From Dehalococcoidia bacterium (GTDB lineage Bacteria > Chloroflexota > Dehalococcoidia > Bin125), in the NCBI GenBank assembly GCA_963663235.2, contig CAXXNO010000004.1, positions 1-64,000 of the forward strand: a DNA stretch of 64,000 nt, in the 5' to 3' direction. Shown here piece after piece: positions 1-64,000 of the stretch (within the stretch, counting starts at the first letter, position 1; each line of letters begins with the position of its first letter). Under the pieces are notes generated by a model that was not told the origin of the DNA, searched no databases, and saw only the letters and a program-made list of their open reading frames with translations. A program made the translations under genes and the position numbers.

Positions 1-2
1 CC

Positions 3-506
3 ATGGTGCTAGTGGCGGTGGCCGGACAGAGCACCCAAAACGTGATCATCGCGATGACCATCGTGAATCTGCCTGCCTTCGCGCGCCTGGCGCGCGCGGA
101 GATCTTGACCACGCGCGAGCAACCCTACGCGGATGCGGCTCGGATCTTGGGTCACTCCAACGTGTGGATCATCTTCCGGCATTTGGGACCCAACTCGGTC
201 GCCTCCACCCTGGCCACCATGCCCGTGGTCATGGGTTTCGTGGTTCTCTTCACCGCCAGCCTCAGCTTCGTGGGCGCCGGCGTGCCGGTGACTACCCCGG
301 AGCTGGGTGGGATGATCTCGCGCGGGGCGGGCAACATGGTCACAGGCGAGTGGTGGCCGTCGGTGTTCCCCGGGATCGCGCTGGGGGTGCTGGTGCTCAC
401 TTTCGCCTTCGCTGCCCAGGACATCGCGACCCGAATGCGGACGGTGAAGCGCGGGGAGAGCGGTGCCATTGGGGCAGTGGCAGAGACGAGGGCGGCCAGT
501 GCTTGA
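3..506 (+). CDS. Dipeptide/oligopeptide-type ABC permease (DppC-like), 5' part outside the window
   Basis: EAA-like loop (REQPYADAARILG), IIFRHLGPN, WWPSVFPG; full copy at 55210-56193. Confidence 0.9.
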   Translation: MVLVAVAGQSTQNVIIAMTIVNLPAFARLARAEILTTREQPYADAARILGHSNVWIIFRHLGPNSVASTLATMPVVMGFVVLFTASLSFVGAGVPVTTPELGGMISRGAGNMVTGEWWPSVFPGIALGVLVLTFAFAAQDIATRMRTVKRGESGAIGAVAETRAASA

Positions 507-1338
507 GATCGAAGGGCTGACCGTCGGGATCCCCCACGCAGACGGATCCTTCGAATCAATGATCGAGGACATCGCCCTCCGAGTCGATGCAGGCCAGGCC
601 GTTGGTCTGGTGGGCGAGGCGGGGGCGGGCAAGTCACTCCTCGTGCATGCGATCGCCGGGCAGTTGCGGCCGCCGGTCGTCGCGCGTAGCGGCACCATCC
701 GGTTCGAAGGCCAGGATCTGCTCGCCATGAACGCGGAGGTGCGCCAGACCATCCTGGGACGGGATCTGGCGTTGGTGCTCCCCGGGGGGCGTGCCCGCCT
801 GGACCCGTTGATGAAGGTGGGCAAGCAGATCGCGCGCGTCCAGCGCGATCACGACGGCAGCGTGAGCAAGAAGGTGGCCCAGGCGCGGGCCATCGAGTTG
901 CTGGACCGGGTGGGGATCCCCGACGCGGACCTCCGCGCCGAGGCCTACCCGCACGAGCTCAGCGGCGGGATGGCCCAACGCGCCCTGGTCGCGATGGCGC
1001 TGGTGAACCGGCCGCGCTTCCTCGTGGCCGACGAGCCGACATCCGGCATCGACGTGACGATTCAACGGCAGTTGCTGGAGGACTTTTCCAGCTTGTGCCG
1101 TGAAGAGCATGTGGGGCTGTTGATTGTGACCCGCGACCTCGGGATCGTGGCGCACTACTGCGACCGCGTGGCCGTGGTGAGCGAGGGTCGCATTGTGGAA
1201 GATGCGGACGTGCGGACGTTCTTCAAGAGTCCGGAGCATCCGGTGAGTCAGGAGCTGATGCGGGCCACCATTCTTGAGCGCCAGCAGGCGGCCGCATGGT
1301 CGGAGCAGACGGGGACGGTGGGCGCTGGTCGTTCCTAG
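499..1338 (+). CDS. Peptide-type ABC ATP-binding protein (DppD-like) with degenerate Q- and H-loops
   Basis: Walker A GEAGAGKS, signature LSGGM, Walker B LVADEPT; GTG start overlaps the permease stop. Confidence 0.9.
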   Translation: MLEIEGLTVGIPHADGSFESMIEDIALRVDAGQAVGLVGEAGAGKSLLVHAIAGQLRPPVVARSGTIRFEGQDLLAMNAEVRQTILGRDLALVLPGGRARLDPLMKVGKQIARVQRDHDGSVSKKVAQARAIELLDRVGIPDADLRAEAYPHELSGGMAQRALVAMALVNRPRFLVADEPTSGIDVTIQRQLLEDFSSLCREEHVGLLIVTRDLGIVAHYCDRVAVVSEGRIVEDADVRTFFKSPEHPVSQELMRATILERQQAAAWSEQTGTVGAGRS

Positions 1339-1355
1339 GAGCGGGTAGGCAGGTC

Positions 1356-2438
1356 ATGACGCAGGCATCAGCCGGGGAGCAGCCGTTGGAAGCAGGGGAC
1401 CAGGAGTCCGCGTCCGCAGACGTCACCGGCGCCAACGGCCGGCCGCTCATCGATGTGCGCAACATCGCCAAGCACTTTCGCATCTCGCGCCGTGAGAACC
1501 TTGTCGCGGTGGGAGGCGTGGATCTCACAATCGGCCGCGGCGAGACCGTCGGCTTGGTAGGCGAATCCGGATCCGGGAAGACGACGCTGGGCCGGCTGAT
1601 CCTTCGTCTCTGGGACCCGACCTACGGCGAGGTCTGGTACGAGGACAAGAGGATCAGCCACATGCAGGGGAGTGAGCTCCGGCGCTGGCGCCCCAAGCTC
1701 CAGATGGTTTTCCAGGATCCGTCCACATCGCTGAATCCACGCATGACGATTCGACAGGCCCTCCGCGATGCCGTGCGGGGCTTCAAGCTATCGCGCGAGG
1801 AGCGAGACAGGCGCATCCAAGAGGTCTTGGACGCGGTGCACGTCCCCGCGGCGCTGACGGAGGCTCACCCGGAGGCCTTGACCGGCAGCCAGCAGCAGCG
1901 CTGCGCCATCGCCCGCTCGCTGGTCATGAAGCCGGACCTCATCGTGCTCGATGAAGCCGTCTCGAATCTCGATGTCCGGGGACGCCTGGAGATCATCGAA
2001 CTGCTGCGCGAAGTGCAGCAGCAATTCGGCGTTTCCTATCTCTTCATCTCGCATGACCTGACCGCCGTGCGCAGCATCAGCCACCGCGTGGCGGTGATGT
2101 ATCTCGGCTTGATCGTCGAGTTTGCATCGACCGACGTGATCTTCGAGCGGCCGGTGCATCCCTACACACGCTCGTTGCTCTCCGCGGTGCTCTATCCGGA
2201 TCCCGAGGCCGGCGCGCCGCACTATACGCTGGAGGGCGAGATCCCCAGCCCGATCAACCTGCCGCCCGGCTGTCCGCTGTACTCTCGCTGTCCCGTCTCC
2301 GAGCCGGAGTGCGAGCAGTGGACGCCGGAGCTCTTCCCGATGGAGCAGACTGCCGGCAACGTGCCCCACGTGGCCGCCTGCCGACGGATCGACGACCTCA
2401 CGTCGGGCCGCGTAGAGATGGTGGCCAGCGGCCGCTAG
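1356..2438 (+). CDS. Peptide-type ABC ATP-binding protein (DppF-like) with C-terminal oligo_HPY/Cys domain
   Basis: GESGSGKT, MVFQDP, LIVLDE, ISHD, HPYTRSLL, GCPLYSRCP. Confidence 0.92.
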   Translation: MTQASAGEQPLEAGDQESASADVTGANGRPLIDVRNIAKHFRISRRENLVAVGGVDLTIGRGETVGLVGESGSGKTTLGRLILRLWDPTYGEVWYEDKRISHMQGSELRRWRPKLQMVFQDPSTSLNPRMTIRQALRDAVRGFKLSREERDRRIQEVLDAVHVPAALTEAHPEALTGSQQQRCAIARSLVMKPDLIVLDEAVSNLDVRGRLEIIELLREVQQQFGVSYLFISHDLTAVRSISHRVAVMYLGLIVEFASTDVIFERPVHPYTRSLLSAVLYPDPEAGAPHYTLEGEIPSPINLPPGCPLYSRCPVSEPECEQWTPELFPMEQTAGNVPHVAACRRIDDLTSGRVEMVASGR

Positions 2439-2459
2439 CGGGCGGTGCGTTCTCTGGCG

Positions 2460-2873
2460 TCAGCCGAGGGCGACCGTGCCTTCGATCTCGACTTTGGCTC
2501 CCACGTTGAACAGTTCCGTGACGCCCACGAGCGTCACCGCCGGATAGACATCGCCGAGTTCACGGCGCCAGGATTCTCCGATCGCCTTCTGGTTGGCTCG
2601 ATAACTCTCGCCGTCCGTGACGTAAATAGTCATGGACGTGATGTCCCTGACCGTGCCGCCCGTTGCCTCAACCACCGTCTTGAAGTTGGCGAGCGCGCTG
2701 GCGAACTGCGACGCCATGTCCTTCGAGAAAGCCGCGGCGGGCCGGCCGCCGCTACCCTCGACCTGACCGGAGATATAGGCAATCCGGCTGCAGTTCTCCA
2801 CCACCATCGCGTGCTGGTATCCACCCCCGCGCTTCCAGCCCGCGGGAGTAATCCCTTTCAGTTCTGTTGCCAC
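2460..2873 (-). CDS. RidA/YjgF family protein
   Basis: YISGQV, YPAVTLVGV, AKVEIEG motifs; GGAGGA RBS before the GTG. Confidence 0.88.
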   Translation of the reverse strand: MATELKGITPAGWKRGGGYQHAMVVENCSRIAYISGQVEGSGGRPAAAFSKDMASQFASALANFKTVVEATGGTVRDITSMTIYVTDGESYRANQKAIGESWRRELGDVYPAVTLVGVTELFNVGAKVEIEGTVALG

Positions 2874-3133
2874 GTCTCTTCCTCCTTCCGACTTCGTGTC
2901 GCCGGCCCATCCGGCGGCAAGGATAGTGGGTCGCGCTACAAAGAGCACGCTTCACGCGCGGCACGATGGGGCGCCATCGCCGCACCGCTCTGTCACTCCC
3001 TTGATCTCGATGGGGAGACCTGAGACCGGACGCCGGCGATCAATTGACGGTCTCCAGCCGCCGTGTTAGACCGGCGCGAGCACGTCATGGTAAAGGGGAT
3101 CAATCTCTCTCAACGGGAAAGCGTGGACGCCTG

Positions 3134-4102
3134 ATGCGGGCGGCTCTCCTCTCGGTACTCGGACGCCCGCCTGCAGTCGGCGAGGCTCCGACGGTGGCGC
3201 CCGAACGGGGTGAGGCCCTGCTGGAGGTCCTCGCCGCGCCGCTGAACCCGATCGATATCGCGATCGGCGGTGGGCAGTTCTATGGGGGTCATCCGGCCCT
3301 CCCCTACGTGCCCGGGGTGGAGGCGGTGGGGCGGGTCGTGGAGTCGGGTGCTCAGAGCGTCGGCGCCATCGTGTGGGCCGGTCTCGACGGCATGGGGCTC
3401 CGGCGAGACGGCAGTATGGCGGACACGGTGATGGCCAGCGACTCGCGCCTGGTGTCGCTGCCGGAGGGTGCCGATCCCGCAGTCGCCGCGGGGCTGGGCG
3501 CCGCCGGGATGGCCGGCTGGCTCCCCCTGGCCTGGCGCGCTCCGCTGCGCCCGGGCGAGACGGTCCTTGTCCTGGGCGCGACTGGTGTGACCGGCAGGAC
3601 GGCGGTGCAGGCTGCGCGCATTTTGGGTGCCGGGAGGATCGTCGCGGCCGGTCGCAACGAGGAACGCCTGAGGCGGACCGTGGACGTCGGTGCTGACGCC
3701 ACGGTGCAACTAGCGGCAGGGACCGACCTGGCAGCCGCCTTCCGAGACGCCTGCGGCGGCCAAGGACCAGACCTGATCGTTGACCCGCTCTGGGGGCCGC
3801 CGCTGGCGGCGGCGCTGGAAGCCGCCGCCCCGCGCGCCCGCATTGTGCATCTCGGCCAGTCTGCTGGAGCGACCGCAACGATCACTTCCGCTGCCGTGCG
3901 CGGCAAGCAGTTGGAGCTTCTGGGGTTCTCCGACTTCGCTGTGCCGGCGGACGTTTGGGCGGAACACTACCGACGGCTGGTCTCGCATGCGATTGCAGGG
4001 CGGTTGCGCCTTGAGATCGAGCGGGTGCCGCTCAAGGACATCACGGCCGCCTGGCGCCGCCAAACGGCCGGGCCTGAGGTTAAACTGGTGGTGGTGCCGT
4101 AA
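3134..4102 (+). CDS. Quinone oxidoreductase / MDR family protein
   Basis: AAPLNPID, PGVEAVG, VLVLGATGVTG. Confidence 0.88.
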   Translation: MRAALLSVLGRPPAVGEAPTVAPERGEALLEVLAAPLNPIDIAIGGGQFYGGHPALPYVPGVEAVGRVVESGAQSVGAIVWAGLDGMGLRRDGSMADTVMASDSRLVSLPEGADPAVAAGLGAAGMAGWLPLAWRAPLRPGETVLVLGATGVTGRTAVQAARILGAGRIVAAGRNEERLRRTVDVGADATVQLAAGTDLAAAFRDACGGQGPDLIVDPLWGPPLAAALEAAAPRARIVHLGQSAGATATITSAAVRGKQLELLGFSDFAVPADVWAEHYRRLVSHAIAGRLRLEIERVPLKDITAAWRRQTAGPEVKLVVVP

Positions 4103-4134
4103 GGCCGAGACGGTCGGTGTCCGGAAGGGGAACC

Positions 4135-5073
4135 ATGGCGGTTCTGGTGACCGGCGGTAAAGGCTTCATTGGAGCAGTGGTCATCCGTCAGTTGCTAGCG
4201 AGCGGCCAGGCGGCGGTCTGCTTGGACCTAAAGAGCACACCCGGGCGCCTGGCGGATGTCGCCGATCGGACGGTGATGCTGGACGGCGGCATGCCCAGCG
4301 TCCAGCGTCTGACAGAGATCATCCGCGAGCACGACATTGACCGCATCGCACATCTGGTGTTTTTCATATCGGCTCCGGGGAACGCCGACGAAATTCGCAC
4401 AGAAGTTCGGACGATGGTCTCGGAGACGGTCGACTTGTTTGAGGCAGCCCGCCTGACCGGCGTGCGACGAGTAGTCTTTCCCAGCTCCATCCACTACTAC
4501 GGGCCCCAGTGGCTGCATGGCGAGACCCTGCTCGACGAGGAGTGTCCCAGCCTGACGACCGACATCTACGGCGTGAGCAAGAGGCTGGGAGAGACGGTTG
4601 CCTCTGTCTACAACATGCGCGCCAACATGAGTGTCGTCTCCCTGCGCATTCCCGCGGTCTACGGGCCCGGCGGGCGAGTGGGAGCACGGGGAGTGAACGT
4701 GGCCGCCGTTGAGTGCGCCCTGGGCAGGCCCGCGCGGCTTCCCTTTGCCGCCGCCGACAAGGTCTGTGTCGGGCACGTGGAGGACGTCGCTCATGCGGTG
4801 GTGACCCTCTTGGCGGCCGAGAGTCCGCGGCGTTTGGTCTACAACGTGGGCGGCCACACTCTCTCCTACTGGGAGATGGCGTCGTTGATCCACCGCTTCC
4901 TTCCTGAGGCCCAGATCTCCTTTGATGAGACAACCGGCCGGTCAGACCTCCCCTACCTGATCGACTATTCTCGCATCCGGGAGGAGTTTGGCTGTGAGCA
5001 TCGAGGTCTGACCGACGGTTACCGGGATCTGATCAACCACACCCGCCGGGGGGCGGGGCTGCTGGAGGTGTAA
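4135..5073 (+). CDS. NAD-dependent epimerase/dehydratase
   Basis: VLVTGGKGFIG, YGVSK (YxxxK). Confidence 0.88.
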   Translation: MAVLVTGGKGFIGAVVIRQLLASGQAAVCLDLKSTPGRLADVADRTVMLDGGMPSVQRLTEIIREHDIDRIAHLVFFISAPGNADEIRTEVRTMVSETVDLFEAARLTGVRRVVFPSSIHYYGPQWLHGETLLDEECPSLTTDIYGVSKRLGETVASVYNMRANMSVVSLRIPAVYGPGGRVGARGVNVAAVECALGRPARLPFAAADKVCVGHVEDVAHAVVTLLAAESPRRLVYNVGGHTLSYWEMASLIHRFLPEAQISFDETTGRSDLPYLIDYSRIREEFGCEHRGLTDGYRDLINHTRRGAGLLEV

Positions 5074-5076
5074 AAG

Positions 5077-5874
5077 ATGGCGGGACAGATGAAGGGGAAA
5101 GTGGCCCTGGTGACCGGCGCTGGCTCAGGGATCGGGCGCGCGAGTGCCCTCCTGTTCGCACGCACAGGGGCCAAGGTGACAGTCGCCGATCTGGCTGTCG
5201 ATGGAGGCGAGGAGACCGTTCGCCGCATCCGCGACGACGGCGGCGACGCCACGTTCGTGCGCTGTGATGTCGCCAGCGCTTCCGACGTCGAGGCGATGGT
5301 CGCGCGGACCGTGGAGACGTACGGACGCCTTGACTACGCGTTCAACAACGCCGGAATCGAGGGCACGCCTGGGCATCTCATTGCCGATGTACAGGAGGAG
5401 GACTGGGATCGCGTGCACGCCATCAACCTCAAGGGCGTGTGGCTTGGCATGAAGCACGAGCTTCGGCAGATGCTGCGGCAGGGCGGCGGGACCATCGTCA
5501 ACACCGCCTCCGCCGCCGCGCTCGTCGGCTGGCCTGAGGGATCGGTCTACGCCGCTGCGAAGAGCGGGGTCGTCTCCCTGACGAAAACGGCGGCGCTGGA
5601 GTACGCTTCCAAGGGGATCCGGGTGAACGCCGTATGCCCGGGCTTCATTCACACCGCCATGGCCGAGCGTATGTTCGTGACTTACCCCACACTCCCGCAG
5701 CTGTACGCGAAGATGACGCCCACGGGGCGCGTCGGGACGCCGGAGGAGGTGGCGGACGTGGTTGTGTGGCTCTGTTCCGATGCTGCTTCCTTCGTGACCG
5801 GTGTGGCGCTGTCAGTTGACGGCGGGCTCATGGCGGGCCAGGCCGCACCTCCCGTCGGCGTGGGCAGTGAGTGA
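5077..5874 (+). CDS. Short-chain dehydrogenase/reductase
   Basis: TGAGSGIG, NNAG, YAAAK, IRVNAVCPG. Confidence 0.93.
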   Translation: MAGQMKGKVALVTGAGSGIGRASALLFARTGAKVTVADLAVDGGEETVRRIRDDGGDATFVRCDVASASDVEAMVARTVETYGRLDYAFNNAGIEGTPGHLIADVQEEDWDRVHAINLKGVWLGMKHELRQMLRQGGGTIVNTASAAALVGWPEGSVYAAAKSGVVSLTKTAALEYASKGIRVNAVCPGFIHTAMAERMFVTYPTLPQLYAKMTPTGRVGTPEEVADVVVWLCSDAASFVTGVALSVDGGLMAGQAAPPVGVGSE

Positions 5875-6042
5875 TTCGTCGCGAGGCGAGGGGATCTGTC
5901 GACGCGGCGGCCTGCGGTTCGCGTGTAGCGACTCGGTGGGCGCATCGTATATTCTCGCCAGAGCTGCGGGCGATGACGACTCAGTTTTGGTACGGGCACC
6001 GTCAGGACTTCCGGCTGTCCCCGACGGGAGGAGTAGCGGCTG

Positions 6043-7644
6043 TTGACGCTGGCCGAACGATCGCAACGGAATCAATCGTCTCACATCAGTGACCGTGTCA
6101 CCGCTGAGGCGCGGACCGTGCACCGCAATCTCTCCGTACCGGTCCTCTATGAGCACGCCATTCGTCGCGGCGAGGGCAAGATCCTTCAGGGCGGCACCTT
6201 CGCCGTTCGCAGCGGCGCCCGTACCGGTCGCAGCCCGAAGGACAAGTTCGTCGTCCGCGTCCCGGAAACCGCCGAGCACGTGTGGTGGGGTCCACACAAC
6301 CAACCGATGGATCCGGACGTCTTCGAAGGCCTCTGGGAGCGCGCGCTCCGCTACTTCCGAGACAAAGATGCCTACGTGCAAGACTGTTACGTGTCGCAGG
6401 ACCCGACTCAGCGCAAGACGGTCCGCGTCATCACGGAGCAGGCGTACCACAGCATCTTCGCTCGCTCCATGTTCATCCCCAGCGACGAGCCACCGTCCGC
6501 TGCGGAGGCCGATATCACCATCCTGCACGCTCCGTTCCTACGACTCGACGGGGCCAACGATGGGATCAACAGTGACGCCGTCATCGCCCTCCACCTTGCG
6601 GAAGGGCTGATTGTCATCACTGGCACGGCCTACGCCGGTGAGATGAAGAAAGCCGTCTTCACGGCTATGAATTACTATCTGCCGTTGAGCGGCGTACTCT
6701 CTCTCCACTCGGCTGCGAACATGGACGCTGCGTCCGGCAAGACGGCTTTCTTCTTCGGCCTCTCGGGTACGGGAAAGACCACGTTGAGCACGGATCCCGA
6801 TCGTGTGCTGATCGGTGACGACGAGCATGCGTGGACGGAGGAGGGCATCTTCAACATCGAAGGCGGCTGTTACGCTAAGGTGATCCGGCTTTCGCCCGTC
6901 GCCGAGCCTGACATCTTCGAGACCGCCCACATGTTCGGGACGATCATTGAAAACGTCGTTTTCGCTGACGACAGCCGCGTCCCCGACCTAGACGATGACT
7001 CCGTTACCGAGAACACTCGCTCCAGCTACCCCCTGACGTCGCTGCGCGACTACTTTCAGGCCGAGGTGGCTCCGCATCCGTCGCACGTGATCCTCCTCAC
7101 TGCCGACGCGTTTGGGGTCATGCCGCTAATGGCGCGGCTCAGCCACGAGCAGGCGCTGTATCATTTCCTCAGCGGGTACACCTGCAAGCTGGCCGGCACC
7201 GAGACCGGAATCGACGAACCGCAGGCGACGTTCAGCACCTGCTTCGGGGCCCCCTTCATGGCCCTCCATCCCACCGTCTACGCCGGCCTGCTCCGCCAGC
7301 GGCTAGAGATGACCAACGCACAGGTCTGGCTGATCAACACCGGCTGGGTGGGGGGTCCGCCCGGGACCGGCAACCGAATCGCGATCCAAGAGACCCGCAA
7401 GATGGTGCGGGCCATCCTCGACGATGCGCTAGTGGCGGAGTCGTTCCGAACGGACCCACTCTTCGGGTTCGAGGTCCCCACGGGCTGCCCCGGCGTGGCG
7501 CCCGATCTGCTCACTCCGCGTGAGCGCTGGGCGGACAAGGGCGCGTACGATCGCGAATACGCAGCGCTCGCTGAGCGCTTCCGGCAGAACTTTGATCAAT
7601 TCCGGGGACTCGCCGCGCCCGCGGTCGAGGCGGCCGGTCCCTAG
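6043..7644 (+). CDS. pckA: Phosphoenolpyruvate carboxykinase (ATP)
   Basis: TGRSPKDKF, YAGEMKK, GLSGTGKTTLS, LIGDDEH, EGGCYAK; GGAG RBS before a TTG start. Confidence 0.96.
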   Translation: MTLAERSQRNQSSHISDRVTAEARTVHRNLSVPVLYEHAIRRGEGKILQGGTFAVRSGARTGRSPKDKFVVRVPETAEHVWWGPHNQPMDPDVFEGLWERALRYFRDKDAYVQDCYVSQDPTQRKTVRVITEQAYHSIFARSMFIPSDEPPSAAEADITILHAPFLRLDGANDGINSDAVIALHLAEGLIVITGTAYAGEMKKAVFTAMNYYLPLSGVLSLHSAANMDAASGKTAFFFGLSGTGKTTLSTDPDRVLIGDDEHAWTEEGIFNIEGGCYAKVIRLSPVAEPDIFETAHMFGTIIENVVFADDSRVPDLDDDSVTENTRSSYPLTSLRDYFQAEVAPHPSHVILLTADAFGVMPLMARLSHEQALYHFLSGYTCKLAGTETGIDEPQATFSTCFGAPFMALHPTVYAGLLRQRLEMTNAQVWLINTGWVGGPPGTGNRIAIQETRKMVRAILDDALVAESFRTDPLFGFEVPTGCPGVAPDLLTPRERWADKGAYDREYAALAERFRQNFDQFRGLAAPAVEAAGP

Positions 7645-8444
7645 TCCGGCCAGATCCAGGACTCTTGTCCCTGCGTCTGATCCGTCTCCTCGAACAGGGC
7701 ATCCGCTAGGCGTTGCTCCACGCGCATGAACTCCGGCGCCGTCACGATGGCGAGTTCGCGCGGACGCGGCAGATCGACTTCGAGCACGAGCTTCACCGAG
7801 CCCGGTCGAGCGGTGAGCACGTACACGCGGTCTGAGAGGTAGACGGCCTCGCGGATGTCGTGGGTGATGAGGAAGACCGTCCACCTAAAGCGACGCCAGA
7901 CGGTTTCCAGCCACTTCTGCATCTGCGTCCGGGTGAGGGAGTCCAAAGCGCCCAGCGGCTCGTCTAGGAGGATGACGCTGCGCTCTTGTACCACCGTCCG
8001 CAACAAGGCGGCCCGCTGGCGCATCCCCCCCGAAAGCTCGAACGGGTAGGCCTGCTCAAACCCGGAAAGGCCGAAGGCATCGAAGAGCTGCCTCGCCCGC
8101 TCGCGCGCTTCCCGCCGGCTGACGCCCTGCACCTCAAGCCCCAGCGTGGTGTTGTCTAGAACGCGGCGCCACGGGAAGAGCAGATCCTTCTGCGGCATGT
8201 AGGCGAACGCACCGGCGCCGTTTGGCGCGGACCGGCCGTCGACGAGCACTGACCCAGACGTCGCAGGCTCAAGCCCCGCCATGATGTTGAAGATCGTGCT
8301 CTTGCCGCAGCCGCTTGGACCGATGAGGCTCACGAACTCCGCTTCCTGCGCGGTGAAGTTCACGTTATGCAGCACGTCCAGCGTGCGACCCTTCACGGCG
8401 TAGCGCTTGTTCAATTCCCGGACTTCGATCTTTGGGCGCTCCAT
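7641..8444 (-). CDS. ABC ATP-binding protein (ThiZ/SsuB-like)
   Basis: GPSGCGKS, LSGGMRQR, ILLDEP. Confidence 0.9.
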   Translation of the reverse strand: MERPKIEVRELNKRYAVKGRTLDVLHNVNFTAQEAEFVSLIGPSGCGKSTIFNIMAGLEPATSGSVLVDGRSAPNGAGAFAYMPQKDLLFPWRRVLDNTTLGLEVQGVSRREARERARQLFDAFGLSGFEQAYPFELSGGMRQRAALLRTVVQERSVILLDEPLGALDSLTRTQMQKWLETVWRRFRWTVFLITHDIREAVYLSDRVYVLTARPGSVKLVLEVDLPRPRELAIVTAPEFMRVEQRLADALFEETDQTQGQESWIWPD

Positions 8445-8451
8445 CGTCGTC

Positions 8452-9303
8452 CTAGTCGTGCTGCCTGCGCGTCGCGAAGTACCAAGGGATGGCAGCGCGC
8501 TCAACGACGTAGGTAGACAAAAAGAGCAAGACACTGACGAGCGCCGTTACGATTACGGCCGCTAACACGAGGTCGATCCGGAACGACTGCCACTGGACTC
8601 GCATGAAGATCCCCAGTCCCTCCTTCGCTCCTGCCCATTCCGCGAAAATCGCTGCCACCACGGTGTAAGTGATTGCGATCCGCAGCCCCGAAAAGAAGCT
8701 TGGGAGAGCGCTGGGCAAGCGAACATGCCAGAAGATCTGGCGTCTATTCGCACCCATGGAGCGGAGCAAGTTTGTGGCTTCGCGTTCTGTGGAATTCAGT
8801 CCATCGTTCCAGCCGACCGTAACTGGGAAGAAGGTCACGAGGACTATGAGCACGATTTTGGGCTCCAGCCCGAAGCCCACCCACGTGATCATGAGTGGCG
8901 CAAGCACAATCAGGGGGAGCGTCTGCGACGCGACGAGCAACGGATAGAGCGCGCGGCGCAGCAGGCCGGAGAAGTCGATCGCGACCGCAAGGAGGGTGGC
9001 TACGACAAGCGAGATCGGGAAGCCGATCGCCGTCTCTTGCATGGTCACGGCGGTATTGCGCAAGAGATGGCCGCGGAATTCCCACCCTTCCTGGAAAACG
9101 CGGCTGGGCGCTGGCAACACCTGCGGTTGGATGTCGCTGATCGCGACGTACGCTTCCCAGCCGAAGAACAGTGCGGCCAGAGCGATGGGAACCGGCGCCC
9201 AACGGAGGAGCGGCCGTAGGCGCTCTGATGTTAGAGGGCCGCCCAGGCGGCGGAGGGCGACCGCGGGCTGTGCGAGTCGCCGCGGGAAGGTCATCCCGGC
9301 CAT
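8452..9303 (-). CDS. ABC permease (ThiX/SsuC-like)
   Basis: Hydrophobic helices, LLRSMGA, RLPSALP, AEWAGAKEGLG. Confidence 0.9.
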   Translation of the reverse strand: MAGMTFPRRLAQPAVALRRLGGPLTSERLRPLLRWAPVPIALAALFFGWEAYVAISDIQPQVLPAPSRVFQEGWEFRGHLLRNTAVTMQETAIGFPISLVVATLLAVAIDFSGLLRRALYPLLVASQTLPLIVLAPLMITWVGFGLEPKIVLIVLVTFFPVTVGWNDGLNSTEREATNLLRSMGANRRQIFWHVRLPSALPSFFSGLRIAITYTVVAAIFAEWAGAKEGLGIFMRVQWQSFRIDLVLAAVIVTALVSVLLFLSTYVVERAAIPWYFATRRQHD

Positions 9304-9395
9304 TGGAAACGCTCCGGCAAGATTACCGGGTGCCTCGCTCTCGTGAGTTGCCCGCCGCCAAGCGGCCCGCTCCTGCGCCCCGTGTCCTCAGCTTG

Positions 9396-10559
9396 CTACG
9401 TCAGGAAGTCGTTCGTAAAGAGCGCCGAGTAGTCCAGCTCGTCAGTCAGACCGTCACCGTTCTCATCCACCAGGAGACCGTTCTCGAACAGGAATCTAGG
9501 GAAGGCGGTCCACAAATCGAGCGTTTGCACTCCGAAGTCACCATTCTCGTCCAGGTATTGCTCTGACGCGAGCAAATGGGCGCTACGGAACGCCAACTCC
9601 TCATTGCTGAACACGCCGGGGTTGGCGTCGATGAGGATCTGGACCGCATCATCTGGTTTCTCAGCAGCGTACTCGAACCCGCGCTGGCTGGCGCCCACGA
9701 ACGCACGCGCCGTATCCGCGTTGGCCCCCAACCAGTCTGGATTGCTGATGAGAACTACCTCGTAGAAGTTCGGGAAGCCGTAATCGGCGTACTCGAACGC
9801 CTTCATCGGCGTGCCGCGCAGTTCGGCTTCGATGCCTTCCCAGGTCATAAATGGGATCACGAAGTCCACGGCGCCGCTGTAGAGGGCCTCGTAGGCGGCG
9901 GTGTCGAGAACCACGGTCTCGAACTTGCCCTCGCCACCGGCGTTCTGGATCACCGTCTTGAGGAGGGGTTCCTCGAACGGTGCGCCAAACCCCGCGAACA
10001 ATTTGCCATCGAGGTCCGCCGGGCTTTGGATGTCGTCCCGGTCCGCCCGCACCGCGATCGCGCTCGCCGGCCGTTGCAGGATCGCCATCACCGACACCAG
10101 TGGCAGCCCGGACGCTACCGCGAACGACAGGCTCGGCGCGAAGGAGATGCCGAAGTCCGCCGTTCCTGTCCCCACCAGCGTGTCGGGCGGGGCGCCGCTA
10201 TACGGCAGAATCTCGAACTTCACGCCGCTCTCTTCGTACCAGCCCATCGCATCCGCGACGTAGAAGCCGGTGTGATTCGTGTTCGGCACCCAGTCCAGCG
10301 CCAGGCTGATCGTGGTGAGTTCGGCCGGGGCGGCCGCTTCCGTGGCCGCGACATCAGGTTCGTCGTCGTCGCCACAGCCGACCAGGGCTAAGCCGGCGGC
10401 CCCCAGGCCGGCGGTGGCGCCGATTGTCATCAGCTTTCTGCGACTTAGGCGTTGTCGGCCGTGGTCGCCGTTCGCGTTCAGGTCTGTGCGGGTCGGATTC
10501 GCTTGGGTCTGGACGCGATCGGATGGGGTGGAGCGCGCCGGCGTGAAGGTGGTGTGCAT
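9396..10559 (-). CDS. NMT1/THI5 (ThiY-like) substrate-binding lipoprotein with Tat-type signal
   Basis: LDWVPNTNHTG motif; SRRKL twin-arginine-like motif and LVGC lipobox; lies downstream of a TPP riboswitch. Confidence 0.88.
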   Translation of the reverse strand: MHTTFTPARSTPSDRVQTQANPTRTDLNANGDHGRQRLSRRKLMTIGATAGLGAAGLALVGCGDDDEPDVAATEAAAPAELTTISLALDWVPNTNHTGFYVADAMGWYEESGVKFEILPYSGAPPDTLVGTGTADFGISFAPSLSFAVASGLPLVSVMAILQRPASAIAVRADRDDIQSPADLDGKLFAGFGAPFEEPLLKTVIQNAGGEGKFETVVLDTAAYEALYSGAVDFVIPFMTWEGIEAELRGTPMKAFEYADYGFPNFYEVVLISNPDWLGANADTARAFVGASQRGFEYAAEKPDDAVQILIDANPGVFSNEELAFRSAHLLASEQYLDENGDFGVQTLDLWTAFPRFLFENGLLVDENGDGLTDELDYSALFTNDFLT

Positions 10560-10653
10560 CCCGGTCTCCGTCGGCCGGGGACAGCATGCCCCGGCCGTTG
10601 TGGCCGGGGTCCCCCAGGGTGGAGCGCGGATGCGCCACGAAGGGGGTGAGTGA

Positions 10654-10745
10654 CGATTGCTCCCTACGCCGGCATTACCCGGATCAGGTTGGCGGGTGTC
10701 ATCTCAGGCTCGGTCCAGGATTGGCCGAGCCACCCCGGCAATACG
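10654..10745 (-). promoter_or_regulatory. TPP riboswitch
   Basis: Minus strand reads ATTGCCGGGGTG...CTGAGA..ACCC..AACCTGATCCGGGTAATGCCGGCGTAGGGAGCAAT, the canonical TPP aptamer core with P1 ATTGC/GCAAT. Confidence 0.95.
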
Positions 10746-10800
10746 ATTCGATTGCGGCGTCATGATACCAACTTGCCGAGGATTGGCAAGACGGCGATCG

Positions 10801-11997
10801 TCAAGGCGCCGGTGCGTCGCGGACGTGCGGGAGGACCTCCGTCGCGAACAGTTCCAGGGAGCGGAGGATCTTGGCGTGAGGGATGACTCCGTTGTACTGC
10901 CAGGCGAACAGCCAGCGCACCGGCGTGGCCTCCAGCATCCGCTTGAGCTGCCGGGTCACCGTCTCGGGGCTGCCGACGAGCAGTGTACCGTTCTCCAGCA
11001 TGTGGGACACCGACGGCAGCTCCGTCTCTCCCGGCTCGATTAGCACGTCGCCGAAGTGGAACGGCGTGAACCACGCCTTTCCCACAAACGCTCCGCCGTG
11101 CTTCCAGAGCTGGAACGCCTCGTCGTCGGTTTCGGCGACGACGACGTCTCGGAGGACACCTAGCCCATCGCCCGGCTGGATCTGGCGGCCCGCCGCCGCA
11201 GCCTCCTCGGCATATAGCGCGTAGAGGTGGTTCTGGAGGGCCAGATGCATGGGCGGCAAGATCGCAGTGACTCCCTCGCGTGCGCACCAGCGGATCGTTC
11301 GTTCACTGGAAGCGAACGGCTGGAAGAGGGGCGGGTGGGGCTTCTGTAGCGGTGTGGGGACGACCCCGATCTGTTGGACGATGCCCTGTTCATCGACGCC
11401 GGTACCCCACTTCTTGGTCGCCTCGAAGTCCCACGGTGTCCCCGGCGGCGGGATCTGCCAGAACTTCGCATGTTCGTCCAGCATCGCGCCCGTCCACGCC
11501 TTCTTGATGATGCGGAAATGCTCCTCGAACGCCTCGCGGTTGGCTTGGTCAATCTCGTCGTGCTGGCCGGCCATGGCGCCGTAGATGCCGTGCAGGTGCT
11601 GGGACATCACATCCACCCAACGCCGTTGGTAGCCGCGCGCAAAGCCAGCGTTGGCGCGTCCGCCGGTCATGTGATCCAGCATGGCGATGTCCTCCGCCAC
11701 GCGTAGCGGGTTCTGTGCCGGCAGCACAATGCCCAGTTGCCCGACGCGGATCCGCTCTGTATGCGCGGCGACGAACAGATCGAGCAAGACGGGGTTGTTC
11801 GAGATCTCGAAGCCCTCGATGTGGAAGTGATGCTCGGTGAAGGAGATCGAGTCGTAGCCCAGAGCGTCGGCGGCCTGGGCCTGCTCCTTCAACTCCGCCA
11901 GCATCTGTTGGTAGAGATCGCCGCGCAGTCCTGCCATCCCCTTCTCGATCTCGCTCCGCGAACCGATGGAAGGCAGATAGAAGAGGCTGACTTGCAT
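10801..11997 (-). CDS. LLM-class flavin-dependent oxidoreductase
   Basis: SFTEHHF, RVAEDIAMLDHMTGGR, PLQKPHPP. Confidence 0.92.
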   Translation of the reverse strand: MQVSLFYLPSIGSRSEIEKGMAGLRGDLYQQMLAELKEQAQAADALGYDSISFTEHHFHIEGFEISNNPVLLDLFVAAHTERIRVGQLGIVLPAQNPLRVAEDIAMLDHMTGGRANAGFARGYQRRWVDVMSQHLHGIYGAMAGQHDEIDQANREAFEEHFRIIKKAWTGAMLDEHAKFWQIPPPGTPWDFEATKKWGTGVDEQGIVQQIGVVPTPLQKPHPPLFQPFASSERTIRWCAREGVTAILPPMHLALQNHLYALYAEEAAAAGRQIQPGDGLGVLRDVVVAETDDEAFQLWKHGGAFVGKAWFTPFHFGDVLIEPGETELPSVSHMLENGTLLVGSPETVTRQLKRMLEATPVRWLFAWQYNGVIPHAKILRSLELFATEVLPHVRDAPAP

Positions 11998-12218
11998 GGG
12001 CTCATCTCCAAGATTCGGAGTTCAGCGGCGATGATAGCGCGCCGATGGGATAGTCGGGCCGGTCTCTGCTCAGCCCGCTGTGCGGCGATGCCTCCAGGCC
12101 TTTCGGCGGTGTGGGGACGCGTGAGCGAGCCGGTGAGCCAGATTCTTGAGCGGCTCGGCGCCACCGGGGAACGAGCCGCCCGACCAACGATTCCCAGTCC
12201 CTGCGCGGAAGTCGATCT

Positions 12219-12393
12219 GGTGCGTGTACATGGATCTCCCCACGTTGACATGTCCGAGGTCGGCCCGGCGCGGAGGCGACGAGGTCGTGTTCATCGGCTG
12301 TCAGGACAACGCCGCGATCAGCGTGAAGGACGTGCCGGCGCTGGCCGGGACCATCGGCGACGATCTGCGCCGTGGCCTCGGCGCCCGCTGGAT
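12219..12393 (+). pseudogene. Frameshifted remnant resembling an alanine racemase C-terminal domain
   Basis: Across frames: RVYMDL..VDMSEV..GDEVVFIG....ISV....LAGTIGDDLRRGLGAR, similar to the Alr pattern GRVCMD..VDV..GDEVVLIG..AGTI.YE.L.GL..R. Confidence 0.5.
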
Positions 12394-12433
12394 GCTGTCG
12401 TGTCCGGTGGTACGGCGGCTCGGATCCGGCGCG

Positions 12434-12703
12434 CTAACCGCCGCCGCGTTGGGCCTTCTTGAGGAAGGCCTCGCGCGCCTTCGCCACTGCGGGCGCGTCG
12501 CCGCGGAAGACTAGGTCGAACTGGGTCAGCTGGAAGCCGCCCCCGGCGATCTGCACCTCTTGCCGGCCCCAGGATACAGACCAAGTCAGCGCGACCATGC
12601 GGGGGGCGTCACCATCGGGTGGGGCTTCCGCGCCCATCTCCGCCAGATAGTCGCGGATCAGCCACTCAGGCAAGCCGCGGATGGACAGCGCGGCCGCAGT
12701 CAC
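12434..12703 (-). CDS. Small AOR-associated protein (DUF1952-like)
   Basis: IRGLPEWLIRDYLAEMG and C-terminal AQRGGG; start overlaps the MoaD-like stop. Confidence 0.7.
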   Translation of the reverse strand: MTAAALSIRGLPEWLIRDYLAEMGAEAPPDGDAPRMVALTWSVSWGRQEVQIAGGGFQLTQFDLVFRGDAPAVAKAREAFLKKAQRGGG

Positions 12704-12978
12704 CTCTTTCCACCGGCAACCGGTGGAAAGATATCCAGTTCGCTGTCCGGTCCCACCGCCGTCTGCAATCCGCCGACGTGGCGAATGTCGCGACCATCAA
12801 CCATGATCGCCACGTAGGGCCGCACCTCTCCGAGTTGGTCCAACAGTCGGTCCGACAGGGCCGGGAAACGACAGATCAACTCCTTGATCACGTCCCCCGC
12901 TGTGGCGCAGCCGTCATCCAAGTCGACCATCCGCCCGCCGACGATCGGCCGCAGCGTCGCGTATACGCGAACGTGCAT
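12700..12978 (-). CDS. MoaD/ThiS-family ubiquitin-like protein
   Basis: VYATLR, VDGRDIR, IFPPVAGG followed by a KR tail. Confidence 0.88.
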   Translation of the reverse strand: MHVRVYATLRPIVGGRMVDLDDGCATAGDVIKELICRFPALSDRLLDQLGEVRPYVAIMVDGRDIRHVGGLQTAVGPDSELDIFPPVAGGKR

Positions 12979-12991
12979 GGAGTGGCCCCAA

Positions 12992-14800
12992 TCAGCGGAG
13001 GATCTGGAGCTCGCGCAGCTTCGCTTCCGGCACGACGCCGTCTTCCCAGCCGCGCGCGGCGTAGTACTCCGCTTTCATCAGGTCCAGCTCGCAGACGGAG
13101 CCCGCGGCCGGGCCGCTGCCGGGCTCTTTGAGAAAGCGCTCTGGGAGCGTGTCATGGCTGCCGTCGAAGCCGGCCAGATTGTTGTAGTAGCGCTCCAAGT
13201 TGTAGATGCGCTCGCCCGCCTCCATCACGTCGTCAGCACTGAGCGGGATCCCCACGATCGCTTCGTATTGCGCCGCGTACTCCTCGGCGCCTTCGGAAAA
13301 GGCGGAGAACTTGCAGAGATCCAGGGAATCACTGAAGGCGTGGAGGTCCTGGAAGATCTTGAGCAGCTCGCCCTTGCCTTTCCACTCCAGCGGGTCGGTC
13401 TTCACGGGAATGCCCAGGATCTCGGATGCGGGTGTGTAGCCGCGCAGGTGGCAGGCGCCGCGGTTGCTGGTGGCGTAGCCCAGGCCCTCGCCCTTGAGCG
13501 CGCGGGGATCGTAGGCGGCCACGGACTGTCCCTTGACGGCCATGCCGATCTCGGGGTGGCCGAAGGCGGCGGCGCCCCGGGCGGTGCCGTCGGCGAGGGT
13601 GTTGCCGATGCCTTCGCGGCGCACGATCAGATCGGCGGTTGCGACCATGGCGGCGCCGTCGCCCCAGGCGAGTCCGGGCCCGCTGACGAACTGCCGCTCG
13701 GTGGCTTCCATGTACATGGAGAGGACGTTGCCGATCTCAATGGCGTCCATGCCGTGATCGTTGCACTGGTCGATGATCTTGGCGACGACGCCGACGTCGT
13801 CGTTGTCGCAGTTGGCGCCGATCGACCAGGCCGGCTCGTACTCAAACGATTCCATGCGCAGGCCCTTGTAGGGCCCGTCTTTGATTTCGATCTCTTTCTT
13901 GCAGGCCACGGGGCAGGCGTGACAGGTGGGCTCCGCGACGAGGACGGTCTCCCGGATCGTCTCGCCGCTGAGCTTCTCCGCGCCGGCGAACATGGTCTTC
14001 TGGGAGTTGCGCGTGCCGAGGCCGCCTAATGCGTTGACCGGGTTCGTGAGCACATTGGTGCCGTAGACGGAGAGGCCGCCCTTGTTGGGGCCGGTGACCT
14101 CGCTGTCCAGGATGGTCTTGAGCGCGCGCTGGTGGGCGGCCTTCCACTTGTCGCGGTCCTTCGGCTTGGGCATGGCCTTCTTGTTGGCCTTGACCACCAC
14201 GGCCTTGAGGTTCTTGGATCCGGCGACGGCGCCAGTGCCGCCGCGCCCCGCGGCGCGGTCGTCTTCGTTCATGATGGCGGCGAAGAGCACTTGGTTCTCG
14301 CCCGCTTCGCCAATGGCCATGACGGAGAGGTCGTCGCCATAGCGGTCCTTGAAGATGCGCACGGTCTCGTGGATGCCCTTGCCCCAGACATCGCCGGCGG
14401 GGCGGAGCTCCAGCGTGCCGTTCTCCACGTAGGCGTAGACGGGAGCGTCCGCCTTGCCGGTGAAGAGCAGCGCGTCGAAGCCGGCCCAGCGCAGGCGGGC
14501 GGCGCTCCAGCCCCCCTGGTGACTGTCAGTGACGGTCCCGGTCAGCGGCGACTTCGTCACGAACGCTAGGCGGCCGCTCATTGTCGCTTCGGTGCCGGTG
14601 AGTGGCCCGTTGACGAGGCCGAGCAGGTTCTCCGGGCCGAGGGGGTCGACGTGGGGACCGTTGTCGAGGACGTACTTGACGCCGAGACCGCGGGCGCCGA
14701 TGTAGAGGCGCGCATCATCCTCGTTGATGCCTTCGTACGTGACCGATCCGCTGGTCAGATCGATCCTCGCCACGTGATTGGCGAATCCACCTAATGCCAC
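12992..14800 (-). CDS. aor: Aldehyde:ferredoxin oxidoreductase (W/Mo-pterin)
   Basis: KSPLTG, AAGRGGTGAVAGSKNLKA, CHACPVACK, EYE, NRGACH. Confidence 0.94.
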   Translation of the reverse strand: MALGGFANHVARIDLTSGSVTYEGINEDDARLYIGARGLGVKYVLDNGPHVDPLGPENLLGLVNGPLTGTEATMSGRLAFVTKSPLTGTVTDSHQGGWSAARLRWAGFDALLFTGKADAPVYAYVENGTLELRPAGDVWGKGIHETVRIFKDRYGDDLSVMAIGEAGENQVLFAAIMNEDDRAAGRGGTGAVAGSKNLKAVVVKANKKAMPKPKDRDKWKAAHQRALKTILDSEVTGPNKGGLSVYGTNVLTNPVNALGGLGTRNSQKTMFAGAEKLSGETIRETVLVAEPTCHACPVACKKEIEIKDGPYKGLRMESFEYEPAWSIGANCDNDDVGVVAKIIDQCNDHGMDAIEIGNVLSMYMEATERQFVSGPGLAWGDGAAMVATADLIVRREGIGNTLADGTARGAAAFGHPEIGMAVKGQSVAAYDPRALKGEGLGYATSNRGACHLRGYTPASEILGIPVKTDPLEWKGKGELLKIFQDLHAFSDSLDLCKFSAFSEGAEEYAAQYEAIVGIPLSADDVMEAGERIYNLERYYNNLAGFDGSHDTLPERFLKEPGSGPAAGSVCELDLMKAEYYAARGWEDGVVPEAKLRELQILR

Positions 14801-14854
14801 GGGACGACTCCTTCTACTGGCGCGCGATCGCGTACGCGCATATCAGACGGCCGG

Positions 14855-14860
14855 ATTATA
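14855..14860 (-). promoter_or_regulatory. Candidate sigma70 -10 box upstream of aor
   Basis: Perfect TATAAT about 55 bp upstream of the start in a GC-rich background; no properly spaced -35 seen. Confidence 0.4.
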
Positions 14861-15031
14861 GCGTGTCGTGTGCAAGCGCCGCACCGCCTGTCGGCGCGGC
14901 CGACGGGCCGTGCTGGTCAATGTGAGCCGTTTGCGCAACAGATGAATCGGGAGCACACGTGACGCCACATCTTCCCAGTCCTGGACGCCGTTCACGGTGG
15001 GCATGACCCGGGGCAATCCAGGCCTCCTGCG

Positions 15032-15496
15032 CTACGCTTTGCTCGCCGCTTCGCCGGCGCGGTGCCGTAACTCTTCCTCGATCTGCGTGAAGAACTGCCC
15101 GAGGATCTTCGTTGCGACGCTCCGCAGCAACCGCTGGCCCATCGCTGCAATGGGCCCGAAGGCGCTGGCTTCGCCTTCGTAGAATACCTTGGTCCCGCCC
15201 TCCGCCTCCTGGAGTTGCACAGAACCCTCGCCACGCACACGTCCGGGGCCGCCGCCACCCTCCACGGCCATTCGGTAGCGCTCGGGCGGCTCCAGATCGA
15301 AGATCCGGACCTTCCCGCGATACGTCCCTTTGATCGCCGCGATGCGGATGCTGATCTTGGCGTCGTATTCGCCGTCGCCCGTGCTGGAGAACTCCTCACA
15401 GCCCGGCATCGTCTGTTGGAGCACCGCGGGATCCTGTAGCGCCGCCCACACGGTTTCACGAGGGAATGGGAAGGTGTGGCCGCCAGTGATCTGCAT
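15032..15496 (-). CDS. CoxG/SRPBCC family protein
   Basis: ETVWAALQDPAVL..MPGCE, IAAMGQRLL. Confidence 0.88.
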   Translation of the reverse strand: MQITGGHTFPFPRETVWAALQDPAVLQQTMPGCEEFSSTGDGEYDAKISIRIAAIKGTYRGKVRIFDLEPPERYRMAVEGGGGPGRVRGEGSVQLQEAEGGTKVFYEGEASAFGPIAAMGQRLLRSVATKILGQFFTQIEEELRHRAGEAASKA

Positions 15497-15610
15497 CGTT
15501 ATCCAGAAATCCGACATCGGCCGGCTCGGGCGGCATAGCCTAGCCGATGGCGTGACCGCACGTGAGGCGAAGTCCAGACATCACCATAGCTCAAGATCTG
15601 ATCATCCCCC

Positions 15611-15907
15611 TCAGCGGCGGAACTTGGCTGTCAGCCCGCGGATGGTTGGCGCCCCGGCACTTTCGACCGACTGCTCGACCTTGATCACCGTCACGAGGCT
15701 CGCCGCGCCCGACGTCAGGCAAGCCTCGTGGACACGTCTCAGCAACGGCCAGACCCGTTCTGGCTCGCCTTCGATCGTGGTGCCGAGGGCATCGACCTCG
15801 TACGTGAGGCCCGACCCCTCGATCTGGGCGATGGCCGCTTCGACATGCCGGTAGGGCTCCTCCGGCGTGCCCGGAGGGTTTGGCAGGCACTGCACCTCGA
15901 CGATCAT
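15611..15907 (-). CDS. MTH1187/YkoF-type thiamine-binding protein
   Basis: SGLTYEVDALGTTIEG, LVTVIKV; ATG overlaps the upstream stop (ATGA). Confidence 0.85.
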   Translation of the reverse strand: MIVEVQCLPNPPGTPEEPYRHVEAAIAQIEGSGLTYEVDALGTTIEGEPERVWPLLRRVHEACLTSGAASLVTVIKVEQSVESAGAPTIRGLTAKFRR

Positions 15908-16470
15908 GCGGGCCCGCCTGGCCGTCCGTCGGCCTCGGTGAGGGCCGCGATAATGCCGGGACCGAGCGGGAGCGCAGCCTCTGCGATCCCCGTGCGGCTC
16001 AGGCCGAACAGGCTGGGATCGAGCGTGAGGATGGGGAACTCGGCGCGTCCCAGCACCGCTGCCGTCTCTGCGGCGATGGAGCAAAGCCCGTCTGTGATCA
16101 GGAGGACCGCTGGTCGGCCGCAGCCCTCGACCGCTATTGCGTCGCGCACACTGCGCGACGAGCAGGTCGCTCAATCGCCGGCGGCGAACACCAGCGCTTC
16201 GAATTGGCGGGCCATCGCCGGGGCCCAGATCTCGGACGGTTCGCCCCCAACCTGGAGGCGCGGGACCCGCTCGAAGGCGATGCCTGGCCAGCGCGATGCC
16301 AGCGCCTGCTCCACTCCGTCCAGGATCCCCTGTCCCCACATGCCGCTCGGATTGAGCATGCAGTCCACAAGTCCCACCCGCGCTTCCGCGAGGGAGGGAG
16401 GGCGTGGGGGAGCGCTGCGTCGCTGAAACGACTCGGCGACTGGGCTGATCATGCGTTCGCTGGTAGTCAC
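15904..16470 (-). CDS. UGSC-like selenoprotein (in-frame UGA at 16171-16173; motif GD-U-ATC)
   Basis: ORFs 16171-16470 and 15904-16149 are one frame separated by a single TGA, followed by a SECIS-like hairpin. Confidence 0.8.
16128..16169 (-). promoter_or_regulatory. Bacterial SECIS-like stem-loop
   Basis: After TGA: G-CGACC-T-GCT-CGTCGCGCA-GTG-TGCGCGACG-CAAT-AGC-GGTCG; G-starting apical loop 19 nt after the UGA. Confidence 0.7.
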
Positions 16471-17489
16471 GGCAACTCCTCCACTGGCTGTGTCACGCTA
16501 CTTCCCATTCCGAACACGATCGCGGTGTAACCGCCGTAGGGACCGCCGGCCACCGTCACGACCACTCGCTCGGGATGATCGACAATCGAGATCAGGTCGT
16601 CGTCGGCGGCGCCTTTCAGCGCCTCGGAGTACGGCGGCACCTCCGCGAAGCCGTGCAGGCCGCTTCGTCGCAGCCGCCCCGCTGGGAGGCGCGCGTGCTC
16701 GTAGATGAAGCGGCGGACGTCCGCCTTGCTCCAGCCGGCGTCGGCGATGATGTTGGCGTGGTCTGGCCCCATGACCAACCATAACTCCTCGCGGAAGAAG
16801 GCGTTGTAGCTGCCGGGGATCGCGGCGGACTCGGCGATCGTCGTGAGGATCGACTCGGGATCGGGCCGTCCCATCTCAGCGATGCAGAGGGGGGCGTCGG
16901 CGCCGAACACGGTCACAACAGACTGATCGGGGGGGAAGCCCCGCTCGACTGAGAGCGGCTCCCAGGGCGATAGAGCGGTGTTCTCCGTGTAGCAGAAGCT
17001 GTACTTCCCCGGGTGTCCCAGCGTCGCGGGATCGAGCCCACCCGGGCGCGCTCCCGCGATGTTCTGCATGCAGAGGAGCAGCGCCCGGCCGATCGTCGCG
17101 TTCGCGCGATTGCCTGCTCCCAGCGCGCCGGTGCCGCCGTTCATGCCTACTTCAGACGCGAGCGGCCCGCTAACGAGCAACATGGGGCTGCATGAGTGGA
17201 CCGTGGTGAGAATCGCTTCCAGCCCCAACGATGGCTCGGCGGCCGCCCGCACCGCCGCCACGACGACCGGAAAAGACGAGGGCAGGCAACCGGCCATCAC
17301 CGCGTTGGCGGCGACCTTCTCCAGCGTCGCGATTCCGCCGCTTGGGAGGAGCGTGGCGATCTCGTGGTGCCGCCGGGCGGCGGAATCGCCCAGCATGGCG
17401 TCCACCCGCTCCGGCGTCGGCGGGATGACCGGCAGGCCGTCGGTCCAGCCCAATTCGTAGCAGGCCTGGATGTCGTCGTATTCCGTCAT
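16467..17489 (-). CDS. Conserved hypothetical protein (GWTDGLPVIPPT family), typical neighbour of UGSC selenoproteins
   Basis: GWTDGLPVIPPTPERV, AANAVMAGC, RANATIGRAL, HPGKYSFC; the ORF-track N-terminal extension is only antisense to the next gene. Confidence 0.85.
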   Translation of the reverse strand: MTEYDDIQACYELGWTDGLPVIPPTPERVDAMLGDSAARRHHEIATLLPSGGIATLEKVAANAVMAGCLPSSFPVVVAAVRAAAEPSLGLEAILTTVHSCSPMLLVSGPLASEVGMNGGTGALGAGNRANATIGRALLLCMQNIAGARPGGLDPATLGHPGKYSFCYTENTALSPWEPLSVERGFPPDQSVVTVFGADAPLCIAEMGRPDPESILTTIAESAAIPGSYNAFFREELWLVMGPDHANIIADAGWSKADVRRFIYEHARLPAGRLRRSGLHGFAEVPPYSEALKGAADDDLISIVDHPERVVVTVAGGPYGGYTAIVFGMGSSVTQPVEELP

Positions 17490-17627
17490 CGGACTCTGCC
17501 GCCCCTGCGCCCCATTCGCGCTTGCTCCCACTTTATACGGGAAGCGCAGGGGCTCCGGAAGGGTAGACAGCCGGGCCGTCGGCGTGTAGGTGATGGGGAC
17601 GGTCGGACGTGAGCAGGGAGGCGGACG

Positions 17628-19343
17628 GTGGTCACTGCGAAAGAGATGATTGCGAATGTCCTGGCGGAGGCCGGCATCAAGTATGTCTTTGGCTTGCCGG
17701 GCGGCGCCACGCTGGAGCTCTTCGACGGGCTCTTCTCTAAGCGTGACGAGATTCGTTCCGTCTTGGTCCGCCATGAGCACGGGGCGGCGATCATGGCCGA
17801 CGCGTATGCGCGGCTGACCGGCCGGCCCGCGGTGATCATGGGCCAAGGCGCCTTCATGGGCTCCAATGCCGCCTTCGGCATCATGGAAGCCTTCGCCAGC
17901 AGCTCGCCGATGGTGGTGATCGCCGACACGTCGGACTCGGGCATGGCTCAGCATCCGGCCAACCAGTCCGTCACCGGTGACTACGGCAGCCCCGACCTGC
18001 TTGCCATTTTCCGCGCCATGACGAAGTACACCACGCTGGCCACGACTCCGAAGGAGGCCGTGGTGGGCGTCCAGATGGCGATCAAGCACGCCACCAGCGG
18101 ACGCCCAGGCCCCGCAGCGGTCGTGTTTCGCAGCAGCGCCGTGACGGGCGACGTCGACACTGAGAGAGCGCCGTTCATTCACCCCACACGGGGGTACCTG
18201 ACGACCAGCAAACCGGTCGCGCCCCAGCAGGACATCGACCGCGCCGTAGAGATCCTGGCAGGCGCGCGCAACCCAGTCCTCGTGGCGGGCAACGGCGTGC
18301 ACATGGCCGACGCGCACTCGGAGGTGCGAGAGCTGGCAGAACTGCTGGGGATGCCCGTGGCCACCTCGTATAAGGGCAAGAGCGCCATTGCCGAGACGCA
18401 TCCGCTGGCCGTCGGGATGGTGGGAGTCTTCGGGCAAGAGCTCGCGAACGCGGTGGTCGGCGAGGCCGATGTCGTCCTGGTGGTCGGTGCAAAGTTGACG
18501 CCGCAGGATACGGTTCGGGAACGAGCGTCCGTGTTCGATCCCACGCGGCAGAAGATTCTCCAGATCGACATCGATCCACGGAATGCCGGCTGGACCTTCC
18601 CCGTGGAGCTCGGACTGGTCGGCGACGCCCGCGCGGTCCTGCAGCAGATCATCGTCGCTGGCAAGGAAGCGCTGGTGGAGGTTCCGCCGGACTCGCAGGC
18701 GCGTACCGCAGCCTTACAGGAGACGAAGCGCCAGCACTCATACTACGAGGATGAGACACTGCACGCCGACACGTCGCCGCCGACGCCGCAGCGTCTGGTC
18801 CGGCTCATGCAGGAGACCCTGGATCCCTCGACACTGTTCGCCCTCGATGCGGGGAACAACCGTGTCTGGATGTGCCACTTTTACCAGTCGCAGACGCCGA
18901 AGACGTTCTTCTGCCCCGGTGGGATGGCCGGGATGGGCTGGGCGCTACCGGCGGCGCTAGCATTGAAGCTCGCTGCTCCACAGCGGCCGGTGATCGGCGT
19001 GGCCGGCGACGGCGGGTTCGTCATGTCCGTGCACGCCTTGGCCACGGCGGTTCAATACGAGCTGCCGGTGGTGTACGTCGTCATGAACGACTCGTCCCTC
19101 GGCATGGTGCGCCAGCATCAGAAGGATCGGATTATCGCCTCGGAGTTCGGTCGCGTGGACAATGCGCGGATCGCGGCGGGATTCGGCGCGCACGGCATCC
19201 GCGTTGACGACCCGCGTGATTTCCCGGATGCGCTGCGAGAAGCGCTCGCCTGTGGCCGGCCGGCCGTCGTCGACGTAGTCATCGACCGGGAACCGGCGAT
19301 CGATGACTACCGCGTGGTTCCGCGTCGCATTACCGAGACTTAG
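17628..19343 (+). CDS. Thiamine-diphosphate-dependent enzyme (acetolactate synthase-like)
   Basis: FGLPGG, VRHEHGA, GDGGF...MND ThDP motif. Confidence 0.92.
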   Translation: MVTAKEMIANVLAEAGIKYVFGLPGGATLELFDGLFSKRDEIRSVLVRHEHGAAIMADAYARLTGRPAVIMGQGAFMGSNAAFGIMEAFASSSPMVVIADTSDSGMAQHPANQSVTGDYGSPDLLAIFRAMTKYTTLATTPKEAVVGVQMAIKHATSGRPGPAAVVFRSSAVTGDVDTERAPFIHPTRGYLTTSKPVAPQQDIDRAVEILAGARNPVLVAGNGVHMADAHSEVRELAELLGMPVATSYKGKSAIAETHPLAVGMVGVFGQELANAVVGEADVVLVVGAKLTPQDTVRERASVFDPTRQKILQIDIDPRNAGWTFPVELGLVGDARAVLQQIIVAGKEALVEVPPDSQARTAALQETKRQHSYYEDETLHADTSPPTPQRLVRLMQETLDPSTLFALDAGNNRVWMCHFYQSQTPKTFFCPGGMAGMGWALPAALALKLAAPQRPVIGVAGDGGFVMSVHALATAVQYELPVVYVVMNDSSLGMVRQHQKDRIIASEFGRVDNARIAAGFGAHGIRVDDPRDFPDALREALACGRPAVVDVVIDREPAIDDYRVVPRRITET

Positions 19344-19390
19344 GATCTCACCGCGGCCTGGAAGCCGCGCGACTGCTGGAGGAGGGCTCC

Positions 19391-20161
19391 ATGCTGCTGG
19401 AGGGCAAGAAGGTGGTGGCGACCAGTGCTGGCAGTATCGGGACGGTGATCGCCCGAGAGCTGCTGCGGCACGGTGCCGAAGTTGAGGTCTGGGATATCGA
19501 CGAGGATGCGCTGGCCCGGATGCGTGACGCAGCCACCGTTGACGGCCGACGCGCGGCGACTCGGGTCATGGACGTGACCTCGGAGAGATCGGTTGCAGAC
19601 GCTGCGGCGGCGGCGATCGCGGCACTCGGCCATGTGGACGCGCTCGTATGCACCGCCGCCGTCCTCGATTTCGCGCCGGTCGCCACCATGACCCTGGACC
19701 AGTGGCGACGCACGATCGATGTAAACCTCACGGGAGTGTTTCTCTGCAACCGGGCGTTCGTGTCGCACATGATGGATCGCCGCCAGGGCAGCATCATCAA
19801 CATCTCCTCGGCGGGCGGTCTGCGAGGGCAGCCGGATCTCGCCCATTACTGCGCCAGTAAATTCGGCGTCAACGGCTTCAGTGAATCGCTGGCGCGCGAG
19901 GTGGGGCCGGCCAACGTGCGGGTGAATGCGATCTGTCCCGGCTGGGTCGATGCCCGAATGGGCGATGCGGTCCTGGAGTGGTATTCGAACCGGTGGGACA
20001 TGAGAGAGGAGGAGCTACGGCAGCGCGTCGTCGCGGACACCGCGCTGCGGCGATTCGCGCTACCGACGGACGTGGCCAACGCGGTGATCTTCCTCGCCTC
20101 GGATCTCTCGACGTTCGTCACGGGGGAGGCGCTGCCGGTGACCGGAGGCCTGACGTACTAA
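19391..20161 (+). CDS. Short-chain dehydrogenase/reductase
   Basis: INISS, YCASK, VRVNAICPG; GGAGG RBS. Confidence 0.9.
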   Translation: MLLEGKKVVATSAGSIGTVIARELLRHGAEVEVWDIDEDALARMRDAATVDGRRAATRVMDVTSERSVADAAAAAIAALGHVDALVCTAAVLDFAPVATMTLDQWRRTIDVNLTGVFLCNRAFVSHMMDRRQGSIINISSAGGLRGQPDLAHYCASKFGVNGFSESLAREVGPANVRVNAICPGWVDARMGDAVLEWYSNRWDMREEELRQRVVADTALRRFALPTDVANAVIFLASDLSTFVTGEALPVTGGLTY

Positions 20162-20215
20162 CGTCGGCGGCCCGGCGCCCGCCGCTTGCCGGTGGTGGCC
20201 ACCAGAGGCCGCGCC

Positions 20216-23200
20216 TCAGTACCCGAAAACCAAGAGCTCGCCGACCGAGATGAAGTAGGCCGGACCGCCGGGGGCGCCGATGATGCGGATCCCGTCGCCG
20301 CTGATCGGATCGAAGGTCAGCGTGAAGATCTCGAAGTCGATATCGTTGTCGGCGGCGGGGTAGGCGGGCGTGATCGAGAGGCCGGTGACCTCAGCCCAGA
20401 CGCCGCCCTGGCGAATCTGCACGGTCAGGGACTCGAACCAGCCCCCATCGAAGAAGTTTTTCCCCTCCTGGAACACGACGCGCGTGAACAAGTGCGAGCT
20501 GCCGAAGCTGTAGCCGATCCAGTCTTCGGCAACCGGGTCGAAGCCGTCGAAGGTATCGTATTGGCGTAGGGGGAAGTCCCCGTCCGGCGGCATGTCGCCA
20601 TCACGAATGACCTCAATGTCGGGGTTGCCGGCGCCCGTCGGCGCCGTGACCCGAGCGATGATGGCGCCGAGTTGCGTGAGGTCGCTTTCGTCGCCCGAGG
20701 CAACGGTGATCGAGACGGCATCGGGCGCGCTGGCGAACTCGCCGTCGCCGACCACGAGCTCGAAGGTGAAGACGGTGTCAATGGTGACCGTGGGGGCGGT
20801 GAAGGACGGCTGGACGCCGCTGGGGTCGGACAGCGTCACGACCGGCCCGGCGGTCTGGGTCCAGGCGTATGTCAGGAGGTCACCGTCGGGGTCGCTGGAG
20901 CCGCTGCCGTCGAGCGTCACGAGCGTGGCGGGCAGCGCTGTCTGGGCGTCCCCCGCGTCGGCGATGGGTGGTTCGTTGGCCGGCGTCGTGCCGTCACCGA
21001 CGCCGAAGACCTCGAGCTCCGCGACGGAGATGAACTCGGAGAGGCCACCGGGGGCGCCGAAGAGGCGGATAGCATCGCCTTCGATGGGAGCAAACGAGAG
21101 CGTGTAGGTCTCGAAGGCGAGGCCGTTGTCGGCGGCGGGGTAGGCCGGGGAGATGGAGAGGCCGGAGACCTCGACCCAGACGCCGCCCTGGCGGACCTGG
21201 ATGGTGAGGGAATCGAACCAGCCGCCGTCCCAGTAGTGCGTGCCTTCCTGGAAGACGACGCGGGTGAAGGTCTGGCTGGAGGCGAAGCTGTAGCCGATCC
21301 AGTCCTCGGCGGCTGCGTTGAAGCCGTCGTAGGTGTCGTACTGGCGGGTGGGGTCGGCGGTAGCGGTGGGGTTGGTGGGGGGCTTGTCGCCGTCACGGAT
21401 GATTTCGATGTCGGGGCTGCCGCCGCCGCTGAGAGGCGCGGTTACCCGGGCGATGACGGCGCCGAGTTGGGTGAGGTCGCCGCCGAGGGTGGGGCTGACA
21501 GTGATCGAAACGGCGTTGACCGGGCTGGAGAGCTCTCCGTCGCTGACCACAAGCTCAAAAGTGAAGACGGTATCGGCGGTGACTTCCGGTGCGACGAAGG
21601 AGGGCTGAGCGACGGTGGCGTCGGACAGCGTCACGGCGTCCCCTGCACTCTGGGTCCAAGCGTAGGTCAGGAGGTCGCCGTCGGGGTCGCTGGAGCCGCT
21701 GCCGTCGAGCGTCACGAGCGTGGCGGGCAGCACTGTCTGGGCGCCCCCCGCGTCGGCGATGGGCGGTTCGTTGGCCGGCGTCGTGGCGTCACCGACGCCG
21801 AAGACTTCGAGCTCGCCGACCGAGATGAAGTCATCGGAGCCGCCGGGGGCGCCGAAGAGGCGGATGGCGTCGCCCGGAATGGGGGCGAAGGAGAGCGTGT
21901 AGGTCTCGAAGGCGAGGCCGTTGTTGGCGGCGGGGTAGGCGGGATCTACGGTGAGGCCGGTCGCCTCGACCCAGACGCCGCCCTGACGCACCTGGACGCT
22001 GAGGGAGTCGAACCAGCCGCCGTTCGAGAAGTGCATGCCCTCCTGGAAGACGACGCGCGTGAACGTACGCGGCGATGGATAGGCATAACCGATCCAGTCC
22101 TCGGCGGCGGCGTTGGCGCCGTCGTGGGTGTCGTACTGACGGGTGGGGTCAGCGGTGCCGACGGGGGGCTTGTCGCCGTCGCGGATGACGGCCAAGTCCG
22201 GGTTGCCGCCGCCGGTAGGCGTTGGCACCTGAGCGATGATGTTCCCGTCCTGGGTCAGGTCGCAGGCGTCATCGGGCGGGCCACAGGCGGCCGTGTCCGG
22301 CCCGAACGTGGCGACAAACCCCGCGGCCGTGCCCGGTGCGACGATGGTGTGCGTCCGTGCTCCGCCGTCCGACCACTCGATGAACCCGTACGTCGTATCG
22401 TCCAGCGTCTGCGGGGATGCTGCGCTCACGGTATTGGCGGCGCCAACCATTACCGTCTCGACAAATGGTGTCGCTTCGCTGGAGGAGCCGACCACTAGCG
22501 AAAGGCCTGTCGGGATGGAGTCGAAGCTCAGATCGACGGTATTGGGCTGAGGCTCAACGGATTGGGTACTGGTCAGGCCGCCGGAATCCGTCGCCGTCAA
22601 CCGTAACTCGAGGAATGCGGGGTATTCGTGGTCTGGCCCCACGACCGTTCCGCTGGCGACACCGACATGGCTGGTCAGCGGGTGCTGGTGGCAGTCCGAG
22701 AGCGTGAAGCAGTGGTGCAGGATCACGTCCCAGCTCAGCGCGGACGGCGGCAGCGGACCATCCTCGGGATCGATCGCCGAGCCGGAGAAGTCGATGGAGT
22801 CCCCGACATCCCATTGGTCAGAGATCAGCGGCGTATCGATGGAGGCCGTCGGAGCGCCGTTGCCTACCGTGATGGTCGTGATAGCGGTACTGATGGCGCC
22901 GGCGCTGTCCGTGACTCGCAATCCGACCGTGACGGCGCCGGGAGCGGTGTAGGTGAATGACGGTGCGATGGCGCTGGAGTCGTCGAAGAAGCCGGCTCCG
23001 TCCAGTTCCCAGTCGAAGGTGATGGCATCGCCTGGGTCGGGATCGCTGGAGCCTGAACCGTCGAAATTCACGGTCAACGGGGTGGGCCCGTTGGTCGGAG
23101 TGGCCGCCATCGCCGCGACGGGCGGCTGATTGGCGCTGAAGTAGCGGACGCGGCGGATCGTACCTCCGATGAGATCGACATAGAACAGGTCGCCGTTCGG

Positions 23201-23998
23201 ACCGATCTCGATCTCCACCGGCGTCGCTGCGAAGGCGACGAATGTTTCGATGGTCGCGGGGTCGGGGGTACCGTCTGGTCCTGCGAACATCGCCCAAATG
23301 CATTCTCGCGAGAAGTCGGCGAAGAAAAGCGCCCCGTCATAAGCGGGCGGGTACGCGCCGCCCTCATAGAACGCCAGGCCGGTCACGGAAGAGCTGCCCG
23401 CGCCGCACACCCCGTCGGGCACCACGACGCCGTCGTGGCGATAGGCGTAATGCGGACCGGTCACCGCGCCCGACTCGGCGTATAAGTCCTCGCAGATGTT
23501 CAGGTCCACGGCGTCAAAGGTGGGCTCCCGACCGCCCCCCTCGTAGCAAGGCCAGCCGAAGTTCTCGACGATGCCGTCGGTGGGCGATGCAATCCGGTTC
23601 AGTTCCTCCCACATGCCCCACCCCACGTCACCGACCCAGATCTCGCTGGTCCCGGGTCGCAGAGTCATGCGGAAGGGATTGCGCAGGCCGTAGGCGATGA
23701 TGCGGTCGTCGTCGGCGACGCTGCCGCCGAAGAGGGGGTTGTCCGGGAGGGCCGCGCCCGTGTTCGGATTGACGCGCATGACTGTGCCGTCCAGGGAGAC
23801 CGGGTCCCCGGGCGTGCGCAGGTCTTGGGCGCGCAGATTGCCTCCTTCGGCCGTCGGCAGCGGCATCGGCCCACCGACGCCGCCCGGCGAATCTCCGCAG
23901 GGGTTCACCGGGTCGCCCAACTGGCCCCAATCGGGCTCCCCGAAGCTGCCGCCGTCGCCGGCGCTGAGGTAGAGCGCGCCGTCCGGTCCGAAGAAGAC
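20216..23998 (-). pseudogene. 5'-truncated PQQ-dependent sugar dehydrogenase (GSDH) with PKD domains and three copies of a ~150-aa repeat
   Basis: FGPDGALYLSAGDG, AYGLRNPFR, DVGW, NFGWPCYEG; PKD motifs (FDGSGSSDPD, LTYAWTQ); the frame begins abruptly at the IS3 end. Confidence 0.85.
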
Positions 23999-25240
23999 TG
24001 ACCTGCCCCCCCAGAACCGGTCCAGATCCTGTGCGAGGATTCGGGCCGGTGCGAAGGGAGTCGGCATGGCACGCAAGCGGTACGCGGCCGAGGAGATCAT
24101 CGGCCACCTGCGGGAGGCGGAGGGGGTGCTCGCGCAGGGGGAATCGGTCGCGCCGGTCGCGCGCCGCCTCGGCGCGGCCGAGCCAACGTATTACCGCTGG
24201 CGGCGGGAGGACGGGGGGCTGCGGGTCGACCAGGCCAAGCGGCTGAAAGAACGGGAGCGCGAGAACAGTCGGCTGAAGCGGGTGGTGGCCGATCAGGCGC
24301 GGGCCAACGCGATGGTGCGGGACGGCGCAGCGGGAAACTTCTGAGCCCGGCCAAGCGGCGCCGGGCGACATCCTACCGCACGGACCCGTACGCGGTGGCG
24401 GAGCGGCGGGCCTGCCCGGTCACCGGCCAGGCGCGGGCGACCCAGCGCGACGTGCCCCGGCCGTCCCCGGATGCGCCGGCGCTGATCGCGCGCAGCGTCG
24501 CGCTGGCCCCCCGCTGCGGCCGCTACGGCTCCCGTCGCATCCCGGCCCGGCTGCGCCAGGCGGGCTGGCGGGTGAACCCCAAGCGGGTCGAGCGGCGCTG
24601 GCGTCAGGAAGGCTGGCGGGTCCCCGGGAAGCACCCCCAACGGGGCCGCCGCTGGCTCGCGGCCGGCTCGCTGGTGCGGCGGCGGGCCGAGCGGCCGTCC
24701 CACGTCTGGTCCTCCGCCTTCGTCTTCGACCGCACCGCCGAGGGGCGCCCGGTGCGGATCCTCGCCATCGTGGATGAGGACCACCCGCGAGGGCCTGCGT
24801 CTCGACGTCGCCCGCCGACGGCGCCGCGACGACGGCCTGGCGCGGTTGGCCCAGCTGTTCGTCGAGCGCGGGCCGCCGACGTTTCTGCGGTCCGCCAACG
24901 GCCCGGCGTGCACCGCCACCGCGGTGCGGGACTGGCTGCACCGGGTCGGGGGCACGACCCGCTTCATCGAACCGGGCAGGCCTTGGGCGAACGGCTCTGG
25001 GGAATCGTTCAACGGCAAGCTGCGCGACGCGTGCCTCAATCGCGAGCGCTTCGACACCCTGCTGGAAGCCCAGATCCTCATCGCGGGCTGGCGGCGGGAG
25101 GACAACCCGATCCGCCCCCACCGTGCCCTCGGCTACCGCCCCCCCGCCCCGGAAACGCAGCAACCCCGGGAACGTCCCATGACGCGCGTCCCGGCGATCG
25201 GACTCACTTAACGACTGGTACAACGATCGGGGGCAGGTCA
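23999..25240 (+). mobile_element. IS3-family element, copy 1 (hypermutated, inactive)
   Basis: TGACCTGCCCC...GGGGCAGGTCA termini; orfA 24066-24344; GGGAAAC slippery site 24332-24338; DDE residues lost (WSSAF, RSANG); no TSD. Confidence 0.95.
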
Positions 25241-25698
25241 CCGGGGCCCGATAGATGCGGGGCCGAACCCCGGTCCACGCCTGCACAACACACCGCGATC
25301 TGGCTTGCGTGTGGCATCTCGACACTCCGGCACGCCGCTTCCGATGTGTGCTCATGGTGCGATCCACCGCGGATCGGTTGACTCTTGGGTCGGACCCGTC
25401 CCGTCGGGCGGTTAGTGCTCCGGGTCCGTCCGGCGGTTCGTCCCCCAGCAACTGTCGTGGGCGTGTGACGTTGGAGGAGACGATGTCATCGCGCAAGACG
25501 CAGCATCGCCACGCACACGGAGAAGGTGAGGAGTCCTGTCAGCGCGGCGACCGTGCGGCGGCGTCGGGGCGTTCGCCCGCCGTCGTCCAGTTGGGCGGAC
25601 ATTCCTGCACCTACAGACGGCGAGCAGCTTGGCGGCGCGCCCGTTGGTCGTGCACGCAACCTCCCGTGCCTCAGGCGTGTTCGCGATACTGCCGCAGA

Positions 25699-26379
25699 CT
25701 AGTACCAGATCGCGATCGGGCGGCCGTCGTCGTCGCGCTCGGGCGGCGATGGGAGCGAGACCGCCTCTCCCGCGGCGATGCGGCCAGCGCTCCAGGCAGC
25801 CACGGCGGCGTCAAGAATGTCGTCCGCGGCGACGGTCCCCACCTCCCCCAGCGCGTCGGGGATGCGGATGGCGACCCCCGCCAGCAAGGCGCGCCGTTCC
25901 GTCTGACCGTTCCACTGCCGCTTGGACGCCGCGAGTGGGCGACCCGCCAGCGCGTGAAACGACACCTCGGGATGCACCTCGTGCACACGCGCGTCCTGCG
26001 CGGCCACGGGCTCGACATCGAGGATCTTCCCCGCGATGGCGAAACTCTGCCGGGCGAGACCCCGGCCGGTCAGTGCGCGAGAGCAGTCGTTCGCGGTTGC
26101 CCAATCCGGCGCCGTGAGGACGACACGGAGTGGCACCGCAAAGACGCTGGACGCGCGGCGCCCCAGCATGGCGCGCGCGGCGACATCGGCCGCGCGCGGC
26201 CGGGCGGGCGAGGACGGGTAGTCGATCGGCATATCCACGCCGATCACGGCCGCGTCACCCGCTGCGCCGACGCCGTCGGCGAAGCGGGCATGCAGCGCCG
26301 CGGACGCAAACGCGCCGTCCTCCAGTCGGACGAACATCCAGCCGCGCGCGCAGCCGTCGACACCGATCACGACCGGCAT
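25699..26379 (-). CDS. DUF429 family protein (predicted RNase H-fold nuclease)
   Basis: IGVDGC..GW, IGVDMPI, EVHPEVSF, DDILDA, C-terminal IWY. Confidence 0.88.
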   Translation of the reverse strand: MPVVIGVDGCARGWMFVRLEDGAFASAALHARFADGVGAAGDAAVIGVDMPIDYPSSPARPRAADVAARAMLGRRASSVFAVPLRVVLTAPDWATANDCSRALTGRGLARQSFAIAGKILDVEPVAAQDARVHEVHPEVSFHALAGRPLAASKRQWNGQTERRALLAGVAIRIPDALGEVGTVAADDILDAAVAAWSAGRIAAGEAVSLPSPPERDDDGRPIAIWY

Positions 26380-26594
26380 GTGCGACATACTGACACAGGC
26401 GCCGAGGCGGAGCACTCCCCCCACGCGATTCGCTCTGCTTGCACGACGGGAGCCGCGCCAGCCATCGCCTCGACGAGAACAGACGGCACGTTGCGCGACC
26501 CGATGCCTCCCTCAGTTGCAGCGCGACCGGAAGTGGAGCGCCTCGTTCCGGTAGCGTATGCACACGACAGGACGGCCCCGCATTCTCGGCTCCG

Positions 26595-26821
26595 CTGCTG
26601 CGCCGCCTCGGCCGAGCGGCGGACTTGCCCATCGCTTCCGCCACACGTTCGCCACCTGGGCCATCGCGCATGACGCGCGCGAGCTCGATGTCCAGCACCT
26701 GCTCGGCCACAGCTCCCCGGAGATGGTGCGGCGCTACAGCGCGACCTACGGCAGCGCCCAGGCCGCCGCGCGCCACGCCGCCTTCTCTCCGGGCGACGGC
26801 ATGCTCGTCGCCGCACGCTGA
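26595..26821 (+). pseudogene. Tyrosine recombinase C-terminal remnant
   Basis: HRFRHTFA...VQHLLGHSSPEMVRRY (HxxR, H, Y catalytic motifs); N-terminus absent. Confidence 0.9.
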
Positions 26822-27214
26822 GCGGACTACCGCGCCCAGATCCGCCGGAGTCCTTCGTCTGGGTCACCGTCAAGCACCGTCGTCCCGAAAGTGAACACCA
26901 GGGCGCCGACAGTCGCCTTCAGTCGGTGACGAGGCAAGTGCCGATAGGGCAAGAGGTGCGTAGCCGATCATGGACATCGCCGAATGGACAGCACGCTGAC
27001 GCTCGACGCCGAGCTTGGAGAAGGGCGAGCCAGCAGGCAGGAGGTCAGGCCTAGAGACCACCGTCGGCAGAGACCACAACCGCCCGGAGGTGGCCTAGTC
27101 TTAGACCGATCATCTGGCCTAGATCAAGAGCGATCAGAAAGAGTTCGCTCAACGGAAGGGCCGGAGCGGGCATATCAGCGTAGGCGGGCACGCAACCTCA
27201 GGAGAAGCGTCACC

Positions 27215-28417
27215 ATGTCCAACGTGCGGTTGTCGTCGTCATTCGGTTACCCGGTTGGTGTGCTCTTGCTCGGGGCGCTGTTATGTGGACTGCTCACGTC
27301 CAGCACGCCTCGCGTTTGGGCTGAGCAACCCACGGTTGGACCGAGATATTCTTCGGCACCGATTACCAGCACCGACCTGCTCAACATGACGTACCCGAGC
27401 ACATTCACCGCAGAGCCTGAGGTCACGCTGGTCGACGGGTTCTACACGGAACCGGTCGCACCCGAGTTGGCGGCGAAGATCGGCATAGAGTTCCGGCGGG
27501 CCGCGTTCGGCACCATTGATGGACGAGACGCGGCGGCGGTGGTGTTGGCGAGTAGCGGGGGAGGATCAGGGACGTTCTATGAACTACACCTGGTCATGCG
27601 GGCAAATGACGGGCGCCTACGCTCCATCGCCCAGAAAGAACTGGGCGACCGCATCGGTCTGCAAGGTCTCACGTTCATTGACGAGGCCATCCGGGTCGAT
27701 TTCACCGGATTTGCACCCGGTGACGCGGCTTGCTGCCCGACGCTCAACGTTGCCCATGAATATGTCCCGGAAGAAGGGACGCTTGAGTTGGTAAGGGCGG
27801 AAGAGGCGCCGGCGCTGCTCGCGATTCCCGAAGGGCTGAGCATCATCGGCTGGTTCGGCCGACCAACGACATCGTCCGCAATCCTGGGCGCGTCGCCACC
27901 GCTTGAGACAATCTGGGCCTACGTGCCAGAGAACGGTTCCTGGCTTGCCGATTCTCGACTGCTGCCCAACTCCGTCCGCCAAACGATCCTGGTTGATCGA
28001 GGCAGCGGCCTGTTTGTGGTAGCCCGTTGGGCGACAGAGATACCCGTGCCTCTCATACCACCGCCAGCTGCCTGTCCGCTCAATCCCGGTCCCCCGAATC
28101 CCACAAACCCGTCCATAATCGTGCATCTCCCGGGCAATGGCGAAGTACTCAGCGGCACGGTTCCCGTGGCCGGCCGGGCTCGGGTCTTCGAGGGAACTGT
28201 GAGCATTCGGGTGCTCGCTGCAGACGGTTCAGTCCTCGCCGACACGTTCACGACGGCTGAAGTTGGTGGGCCGTCGTTCGGAGCATTTGCATCCGAAGTT
28301 CCGGTCTCGGTGGCAGAGCAGACCGAGGCATGTGTGCAGATCTTCGAGGAGTCCGCTATGGACGGCAGTCACGTGAACGTCGTGCAGATCGGCGTGACCC
28401 TGATGCCTGCGCAATAG
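27215..28417 (+). CDS. Secreted protein with C-terminal Gmad2 Ig-like domain
   Basis: AGGAG RBS, signal peptide, SSGGGSGTFY motif, AGRARVFEGTV...GAF Gmad2 motif. Confidence 0.8.
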   Translation: MSNVRLSSSFGYPVGVLLLGALLCGLLTSSTPRVWAEQPTVGPRYSSAPITSTDLLNMTYPSTFTAEPEVTLVDGFYTEPVAPELAAKIGIEFRRAAFGTIDGRDAAAVVLASSGGGSGTFYELHLVMRANDGRLRSIAQKELGDRIGLQGLTFIDEAIRVDFTGFAPGDAACCPTLNVAHEYVPEEGTLELVRAEEAPALLAIPEGLSIIGWFGRPTTSSAILGASPPLETIWAYVPENGSWLADSRLLPNSVRQTILVDRGSGLFVVARWATEIPVPLIPPPAACPLNPGPPNPTNPSIIVHLPGNGEVLSGTVPVAGRARVFEGTVSIRVLAADGSVLADTFTTAEVGGPSFGAFASEVPVSVAEQTEACVQIFEESAMDGSHVNVVQIGVTLMPAQ

Positions 28418-28458
28418 CGGCATAAGTTGAGCTGCAAGTTCTGGTGTTCATAGCATCC

Positions 28459-29067
28459 GACATGGATGCCATCTGGGGCGAGTACATGGGCCGCGGCGCC
28501 GGGGTGCCGCCACCCGGGCGCAGCTCGATGGCGATGCGGGGGCTACTGGTGCCGGACGCCCTCCTCGTCGTCAACTGCTTCTTCCTGGCCCCGGACGCGC
28601 AGCACCAGAAGGTCGAGTCCCGCGAGGGCATCCGCTGGCACCCGGAGGACGTGCGCAACGTGCACTTCAGCCCCGGGCTGTGGGCGGGCGACTGGTTCTT
28701 CATGGCAGGAGCGGGGGCGATTCGGGACTACGAGAACTTCGTCTTCGTGACGGCGCCGCCCGGACTGCCGTACTACTTCTCCGACATCGAGATCCAGACG
28801 GAGTGGACGATGACGCTGCTGCGGGAGCAGCTGGAAGGGAACGACCTCTCCCTCGCCAACGTCGTGGATGCGCGCGTCTACCTGGTGCACGCGCAGCGGG
28901 ACTACCGGGCCTTCGCGCGCGCCTGGCGCCGCATCTGGGAGCCGGTGGGCCCCATGCCGAGCATGAACCTGCGCCCCTCGCGCCAGCGCGATGGGCGCGG
29001 CGGGATGATGATGGAGGAACTGATCGTGGAGATCGATCTGATCGCCCACCGTGAGCAGGGGAGCTAG
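28459..29067 (+). pseudogene. RidA-like multidomain protein, C-terminal fragment
   Basis: FSPGLWAGDWFFMAG, SLANVVDARVYL, LIVEIDLIA; no credible start. Confidence 0.6.
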
Positions 29068-29249
29068 CTAGCCCCTGCGGCGGCAGGCGTGAGCGCGTCA
29101 GGCCGCCCCTCGGGGCTACGGACTCCGGATGGCGACCGGGCGCCGCGTGCCGTGGCGCATTGATCGGAAGGACGACCCATGACGACGACGGCCGCACTGC
29201 CGATGAACGTACTCCCGGCCCCAGGCGCCAACCGCCAGCGGTTGGGAAG

Positions 29250-29380
29250 GCGGAGCTCGAAGCGGATCTGGCGTCCCTGTGCCTTGACGGCGATGACCGC
29301 GCGGGTCTGGTCCCAGCCCGAGGCGAACTCCTCCGCGCCGTAGCGCTGCAGCTCCTTCTCGATCGGGGCACGGCTGCGGC
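29250..29380 (-). pseudogene. Remnant of a conserved phage-type hypothetical protein
   Basis: SRAPIEKELQRYGAEEFASGWDQTRAVIAVKAQGRQIRFELRLP recalls the pattern SRxEIE..L.RYGA..F..GW......F....R.IRF..P. Confidence 0.5.
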
Positions 29381-29531
29381 GTAGCGGCTCACGACGCCTG
29401 CTCCAGCATTCGGTGGAGTCGTTCCAGTCCGACAACCTCAACGTTCGCGGCGTTTCAGAGGCGTCGCCGCTCGGTGTTTAGACTCCTCTCTCCCCGACCA
29501 ACCCCGCCTTTCTTCGACCTCGCGGCCACCG

Positions 29532-29956
29532 TTAAACCGGCCCAAACTCAGGCCGGGGGCGCAGGGCGGCGATGTCGTTCTCGTCGATGCGTAGTTCCTC
29601 GACCATGGCGTCGACGAAGTCGCGCCGCTTCTTGCGGCGACACTTTCTTACCGCTCCACAGCCGGGCCAACTCCTGCTCCAGATCCCGCTTCTGCCGGGT
29701 GTACTCGGCCTCGCCGAGGTCGCCCCACGTGAAGAGCTTGCGGAGGTTCGGCAACGCGACCTCCAAGCGCTGGCGCTCCGCCGACGCATCGACGCTCGGG
29801 GCTTCGATCGGGGCGGCGACGACCTGAGCCACCTTCGTCTCCCACCCGTACGGGAGGCGGAAAGCGCTCCGTGAGGAGTTGGGCGAACTGCTCCTCCAGC
29901 AGGGCGGCGACAAACGATTTACAGCCGGGGCAGTCGTTCCCTTCCGTGTGCCGCAT
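29532..29956 (-). pseudogene. Frameshifted C-terminal remnant of a large serine recombinase
   Basis: Coiled coil ERQRLE..LRKLFTWGDL.EAEY..K..LE.EL, then KRRDFVDAMVEELRI...RPRPEF, split over three frames. Confidence 0.6.
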
Positions 29957-30370
29957 CCGCCGCTGCCCGCCCCGACGCGCTCGAGGGCCCCGTGGAGATC
30001 ACGCGCCTCAGGCCGGTGATCCCCGCGAACGCCGATTATTGGGCGAAGACGGGACCGGGAGAGTAAGCCGCACGCCCTTTGTCGCCCCGTGCGGACGCTC
30101 TGAGAAGACGTGACTCTCCGGCTCCCTTCGCGGGTTGGGTATCGCTAGCACACGGAGTCCGGCTGATCGAGGACAGCACTTGTGGCGGCCTGACTACGGG
30201 TCAGCGAAAGCGATCATCGGGGGAGCGGCTCGGTTGATTCCGGAGGGACGTTCCTCATAGAGTGGCGCGCCGCGCGTTTCGCCGGTGACGCGACTCTCGC
30301 CTCCCTTATCGAGTAAGGAGGGACGCGGCGCGGCCCAGGTCGGTGGCCACGGCACACTGGGAGGCCCCTT

Positions 30371-32512
30371 GTGATTCGTTTCGACAGACCAGCTTTTCGC
30401 AGCTCGTTCCTGGCGGGCGTCCTGGTGGGTGTCCTGGCCCTGCTGAGTATCGTGCTTGCGCTGCCCGGATCCGCCGCTGCCGGCCGCGACGGGCGCGCAG
30501 ACGATGGGGTCCCGGCCGAGCCCACCGGATTGGGGGTCGGCGTCCAGCCCGGCGCGCTGGAGGTGGGGGTGTCCTGGGATGACGTTCCCGGAGCGACGTC
30601 CTACTCCCTGAGCTGGCGGCGCCCCGGCGGAGGCTTCCAGCCGGGCGATGCGGTGATCGCCACGGACACCGAGGCCACTCTCGCCGTGCCCGACCATGGT
30701 CTGTGGCGGTTGCGGCTGCAGGCGTGCAACGACGCCGGCTGCGGGCCGGGGCGGGCCCGCGAGGTCGCGCTCGTACAGGAACCGATCGTGACGGGCGCTA
30801 GCGACCCGGCGACGGGTTCCACCCTCACGCTGACGGGCGCCTGTACCGATGTCACCGTCACCGTGCTGGCCTCTGAGGCCGCGTACACGAGCATGTTCTT
30901 GCACTTCGACATGAGCGACATGAGCATGGCGACAGATCTCATGATCACGAACCGCCAAGTCGGCTCGACGATGGTACTCAGGGGCCTTTCGGCGGGGGAA
31001 CTCGTGCTCGGGATCCGCGTGCAGGAGACCGGGGACGTGTTCAGGACGGGGCCCGCATCGCGCAACCCCGACGGCCTCATACACGCGCAGATCTCGGGCT
31101 CGACCGTCTCCTTCGAGGACTACTCCGGGGGCGGGGACGAGGACTTCAATGACGCGGTCCTGCTCGTGACTCGGGCCAGCTGCGGCGGGAGCCCGCCTCC
31201 GCCTCCTCCGGGAAACACGCCGCCGGAATCCCCCGCCGGACACGCCGGCGATCCCCCGCCGGACTCCAACGCCGGCGATCCCCCGCCGGACTCCAACGCC
31301 GGCGATCCCCCGCCGGACTCCAACGCCGGCGATCCCCCGCCGGACTCCAACGCCGGCGATCCCCCGCCGGACTCCAACGCCGGCGATCCCCCGCCGGACT
31401 CCAACGCCGGCGATCCCCCGCCGGACTCCAACGCCGGCGATCCCCCGCCGGACTCCAACGAAGGGACCCCTCCCCAGGAGGACGAAGGCGAGCGGGCAGA
31501 CACCGACAGCTGCGGGTCGAGCGTCCTGCCCGTTCCCCCGCCGGGCGGATGGAGCTACGGCGTCTCGGACACGTCCGACCTGGCGGCGCTGATCGCCGCG
31601 CAGCGGTTCCCGGTCGCCAGCGTGTGGGTGTTCGACGTCCCGACGCAGGAGTTCCTGGGCCACGTTGTCGGCGCGCCCGAGTTCGTGAACACCCTCGACG
31701 ACTCCTCGCTCAGTCCCGGCCGCGTCGTCATCATGCAGCGGAGCGACGCGCCGGGGGGCGTGCCGGACGAGGCGGCGCCGGTCGCTGCGGATGAGCCGAA
31801 GCGGGACGCGCCAACCGTGCTGCCGGTCCCGCCGCCGGGCGGATGGACCTATGGCCTTGCGTGCACATCCGACTTGGCGGCGCTGATCGCCGCGCAGCGG
31901 TTCCCGGTCGTGAGCGTGTGGGTGTTCGATGCCGCCGCGCAGAACTTCCTCGGCCACGGCGTCGGCCAGCCGGAGTTCCTGAACACGCTCGACGCGTCTT
32001 CGCTGACCCCGGGCAGCGTCGTGATCATGCGGCGCACCGGCGTGGTACCCATCGCCCCGCCGCATCAGTTCTACGGGTCCGCCGCCGCCGGATCCGGCAC
32101 CGCCATCGACGGCGAGCTCGTCCCCGACGGCACGGTCATCACCGCCCGGAACGAGGATGGGAAAGCGGTTGGGAGAACGGCGGTCGCCGCGGGCGACTGG
32201 GTCATCTATGTCTACCGGGCGGACGCCGCCAGCGTGACCTTCAGCATCACGGGGTCCGTCCGCAGCAGGCCCTACGACGTCGTCATCGCCGCCCGCACCG
32301 AAGTCGCCCTGGACCTCGCTGCGCTGGATGCCGGCGGCGGCGATGGCGATGCTGCCGCCCGTGGCCCCGAACTCCTCCCGAATACCGGCAGCGGCGGCAT
32401 CGCCGGCAGCGGCGGACTCGCTGGCGGGCGCGGTCTCCTGGCGCTGGCGGTGGCCCTCGCGGTCAGCGTGGCGCTGGCCGGCATGGCCGTCGTGCGGCGC
32501 ACGCGCGCCTGA
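30371..32512 (+). CDS. Sortase-type (LPNTG) surface protein with FN3-like, DUF4114-like and repeated domains
   Basis: Signal peptide; [12 protein letters not shown]; [15 protein letters not shown]; C-terminal LPNTG + hydrophobic helix + RRTRA; GGAGG RBS. Confidence 0.85.
31244..31459 (+). repeat. 8 x 27-bp perfect tandem repeat (GCCGGCGATCCCCCGCCGGACTCCAAC; encodes AGDPPPDSN)
   Basis: 216 bp = 8 identical units, in frame. Confidence 0.97.
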
Positions 32513-32759
32513 GCGTCGGGGGCGCCTCGGCCGGACGCCTCAACCGGCGCAGGGGGGCCGAACGCCCCGGCGACGAGCAGCCCGCGATCAGGCCCCCACG
32601 ACCGGGTTGCGCAGGACGCCAATGCCCTCCGCTCCGATCCCCACCACGTCGCCGGCGGAGAGGCGCCCCGCCCGCGGCGGCACCCCCGTGCGCCGCACCA
32701 GGTCGCCGGCGCCGGCGTAGGGGCCATGGGGGCCGCTCCTGCCGGCGGCGGCGGAGAGC

Positions 32760-33017
32760 ATCCGTCTCCATCCGCGCTGGACCGAGGGCGGCTGGCGGGG
32801 GCCGGACGGGGCCGGCATCGCCGAGGCCTCGGGGGCGGACGTGCTCGCGCAGGTGGGGGTGATCTACCGCTGGCTCGCGGCGACGCAGTCCTGGACCAGC
32901 TTCCGCCCCGGCGCCCCGGCGATCCTGAGCGCGTTCGACACGTTCGCGACGGGGGGAAGCTACTGGATCGCCGTCGCGGAGGAGGTGGAGTGGGTCGTCG
33001 GGGGGGACGGAGGCTGA
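32760..33017 (+). pseudogene. C-terminal domain remnant of a surface protein
   Basis: Start-less frame IRLHPRWTEGGWRGPDG...VIYRWLAATQSWTSFRPGAPAILSAFDTFATGGSYWIAV...stop, followed by a GGAGGCTGAG/CTCAGCCCTCC hairpin. Confidence 0.6.
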
Positions 33018-33048
33018 GCGCCGCTGCCCTCAGCCCTCCACAACATCG

Positions 33049-33096
33049 TGCTTCCCAAGCAGAGGGTCGTGGGTTCGAGTCCCATCTCCCGCTCCA
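33049..33096 (+). other. tRNA-Gly(CCC) 3' half (att-site scar)
   Basis: TGCTTCCCAAGCA anticodon arm, GGGTTCGAGTCCC T-arm, CTCCCGCTCCA end; D-arm and 5' acceptor strand absent. Confidence 0.9.
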
Positions 33097-33288
33097 CCCC
33101 TTTCGCATACGACGCCCGGCGTCTGGCTAGGCTCTCTTCGTGCCCCGTGGTTGACCATCTGCTTTCGAGGCGGAGGGTTTCAGGCGCCTTTCGGAGCAGC
33201 ATCCGGCTGGTCAGCGATGCAGACTCTCCAGCCCTTTCCAGAACGGGATCGACCGTCATCCGCCATCGCGTGGTGATCCCGCTCCAGG

Positions 33289-34242
33289 GGGTCTGTCAGA
33301 TCTCAGACAAGCAACGCTCTGCGGTGGGCGTTCTCATATCCGCCGGGTGGCTAGGCCGTCGCGAGCTCCCCGATCAACGAACGCCAGCGCGTGAGGAAGA
33401 GTCGTCGCTCGCCGGCGAGCGGGACGTGAGCTTCGCCGCGATGTCGGACTCGGAAATACTGTCTCAGCGCATCGAAGGCGGCACAGAAGCGTGACGCTGA
33501 CTGGAAGCTCCCGAAGCCGAGCATCGGGTAGTAACGCTGCTTCACGCCGCGATGGCTCTGCTCGGTGTAGTTGTTCAGGTACTGGGTCGTCCGGTGCCAT
33601 GCCTTCCGGCCGATGATCCAACGGATGGCCCGCCGATACGCGGGGTGCAGGGCAGTGGTGATCCGTGCGGGCTTTCCTTCGGCGACCTCGACGAGCCGCC
33701 GCAGGAACCGACGTGCGGCACGCTTGTCGCGGCGCTCGCTCAGCATCGAGTCGATGAGATCACCACGATGGTCGATCGCCCGGTAAAGGTAGCACCAGCG
33801 CCCGCCGACCTTCACGTAGGTCTCGTCGAGGTACCAAGAGACACCAGCTCGACCGCGTCGCTTCGCTCGCAGCTGCTCACTGACCAACGGAGCGAACCTG
33901 AACTCCCAGGCGCGAACCGTCTCGTGAGTTACCTCGAACCCACGCTGGAGCAGCATCTCAGCGACATCGCGGAAGCTCAGCTTGTAGCGCAGGCGCCACA
34001 GCACCGCGAGCAGTACGACGTCCGTTGGGTACTGGAGTTCGTTGAACGGTGTGCTGGTCCGCTCGTTGAAGACGCTCCGGCAAGCGCGGCAGGCGAACGA
34101 GCGGTATCCAAGCGAGGTGCGCCGGCGACGCCCACTGGTCTGATTCGAGTCACAGCGCGGACAAATCACCATCGGTCCTCTCCTGCATCGCCCATGAGCG
34201 CGACGCTAGCATGAGAGTCGTGGTCTGAGAACTGACAGAGCC
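33289..34242 (-). mobile_element. IS6-family element A (transposase 33351-34172)
   Basis: 954 bp; TIRs GGGTCTGTCAGATCTCAG / GGCTCTGTCAGTTCTCAG; WYLDETY, YLYRAID; second DDE Asp changed (ITTAL). Confidence 0.95.
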
Positions 34243-34490
34243 GGCTCAAACAGCTGCTGCGGCGGCGCGGCCGGGCCGCGGGCGTCCCGCGCGTCCATGC
34301 CCATCGCTTCCGGCACACCTTCGCCACTTGGGCCATCGCGCACGACGCCCGCGAGCTCGATGTCCAGCACCTGCTCGGCCACCGCTCCCCGGCCATGGTG
34401 CGCCGCTACAGCGCGACCTATGGCAGCCGCCCAGGCGGCGGCCGAGCGCCACGCCGCCTTCTCCCCCGGCGACGGGATGCTGACGGCGGC
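34243..34490 (+). pseudogene. Second tyrosine recombinase C-terminal remnant, cut by IS6
   Basis: LKQLLRRRGRAAGVPRVHAHRFRHTFA...LLGHRSPAMVRRY; close paralogue of 26595-26821. Confidence 0.9.
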
Positions 34491-34581
34491 TGGCGGATGC
34501 CCCCGGTCGCGCCCCCTCCCAGCATGTGTTTTTCAATGATCATGTGATGCAGTTTGGGGGCCCCGGTACCGGCTCCCCATG

Positions 34582-34630
34582 CTGCTTCCCAAGCAGAGGG
34601 TCGAGGGTTCGAATCCCTTCTCCCGCTCCA
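34582..34630 (+). other. Second tRNA-Gly(CCC) 3' half (att-site scar)
   Basis: CTGCTTCCCAAGCAG, GAGGGTTCGAATCCCTT, CTCCCGCTCCA; 5' half absent. Confidence 0.9.
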
Positions 34631-34847
34631 ACTTCGCCACCCCGTGGCGAAGAAGCGCCGAGTCACCGGGCTGAAATCGCCGATCTCGTCGCCCTGCGGG
34701 GGGGCGTCGTCCAGAGCGGTCATCCGCCCTCGTTCTAAAGCCGACACCGCGCTGGCCAGGAAGATGGAGCCCCGGCACTCGCGAATCGTTGCTCATAGCT
34801 GCCTGTTTCTCCCCTTGCGACCGCTGGGCGGCGGCGCGCTACCGGCC

Positions 34848-36596
34848 CTAACCCTCGACGGTCACGGCAATCGTGTGGTGCCCCGTGGCGCCATCGGGAA
34901 ACGGCTCCATCCGCTCGGCCGTCTGCACCATGCCGCTGCGATCGATCGCGCGTACCTCGAGGCGGAACGCGCCCTCGGTGGCGGGCCAGTCGACCACCCA
35001 CTGACGCCAACTGCTGTCGGACAGCTCCTCGCTCAGAACGGCGTCGATCCATCCGCCTTCCGAAGGCTGCGCGCCGGGCGATCGCTCGCCTGGCCGAACC
35101 TGAACGCCGCTGACGCCGCTCAGCCCGCCCCAGGCGACGCCGGCGACGCGCACGTTGCCGGGCGCGAGCGTGGCGCCGGCGTGCGGGACGTCGATGCGCG
35201 ACTGCAGCTTGATCGGCGCCTGCTGGGCCCAGCCTCGCCGCACCCAGTAGGAATCGAAGGAGTCGAGCGTCGACAGCTCGATCTCGCCGAGCCACTTCGT
35301 CGCGGAGACGTAGCCGTAGAGCCCCGGCACGATCAGGCGCGCCGGGAACCCGTGCTCGGCCGGCAGCGGCTCGCCGTTCATGCCGACTACCACCATCGAC
35401 TCGCGCCCGTCGAGCGCGACGTCCGTGGGGAAGCCGACGGTGAAACCATCGACGGCGCGCCCGATCACCTGCGTGGCGCCGGCCTGAACGCCCGCCTCGC
35501 GCAGCAACGTGGGAAGCGGGACGCCGAGCCAGTAGGCGTTCCCGACGAGGCCCTGCCCCACCCTGTTCGAGACGCACGCGAGGGTCACCGACTCCTCGCG
35601 CAGGCTCATTGCGAGGAGTTCGTCGAACGTGAACTCCGCCGGGCGGTCGACCATCCCGGTGAGCTGGAGCCGCCACCGCGTACTGTCGATGCGGGGTACC
35701 GAGAGCGCCGTATCGATGCGGTAGAACTTGCTATTCGGCGTGACGAGCGGCGAGATGCCCGGCACCGTGGCGGGTCCGGCGCGGACGACGGGTGCGGGCT
35801 CGGGCGTCGGCTCGGGTGTCGGTTCGGGCGTGACGGTCGCGGTCGGCGTTGCCTCGGCGGGCGCGGTCTCGGCTGTGGCCGTCGCTTTGGGCGGGGCGCT
35901 CACGCTGGGGGTTGGCGAGGGCAGTGCGGCGGTCGCGGCCCCCGCGGGCCGTGACGCCGGCGTCGAGGTGCTCGGCGGCGGCAGCACGATTGCGGCGCGC
36001 TGCGCTTCCACATCGACCGCCGGGCCGATCAGGCGCCGCCCCAGGGACACCGAGACCGCTGCCGCCGCCAGCCCGCCGCCGGCGAACTGCAGGAAGCGCC
36101 TTCGCCCGAGGCGCTTCTCCTGCGGATCGGGCGAAGGCGCGGCGGCGGCCGACGGACCGGCCTGGGTCGCTGCGTTGAGCAGCAAGAGGAGCGTCGCGGC
36201 CCCCGCGATTCCGGCGGCGAGCGCGGTGGTCCAGGCCTGTGCGGGCGAGGTGAACGGATCGCGGGCCCCCACGAGCCCGCCGACGAGGGCGAAGACCGCC
36301 AAGGCGGCTACGCCGATCGCGCGGTAGCGCATCGCGAGCGGCCCCAGGGCCGCGCCCAGCAGCAACGAGGTGGCGACGATGCCAACGAGCAGTGCGGGCT
36401 TGTCGTTCGTGCCGAAGGTTTCGATCGCCGCGCCGGAGACGGAACGCGGGGAGCTGTCGATGATTACGTCTCCGATCGCCACGACCAGCGACTCGCCGTC
36501 GACGAGGCGCGCGACGAACTCGGCGACAGCCAGCGCCACCGCCGCGGCGACGAGTCCCGCGACCGCGCCAGGCCACCACTCGCGAAGTTGCTGCAT
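34848..36596 (-). CDS. Membrane-bound sulfite-oxidase-family molybdopterin oxidoreductase
   Basis: N-terminal TM helices (FGTNDK), FYRIDTAL, LACVSN, EHGFPARLIVPGLYGYVSATKW. Confidence 0.92.
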   Translation of the reverse strand: MQQLREWWPGAVAGLVAAAVALAVAEFVARLVDGESLVVAIGDVIIDSSPRSVSGAAIETFGTNDKPALLVGIVATSLLLGAALGPLAMRYRAIGVAALAVFALVGGLVGARDPFTSPAQAWTTALAAGIAGAATLLLLLNAATQAGPSAAAAPSPDPQEKRLGRRRFLQFAGGGLAAAAVSVSLGRRLIGPAVDVEAQRAAIVLPPPSTSTPASRPAGAATAALPSPTPSVSAPPKATATAETAPAEATPTATVTPEPTPEPTPEPAPVVRAGPATVPGISPLVTPNSKFYRIDTALSVPRIDSTRWRLQLTGMVDRPAEFTFDELLAMSLREESVTLACVSNRVGQGLVGNAYWLGVPLPTLLREAGVQAGATQVIGRAVDGFTVGFPTDVALDGRESMVVVGMNGEPLPAEHGFPARLIVPGLYGYVSATKWLGEIELSTLDSFDSYWVRRGWAQQAPIKLQSRIDVPHAGATLAPGNVRVAGVAWGGLSGVSGVQVRPGERSPGAQPSEGGWIDAVLSEELSDSSWRQWVVDWPATEGAFRLEVRAIDRSGMVQTAERMEPFPDGATGHHTIAVTVEG

Positions 36597-36720
36597 GCCG
36601 ACGCCCCTACTCTCGACACCCCGCGGCCGGATCTCGATCCTCTGCCGCCAGCTTCAGCGTAGCGCCGAATCCTTTCGGAACCCTGCGCCAGACCCCGTTA
36701 TGGGAGAGCCGGATGCCGCC

Positions 36721-36822
36721 CTGGCGGAGCAGTTCGGCGCCGATGAAGGTCTTGCCCAGCCCGACGACGTCGCCGATGTAGCAGCCGCCATGGATGTCGA
36801 TCATCGCCAGGCCGCGGCGCAC
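36721..36822 (-). pseudogene. Short SNF2-type helicase remnant
   Basis: HGGCYIGDVVGLGKTFIG matches SNF2 motif I (xDxVGLGKT). Confidence 0.65.
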
Positions 36823-36916
36823 CGAACGCCCCCTTCTCGGAGTGGGGCCAGACCTTCGCCGATCCCCGGCTTGCCGCTGCGGTCATGCCCGTCCACCATC
36901 AGCTAGGCTCTGCGTC

Positions 36917-37333
36917 ATGGCGGCACTCGCGCTCGTAACTGGTCCAGCTGGAAGCGGGAAGACTGAGCGGCTGATTCAGCGTGCCGCCGAGCGCTACGAG
37001 GCCGATCGATTCGCGTCAACGCTCGTGCTCGTGCCCACGGCGCGACACGGCGACCAGTTCCGTCGCCGACTCGTCTCGCGCTGCGGAGTCGCGCTCGCCC
37101 TCGATGTCCTCACCCTCGCGCTCTTCACGCGACGATACGTCAGCGCCAACATGCCGCCCTACGAGGTCGCCGCGGAGCTGTTGTGGCGAGTCACGCGCGA
37201 GCGAACGGCGAGCGGGGAGGCTCAGCGATTCCAGCCGATCGCCGAGACTCCGGGACTGCACGAGCTTGTCGGCTCGGCCGTCGGGGAGCTCGTCACGGCC
37301 GGCACCGGCCCGCATGCTGGCCCGCCAGCTTAG
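36917..37333 (+). pseudogene. N-terminal fragment of an AddB/RexB-like helicase-nuclease
   Basis: LVTGPAGSGKT, LVLVPT, TPGL; stops immediately before the CRISPR repeat. Confidence 0.65.
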
Positions 37334-37597
37334 GTTTCAATCCTCGCCCGGCCCGCAGGCCGGGCGCTACGGACACGTGGACGGTGAAGTTGGACGCGCG
37401 ACCGACGTTTCAATCCTCGCCCGGCCCGCAGGCCGGGCGCTACTTCCTCGCAGTCTTCGCGGTCGTCAGGACGGATCCCGTCTATGTTTCAATCCTCGCC
37501 CGGCCCGCAGGCCGGGCGCTACGCGGCGTGCTTCACCGTGCCGGCGTGTGGCCGTTCGTGGTTTCAATCCTCGCCCGGCCCGCAGGCCGGGCGCTAC
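37334..37597 (-). CRISPR. CRISPR array: 4 identical 37-bp repeats, 3 spacers (36, 42, 38 bp)
   Basis: Repeat GTTTCAATCCTCGCCCGGCCCGCAGGCCGGGCGCTAC at 37334, 37407, 37486, 37561; internal hairpin CGCCCGGCC/GGCCGGGCG; ends ATTGAAAC on the minus strand. Confidence 0.97.
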
Positions 37598-37734
37598 CTC
37601 GTTACCGAAACGGCGGTCGGCAGCGTGATTGCGAAGCGGGGCCTCGATCGATGCGAGGTCCCAAGCGACGCTCAGACCGGTATCGAGATGTGGGGCCGGG
37701 CGTTCTCGCGCTCCCGCTCGCGTGGGCCATCGCC

Positions 37735-38854
37735 ATGATTCGGGATGAAATTGCTGCACTGAAGGCGCTGGATTCCCAACTGAACCGAGATGGGTCTTTG
37801 TCGACGAATGTCGTCGCATCCGCCAGCCTCTGCGAGCGCAGCCGGCCCGCCGCATGCACGGCAAAAGCTCGAACCTGCTCGTTGTAGAAATCGATCATGA
37901 TGACCCCGCCCGCAGGCGAGTCCGCCAGCCGGTTGCTGGCCCAGCGGATCGCGCGGATGTACGAGTCGTACAGCGAGTTCTTGTTGGTCGACTTCGACCG
38001 GGCGGCGTATGTGCTCTGGATGGACGCATCCAGCGTCGGGTAGGCCATGTTCTGGTTGTCGTCGTTCTGGGAGCGCTGGCCGACCGACCAGGGTGGGTTC
38101 GATACGATGACGCGGATGTCGAGCCCCTTCTGACGGTCGGCACGGTCGTTGTTACGGGGGAAGAAGACCGTGTCCATCGGGTTTCCTTCCTCGCTCATCT
38201 GGAAGGTGTCGGTGAGCACGATGCCGTCGAAGGGCCGGTATTCCGCACCGGGCTGCGCCCCCTGGTAGGCATTCTCAATGTTCATGGCTGCGATGTAGTA
38301 CGCCAGCAGTGTGATCTCGTTGGCGTGCAGCTCACCCGCGTACTTGCGCTCTAGTGCGTCTGGCGCAATCAGCCCGGTCGAGATCAAGCGCGAAACGAAC
38401 GTGCCTGTACCTACGAATGGTTCAAGGATATGCACGCCCTCGTCTGAGAGCGTCGCACCATCGAAGTGGCGGCCGAGCAGGTCGTTCACCGCGCGGTTGA
38501 TGAAGTCGACGATCTCAACCGGCGTGTAGACGATGCCGAGCGCCTCCACGGCGTTCGGGAGGGCCCGCCTGAAGAACTCCTCATACAGCCCGGTGATCAC
38601 GCGCTGACGACCCTCGGCGTTGTCGATGCCGCCGATCAGCTTCTGGACGTAGTCGTAGAAGTCCTCGATGGTCGAGGTCTCGGCCCCGAGTCCGCCGGCG
38701 TCGAGCGTCCCAATCATCGCCTGCATGACCTGCGACACCGGGTTGCGTCCGGCGAACTCTCCGCCGCCGAACAGGGCGTCGAAGACCGGCCGCGTGATCA
38801 GGTGCTGGGAGAGCATCTGGATCGCGTCGTCCGCGGTCACGGAATCGTTGAGGT
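37735..38854 (-). pseudogene. Type ISP (LlaGI-like) restriction-modification enzyme fragment, methyltransferase region
   Basis: MLSQHLITRPVFDALF, LGIVYTP, EPFVGTGTF, NPPW, NKNSLYDSYIRAIRWA; 5' end cut by IS6; apparent internal deletion before MIDFYNEQV. Confidence 0.85.
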
Positions 38855-39808
38855 GGTTCTGTCAGATCTGAGGGCAGCGGGGCCAACGATGCGTGGTGAT
38901 CCGGCGAGCGTTGATGGTGTCCTAGGCGACCTGCATCTCCTGGATCAGGGACCGCCAGCGGGCGACGAACAGCGGGCGCCGCGTCGCCAACGGGATCGGT
39001 AGTCCGGGCCGGGGCGGAACGCGAAAGTACTGGCGCAGCGCATCGAAGGCCGCGCAGAACTGGGCAGCGGAAGCGAACCGCCCGAAGCCCCGCATCGGAT
39101 AGTAGCGCTGCTTGATGGCGCGGTGATCCTGCTCAATCCAGTTGTTGAGGTATTGATTGCAGCGATGTCGCACCTTCCGCCCGACGATCCACCGGATCGC
39201 CTTGCGATACGCGGGATGCGCGTCGGTCGTGATGCGTAAGGGCTTCCGTTCGGCGATCTGTATGAGACCCCGCAGGAAGCGTCGCGCGGCATGCTTGTCG
39301 CGGTGCGCGCTCAGCATCGAATCGAGCAGCGCGCCCTCCCGGTCGATCGCGCGATAGAGGTAGCACCATCGCCCGGCGACCTTCACGTAGGTCTCATCGA
39401 TGTACCAGGAGACGCCCGCGCGACCGCGCCGCTTGGCGCGAAGCCGGTCCGCCAGGAGTGGCGCGAAGCGGAACTCCCAATCGCGGATCGTCTCATGCGT
39501 CACCGTGTAGCCTCGCTCGAGGAGCAGTTCGGCGACGTCCCGGAAGCTGAGCTTGTACCGCAGGCGCCACAGCACGGCGAGCAGCACGAGGTCCGTCGGG
39601 TACTGGAGATCGTTGAAGGGCGTGCCGGTCCGCTCGTTGAAGCGCCGTCCACACGCGCGACAGTTGAATCGCTGGTAGCCTAGCGTCGTGCGATGCCTGC
39701 GCTTGGTCGTCGCAGTCGAGCGGCAGTGCGGACAGTGCATCGGCGTCTCCTCGTTGCGTCATGAACGAGGCGACGCTACGCCGACGAGCCCTGAGATCTG
39801 ACAGAACC
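38855..39808 (-). mobile_element. IS6-family element B (intact transposase 38922-39740)
   Basis: 954 bp; TIRs GGTTCTGTCAGATCTGAG / GGTTCTGTCAGATCTCAG; CPHC zinc motif, DETY, TTD, IEQDHR. Confidence 0.96.
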
Positions 39809-39821
39809 GCACCTGATGGGC

Positions 39822-40241
39822 CTACGCATCTCGCAGCGCGTCGCGGAAGGCATCGACGTCGACGTATTCCCGAGCGCGGGCCACTTTGCCTTCACGAACG
39901 GTGAATACCTGAGCGTAATCCGTCTCGATGGCCCTACCGCTCGCCTTCGCGGTTAGTCGGGATGAGCCGACGCTGACGACAGTGTCACCCTCCTCTAGGT
40001 AGGTGTGCCGGTTGACACTCTGGACCTCCAACACATCGAGCAAGTCGGTGAGATAGTCGACCATGCCCTGGCCGCCTTCGCGCGGCTGGCCGATCGGAAA
40101 CTCCTTCAACCCAACCATGTGCCAGCTGAAGTCGTCGGTGACGGCGGCCTTGATCGCGTCTGCATCAGCGCGGGCCATAGCCTTGTGCCAGCGCTTTACG
40201 GTCTCGATCCCGGTCTGGGCTTGAACAGTAGAATCCGGCAT
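39822..40241 (-). CDS. NTF2/SnoaL-like (ketosteroid isomerase-like) protein
   Basis: VTDDFSW, EGDTVV, VFTVREGKV..REYVD; GAGGAG RBS. Confidence 0.85.
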   Translation of the reverse strand: MPDSTVQAQTGIETVKRWHKAMARADADAIKAAVTDDFSWHMVGLKEFPIGQPREGGQGMVDYLTDLLDVLEVQSVNRHTYLEEGDTVVSVGSSRLTAKASGRAIETDYAQVFTVREGKVARAREYVDVDAFRDALRDA

Positions 40242-40321
40242 GGCTGCACTTTCTCCTCAAAGCTACGGATGCTGCGCATGGAGCGGTAGAGTTGCAGGTT
40301 GAGCGACTGGTCCTCGGTCAT
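40196..40321 (-). pseudogene. N-terminal stub resembling a 2-oxoacid/acetoin dehydrogenase E1 alpha subunit
   Basis: GAGGAG RBS then MTEDQSLNLQLYRSMRSIRSFEEKV (LYR.M..IR.FEE motif); stops after 41 codons. Confidence 0.55.
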
Positions 40322-40352
40322 AGATCACTCCTCTGCCCGTGGGTCGTGAGTC

Positions 40353-41599
40353 TGACCTGCCCCCGATCGTTGTACCAGTCGTTAAGTTAGTCCGATCGCC
40401 GGGAGGATTGTCAGGGGACCTTCCCGGGGTTGCTGGGTCTCGGGGGCCGGGGGGCGATATCCCAGCGCACTGTGGGGCCGGATCTGGTTATATTCCCGCC
40501 GCCAGCCCTCTATGAGAACCTGGGCTTCGAGCAGCGTGTCGAAGCGTTCGCGGTTGAGGCACTCGTCGCGCAGCTTGCCGTTGAAGGACTCCACATAGCC
40601 GTTCTCCCAGGGACTGCCGGGCTCGATGAAGAGGGTCGTGACGCCGACCCGGTGCAGCCAGTTACGCACCGCGGTGGCGGTGAACTCCGGGCCGTTGTCG
40701 GACCGCAGGGACGTCGGCGGCCCGCGCTCGACGAAGAGCTGGGCCAGCCGCGCCAGGACGTCGTCGCTGCACAGCCGGCGGGCCACGTCGAGACTCAGGC
40801 ACTCGCGCGTGGTCCTCGTCCACGATGGCGAGGATCCGCACCGGGCGCCCCTCGGCGGTGCGGTCGAAGACGAAGTCGTAGGACCAGACGTGGTGGGGCC
40901 GTTCGGCCCGCCGCCGCACCAGCGAGCCGTCCCCGAGCCAGAGGCGGCCCCGCTTGGGCTGTTTCACGGGGGCCCGCAGGCCTTCCTGGCGCCAGAGCCG
41001 TTCGACCCGCTTGTGGTTCACGCGCCAGCCTTCCTGACGCAGCAGGGCCGTGATGCGGCGGTAGCCGTAGCGGCCGAAGCTCGTGGCCAGGGCGACGATT
41101 CGCGCGATCAGCGCCGGCTCATCCGTGGACGGCCGGGGCACAGAGCGCTGCGTCGCCCGCGCCTGGCCAGTGACCTGGCAGGCCCGCCGCTCGGACACGG
41201 CGTACTGGTCGGTGAGATGGGTGGTCGCCCGGCGCCGCTTGGCCGGGCTCAGAAGTTTCCCGCTGCGACGTCTCGCAACATCGCATTGTCCAACGCCTGG
41301 TCCGCCACCAGCCGCTTCAGGCGGCTATTCTCCCGTTCGAGCTCCTTCAGCCGCTTCGCCTGATCGACCCGCAACCCGCCGTACTCCCGGCGCCAGCGGT
41401 AAGAGGTCGGCTCGCTGATCCCAAGCGTCCGCGCCACCGCTCCGATCGTCTGGCCCTGGGCCAAGGCCACTTCCGCTTCCCGCAGATTGCCGATGATCTC
41501 CTCGGCCGCGTACCGCTTGCGTGCCATGCCGGCTCCCTTCCCGATTCCCGGAATCCTCTCACTCCGCGTGGATCAGTTTTTTGGGGGGGGGGCAGGTCA
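40353..41599 (-). mobile_element. IS3-family element, copy 2, with 5-bp target duplication GAGTC
   Basis: TGACCTGCCCC termini; GAGTC at 40348-40352 and 41600-41604; orfA 41249-41527; orfB keeps WSYDF, RSDNG and ESFN but has a +1 frameshift near 40811. Confidence 0.96.
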
Positions 41600-41634
41600 G
41601 AGTCGGGGGCGAGGCTCCGCTACAGTTACGAGCC

Positions 41635-41652
41635 CTGAGATCTGACAGAACC
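41635..41652. mobile_element. Solo IS6 terminal inverted repeat
   Basis: CTGAGATCTGACAGAACC identical to 39791-39808; the inside flank resembles the upstream end of IS6 B. Confidence 0.85.
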
Positions 41653-42412
41653 CGTTCAACGATCTCCAGTACCCGACGGATCTCGTGCTGCTCGCCGTGT
41701 TGTGGCGTCTGCGGTACAAGCTCAGCTTCCGCGACGTCGCCGAGCTCCTGCTCCAGCGGGGCTACGAGGTCACCCACGAGACGATCCGGAGTTGGGAGTT
41801 CCGCTTCGCGCCGCTGCTTGCGGACCAGCTCCGGGCCAAGCGGCGCGGCCGAGCGGGCGTCTCCTCGTACATCGACGAGACCTACGTCAAGGTCGCGGGC
41901 CGGTGGTGCTACCTCTATCGGGCCATCGACCGCGATGGCGACCTGCTCGACTCCATGCTCAGCGCGCACCGCGACAAGCACGCCGCGCGACGCTTCCTGC
42001 GGCGGCTGGTCGATGTGGCAGGCACCAAGCCGCTGCGCGTCACGACCGATGCCCATCCGCCCTACCGCCGGGCGATCCGCTGGATCCTGGGGAGGAAGGT
42101 GCGGCACCGATGCAATCGATACTTGAACAACCTGACCGAGCAAAGCCACCGGGCCGTCAAGCAGCGCTACTACCCCATGCTGGGCTTCGGGAGTTTCGCG
42201 TCGGCCGCCCGGTTCTGTACCGCCTTCGATGAGCTGCGCCAATACTTCCGCGTTCGCCAACGAGGAGCCGAATGGGTGCCGCTTGCTACACAGCGACGGC
42301 TCTTCGTCCAGCGCTGGCGGTCGCTGATCGCGGAGATGCAGGCAGCATAGAGTCAACGGTCGGGGGAACGTCTCGCCCGGCTTATCCTGGGGCCCTGAGA
42401 TCTGACAGAACC
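41653..42412 (+). mobile_element. IS6-family element C, 5'-truncated
   Basis: Starts mid-gene at FNDLQYPTD; stop at 42350; TIR at 42395-42412. Confidence 0.93.
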
Positions 42413-42711
42413 GTACAGCACTTGCTCGGTGCGCATCAGCGTGCTGCTCATCACTCTCGCTCCCCGATGACTTACACTCGACAATGATCCACCGGTCACA
42501 AAGAAGTCGAAGAGGTCCAACTCGACGTGCAACACATCGTCAAGCGCTAACTCGATGTTGCTCAGTAGGTGGGTAGGGGGACGGGGAGCTCGTCGGGGCC
42601 GAACCCTGCCAACGTGCTCGCAGCGGTCCGCGAGATCGCCCGCGCGTAGACAGCCGCCGCAAGCCCTCGATCCCGCTAGCATCATCGAGCGACCGCAGGA
42701 CGGAGGGCCGA

Positions 42712-43482
42712 GTGGGCGCGATCTTGGTGGTCTCGGACCTGGAGAAGCAGTTCGGGGGAAATTGCGCCGTCGACCACGCTTCGTTCGCGGTCGAGGCGGG
42801 AAGCATCACCGGTTTGATTGGCCCTAACGGCGCCGGTAAGACAACCTGCTTCAACTGCATCAGTGGATTTCTGGGCACCGATCGGGGCTCGATTGTCTTC
42901 GACGGCCGACCGATCACCAACCTCCCGCCCCACAAGATCGTCCATCGCGGCCTAGTCCGGACGTTCCAGATCCCGCAAGAGTTCGCATCGATGACCGTGC
43001 TAGAGAATTGCATGCTCGTCCCGGTCCAACAGGCCGGCGAGCGAATCTGGGACGCCTGGCTGCGCCCCTGGCTGGTACGGAATCAGGAGCGTGCCATCGA
43101 GACCCGCGCGCGCGACGTGCTGGATCGCGTCGAGCTGGGCAACCTGGTGCACGAACGCGCTGGCAACCTCTCCGGAGGGCAAAAGAAGCTGCTCGAGCTG
43201 GCGCGCGCGCTCATGGCGCGCCCAAAGATGGTGCTGCTCGATGAACCCGCGGCGGGCGTGAACCCCACGCTGGCGCGGCGGCTGGCCGATCACCTGAAGA
43301 GCCTCCAGCGCGACCTGGGGCTCACGTTCCTCATCGTCGAGCACGACATGAATCTCGTGATGCGTCTGTGCGACCCCGTCATCGTCATGACGGGAGGCCG
43401 CGTGCTGATGGAGGGTCCGCCCGCAGTCGTCGTTGAGGATGAGACGGTGCAGGCAGCGTACCTGGGGGGGCAATACCGGTGA
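42712..43482 (+). CDS. Branched-chain amino acid-type ABC ATPase (LivG-like)
   Basis: GPNGAGKT, RTFQ, LSGGQKKLLELAR, VEHDM, AYLG. Confidence 0.93.
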   Translation: MGAILVVSDLEKQFGGNCAVDHASFAVEAGSITGLIGPNGAGKTTCFNCISGFLGTDRGSIVFDGRPITNLPPHKIVHRGLVRTFQIPQEFASMTVLENCMLVPVQQAGERIWDAWLRPWLVRNQERAIETRARDVLDRVELGNLVHERAGNLSGGQKKLLELARALMARPKMVLLDEPAAGVNPTLARRLADHLKSLQRDLGLTFLIVEHDMNLVMRLCDPVIVMTGGRVLMEGPPAVVVEDETVQAAYLGGQYR

Positions 43483-44222
43483 GCGCACTGCTGGAGGTCG
43501 ACGCGATCAGCGCCGGCTATGGCGGGGCGGAGATCATCCACGAGGTGTCCCTGCGGGTGGACACCGGCCAGATCGCCACCATCATCGGGCCCAACGGCGC
43601 CGGCAAGTCGACGCTGCTCAAGGCGATCTTCGGGCTGCTGCGCCCGAGCGCCGGCCTGGTGCGGTTCCGGGAGCGCGACGTTACGCGCCTGGCCGCACCC
43701 AAGATGGTGGCGGCCGGCGCGGCGTTCGTGCCGCAGACCGAGAACATCTTCCCGTCGCTCAGCGTGCGGGAGAATCTGGAGATGGGCGGCTACAGCAGGC
43801 GGGACGGCACGCAGAAGCGGATCAGCGACATCCTGGCGCTCTTCCCGGACCTTGCGAGCCGGCCCAGCGAGCGCGCCTCCCGTCTCTCCGGTGGGCAGCG
43901 ACAGATGCTGGCCATGGCCCGCGCGCTCATGCTCGACCCTGTCCTGCTGCTGGTGGACGAGCCCACGGCCAGTCTCTCGCCTCTCATGCGACGGGAGATC
44001 CTGGACCGGATCCGCGCGATTAGTGGCGAGGGCGTCGCTGTGCTGATGGTGGAGCAGAACGCTAAAGAGGCACTCGCCATGTCGCACCATGGGTACGTCC
44101 TCGTCGGCGGCTGCAACGCACTGGAGCAATCGGGTGCGGAGTTGCTCGCCAACCCGGACGTGGGACGGCTCTTCCTCGGCCAGGAGATCGCAGTCTCCAG
44201 GAACGCGGACACCGCGACGTAG
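43479..44222 (+). CDS. ABC ATPase (LivF-like)
   Basis: GPNGAGKS, LSGGQRQMLAMAR, VEQNA. Confidence 0.93.
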   Translation: MSALLEVDAISAGYGGAEIIHEVSLRVDTGQIATIIGPNGAGKSTLLKAIFGLLRPSAGLVRFRERDVTRLAAPKMVAAGAAFVPQTENIFPSLSVRENLEMGGYSRRDGTQKRISDILALFPDLASRPSERASRLSGGQRQMLAMARALMLDPVLLLVDEPTASLSPLMRREILDRIRAISGEGVAVLMVEQNAKEALAMSHHGYVLVGGCNALEQSGAELLANPDVGRLFLGQEIAVSRNADTAT

Positions 44223-44233
44223 GGAGCGTTGCC

Positions 44234-45136
44234 ACGGAGATCGCCCAACTCGTCGTTATCGGCATCATCGTCGGCTCGATCATCGGCCTAGGCGCCATCG
44301 GGCTGACGCTGACTTATGGCGTGATGAAGTTCGCCAACTTCGCCCACGGCGACCTGATGACGCTGGGAATGTTCCTCGCCTTCATCATCGTGGCCGATAT
44401 CGGCTTCGTTGGCGGCAGCATCGGACCGCTCTCTTTCGGCTGGGGCATGATTCCAGCGGCCGTCTTTGCCATGGCTGGCGTGGCGTTGACGGCGGTCGCA
44501 TTGGACCGGGTCGTGTTCCGCCCGCTGCGCAGTCGCGGTGGTGGGTTTATCACGATGGTGGTCGCCTCACTCGGGATCGGCATAGCGCTACGCGCCATCG
44601 TCCAGATGATCTGGGGGTCAGCTCCGCTTCGCTACGAGCCCGGCATCCACAAAGCCACGACGCTCTTCTGGGACATCAAGGTGAAGCCGGACCAGTTCTT
44701 CATCGTCGGGCTGATGATCGTCCTCGCGGTCGCTGTCTACCTGCTGCTCTACCGGACCAAGCTGGGCAAGGCGATGCGCGCCACGGCGGACAACCCGCAA
44801 CTGGCGGAGGTCTCCGGCATCGAGACGGAGCGCATCCGCCAGTGGACCTGGGCGATCGGCGGCGCGCTCATCGCGCTCGCGGGGATCATGCTGGCCATCC
44901 AGGCGCAACTGCGCTTCAACGCCGGATTCAACCTGATCCTGCCGCTGTTCGCCGCCACTATCCTGGGTGGCATCGGCAATCCCTGGGGCGCGCTCGTCGG
45001 AGGGTTGGTGGTCGGCATCTCGCAAGAGGTGTCGACGCAATGGATCAACACGGGATTGAAGCCGGGCATCCCCTTTCTGATTCTCATCATCATGCTGGTG
45101 CTGCGACCCCGCGGGATCTTCGGGTCGACGGTCTAG
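44234..45136 (+). CDS. ABC permease (LivH-like); start codon uncertain
   Basis: GLTLTYGVMKFANFAHG, GKAMRATADN, ILGGIG, RPRGIFG; homology extends upstream of 44321 to an ACG at 44234. Confidence 0.88.
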   Translation, partial: TEIAQLVVIGIIVGSIIGLGAIGLTLTYGVMKFANFAHGDLMTLGMFLAFIIVADIGFVGGSIGPLSFGWGMIPAAVFAMAGVALTAVALDRVVFRPLRSRGGGFITMVVASLGIGIALRAIVQMIWGSAPLRYEPGIHKATTLFWDIKVKPDQFFIVGLMIVLAVAVYLLLYRTKLGKAMRATADNPQLAEVSGIETERIRQWTWAIGGALIALAGIMLAIQAQLRFNAGFNLILPLFAATILGGIGNPWGALVGGLVVGISQEVSTQWINTGLKPGIPFLILIIMLVLRPRGIFGSTV

Positions 45137-45145
45137 GGAACGCTG

Positions 45146-46207
45146 ATGGACCTCTCATTCGTGGAACCGATGGCACTGGTGACGTTCTCCGGGGGACTGA
45201 ACTGGACCGTCGGGTTCCTCACCACTGTCGCGATCTTTGGCATCCTCACGTTGGCGCTCAACCTACAGTGGGGTTATTCGGGCGTGTTCAACTTCGGCGT
45301 GGTCGCCTTCTTTATGGTCGGCGCCTACGTGAGTGCGATTCTGACGCTCGACCGGCCTGGCGAGTTCGAAAGCTACGTCGGTGGCTTCAGCCTCCCCGTC
45401 CCAATCGGCTGGCTGGGAGGGATGGGCGCGGCGGGCGCACTCGCCTTGCTAATCGGCCTGCCGACCCTCCGTCTTCGACGTGACTTCCTTGCCATCGCGA
45501 CCATCGGGGTGGCCGAGATCCTGCGCAGCAGTGCAAATTCCGTCGAGGGCCTGGTGAACCGAGGGCGCGGGCTCAACGCCATCCCCCGCTTTCTGGACGA
45601 GCTCGCGAGCGGGGCCGATTACCGCTGGGTACTGCTGGGCATCACGGTGGTGATGCTGGCGGTGGTATACGTCGCAGTGTGGAGGGCGACAGGGTCGCCC
45701 TGGGGGCGGGTACTGCGCTCGATCCGCGAGAACGAGGACACCGCCAAGGCAGCCGGCAAGGACACTGTGAACTTCCGCATGCAGAGCTTCGTGATCGGTG
45801 GCATGATCATGGGCCTCGCCGGCGCGATCTTCGCTCACCGCATCGGTACGATTTCGCCCAGCGCGTTCAGCGACCTCTTCGGCACATTTCTCATCTGGAC
45901 CATGCTGATGGTGGGCGGCAGCGGCAACAACCGCGGAGCGGTGCTGGGCGCGCTGGTGGTGGGCTTCTTCTGGTTCGGGACGCCACTGATTCAGGAGGAT
46001 CTGCCGAGCTTCTTGGGGAACCGCGTCTTCATGATCCGGCAACTCATCATCGGGCTGCTGATTGTGACTTTCCTCCTCTTACGCCCGCAGGGATTGTTGG
46101 CTGAAGAGCGGCGGGTGAGCCGCTACGTAGAGTCGGGGTCGAGCCGCAGGGGACTCGCCACCCGTGTGCGCCGCCGGCTGACGGGCAAGCCCCCCATCGT
46201 GCAATAG
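45146..46207 (+). CDS. ABC permease (LivM-like)
   Basis: LNLQWGYSGVFNFG, LRLRRDFLAIATIG, SPWGRVLRSIRENE. Confidence 0.92.
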   Translation: MDLSFVEPMALVTFSGGLNWTVGFLTTVAIFGILTLALNLQWGYSGVFNFGVVAFFMVGAYVSAILTLDRPGEFESYVGGFSLPVPIGWLGGMGAAGALALLIGLPTLRLRRDFLAIATIGVAEILRSSANSVEGLVNRGRGLNAIPRFLDELASGADYRWVLLGITVVMLAVVYVAVWRATGSPWGRVLRSIRENEDTAKAAGKDTVNFRMQSFVIGGMIMGLAGAIFAHRIGTISPSAFSDLFGTFLIWTMLMVGGSGNNRGAVLGALVVGFFWFGTPLIQEDLPSFLGNRVFMIRQLIIGLLIVTFLLLRPQGLLAEERRVSRYVESGSSRRGLATRVRRRLTGKPPIVQ

Positions 46208-46266
46208 TCGTCCGGCCCGTCCGATCGTCTGGGCTTCTGATCCGAGGAAGGCTCCAACACATGAGA

Positions 46267-46290
46267 GCGGGCGGCCGATCGGCCGCCCGC
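46267..46290. terminator. Perfect 24-bp palindrome between convergent genes
   Basis: GCGGGCGGCCGA|TCGGCCGCCCGC; no U-tract. Confidence 0.55.
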
Positions 46291-46324
46291 CCCAGTTCGG
46301 TGCTTCGTCTCCGCGTCGCGACGA

Positions 46325-47596
46325 CTATTCGAGCGAGAAAGGGATCTCGTCCAACTCGACAATCGCGCCGTCTTGGTACTGCCAGATGCCAACAAAGCCG
46401 CTGGTGACGTCGCCGACGTCGTCCCAGTCGAGCGACGTGGCGGCACCGTCGTAGTTGATATCGTTGCCGTCCCGCACGGCGGCCAGCCCGGCTGCGATGC
46501 CCTCTGCGCCCGGGATCACCGTCTCGCCGCCGGGGGCACAGACCTTCGGCAGCGCATCACGAATGGCGGCGCCATCGGTGGAGTCCGCGAATTCGGTGGC
46601 CAGAGCGATGCAGATCATCGCGTCATACGCCTCACGCACGAACGGACGGGTGGGCAGTTCGCCGAACTCCGCGGTGTAGGCGTCATTCCACGCCCGCAGG
46701 GCATCCGTCTCTGGGCCCGCAACCGGCGCTGTGCCTTTGGAGCCATCGAGGAACTCCGCCCCGATGGCGGCAATCATATCCTCGCTCTTGGTGCCATCGA
46801 CGAAGAGGAATTCCGTGAAGATATCGTTCTCGATTGACTCGCGCAGAAAGATTATCGCCTCTCCTGGGAAGCCGATCGCGACCAACACAGCAGCGCCGCC
46901 TCCGGCGATCTGCTGCAGCTCCGCCAGGTACGACACCTGGTCCGGCTCGTAGGAGGCGCTCGAGGTGGTTCCGCCGAAGCTGGCCTCAAAGACCTCGGCC
47001 AGCCCCTGCCCATACGCGTCGTTGCGGAAGATCACCGCAATGTTGTCGATGCCTTCGTCCGCGGCAAGCTGTGCCAGAATCACACCCTGCGCGGCGTCCG
47101 AAGTCGTACTCCGGAACAGAAAGCCGTTGTCGTTGGCCACCGAGATCGCTGGTGATGTAGCCGACGGTGAGATGGTCGGCACACCTGCGAGACCGGTCAC
47201 GCTCTCGGCGACGGCCAGCGTCACCGTGCTGGAGAGGGGCCCGATGATCGCGTGCACGCCCTCGATATCTACCAGGCGACGCGCCTCCTCCACACCGATG
47301 GTCTCGTCTACTTGCGAGTCGCCGGTAACGAACGTGACATCCTGGCCCAGCACGCCGCCCGCGTCATTGATATGCTTGACGGCCAACTCCACGCCCGTCT
47401 GGGTCTCCGGCCCGAACTCCGCCAGCGGGCCCGAGAAATCGGCAAGAAACCCGATCTTCAACCCCTCATCCTCGTCGTCATCGCCGCAGGCCGCGGCAAC
47501 CAAGGCGATCGCGGCCAGCGCGGCCATCAGCAACAAGGCATACCGCCTGCCTGGCAGCCGCCAATTGCCGTGAAATCCACCGGCTCTCCCGCGCAT
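46325..47596 (-). CDS. Liv-type substrate-binding lipoprotein
   Basis: Lipobox VAAAC, ISPSATSP, FRSTTSDAAQG, NDAYGQG, INYDGA. Confidence 0.92.
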   Translation of the reverse strand: MRGRAGGFHGNWRLPGRRYALLLMAALAAIALVAAACGDDDEDEGLKIGFLADFSGPLAEFGPETQTGVELAVKHINDAGGVLGQDVTFVTGDSQVDETIGVEEARRLVDIEGVHAIIGPLSSTVTLAVAESVTGLAGVPTISPSATSPAISVANDNGFLFRSTTSDAAQGVILAQLAADEGIDNIAVIFRNDAYGQGLAEVFEASFGGTTSSASYEPDQVSYLAELQQIAGGGAAVLVAIGFPGEAIIFLRESIENDIFTEFLFVDGTKSEDMIAAIGAEFLDGSKGTAPVAGPETDALRAWNDAYTAEFGELPTRPFVREAYDAMICIALATEFADSTDGAAIRDALPKVCAPGGETVIPGAEGIAAGLAAVRDGNDINYDGAATSLDWDDVGDVTSGFVGIWQYQDGAIVELDEIPFSLE

Positions 47597-47817
47597 CGCT
47601 ATTCCTCCTACCTTCTGGTGGCGGCCGATATAGACTGACCTCCTCGTCCCAGCATCGGACGGAGCCTACGGGGTCGCCACGAGGATCGCAAGGCCGAGGC
47701 GCGGAGACGCACGCCTCTTGAGTTCACAGACCTCCCCGCCGGACCTGGCGTCGCGGTGTCCGTGGCGGTGGGCACGACGATGGCACCGCAACGGAAGCGG
47801 CGGCATGATGTGCGGCG

Positions 47818-48110
47818 TCAGGCATCGGCGGCTCCGTCGGCGCTGTGCGCCCGTTCGAGGCCGAGGAGGGCACGCTTGCGGTCGACGCCCCAACGGTAGC
47901 CGCGCGGCGCGCCCTCCGACCCAACCGCGCGGTGGCAGGGGACCGCGAGCGACACAGGATTCGTGGCGCAGGCCCGGCCCACGGCTCGGGCGGCCTTCGG
48001 GACGCCGATCGCCTGCGCCAGCGCGCCGTAGCTGATCGTCTCGCCCGGCGGGATGCGGCGCAGGACCTCCCAGACGCGGCGCTGGAAAGCACTGGCGCGG
48101 ATGTCGAGGA
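47818..48110 (-). pseudogene. Methylated-DNA-protein-cysteine methyltransferase (Ada/Ogt) C-terminal fragment
   Basis: FQRRVW..LRRIPPGET.SY, ARAVG.AC..NP, PCHR active site; 5' part replaced by unrelated DNA. Confidence 0.85.
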
Positions 48111-48334
48111 GGCCGTGGACAAGGTCTTGGATCTCATCCGTTTCAGGTATATCCCGAACCATGTACACCCCAGCGCGATCCTTCAACGGGAGGAAGCGTC
48201 ACTACGCGCAGAGTTGCTATCCCGCCTGAAAAAGACGAAGGCGTACAAACAAGGTAAGGACGAGCAGGTTTTCGCTGAGTTCGCCAACGTTGCGAAGAAG
48301 CTAGTTGCCCCCATTGCGAGAAACCTCATCGAAG
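48111..48334 (+). pseudogene. Lower-GC internal gene fragment (possibly a defence-type ATPase), cut by IS6
   Basis: Open frame VDKVLDLIRFRYIPNH... runs into the IS6 TIR; family assignment is weak. Confidence 0.35.
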
Positions 48335-49292
48335 GGTTCTGTCAGATCTGAGGGCAGCGGGGCCAACGATGCGTGGTGATCCGGCGAGCGTTGATGGTGT
48401 CCTAGGCGACCTGCATCTCCTGGATCAGGGACCGCCAGCGGGCGACGAACAGCGGGCGCCGCGTCGCCAACGGGATCGGTAGTCCGGGCCGGGGCGGAAC
48501 GCGAAAGTACTGGCGCAGCGCATCGAAGGCCGCGCAGAACTGGGCAGCGGAAGCGAACCTCCCGAAGCCCCGCATCGGATAGTAGCGCTGCTTGATGGCG
48601 CGGTGATCCTGCTCAATCCAGTTGTTGAGGTATTGATTGCAGCGATGTCGCACCTTCCGCCCGACGATCCACCGGATCGCCTTGCGATACGCGGGATGCG
48701 CGTCGGTCGTGATGCGTAAGGGCTTCCGTTCGGCGATCTGTATGAGACCCCGCAGGAAGCGTCGCGCGGCGTGCTTGTCGCGGTGCGCGCTCAGCATCGA
48801 ATCGAGCAGCGCGGCCCTCCCGGTCGATCGCGCGATAGAGGTAGCACCATCGCCCGGCGACCTTCACGTAGGTCTCATCGATGTACCAGGAGACGCCCGC
48901 GCGACCGCGCCGCTTGGCGCGAAGCCGGTCCGCCAGGAGTGGCGCGAAGCGGAACTCCCAATCGCGGATCGTCTCATGCGTCACCGTGTAGCCTCGCTCG
49001 AGGAGCAGTTCGGCGACGTCCCGGAAGCTGAGCTTGTACCGCAGGCGCCACAGCACGGCGAGCAGCACGAGGTCCGTCGGGTACTGGAGATCGTTGAAGG
49101 GCGTGCCGGTCCGCTCGTTGAAGCGCCGTCCGCATGCCCGGCAGTTGCAATCGCTGGGGTAGCCGAGCGTGGTGCGGGGCTTGCGCTTGGTCCGTCGCGG
49201 TCGAGCGGCAGTGCGGACAGGGCATGGCGTCTCCTCGTCGCGTCATGGGCAAGGCTACGCCACGCCTACGAGTCCTGAGATCTGACAGAACC
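48335..49292 (-). mobile_element. IS6-family element D (frameshifted)
   Basis: Same TIRs as B; near-identical to B over 48335-49130; extra base near 48813; divergent, indel-rich 5' part. Confidence 0.95.
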
Positions 49293-49673
49293 GACCGTCT
49301 TGCGCTGAGTCGGGTCCTGCGACACGTAACAGTCTTGCACGTAGGCATCTTTGTCTCGGAAGTAGCGGAGCGCGCGCTCCCAGCGGCCTTCGAAGACGTC
49401 CGGATCCATCGGTTGGTTGTGTGGACCCCACCACACGTGCTCGGCGGTTTCCGGGACGCGGACGACGAACTTGTCCTTCGGGCTGCGACCGGTACGGGCG
49501 CCGCTGCGAACGGCGAAGGTGCCGCCCTGAAGGATCTTGCCCTCGCCGCGACGAATGGCGTGCTCATAGAGGACCGGTACGGAGAGATTGCGGTGCACGG
49601 TCCGCGCCTCAGCGGTGACGCGGTCACTGATGTGAGACGATTGATTCCGTTGCGATCGTTCGGCCAGCGTCAA
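49293..49673 (-). pseudogene. pckA: Truncated pckA copy (first 127 codons)
   Basis: Same protein as 6043-6423 except L->R (CTC->CGC at 49384); cut by IS6. Confidence 0.95.
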
Positions 49674-49841
49674 CAGCCGCTACTCCTCCCGTCGGGGACA
49701 GCCGGAAGTCCTGACGGTGCCCGTACCAAAACTGAGTCGTCATCGCCCGCAGCTCTGGCGAGAATATACGATGCGCCCACCGAGTCGCTACACGCGAACC
49801 GCAGGCCGCCGCGTCGACAGATCCCCTCGCCTCGCGACGAA

Positions 49842-50639
49842 TCACTCACTGCCCACGCCGACGGGAGGTGCGGCCTGGCCCGCCATGAGCCCGCCGTCAA
49901 CTGACAGCGCCACACCGGTCACGAAGGAAGCAGCATCGGAACAGAGCCACACCACCACGTCCGCCACCTCCTCCGGCGTCCCGACGCGCCCCGTGGGCGT
50001 CATCTTCGCGTACAGCTGCGGGAGTGTGGGGTAAGTCACGAACATACGCTCGGCCATGGCGGTGTGAATGAAGCCCGGGCATACGGCGTTCACCCGGATC
50101 CCCTTGGAGGCGTACTCCAGCGCCGCCGTTTTCGTCAGGGAGACGACCCCGCTCTTCGCAGCGGCGTAGACCGATCCCTCGGGCCAGCCGACGAGCGCGG
50201 CGGCGGAGGCGGTGTTGACGATGGTCCCGCCGCCCTGCCGCAGCATCTGCCGAAGCTCGTGCTTCATGCCAAGCCACACGCCCTTGAGGTTGATGGCGTG
50301 CACGCGATCCCAGTCCTCCTCCTGTACATCGGCAATGAGATGCCCAGGCGTGCCCTCGATTCCGGCGTTGTTGAACGCGTAGTCAAGGCGTCCGTACGTC
50401 TCCACGGTCCGCGCGACCATCGCCTCGACGTCGGAAGCGCTGGCGACATCACAGCGCACGAACGTGGCGTCGCCGCCGTCGTCGCGGATGCGGCGAACGG
50501 TCTCCTCGCCTCCATCGACAGCCAGATCGGCGACTGTCACCTTGGCCTCTGTGCGTGCGAACAGGAGGGCACTCGCGCGCCCGATCCCTGAGCCAGCGCC
50601 GGTCACCAGGGCCACTTTCCCCTTCATCTGTCCCGCCAT
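49842..50639 (-). CDS. SDR (duplicate of 5077-5874)
   Basis: One G/E difference. Confidence 0.93.
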   Translation of the reverse strand: MAGQMKGKVALVTGAGSGIGRASALLFARTEAKVTVADLAVDGGEETVRRIRDDGGDATFVRCDVASASDVEAMVARTVETYGRLDYAFNNAGIEGTPGHLIADVQEEDWDRVHAINLKGVWLGMKHELRQMLRQGGGTIVNTASAAALVGWPEGSVYAAAKSGVVSLTKTAALEYASKGIRVNAVCPGFIHTAMAERMFVTYPTLPQLYAKMTPTGRVGTPEEVADVVVWLCSDAASFVTGVALSVDGGLMAGQAAPPVGVGSE

Positions 50640-50642
50640 CTT

Positions 50643-51581
50643 TTACACCTCCAGCAGCCCCGCCCCCCGGCGGGTGTGGTTGATCAGATCCCGGTAACCG
50701 TCGGTCAGACCTCGATGCTCACAGCCAAACTCCTCCCGGATGCGAGAATAGTCGATCAGGTAGGGGAGGTCTGACCGGCCGGTTGTCTCATCAAAGGAGA
50801 TCTGGGCCTCAGGAAGGAAGCGGTGGATCAACGACGCCATCTCCCAGTAGGAGAGAGTGTGGCCGCCCACGTTGTAGACCAAACGCCGCGGACTCTCGGC
50901 CGCCAAGAGGGTCACCACCGCATGAGCGACGTCCTCCACGTGCCCGACACAGACCTTGTCGGCGGCGGCAAAGGGAAGCCGCGCGGGCCTGCCCAGGGCG
51001 CACTCAACGGCGGCCACGTTCACTCCCCGTGCTCCCACTCGCCCGCCGGGCCCGTAGACCGCGGGAATGCGCAGGGAGACGACACTCATGTTGGCGCGCA
51101 TGTTGTAGACAGAGGCAACCGTCTCTCCCAGCCTCTTGCTCACGCCGTAGATGTCGGTCGTCAGGCTGGGACACTCCTCGTCGAGCAGGGTCTCGCCATG
51201 CAGCCACTGGGGCCCGTAGTAGTGGATGGAGCTGGGAAAGACTACTCGTCGCACGCCGGTCAGGCGGGCTGCCTCAAACAAGTCGACCGTCTCCGAGACC
51301 ATCGTCCGAACTTCTGTGCGAATTTCGTCGGCGTTCCCCGGAGCCGATATGAAAAACACCAGATGTGCGATGCGGTCAATGTCGTGCTCGCGGATGATCT
51401 CTGTCAGACGCTGGACGCTGGGCATGCCGCCGTCCAGCATCACCGTCCGATCGGCGACATCCGCCAGGCGCCCGGGTGTGCTCTTTAGGTCCAAGCAGAC
51501 CGCCGCCTGGCCGCTCGCTAGCAACTGACGGATGACCACTGCTCCAATGAAGCCTTTACCGCCGGTCACCAGAACCGCCAT
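50643..51581 (-). CDS. NAD-dependent epimerase/dehydratase (duplicate)
   Basis: Same protein as 4135-5073. Confidence 0.88.
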   Translation of the reverse strand: MAVLVTGGKGFIGAVVIRQLLASGQAAVCLDLKSTPGRLADVADRTVMLDGGMPSVQRLTEIIREHDIDRIAHLVFFISAPGNADEIRTEVRTMVSETVDLFEAARLTGVRRVVFPSSIHYYGPQWLHGETLLDEECPSLTTDIYGVSKRLGETVASVYNMRANMSVVSLRIPAVYGPGGRVGARGVNVAAVECALGRPARLPFAAADKVCVGHVEDVAHAVVTLLAAESPRRLVYNVGGHTLSYWEMASLIHRFLPEAQISFDETTGRSDLPYLIDYSRIREEFGCEHRGLTDGYRDLINHTRRGAGLLEV

Positions 51582-51613
51582 GGTTCCCCTTCCGGACACC
51601 GACCGTCTCGGCC

Positions 51614-52582
51614 TTACGGCACCACCACCAGTTTAACCTCAGGCCCGGCCGTTTGGCGGCGCCAGGCGGCCGTGATGTCCTTGAGCGGCACCCGCTCGAT
51701 CTCAAGGCGCAACCGCCCTGCAATCGCATGCGAGACCAGCCGTCGGTAGTGTTCCGCCCAAACGTCCGCCGGCACAGCGAAGTCGGAGAACCCCAGAAGC
51801 TCCAACTGCTTGCCGCGCACGGCAGCGGAAGTGATCGTTGCGGTCGCTCCAGCAGACTGGCCGAGATGCACAATGCGGGCGCGCGGGGCGGCGGCTTCCA
51901 GCGCCGCCGCCAGCGGCGGCCCCCAGAGCGGGTCAACGATCAGGTCTGGTCCTTGGCCGCCGCAGGCGTCTCGGAAGGCGGCTGCCAGGTCGGTCCCTGC
52001 CGCTAGTTGCACCGTGGCGTCAGCACCGACGTCCACGGTCCGCCTCAGGCGTTCCTCGTTGCGACCGGCCGCGACGATCCTCCCGGCACCCAAAATGCGC
52101 GCAGCCTGCACCGCCGTCATGCCGGTCACACCAGTCGCGCCCAGGACAAGGACCGTCTCGCCCGGGCGCAGCGGAGCGCGCCAGGCCAGGGGGAGCCAGC
52201 CGGCCATCCCGGCGGCGCCCAGCCCCGCGGCGACTGCGGGATCGGCACCCTCCGGCAGCGACACCAGGCGCGAGTCGCTGGCCATCACCGTGTCCGCCAT
52301 ACTGCCGTCTCGCCGGAGCCCCATGCCGTCGAGACCGGCCCACACGATGGCGCCGACGCTCTGAGCACCCGACTCCACGACCCGCCCCACCGCCTCCACC
52401 CCGGGCACGTAGGGGAGGGCCGGATGACCCCCATAGAACTGCCCACCGCCGATCGCGATATCGATCGGGTTCAGCGGCGCGGCGAGGACCTCCAGCAGGG
52501 CCTCACCCCGTTCGGGCGCCACCGTCGGAGCCTCGCCGACTGCAGGCGGGCGTCCGAGTACCGAGAGGAGAGCCGCCCGCAT
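51614..52582 (-). CDS. Quinone oxidoreductase / MDR (duplicate)
   Basis: One R/M difference from 3134-4102. Confidence 0.88.
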   Translation of the reverse strand: MRAALLSVLGRPPAVGEAPTVAPERGEALLEVLAAPLNPIDIAIGGGQFYGGHPALPYVPGVEAVGRVVESGAQSVGAIVWAGLDGMGLRRDGSMADTVMASDSRLVSLPEGADPAVAAGLGAAGMAGWLPLAWRAPLRPGETVLVLGATGVTGMTAVQAARILGAGRIVAAGRNEERLRRTVDVGADATVQLAAGTDLAAAFRDACGGQGPDLIVDPLWGPPLAAALEAAAPRARIVHLGQSAGATATITSAAVRGKQLELLGFSDFAVPADVWAEHYRRLVSHAIAGRLRLEIERVPLKDITAAWRRQTAGPEVKLVVVP

Positions 52583-52842
52583 CAGGCGTCCACGCTTTCC
52601 CGTTGAGAGAGATTGATCCGCTCTACCATGACGTGCTCGCGCCGGTCTAACACGGCGGCTGGAGACCGTCAATTGATCGCCGGCGTCCGGTCTCAGGTCT
52701 CCCCATCGAGATCAAGGGAGTGACAGAGCGGTGCGGCGATGGCGCCCCATCGTGCCGCGCGTGAAGCGTGCTCTTTGTAGCGCGACCCACTATCCTTGCC
52801 GCCGGATGGGCCGGCGACACGAAGTCGGAAGGAGGAAGAGAC

Positions 52843-53256
52843 GTGGCAACAGAACTGAAAGGGATTACTCCCGCGGGCTGGAAGCGCGGGGGTGGATACC
52901 AGCACGCGATGGTGGTGGAGAACTGCAGCCGGATTGCCTATATCTCCGGTCAGGTCGAGGGTAGCGGCGGCCGGCCCGCCGCGGCTTTCTCGAAGGACAT
53001 GGCGTCGCAGTTCGCCAGCGCGCTCGCCAACTTCAAGACGGTGGTTGAGGCAACGGGCGGCACGGTCAGGGACATCACGTCCATGACTATTTACGTCACG
53101 GACGGCGAGAGTTATCGAGCCAACCAGAAGGCGATCGGAGAATCCTGGCGCCGTGAACTCGGCGATGTCTATCCGGCGGTGACGCTCGTGGGCGTCACGG
53201 AACTGTTCAACGTGGGAGCCAAAGTCGAGATCGAAGGCACGGTCGCCCTCGGCTGA
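52843..53256 (+). CDS. RidA family protein (duplicate)
   Basis: Same protein as 2460-2873. Confidence 0.88.
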   Translation: MATELKGITPAGWKRGGGYQHAMVVENCSRIAYISGQVEGSGGRPAAAFSKDMASQFASALANFKTVVEATGGTVRDITSMTIYVTDGESYRANQKAIGESWRRELGDVYPAVTLVGVTELFNVGAKVEIEGTVALG

Positions 53257-53277
53257 CGCCGGAGAACGCACCGCCCG

Positions 53278-54360
53278 CTAGCGGCCGCTGGCCACCATCT
53301 CTACGCGGCCCGACGTGAGGTCGTCGATCCGTCGGCAGGCGGCCACGTGGGGCACGTTGCCGGCAGTCTGCTCCATCGGGAAGAGCTCCGGCGTCCACTG
53401 CTCGCACTCCGGCTCGGAGACGGGACAGCGAGAGTACAGCGGACAGCCGGGCGGCAGGTTGATCGGGCTGGGGATCTCGCCCTCCAGCGTATAGTGCGGC
53501 GCGCCGGCCTCGGGATCCGGATAGAGCACCGCGGAGAGCAACGAGCGTGTGTAGGGATGCACCGGCCGCTCGAAGATCACGTCGGTCGATGCAAACTCGA
53601 CGATCAAGCCGAGATACATCACCGCCACGCGGTGGCTGATGCTGCGCACGGCGGTCAGGTCATGCGAGATGAAGAGATAGGAAACGCCGAATTGCTGCTG
53701 CACTTCGCGCAGCAGTTCGATGATCTCCAGGCGTCCCCGGACATCGAGATTCGAGACGGCTTCATCGAGCACGATGAGGTCCGGCTTCATGACCAGCGAG
53801 CGGGCGATGGCGCAGCGCTGCTGCTGGCTGCCGGTCAAGGCCTCCGGGTGAGCCTCCGTCAGCGCCGCGGGGACGTGCACCGCGTCCAAGACCTCTTGGA
53901 TGCGGCTGTCTCGCTCCTCGCGCGATAGCTTGAAGCCCCGCACGGCATCGCGGAGGGCCTGTCGAATCGTCATGCGTGGATTCAGCGATGTGGACGGATC
54001 CTGGAAAACCATCTGGAGCTTGGGGCGCCAGCGCCGGAGCTCACTCCCCTGCATGTGGCTGATCTTCTTGTCCTCGTACCAGACCTCGCCGTAGGTCGGG
54101 TCCCAGAGACGAAGGATCAGCCGGCCCAGCGTCGTCTTCCCGGATCCGGATTCGCCTACCAAGCCGACGGTCTCGCCGCGGCCGATTGTGAGATCCACGC
54201 CTCCCACCGCGACAAGGTTCTCACGGCGCGAGATGCGAAAGTGCTTGGCGATGTTGCGCACATCGATGAGCGGCCGGCCGTTGGCGCCGGTGACGTCTGC
54301 GGACGCGGACTCCTGGTCCCCTGCTTCCAACGGCTGCTCCCCGGCTGATGCCTGCGTCAT
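53278..54360 (-). CDS. DppF-like ABC ATPase (duplicate)
   Basis: R/K and R/S differences from 1356-2438. Confidence 0.92.
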   Translation of the reverse strand: MTQASAGEQPLEAGDQESASADVTGANGRPLIDVRNIAKHFRISRRENLVAVGGVDLTIGRGETVGLVGESGSGKTTLGRLILRLWDPTYGEVWYEDKKISHMQGSELRRWRPKLQMVFQDPSTSLNPRMTIRQALRDAVRGFKLSREERDSRIQEVLDAVHVPAALTEAHPEALTGSQQQRCAIARSLVMKPDLIVLDEAVSNLDVRGRLEIIELLREVQQQFGVSYLFISHDLTAVRSISHRVAVMYLGLIVEFASTDVIFERPVHPYTRSLLSAVLYPDPEAGAPHYTLEGEIPSPINLPPGCPLYSRCPVSEPECEQWTPELFPMEQTAGNVPHVAACRRIDDLTSGRVEMVASGR

Positions 54361-54377
54361 GACCTGCCTACCCGCTC

Positions 54378-55217
54378 CTAGGAACGACCAGCGCCCACCG
54401 TCCCCGTCTGCTCCGACCATGCGGCCGCCTGCTGGCGCTCAAGAATGGTGGCCCGCATCAGCTCCTGACTCACCGGATGCTCCGGACTCTTGAAGAACGT
54501 CCGCACGTCCGCATCTTCCACAATGCGACCCTCGCTCACCACGGCCACGCGGTCGCAGTAGTGCGCCACGATCCCGAGGTCGCGGGTCACAATCAACAGC
54601 CCCACATGCTCTTCACGGCACAAGCTGGAAAAGTCCTCCAGCAACTGCCGTTGAATCGTCACGTCGATGCCGGATGTCGGCTCGTCGGCCACGAGGAAGC
54701 GCGGCCGGTTCACCAGCGCCATCGCGACCAGGGCGCGTTGGGCCATCCCGCCGCTGAGCTCGTGCGGGTAGGCCTCGGCGCGGAGGTCCGCGTCGGGGAT
54801 CCCCACCCGGTCCAGCAACTCGATGGCCCGCGCCTGGGCCACCTTCTTGCTCACGCTGCCGTCGTGATCGCGCTGGACGCGCGCGATCTGCTTGCCCACC
54901 TTCATCAACGGGTCCAGGCGGGCACGCCCCCCGGGGAGCACCAACGCCAGATCCCGTCCCAGGATGGTCTGGCGCACCTCCGCGTTCATGGCGAGCAGAT
55001 CCTGGCCTTCGAACCGGATGGTGCCGCTACGCGCGACGACCGGCGGCCGCAACTGCCCGGCGATCGCATGCACGAGGAGTGACTTGCCCGCCCCCGCCTC
55101 GCCCACCAGACCAACGGCCTGGCCTGCATCGACTCGGAGGGCGATGTCCTCGATCATTGATTCGAAGGATCCGTCTGCGTGGGGGATCCCGACGGTCAGC
55201 CCTTCGATCTCAAGCAC
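54378..55217 (-). CDS. DppD-like ABC ATPase (duplicate)
   Basis: Same protein as 499-1338. Confidence 0.9.
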   Translation of the reverse strand: MLEIEGLTVGIPHADGSFESMIEDIALRVDAGQAVGLVGEAGAGKSLLVHAIAGQLRPPVVARSGTIRFEGQDLLAMNAEVRQTILGRDLALVLPGGRARLDPLMKVGKQIARVQRDHDGSVSKKVAQARAIELLDRVGIPDADLRAEAYPHELSGGMAQRALVAMALVNRPRFLVADEPTSGIDVTIQRQLLEDFSSLCREEHVGLLIVTRDLGIVAHYCDRVAVVSEGRIVEDADVRTFFKSPEHPVSQELMRATILERQQAAAWSEQTGTVGAGRS

Positions 55218-56193
55218 TGGCCGCCCTCGTCTCTGCCACTGCCCCAATGGCACCGCTCTCCCCGCGCTTCACCGTCCGCATTCGGGTCGCGATGTCCTGG
55301 GCAGCGAAGGCGAAAGTGAGCACCAGCACCCCCAGCGCGATCCCGGGGAACACCGACGGCCACCACTCGCCTGTGACCATGTTGCCCGCCCCGCGCGAGA
55401 TCATCCCACCCAGCTCCGGGGTAGTCACCGGCACGCCGGCGCCCACGAAGCTGAGGCTGGCGGTGAAGAGAACCACGAAACCCATGACCACGGGCATGGT
55501 GGCCAGGGTGGAGGCGACCGAGTTGGGTCCCAAATGCCGGAAGATGATCCACACGTTGGAGTGACCCAAGATCCGAGCCGCATCCGCGTAGGGTTGCTCG
55601 CGCGTGGTCAAGATCTCCGCGCGCGCCAGGCGCGCGAAGGCAGGCAGATTCACGATGGTCATCGCGATGATCACGTTTTGGGTGCTCTGTCCGGCCACCG
55701 CCACTAGCACCATGGCGAAGACGAAGATGGGGAACGACTGCAACACATCCTGAGCACGCATGATCAGCTCGCTGAGGAGGCTCGCCGCCCGGCCGCGTCC
55801 GACCGAATAGCCCGCAATCAAGCCCAACGGGACCCCAATGGCCACCGAGAGAAACGCGGCCACGAAGGCGATGACCAGATTGACCCGCGGCGATGCCAGG
55901 AGGCGGCTGAAGATATCGTGGCCCGAGGCGTCCGTCCCCAAGAGATGGCGGGCGTTCATCGGTTCCAGCGAATGAGTGGGGTCCAGCTCTTCTGGGCCCC
56001 AGCCGCAGCCGCAGCCGACGTCCTGGAGCCAGGGGCCGATAGACGGGCCGATCGCCGCGAGGAGGAAAAAGAAGATGAGGCCACCATAGATGACCGCCGT
56101 TCCAAGGCCCGGTTTCTTGAAGATCGCGCGGCCCACCCGGGCCAGCAGATGGCGTCGCTGGGCGAGCGCGGCGGGGGAGGTGACGCCGGTCAC
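55210..56193 (-). CDS. DppC-like ABC permease
   Basis: HLLGTDASGHDIFSRLL; GTG overlaps the upstream stop. Confidence 0.92.
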   Translation of the reverse strand: MTGVTSPAALAQRRHLLARVGRAIFKKPGLGTAVIYGGLIFFFLLAAIGPSIGPWLQDVGCGCGWGPEELDPTHSLEPMNARHLLGTDASGHDIFSRLLASPRVNLVIAFVAAFLSVAIGVPLGLIAGYSVGRGRAASLLSELIMRAQDVLQSFPIFVFAMVLVAVAGQSTQNVIIAMTIVNLPAFARLARAEILTTREQPYADAARILGHSNVWIIFRHLGPNSVASTLATMPVVMGFVVLFTASLSFVGAGVPVTTPELGGMISRGAGNMVTGEWWPSVFPGIALGVLVLTFAFAAQDIATRMRTVKRGESGAIGAVAETRAASA

Positions 56194-57230
56194 AGCCGCA
56201 CTCTCGGGTCGACGGCCGCGTGGGCGATGTCCACCACCAAGTAGGTGATCATGACCCACACGGCCGCCACCAGCATGAAGCTCTGGGCGGCGTCCCAGTC
56301 CGTCACCAGCACCGCATTGACGCCGTAGTTGCCGAAGCCGTTGAGCCCGAAGATCCGCTCCACCAGCACCGCCCCGCCCAGGAGGAAGCCGTAGATCACG
56401 CCGATGATCGTCAGGATCGGCGGCAAGGAGTTGCGGAGCTGGATAAACCGCACGGTCCCGCTCTTCAATCCCATGGCCTGCGCGTTCTCCACGTACTGGC
56501 TGCTGCGAATCTCCGCCATGGAGGCGACCACCATCTTCAAGATCGGCCCCCCGTAGACAAACACCAACGCGGCGACCGGTAAGACCAGATGCCCCACGTA
56601 CGACTTCAGCGCTGTCAAGTTCAGGTCGATGACCGAGTCAAGGAAAGGGAAGTACGTCACTGGGGGCGGCCTGACGCCAAAGGCGAAGGCGCCCGTCGGT
56701 TCCGGGGACACGCCCAGCGTGGCGTAAAAGATGAAGATCAGGATCAGTGCCAGCCAGAAATCCGCCAGCGATCCGGCCAGCAACCCGTAGAACCGCACGA
56801 CCCGCACGAGGTACTTGTCGACCACGGCCATCGGCCCCCGCTGTTTCGGCGCCGCCACCCGCACCCCCAAGGGGATCATGATCCCCAGGGCAACGACGAG
56901 GGAGATGGTGATCAGCTCTATCGTGGCCGGCAGGCGCTCCTTCAGGTCCTTCGACACCGGCTGTCCCGTGAACCACGAGTCCCCAAAGTCCCCCTGGACG
57001 AGATTCCCCACGTAGCGGATGTACTGAGTCACGAACGGGTCGTTATAGCCCCGCTCCTGCCGCAGCTCCTCGACCTTGGCGGGCGGGGAGAGCGGACCGG
57101 CGCGCGCCTGCGCGGGGTCGCCCGGCAGCAGCTGGAGCAACCCGAAGGCGATGAAGGTCACCAGCAACAGCTGCGGAACGAAAAAGAACAACCGCCGCCG
57201 AATGAAGGGTGACCGTAAGAGCGCCATCAC
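56190..57230 (-). CDS. DppB-like ABC permease
   Basis: LLPGDPA, GDFGDS, RLPATIEL, GAVLVERIF, DPRVRL. Confidence 0.93.
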   Translation of the reverse strand: MMALLRSPFIRRRLFFFVPQLLLVTFIAFGLLQLLPGDPAQARAGPLSPPAKVEELRQERGYNDPFVTQYIRYVGNLVQGDFGDSWFTGQPVSKDLKERLPATIELITISLVVALGIMIPLGVRVAAPKQRGPMAVVDKYLVRVVRFYGLLAGSLADFWLALILIFIFYATLGVSPEPTGAFAFGVRPPPVTYFPFLDSVIDLNLTALKSYVGHLVLPVAALVFVYGGPILKMVVASMAEIRSSQYVENAQAMGLKSGTVRFIQLRNSLPPILTIIGVIYGFLLGGAVLVERIFGLNGFGNYGVNAVLVTDWDAAQSFMLVAAVWVMITYLVVDIAHAAVDPRVRL

Positions 57231-57700
57231 ACCACCACCTTGGGACCCGCTCGTTTCGCACGCCGGGTTCGCGCAGCAAAGTGAACCACTGGAACCGTCG
57301 GATCCTCGCTCTTCAGGGTTGCAAGCCTATCACAGTGAGCCCGGCATTCGGCAAGTGACGATCGCGCCGTTTCGAAGCGCCTCGCCCCATCATGCCACCG
57401 GCCCAAGATAGGCCATAAGGTAGGGGGCACTCGGTCCAGCCGCAACCCCGGCCGATCTGGGGTGACTGGGGAGCCCCGGCCCGCTCGACTCGGTCGTCAT
57501 CCGACCACCGCGAGACCGCGCACCCGGCCCAGGCGCCCCGCGTTGAACGCCAGGTCCGGCGGGCTTCGCCGTCGTCACGGGTCCCGCGTCCACCGGCCCG
57601 GACCCAGTCCGCCGCATTGACCACGGCAAGGATCTTGCGAGCGGACGGACCGCCCCCGCTCTCGCGGAGCGGCCCGGCCACCCCTCAATTGGACGCGCCC

Positions 57701-59095
57701 TCAAATTGTGGGGCGCCGCGTATGCCAATCGGTCACCTGCTGATAGGCATGGCCCACCTGCAGCGTCAGCGCGTCGGCCCACGGCCGACCCGCGATCTGC
57801 AGACCGATAGGCAGATTCTTATCGTCGAACCCGCAGGGTACCGACAGGGCCGGCTGGCCGGTGATGTTGAACGGCGACGTGCAGTGGATAGCGGCCGGCA
57901 GCACGAAGTCTTCCCAGCCGTCCGGAGCGTTGTAGGTTTCCTGGTCCGGCTTGAACGCGGTGCCCGGAGTCGTAGGCGTGAGTAGAGCGTCGATGCCAGT
58001 GTCGTTGTACATGCGCTTCATGTCGACGATGAGCCGGCTGCGGTAGCGCTTGGCGTTGAGGTAATCGGTCGCCAGGATGAACTCCCCAGCCAGGATCAGC
58101 GCGCGAACGTCATCCGTGTACTGGTCCTTTTGCCGCCGCATCCGCGCCTGGTGATAGGCGGAGCCTTCGGCCAGCCAGATGGCGAAGGCTGCGGGCTTGG
58201 CCAGATCCCAGGACTCCGGGATCGTCACTTTGCGCACCTCCGCGCCGAGCTTGGCGATCTCATCGACCGCCGCGTCGACGGCAGCCTGGACCTCAGGGAA
58301 GTGGCTCGGAAAGTAATTCGTAGGCACGCCGAACGTCAGCCCCTTCACGCCCCGGCCCAGGTTGGCGGTGTAGTCCTCCGTGGGGACCTTGGAGGTGCTG
58401 ATGTCGAGGTCGGTGTGGCCGGCCAGGACGTTCATCGCCAGCGCGACATCCTCCGCCGTGTGGCACATGGGCCCCGTGTGGTCGGTGGACCAGGACAGCA
58501 CTGCGACGCCGTCCTTGGGCACGCGCCCGAAAGTGGCCTTGATCCCCGAGAGTCCGTTGAAGCAGGTGGGAATCCGGATCGAGCCGCCGGTGTCCGTACC
58601 GAGGCCGAACGGAACCTGTCCTGCGGCGACCGCCGCGCCGGTCCCACCGCTGGAGCCGCCGGGGAAATGCGCGGTATTCCAGGGGTTCCGCACGGGTGGG
58701 GTGGCGGCACCGTAGGCGAACTCGTGGGTCCGCGTCTTCCCGAGGAGGACAGCGCCGGCCTCCCGAAGCCGGCCGACGCAGGTGCAGTCGCGATCCGGGA
58801 CACGGCCCGCCAGCACCTTGGACGACGATCGCGTCTCGACGCCGGCGCTGTCGTATAGATCCTTGGCGCCGAACGGCACGCCGTCCAAGGGGCCCAGGCT
58901 GGCGCCCTGCTTGCGACGCGCATCGGAGGCATCCGCCTCGGTGAGGGCTCTTTCGCCGCAGAGGGTTTCCCACGCCTTCAGCTCAGCGTCCGTCTCTGCG
59001 ATCCGGTCCAGGCAGCGCTGGACAATCTCCCGGCTGGAGGCCTCACCCGCCGCCAGCGCGCGCCCCAACTCCTGCACCGTGCGATATTCAGCCAT
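57701..59095 (-). CDS. Amidase-signature family protein
   Basis: PLDGVPFGAKD, PGGSSGG, GTDTGGSIRIP. Confidence 0.95.
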   Translation of the reverse strand: MAEYRTVQELGRALAAGEASSREIVQRCLDRIAETDAELKAWETLCGERALTEADASDARRKQGASLGPLDGVPFGAKDLYDSAGVETRSSSKVLAGRVPDRDCTCVGRLREAGAVLLGKTRTHEFAYGAATPPVRNPWNTAHFPGGSSGGTGAAVAAGQVPFGLGTDTGGSIRIPTCFNGLSGIKATFGRVPKDGVAVLSWSTDHTGPMCHTAEDVALAMNVLAGHTDLDISTSKVPTEDYTANLGRGVKGLTFGVPTNYFPSHFPEVQAAVDAAVDEIAKLGAEVRKVTIPESWDLAKPAAFAIWLAEGSAYHQARMRRQKDQYTDDVRALILAGEFILATDYLNAKRYRSRLIVDMKRMYNDTGIDALLTPTTPGTAFKPDQETYNAPDGWEDFVLPAAIHCTSPFNITGQPALSVPCGFDDKNLPIGLQIAGRPWADALTLQVGHAYQQVTDWHTRRPTI

Positions 59096-59169
59096 CGCGC
59101 ACCCCTCTCATCAATGCCAGCGTCCGGAGCGCCGGGCGCCGGTGTCCTACAGACAGCTCCTCCGCTCCA

Positions 59170-60594
59170 TCAAGCGCCGACGGCCGCCAGTTCCGGACGC
59201 TTCGTGTGCCAGTCGGTGACCTGCTGGTAGGCGTGGCCCACCCGCAGAGTCAGGGCGTCCGCCCACGGCCGCCCGATGATCTGCAACCCGATCGGCAGCC
59301 CCTTCTCGTCGAAGCCGCCCGGCACCGTCAGCGCTGGCTGGCCGGTGATATTGAACGGGAACGTGCAGCGGATCGACGCCGACATCAATACCTCTTCGAA
59401 GCCGTCGGGAGCCGTGTACTCCACCTGCCCGTGCTTGGCCGCCGTCACGGCCAGCGTCGGCGTGACCATCACGTCGATGCGCTGGTCCGTCCACAGCTGA
59501 CGCATGTCCGCATTGATGCGCGAGCGGTAGCGCTGGGCGTTGATCAAGTCGGTGGCCAGCACCAACTCACCCACGCCGAGATAGTCCGCGACGTCGGGCT
59601 GGTAGTCCTGCTTCTGCCGGCGCAGACGCGGTGCGTGCCAGGCTGCCGATTCCGCCAGCACGATGGCGAAGCCCAGCGGCTGCGTCATGTCTAGGGTCTT
59701 TGGGACGGCGACCTCAAAGACTTCGGCGCCAGCTCCCTTGAGCGCATCGACCGCCGCCTGAAAGGCGTTGGTCACCGCCGGGTAGTGGCTCACGAAGTAG
59801 TTCGTGGGCACCGCCACCCGCAGCCCCTTCACCCCGCCCGCCAAGCCCGCCGTGTAGTCTTCCACCGGCCGCTTCGACGAGTTCAGGTCCCGCGCGTCGT
59901 AACCCGCCAGCACGTTCAGGGCGATGGCCGCATCCTCGGCCGTCCAGCACATCGGCCCGATGTGGTCCAGCGACCAGGACAGCATGAAAACGCCGTCCTT
60001 GGGCACGCGCCCGAACGTCGCTTTGAGCCCCGTGATCCCGTTCAAACAGGCCGGAATGCGGATGGAGCCTCCGGTGTCCGTGCCGAAACCGATCGGCGTC
60101 TGCCCCGCCGCCACCGCCGCCCCCGTGCCCCCACTCGAGCCGCCGGGGACCCGCGCCGTCTCCATATCCCAGGGGTTCCGCGTCGGCGGCGTCTGCACCC
60201 CGTAGGCGAACTGGTGCGTGTTCGTCTTCCCCAGCAGCACCGCCCCGGCCGCGTTGAACCGCTCGACCGTGGAGGCGCTCCGAGTTGGAATGTAGCCCTT
60301 GAGCACATCCGATGAGCCCGTGGTCTCGATCCCCTCGGTCTCCACGATGTCCTTGGCCACGTAGGGCACGCCGTCCAGCGGCCCCAGCGCCCGCCCGCCT
60401 CGCCGCCGCTCGTCGGATGCCTCCGCCGCTTTCTGTGCCACCTTCGGCGTCATCCGGTTGAACGCCTTCAGCGTACCGTCCGTCCGCTCAACCTGCGTCA
60501 AACACCTCTCGGTGATCTCGCGGCTGGAGAACTCCCCCTTCGCCAGCCCCTCCGCCACCGATGTGACCGTGAGCCGCTCTTCGTTGCTCGCCAT
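59170..60594 (-). CDS. Amidase-signature family protein (paralogue)
   Basis: PLDGVPYVAKD, PGGSSGG, GTDTGGSIRIP. Confidence 0.95.
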   Translation of the reverse strand: MASNEERLTVTSVAEGLAKGEFSSREITERCLTQVERTDGTLKAFNRMTPKVAQKAAEASDERRRGGRALGPLDGVPYVAKDIVETEGIETTGSSDVLKGYIPTRSASTVERFNAAGAVLLGKTNTHQFAYGVQTPPTRNPWDMETARVPGGSSGGTGAAVAAGQTPIGFGTDTGGSIRIPACLNGITGLKATFGRVPKDGVFMLSWSLDHIGPMCWTAEDAAIALNVLAGYDARDLNSSKRPVEDYTAGLAGGVKGLRVAVPTNYFVSHYPAVTNAFQAAVDALKGAGAEVFEVAVPKTLDMTQPLGFAIVLAESAAWHAPRLRRQKQDYQPDVADYLGVGELVLATDLINAQRYRSRINADMRQLWTDQRIDVMVTPTLAVTAAKHGQVEYTAPDGFEEVLMSASIRCTFPFNITGQPALTVPGGFDEKGLPIGLQIIGRPWADALTLRVGHAYQQVTDWHTKRPELAAVGA

Positions 60595-60596
60595 GG

Positions 60597-60785
60597 TTAG
60601 TCGTCCCAGTCCGGCTTGAAGGTGTCGGCGGGGGCCCAGTCGTCGAAGTCGTCCGGGCGCATTTGGCGCCAGGCGTCGATCATTCCCTGCAGATTTTCCC
60701 GCAGCGCTTCGACCTCGGCGTCCGTGACCGGGAGCTCCGCCACCTCGGCCAATTTCTTGATCTGATCCGTCGTGAGCTGTGGCAT
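60597..60785 (-). CDS. Small GatC/AtzG-like amidase partner
   Basis: LTTDQIKKLAEVAELPVTDAEVEAL...PADTFKP; 62 aa, ends 2 bp before the amidase start. Confidence 0.7.
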   Translation of the reverse strand: MPQLTTDQIKKLAEVAELPVTDAEVEALRENLQGMIDAWRQMRPDDFDDWAPADTFKPDWDD

Positions 60786-60852
60786 CTGATCCCTTTCTCT
60801 TCCTCGGCTCCACTCCGGGCGCCGCACCGCGCCCAGAGGCTAAGACCGCCCC

Positions 60853-61890
60853 TCACAGGTCGGTCTTCCATTCACCTGCGGCGTTGATCTTGCACGTTTC
60901 CGGAATCACCTCCCGTCCGAACCACTCCACCTGTTCGCACAGTTCCGCCATGGTGCCGCTCGGACAGGCGAGCAGGCAGACCACCAACGAATAGCCAGCG
61001 GCGGCGAGCCGCTCTAGGTCCACCAGGATCTGCTCGGCGGTGCCATGACAGAGGGGCCGGGGATCCGCATCAACGACCGGACCGTTGGTCCCACAGATCC
61101 GCGCGGCGATACACGTCGACATAGTGAAGTCCGAGAGGTCGCGACCGATCCGATCAGCCTCTCGCCGGACCTCGTCTTGCAGGGCGACGAAGCGGTCCGG
61201 ATCCGGGAAAGCGTCCACCATTTCCGGGAGGAAACCGTCGCAGTGGCGCGCCGCCCGCCGCGCTCCGGCCTTGGAGACGCTGCCCAGGACGATCGGCGGA
61301 TGCGGATCCTGGATCGGCTTTGGGTCCATCGAGAGGTTATCGAAGGTATAGAACTCGCCGTGGAAGGAGACGACCTCATCCGTCCAGGCGCGCTTGTAGA
61401 TCTGGATGCACTCTTCGGACATCGCGCCGCGGGCCTCGTATGGGATCCCGAGCGCGTCGAACTCTTCCCGCAGCCAACCGGCGCCCGTACCCAGAATCAC
61501 CCGGCCACCAGACAGCACGTCCACCGTGGCGAACTGCCGGGCATCGTTGAGCGGACCGCGATATGGGCCGATCAAAACCCCGGACGCGAGCTTGATCCGC
61601 TCGGTGGCGACAGCCGCGGCGCCCATCACGACGGCCGCGTCCAGCATGTTGGCGCCAGGCGGATACGGGCTCTCGCCGCTCGCGGGGTTCCCGGGATAGA
61701 CTCGCGAGCCGCCAGCCGCCCCGGGAATTGCGACATGATCGCCGAACCAGACGGAGTGGTAGCCCAAGCGCTCCGCCTGCTGCGCAAGCTGTACCGGCCG
61801 CATCTCCGTGGCAGGGACGATCTGGAGAAAATAATCCGCACCGCGGTGCATCAGCAGCCCGTGTGTATTCGAAAAGAGGCCGATGTTCAT
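60853..61890 (-). CDS. F420-dependent LLM oxidoreductase (Rv2161c-like)
   Basis: SVWFGDHV, ATVDVLSGGR, GAGWLREEFDALG, PKPIQDPHPP. Confidence 0.9.
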   Translation of the reverse strand: MNIGLFSNTHGLLMHRGADYFLQIVPATEMRPVQLAQQAERLGYHSVWFGDHVAIPGAAGGSRVYPGNPASGESPYPPGANMLDAAVVMGAAAVATERIKLASGVLIGPYRGPLNDARQFATVDVLSGGRVILGTGAGWLREEFDALGIPYEARGAMSEECIQIYKRAWTDEVVSFHGEFYTFDNLSMDPKPIQDPHPPIVLGSVSKAGARRAARHCDGFLPEMVDAFPDPDRFVALQDEVRREADRIGRDLSDFTMSTCIAARICGTNGPVVDADPRPLCHGTAEQILVDLERLAAAGYSLVVCLLACPSGTMAELCEQVEWFGREVIPETCKINAAGEWKTDL

Positions 61891-62055
61891 CACAGCGGGC
61901 TTCTTCTCACCTCATCGGCCGCATGAACCACTTCTGTTTGCCCGTCTGTCATCGCCCGCGGCCGTGAGCGTCCGGGCCTGAGGGATCGTCTCGGCTTCGA
62001 ACCGTCCGCCCTTCTCCCCGCGCGCGTCGGCGCCGCGCCGCGCCAGCTCGTGCGC

Positions 62056-63114
62056 TCAGGCGGCCGCGTCGGGAGTAGTCTCCGTGTAGTCTGCCTTCCA
62101 CTCGCCGGAGGCCCGGATCTTCTTCGCCTGTGGCAGCAGCTCCCGCCCTGCCCGGTCGATCTGTTCCTCCAGCTCATCCACTGAGCCCGAAGGGCAGTCG
62201 AAGTGCAAGATCATCAGCCCGTAACCGGCTCCGGCGAACTTCTCCAGGTCTTCCAACACCTGCTCCACGGTCCCCGCGCACGTCCAGCGCGGGGACTTCT
62301 TGGCCAACTCGTGGTCGGCATTCGTCAGGTGCGCGCTCTGGCAGCCGACCATCCAGAAGGCGGAGAGATCCTTGCCAATCTCCGCCGCCTCCCGCCGGAT
62401 GATGTCCTGCAAGGGGTCGTAGCGATGCGGGTCGGAGTACGGGTCTAAGAAGATGGGGAAGAAGCCATCGCACAAGCGCGCGGCGCGGCGCGCGCCCGCG
62501 CGGGAGATGCCGCCGAAGATGATCGGCGGACGCGGCTTCTGCACCGGTTTGGGATCCATTGAGAGATCGTCGAAGTTGTAGTACTCGCCGTGGAAGGACA
62601 CGACATCGTCGGTCCAGGAGCGCTTGTAGATCTCGATGCATTCCTCGGTCATCTTGCCCCGGCCGTCGTAGTCTAGGCCAAGCGCGTCGAACTCCTCCTT
62701 GGCCCAGCCAGCCCCCACGCCCATGATCACGCGGCCGTTGGACAGCACGTCGATGGTCGCGAACTGGCGGGCGTCGTTCAGCGGGCCGCGGTACGGCGCG
62801 ATCAGTACCGATGGCGACATGCGGATCCGGCTTGTGCTCGCCGCGATCGCGCCCATGACCACCGCGCCGTCCATCATCGTGGGGCGGGGCGGGTAGGCCC
62901 GCGTGCGTGTCTCCGGGTTGGCCACGTGGCCGCTTTCCGATTCCAGCGGGAGCGTGACGTGGTCGGAGAACCAGAGGGAGTGGAAGCCGTGCTGCTCGGC
63001 CAATTGCGCGATCTTCACGGGCCGCAACGCTGTGGCTGGCGTCGGCTGCAAGAACCAGTCGTGGTCGTCCCGGCGCCCCAGCCCATGCGTGTCCATGAAG
63101 AGCGCTATCTCCAT
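62056..63114 (-). CDS. F420-dependent LLM oxidoreductase (paralogue)
   Basis: SLWFSDHV, DVLSNGR, GAGWAKEEF, PKPVQKPRPP. Confidence 0.9.
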   Translation of the reverse strand: MEIALFMDTHGLGRRDDHDWFLQPTPATALRPVKIAQLAEQHGFHSLWFSDHVTLPLESESGHVANPETRTRAYPPRPTMMDGAVVMGAIAASTSRIRMSPSVLIAPYRGPLNDARQFATIDVLSNGRVIMGVGAGWAKEEFDALGLDYDGRGKMTEECIEIYKRSWTDDVVSFHGEYYNFDDLSMDPKPVQKPRPPIIFGGISRAGARRAARLCDGFFPIFLDPYSDPHRYDPLQDIIRREAAEIGKDLSAFWMVGCQSAHLTNADHELAKKSPRWTCAGTVEQVLEDLEKFAGAGYGLMILHFDCPSGSVDELEEQIDRAGRELLPQAKKIRASGEWKADYTETTPDAAA

Positions 63115-63260
63115 CGGTCCGTCACCCCTCACATTCCCCGGTACGGTCGGGCCGCTACGTTCAATTCGTCGTTTAGCCAGCGACGACTGCCGCGCGAGGC
63201 TAAGGGAAGTCCCGATGCCTGACAAGTGGCGAGCGGCGGCGGCGCAGCCATGAGGCCACC

Positions 63261-64000
63261 CTAGACGCTCTGCTTCCAGCCACCGGCGGGCTGGATGAAT
63301 CTGGCGTGCGGAATCACTTCCGCTCCGATCCGCTCGACCTGCTCCTCCAGCTCCGCGACCTGCCCGGACGGGCAGTCGAAGATGAACACCACCAGCGAGT
63401 AGCCGGCATCCGCATAGCGCTGCAGGTCCGAGAGAATCTGATCAGGGGTCCCTGTGCAGATCTTGCGCGGGCTGCGCTGGGCTTCGGGGTCGTCGGCGTC
63501 GGTGACACGGACAGAGGAGATGCAGAGCATGGAGAACTCGCCGGGATCCTTCTTGGCGGCATCCAGCTCGCTGCGGATGATGTCCTGCAGCGGTGCGAAT
63601 CGATGCGGGTCGGCCCACGGGTCGAGGAAGATTGGGTAGAACCCGTCGCACAACTGGGCCGCCCGACGGGCCCCCGCCGGCACCACGCTCCCGAAGACGA
63701 TCGGCGGCCGCGGCTTCTGCACCGGCTTGGGATCCATGGACAAGTTGTCGAATTTGTAGTGCTTGCCCTGGTAGGCGACGACGTCGTCCGTCCAGGAGCG
63801 CTTGTAGATCTCGATGCACTCCTCGGTCATGGCGCCGCGATCCTCGTAGGGGAGGTCGAGGGCTTCGAACTCTTCCGCCAGCCAGCCGGCGCCCACGCCG
63901 AGGATGAGGCGGCCGGCGGAGAGGACGTCGATGGTGGCGAACTGCCGCGCGTCATTGAGCGGACCGCGATAGGGGGCGATGAGGACCGACGTGCCCAGCC
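63261..64000 (-). CDS. F420-dependent LLM oxidoreductase (paralogue, 5' end outside the window)
   Basis: APYRGPLNDARQFATIDVLSAGR, GAGWLAEEF. Confidence 0.88.
   Translation of the reverse strand, partial: LGTSVLIAPYRGPLNDARQFATIDVLSAGRLILGVGAGWLAEEFEALDLPYEDRGAMTEECIEIYKRSWTDDVVAYQGKHYKFDNLSMDPKPVQKPRPPIVFGSVVPAGARRAAQLCDGFYPIFLDPWADPHRFAPLQDIIRSELDAAKKDPGEFSMLCISSVRVTDADDPEAQRSPRKICTGTPDQILSDLQRYADAGYSLVVFIFDCPSGQVAELEEQVERIGAEVIPHARFIQPAGGWKQSV

Follow-up and report, generated by a model that had tools for sequence, protein, structure and literature searches.

In bacteria, DNA that has lost its function, such as a pseudogene or a defunct mobile element, is expected to become more AT-rich, mostly by transitions. 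The 64,000-nucleotide stretch of DNA analysed here (the window) holds an insertion sequence (IS) at positions 23,999-25,240 that a first, sequence-only reading described as bearing a one-directional A:T>C:G load, and the question raised by this locus is what process could write such a load and on which DNA it acts. Our analysis bore out the load and found it stronger than described. An abundant but dead IS family of a sponge-associated bacterium shows almost nothing but A:T>C:G changes, whereas mutation elsewhere in the genome is normal, a combination that points to some repeat-linked repair or mutation process acting one way. The loaded family moves opposite to the expected drift by one transversion class, about 15-fold faster than ordinary divergence predicts, and repeatedly in independent lineages.

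The loaded element belongs to a protein-dead IS3 subfamily

Copy A, the loaded or A-type element (23,999-25,240, forward strand; 1242 bp, GC 74.6%), had been described as a single loaded copy and is in fact one of a family of 17 in the genome, of which 12 are full and 5 are cut by contig ends. These copies are 97-99% alike (97-99.4% identity between copy A and the 11 other full and 5 cut copies) and form the most abundant repeat family in the genome self-comparison. Membership in the IS3 family is indicated by orfB of the intact relative MG124, which scores 250.4 bits on NF033516 (cut-off 160); we presume, from motif resemblance, that the label IS407-like also applies. In the intact relatives MG124, MG121 and C14, orfB lies downstream of orfA and overlaps it in another frame. 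The element at 40,353-41,599 (reverse strand), previously taken for the sister copy, turned out to be of another subfamily (B-type) of the same IS group, with 84.5% identity to copy A and a GACTC target duplication. It is unloaded: none of its 28 private changes is A:T>C:G, and 13 of the 20 coding ones are at third codon positions.

Terminal inverted repeats were present in all copies examined, and those of copy A are unchanged, as first described. The left repeat, TGACCTGCCCCC (23,999-24,010, forward strand), is identical among all 12 full A copies and the two B copies, and over the first 100 nt none of the 32 A/T sites has been changed by A:T>C:G. The right end, 34 nt terminating in the inverted repeat GGGGGCAGGTCA (25,207-25,240, forward strand), is free of A:T>C:G hits in the copies aligned; an exact match to these 34 nt also occurs in seven metagenome contigs.

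The first gene, orfA (24,066-24,344, forward strand; 92 aa), matches HTH_Tnp_1 (PF01527, 58.7 bits), and its frame is open in spite of A>C/T>G replacements. Near its 3' end the motif GGGAAAC (24,332-24,338, forward strand) is kept in every aligned relative and, as judged from the sequence, is a candidate -1 frameshift site at the orfA/orfB junction. The N-terminal part of orfB (24,345-24,784, forward strand) comprises the HTH_21 region, whose counterpart in the B copy matches PF13276 (HTH_21, 65 bits), and the region of the first catalytic Asp. Here WSYDF has become WSSAF, through TCC from Tyr at 24,713-24,715 and GCC from Asp at 24,716-24,718. This Tyr codon had been read as hit independently in each of the two window elements; independent hits are real, but they lie within the A family, where 12 copies have GAC and 3 have TCC in place of TAC. 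At 24,776-24,784 (forward strand), GAGGACCAC stands in place of the GAGTA-CAC of intact relatives, with one T>G and one additional C, and the additional C shifts the orfB frame in copy A. The same change is common to the B copies and to G003a-c and is not in copy C10:3697.

The C-terminal part of orfB (24,783-25,211, forward strand) is the rve/rve_3 core, which in the B copy matches PF13683 (rve_3, 102 bits) and PF00665 (rve, 44 bits). In copy A, RSDNG has become RSANG (GCC from Asp at 24,894-24,896) and ENGYVESF has become ANGSGESF, with the Glu of VESF retained. We take the Asp residues of WSYDF and RSDNG to be the catalytic ones, from the DD(35)E spacing of IS3 elements. The two had been reported destroyed in copy A, and both codons specify Ala in 15 of 15 A-type copies covering those positions. 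Because both Asp are replaced and orfB has an additional base, the A-type element cannot be autonomous; it is a member of a non-autonomous, protein-dead subfamily of which only the ends are still conserved. No stop codons have arisen, and the long frame of copy A is still open.

The load is one-directional and strand-symmetric

Copy A and the B-type element in the window (GC 69.2%) differ at 196 aligned sites. Toward copy A, 37 of these are A>C and 28 are T>G, against 5 C>A and no G>T; the remaining differences are ordinary (56 C<>G, 67 transitions and 3 A>T). Copy A differs from G003a, its nearest relative, which comes from another genus, at 59 sites; 51 of these are A>C or T>G in the direction of copy A, and 1 is a transition. 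The bias persisted after outgroup polarisation within the A clade: of the 102 changes polarised (4 sites could not be), 75 are A:T>C:G (A>C 38, T>G 37), whereas the reverse changes number only 3 (C>A) and 4 (G>T), and the rest comprises 15 transitions and 5 others (C<>G, 4). GC content has risen from about 71% to 74.6%. Copy A itself has 45 derived A>C/T>G changes and 3 others, and every full A copy carries 36-49 A:T>C:G changes against 2-8 others.

The load is also found outside this genome. Two full G003 copies have 7-13 hits each and differ from one another at 13 sites, 12 of them of the class A<>C/G<>T. In a third genome, the separate lineage G005b bears the same load, with 59 hits on 309 conserved A/T sites. 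Independent loaded lineages share 24 hit sites where 13.2 are expected (p = 3e-4).

About one fifth of A/T sites have been altered while ordinary divergence is ~0.3%. A sites (33/190) and T sites (34/170) are hit equally and only to C or G, unlike the products of a diversity-generating retroelement, which are adenine-specific, confined to one strand and of any base. Hits fall on 21 of 91 A/T sites at codon position 1, on 45 of 181 at position 2 and on 2 of 29 in the non-coding ends, which indicates that coding constraint did not shape the load; the amino-acid outcomes are D>A, E>A and V>G. The hot contexts are GAC (12/54), GAG (14/39), TAC (6/17) and CAG (14/56), and the cold ones are AAC (1/25), GAA (2/25), GAT, sites with a 3' A/T (10/103) and sites with a 5' A (2/53).

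Two local mechanisms were considered and rejected. T>G hotspots after runs of G are real in many bacteria and involve the same substitution class, according to Cherry 2022 (bioRxiv 10.1101/2022.10.28.514265). In our data only 5 of 64 hit sites follow at least two G, and 40 of 64 have no preceding G. Dislocation or slippage that copies a neighbouring base does not fit the hottest common context, since GAG>GCG (14/39) has no adjacent C.

The load is confined to full-length, multi-copy IS lineages

Some short-read chemistries are known to miscall A>C and T>G, and the genome is metagenome-derived, with repeats that are difficult to assemble. Nevertheless, we give next to no credence to an artefact of sequencing, assembly or polishing, given that 17 copies at separate loci, and another genome as well, share the changes in a structured pattern. 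In addition, independent contigs from public runs of four studies (2019-2025), whose platforms are not on record, carry the element with the same variant class; where these contigs depart from copy A, they mostly do so by C>A/G>T and have the older A/T states seen in other copies (51 of 69 differences in X1). Flank contigs of X7 and X9 agree with the window at every letter over 4768 and 2131 nt, respectively; they enter the IS ends by 27 and 25 nt, which is under our 31-nt rule, and were not counted as bridging.

The first reading had also proposed a very strong genome-wide bias visible only in unselected DNA. On this explanation, an A:T>C:G bias or a past mutator episode, such as loss of MutT, would be recorded by the IS because it is free of selection. 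The genome is GC-rich (67-70%), in keeping with such a bias. Among repair genes, the mutT model had no hit above its cut-off (6 Nudix hits, best 34.6 bits), and for mutY a MutY-like 248-aa ORF was found, also below cut-off. However, only 3 of 14 control genomes have a hit above the cut-off of the mutT model, so the lack of one here says little. Other DNA of the genome, moreover, shows ordinary spectra. Fourfold sites of 133 paralogue pairs differ by 1482 C<>G, 795 transitions and 381 A<>C/G<>T, against 4 C<>G and 75 A:T>C:G in the A clade. Repeat pairs of at least 90% identity outside the family have 1085 transitions, 558 C<>G, 376 A<>C/G<>T and 91 A<>T. The genome also has two truncated, single-copy remnants of this IS group, which drift toward AT and have 1 A:T>C:G among their 26 private changes. 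In five recent large duplications, of similar ordinary divergence, A<>C/G<>T differences amount to 0.058% per nt against 0.18% for ordinary ones (19 of 77 differences in the class), compared with 1.46% against 0.30% by the same measure in the loaded IS. The flank spectrum from the public runs, which represents 40 of 249 differing rows, has 8 transitions and 5 A<>C/G<>T among the 17 flank differences listed. A genome-wide bias, to which we assign very little probability, is thus refuted as the cause.

The unloaded relatives B and C14 share the genome with the loaded family, and several copies of an IS6 family in the same genome, 99.6-100% alike, are unloaded as well. Two short REP-like families of 21 and 32 copies have no A:T>C:G excess; they may be too short to recombine. 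Since the process is limited to particular full-length, multi-copy IS lineages, the word "targeted" from the sequence-only reading holds as a description, whereas the dedicated silencing system that it suggested fits less well than a by-product of recombination and mismatch repair.

A-type copies recombine, and A:T>C:G alleles are common among them

None of the 12 full A copies, copy A included, has kept a target duplication, whereas both B copies have theirs (GACTC); we read this loss as the result of later recombination between copies. The A copies fail the four-gamete test at 661 of 2556 site pairs, with a failure fraction of 0.10 at distances below 25 nt and 0.35-0.56 beyond, and a shuffle test of linkage disequilibrium was borderline (28 of 500 shuffles). 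Furthermore, copy B2 has a tract at B positions 890-981 in which all 7 of its differences from B1 are in the A-type state. The A copies therefore recombine, as their mosaic site patterns, missing target duplications and one clear conversion tract attest.

We then compared the frequencies of the two kinds of change among copies. Since the A-clade ancestor, 65 A:T>C:G variants have arisen, of which 6 are singletons and 22 are fixed, against 16 other variants, of which 8 are singletons; no transition is fixed. A:T>C:G changes are thus typically found in more of the copies than the other classes are (Fisher p = 6e-4, Mann-Whitney p = 5e-4), a skew that a past mutation burst would mimic. Among the 12 full copies, 43 A:T>C:G sites are still polymorphic. 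The uniform loads of these copies, which form no ladder, are expected under concerted evolution. The frequency skew, the loss of target duplications and the tract in B2 agree better with a side effect of repair and recombination than with a defence.

Biased repair under concerted evolution as the best reading

We consider concerted evolution combined with repair biased at A·G mismatches, of the MutY type, to be the best reading, with a probability of roughly 0.4. A-type copies would swap sequence through ectopic recombination and gene conversion, and so would evolve in concert. Where an A:T and a C:G allele met in an inter-copy heteroduplex or repair patch, an A·G mispair would form, a MutY-type adenine glycosylase would excise the A, and the C:G allele would be copied into the partner, so that any A:T>C:G change arising in one copy would be driven through the whole family. 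The supply of such changes might be raised if repair synthesis linked to recombination placed 8-oxo-dGTP opposite A. Neither transitions nor C<>G or C:G>A:T changes would receive a push, and they would remain private or be lost. The outcome would be a family-wide, strand-symmetric, one-way rise in GC that ruins the transposase as a by-product of repair and not as a defence.

Two parts of this scheme are inferred: the assignment of the bias to A·G-specific repair, and that of the repair to the MutY-like gene. The established role of MutY is that of an antimutator against G:C>T:A, and its correction of an A·G heteroduplex to C:G would yield the same single class and direction on both strands. 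The 248-aa ORF (G000 C12:439751-440377, reverse strand) matches the MutY model at 206.6 bits (cut-off 286.5) over profile positions 3-212 of 277; it is predicted to contain the catalytic domain only, without the C-terminal domain of MutY, and would supply the enzyme class that biased repair needs. A literature search of titles and abstract beginnings found no account of MutY as a driver of repeat-family evolution.

The pattern resembles GC-biased gene conversion in that the A copies exchange sequence, weak-to-strong alleles are commoner and the GC content of the family rises together. Usual GC-biased conversion also favours A:T>G:C transitions, whereas here only the A:T>C:G transversion is favoured and A:T>G:C transitions make up 5 of the 102 polarised changes (A>G 0, T>C 5). 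The substrate, a dead IS family, and the extreme size of the effect also set it apart from cases of that process.

Several observations weigh against biased repair. By a rough calculation, ordinary input would be ~0.5-1.5 A:T>C:G changes per copy lineage during ~4 ordinary changes, so that a load of 36-49 needs nearly all such mutations in 30-90 copies to sweep, and the assembly shows 17 copies. G005b is loaded, yet it is the sole full-length member of its lineage found in G005, where the nearest to it is G005a at 81% and the rest are short fragments. The concentration of differences between the G003 copies in the A<>C/G<>T class (12 of 13) suggests biased input and not solely biased spread. 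The MutY-like protein scores under its family cut-off, and the REP-like families lack the excess, though they may be too short to recombine. To our knowledge, no such load has been reported for the well-studied high-copy IS of other bacteria.

Mutagenic copying, import and targeted mutagenesis as alternatives

A rather unlikely alternative, in our judgement, is that mutagenesis is coupled to propagation. A low-fidelity polymerase, for example Pol IV, would place oxidised dGTP opposite A during copy-out synthesis, so that A:T>C:G changes would build up with every hop, to be retained by dead lineages mobilised in trans and purged by functional ones. The spectrum matches misincorporation of oxidised dGTP, and a DinB-like gene is present in the genome. 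Immobile remnants without load and the hit sites shared by independent lineages are also in line with it. In Castell 2025 (PMC12318082), Pol IV with oxo-dGTP causes A>C at sites with a 5' G and/or a 3' C, yielding Ala and Gly codons, and A/T-flanked sites are spared. The IS load has the same dominant class, with GAC, GAG and TAC hit, A/T-flanked sites spared, and D>A, E>A and V>G as products. The agreement in context is nevertheless partial, because AAC and GAA are cold here but hot in that study, and CAG is hot here; the signature is, moreover, genome-wide in mutT strains, whereas here it affects one IS lineage per genome. The private A:T>C:G changes also number only 6 over 12 copies, or ~0.5 per hop, so that the shared load of at least 36 changes would need some 70-100 serial hops, and no intermediate copy is present in the genome. 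We know of no such error rate in IS3-family transposition.

It is also conceivable, though distinctly improbable, that the load was gained elsewhere, in a MutT-type mutator host or replicon, and that loaded copies were then imported by horizontal transfer. The A clade is common to two genera, and the single transition in 59 differences between them indicates a recent transfer. Other carriers probably exist in the samples: in public runs the k-mer depth of the IS is ~420-690 against ~6-30 for the flanks in X7 and X9, above what 17 copies explain. However, the 43 polymorphic sites imply that the process continued after arrival, unless a dead element was imported many separate times, and no mutator host was found.

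Finally, a dedicated system akin to fungal repeat-induced point mutation (RIP) might recognise repeated or mobile DNA and disable it by one-way mutation, which we consider highly improbable. Full-length, multi-copy elements alone are affected, while flanks, other repeats and remnants are spared; both catalytic Asp are lost in every copy that covers them; and the load is found in a second lineage as well, and in three genomes. Against such a system, a search covering repair genes found no candidate, other multi-copy IS such as the IS6 family are untouched, unloaded B and C14 relatives live in the same genome, and the recent private changes are ordinary. That the loaded family is the most abundant repeat also counts against defence, since it was evidently not stopped early. 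We know of no enzyme chemistry that converts A directly to C. The literature search, again at the level of titles and abstract beginnings, found neither a described bacterial system of this kind nor a paper on A:T>C:G loads in bacterial IS. In its strong form, the idea that bacteria of this sponge-associated family rewrite full-length repeated mobile DNA by A:T>C:G until the transposase is dead, as a counterpart of RIP with another chemistry, be it defence or a transversion-specific drive, is in our view a long shot.

Like RIP, the process loads repeated mobile DNA in one direction, destroys its coding capacity and leaves unique DNA alone. RIP itself converts C:G to T:A at CpA, lowers GC, and depends on a sexual cycle and cytosine methyltransferase-like proteins. 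Here, by contrast, the change is A:T>C:G, GC goes up and stop codons are absent. RIP also affects every duplication that exceeds a certain length, whereas the IS6-family copies, large duplications and other repeat families of this genome are ordinary.

What follows depends on the process. If A·G-specific heteroduplex repair is the biased step, it would give bacterial GC-biased conversion a concrete enzyme-level mechanism, and concerted evolution could inactivate transposons without a defence system. Should mutagenic copying or a targeted system be responsible, bacteria or their elements would have a new means of controlling transposon load. In each case, the many parallel copies in the family allow the process to be measured.

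Other observations at the locus

A related-locus search of genome contigs, which left out the genome studied here, returned only distant relatives (63-78% protein identity, unrelated phyla), and these loci (L021-L100) were set aside. An IS6-like family was examined as a possible second loaded family because one pair of its copies had shown 11 against 50 changes. It was rejected: its private changes are mixed, and the asymmetry comes from one AT-richer copy. Beside copy A, the gene at 20,219-23,998 (reverse strand) encodes a large PKD / F5-F8-type-C protein whose glucose/sorbosone dehydrogenase domain begins at profile position 139 of 332, which indicates that the 5' part of this gene was lost at the IS boundary.

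An IS3 family with a one-directional load

The 1242-bp IS3-family element at 23999-25240 (terminal inverted repeats TGACCTGCCCCC and GGGGGCAGGTCA) had appeared, in a sequence-only reading, to be a single loaded copy. A blastn census of the whole genome (2.75 Mb, 14 contigs) revealed instead a family, termed A-type, of 12 full-length copies and 5 partial copies at contig ends, with 97-99.4% identity to this element. The census also recovered two full copies and one short fragment of an unloaded comparator subfamily, B-type, and one more distant, intact-looking element, C14. Comparison of 23999-25240 with the B-type copy at 40353-41599 gave 196 substitutions, and the direction counted earlier was correct: 37 A>C and 28 T>G changes toward the A-type copy vs 5 C>A and no G>T in reverse. 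The remaining differences were ordinary (C<>G, 56; transitions, 67; A>T, 3). GC content was 74.6% in the A-type copy vs 69.2% in the B-type copy, in a genome of 67-70%.

The expected motif losses (WSYDF to WSSAF and RSDNG to RSANG) were borne out, with Ala replacing Asp at both positions in every A-type copy spanning them (15/15). The Tyr codon just ahead of the first Asp reads GAC in 12 A-type copies and TCC in 3, and was therefore hit twice independently; such a double hit had been proposed, and both states occur among A-type copies. In the element at 23999-25240, orfA encodes an HTH_Tnp_1 domain and orfB is split by a single extra base; orfB of MG124, an intact relative from metagenome contigs, scored 250 bits on the IS3-family model (cut-off, 160). 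The A-type copy at C10:3697-4937 lacks the extra base (GCGTA-CAC, like intact relatives) and carries the rest of the load, probably reflecting conversion from another subfamily or a separate frameshift history. On its left, the element at 23999-25240 adjoins a gene for a large PKD/dehydrogenase-domain protein, whose 5' part is lost at the IS boundary.

Polarized spectra and a second loaded lineage

Genome G003 (other genus, same family) contains elements with intact motifs and 95% identity to A-type copies. From one of these, G003a, to A-type, 59 sites differed (T>G, 28; A>C, 23; C>A, 5; G>T, 2; T>C, 1). Using B-type, G005a, C14, G003d and G010 elements as outgroups, we polarized 102 changes in the A clade (4 more were unpolarizable): 38 A>C, 37 T>G, 3 C>A, 4 G>T, 15 transitions and 5 others. 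A:T>C:G changes made up 75/102, and each full A-type copy carried 36-49 A:T>C:G changes and 2-8 others. When strict private changes were counted per lineage, in a panel enlarged by three intact metagenome elements, the A:T>C:G share in loaded lineages was 11/12 (A), 27/46 (G005b) and 7/23 (G005a), vs 0/28 (B), 0/7 (MG124), 1/17 (MG121/123), 2/39 (G003d), 1/24 (C14) and 2/50 (G010) in unloaded ones.

A tree places G005b, the neighbor of G005a in a third genome, as sister to the metagenome-derived intact elements; 59 of its 309 conserved A/T sites were changed A:T>C:G, with 2 transitions there. Since this lineage is separate from A, the process ran at least twice independently. The sites hit in both lineages numbered 24 vs 13.2 expected (p = 3e-4). 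The two G005 elements (L003:1469-2700 and 2705-3953) belong to the same IS group and are arranged head to tail with 4 nt between them, G005a lightly and G005b heavily loaded, with many short IS fragments close by. In G003, a truncated A-clade element adjoins a seemingly intact one from a subfamily with 75% identity (C1:1649964-1652024); this composite is present a second time at 1191572-1193632.

Both strands were hit alike (A sites, 33/190; T sites, 34/170), and the load was absent from the first 100 nt (0/32 A/T sites) and from the right end of the element. A before G/C was hit more often than A before A/T (57/255 vs 10/103), and A after A rarely (2/53); no broader motif around hit sites and no dependence on G runs was found. 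Codon position had no effect on the load (position 1, 21/91; position 2, 45/181), and changes in unloaded lineages fell mainly in third positions.

Artefact and genome-wide bias

Public runs X1, X7, X9 and X12 (four studies; sponge metagenome or coded organisms; platforms not on record) were mapped on 20 kb around the element. That the load is an artefact is nearly excluded. The five IS variants displayed were all C>A or G>T, the older A/T state kept by other copies, and in X1 (2019 study) the A<>C/G<>T class made up 51 of 69 differences. The flanks showed no other letters over 4768 nt (X7 contigs) and 2131 nt (X9 contigs), and k-mer depth in these runs was ~420-690 in the IS vs ~6-30 in most flank bins. 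Right of the IS, 17 displayed differences comprised 8 transitions, 5 A<>C/G<>T, 3 C<>G and 1 T>A. At 14069-14813, X7 and X9 contigs carry a divergent allele (22-28 differences/745 nt; neighboring stretches exact), which may reflect either strain variation or a paralogous copy.

A genome-wide A:T>C:G bias visible in unselected DNA, as had been proposed, is likewise nearly excluded. Summed pairwise differences among the 17 A-type copies were 1880/2264 A<>C/G<>T, whereas 65 repeat pairs outside the family (>=90% identity) gave 1085 transitions, 558 C<>G, 376 A<>C/G<>T and 91 A<>T, and fourfold sites of 133 paralogue pairs gave 795, 1482, 381 and 43, respectively. Per nucleotide, A<>C/G<>T vs all other classes was 1.46% vs 0.30% in A-type copies, but 0.058% vs 0.18% in five large recent duplications. 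Two truncated remnants of this IS group, each present as a single copy (C4:694302 and C12:40643), had 26 private changes, 1 A:T>C:G and 17 G:C to A:T. Spectra were also ordinary in an IS6-like family, whose other copies in the genome are 99.6-100% alike, and in two REP-like families. The latter are palindromic, have the core ACCTCACCC in common (found 111 times; subfamilies of 21 and 32 analyzed) and are often clustered, e.g., at C4:167342-168717, C6:126706-128420 and C12:366544-368395.

Recombination among copies and the source of the load

Target-site duplications flank 0/12 full A-type and 2/2 B-type copies (GACTC). Among A-type copies, 661 of 2556 informative-site pairs failed the four-gamete test (0.10 at <25 nt vs 0.35-0.56 further apart); a shuffle test on r2 was borderline (28/500). 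Between B positions 890 and 981, 7 sites distinguish copy B2 from B1, and B2 has the A-type state at 7/7, one specific to A copies of this genome; this is a conversion tract. Of 65 A:T>C:G variants postdating the A-clade ancestor, 6 were singletons and 22 fixed, vs 8 singletons and no fixed transitions among 16 other variants (singleton excess, Fisher p = 6e-4). No lightly loaded A-type copies forming a ladder were found in this genome.

MutY-type enzymes remove A from A·G mispairs, a known activity that does exactly such a push toward C:G. The data fit a reading in which the A-type family evolves in concert, with a push favoring C:G over A:T at transversion differences, for which MutY-type removal of A would be the source. 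We hold this reading at a probability of about 0.4, because a rough supply estimate is tight, G005 has no other full-length copy of the G005b lineage, and nearly all differences between the two G003 copies already belong to the A<>C/G<>T class. These three points suggest that mutation input was biased as well. Such input would fit oxidized dGTP misincorporated by a Pol IV-type enzyme (Castell 2025, PMC12318082), although the trinucleotide preferences given there agree only partly with those of the load. Lower odds go to mutagenesis coupled to hopping, to a load imported from a host in a mutator state and to a dedicated system resembling RIP. Among the titles and abstract openings listed by literature searches, none described a load of this kind on insertion sequences of bacteria; the phenomenon would be biased conversion or oxidized-nucleotide mutagenesis, known processes here acting on a repeat family.

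Repair genes and other features

No mutT match in the genome exceeded the model cut-off, which just 3/14 control genomes passed. Fpg is present. The sole MutY-like gene (L104:1429-2175, minus strand; C12:439751-440377) is a 248-aa ORF scoring 206.6 bits vs a cut-off of 286.5; the match covers the catalytic part only, with no counterpart of the C-terminal domain of canonical MutY in the profile match. One DinB-like and two ImuB-like Y-family polymerase genes were found, the latter (C12:57236-57634 and C9:142331-142729) within a 9.3-kb duplicated segment that begins directly at the right end of the A-type copy C12:52953-54202.

In the window, a 6.4-kb inverted duplication (1-6423 and 49293-55715; 99.8% identical) brackets the region with the IS copies; its 12 differences are 7 transitions, 2 C<>G and 3 A<>C/G<>T. 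IS6-like elements lie at 33351-34172 (minus strand; 273-aa transposase ORF), 38855-39813, 41652-42335 and 48335-49296, one directly adjoining the B-type copy. A 713-aa ORF at 30371-32512 (plus strand) contains, by translation, eight tandem AGDPPPDSN nine-residue units and a probable signal/anchor.
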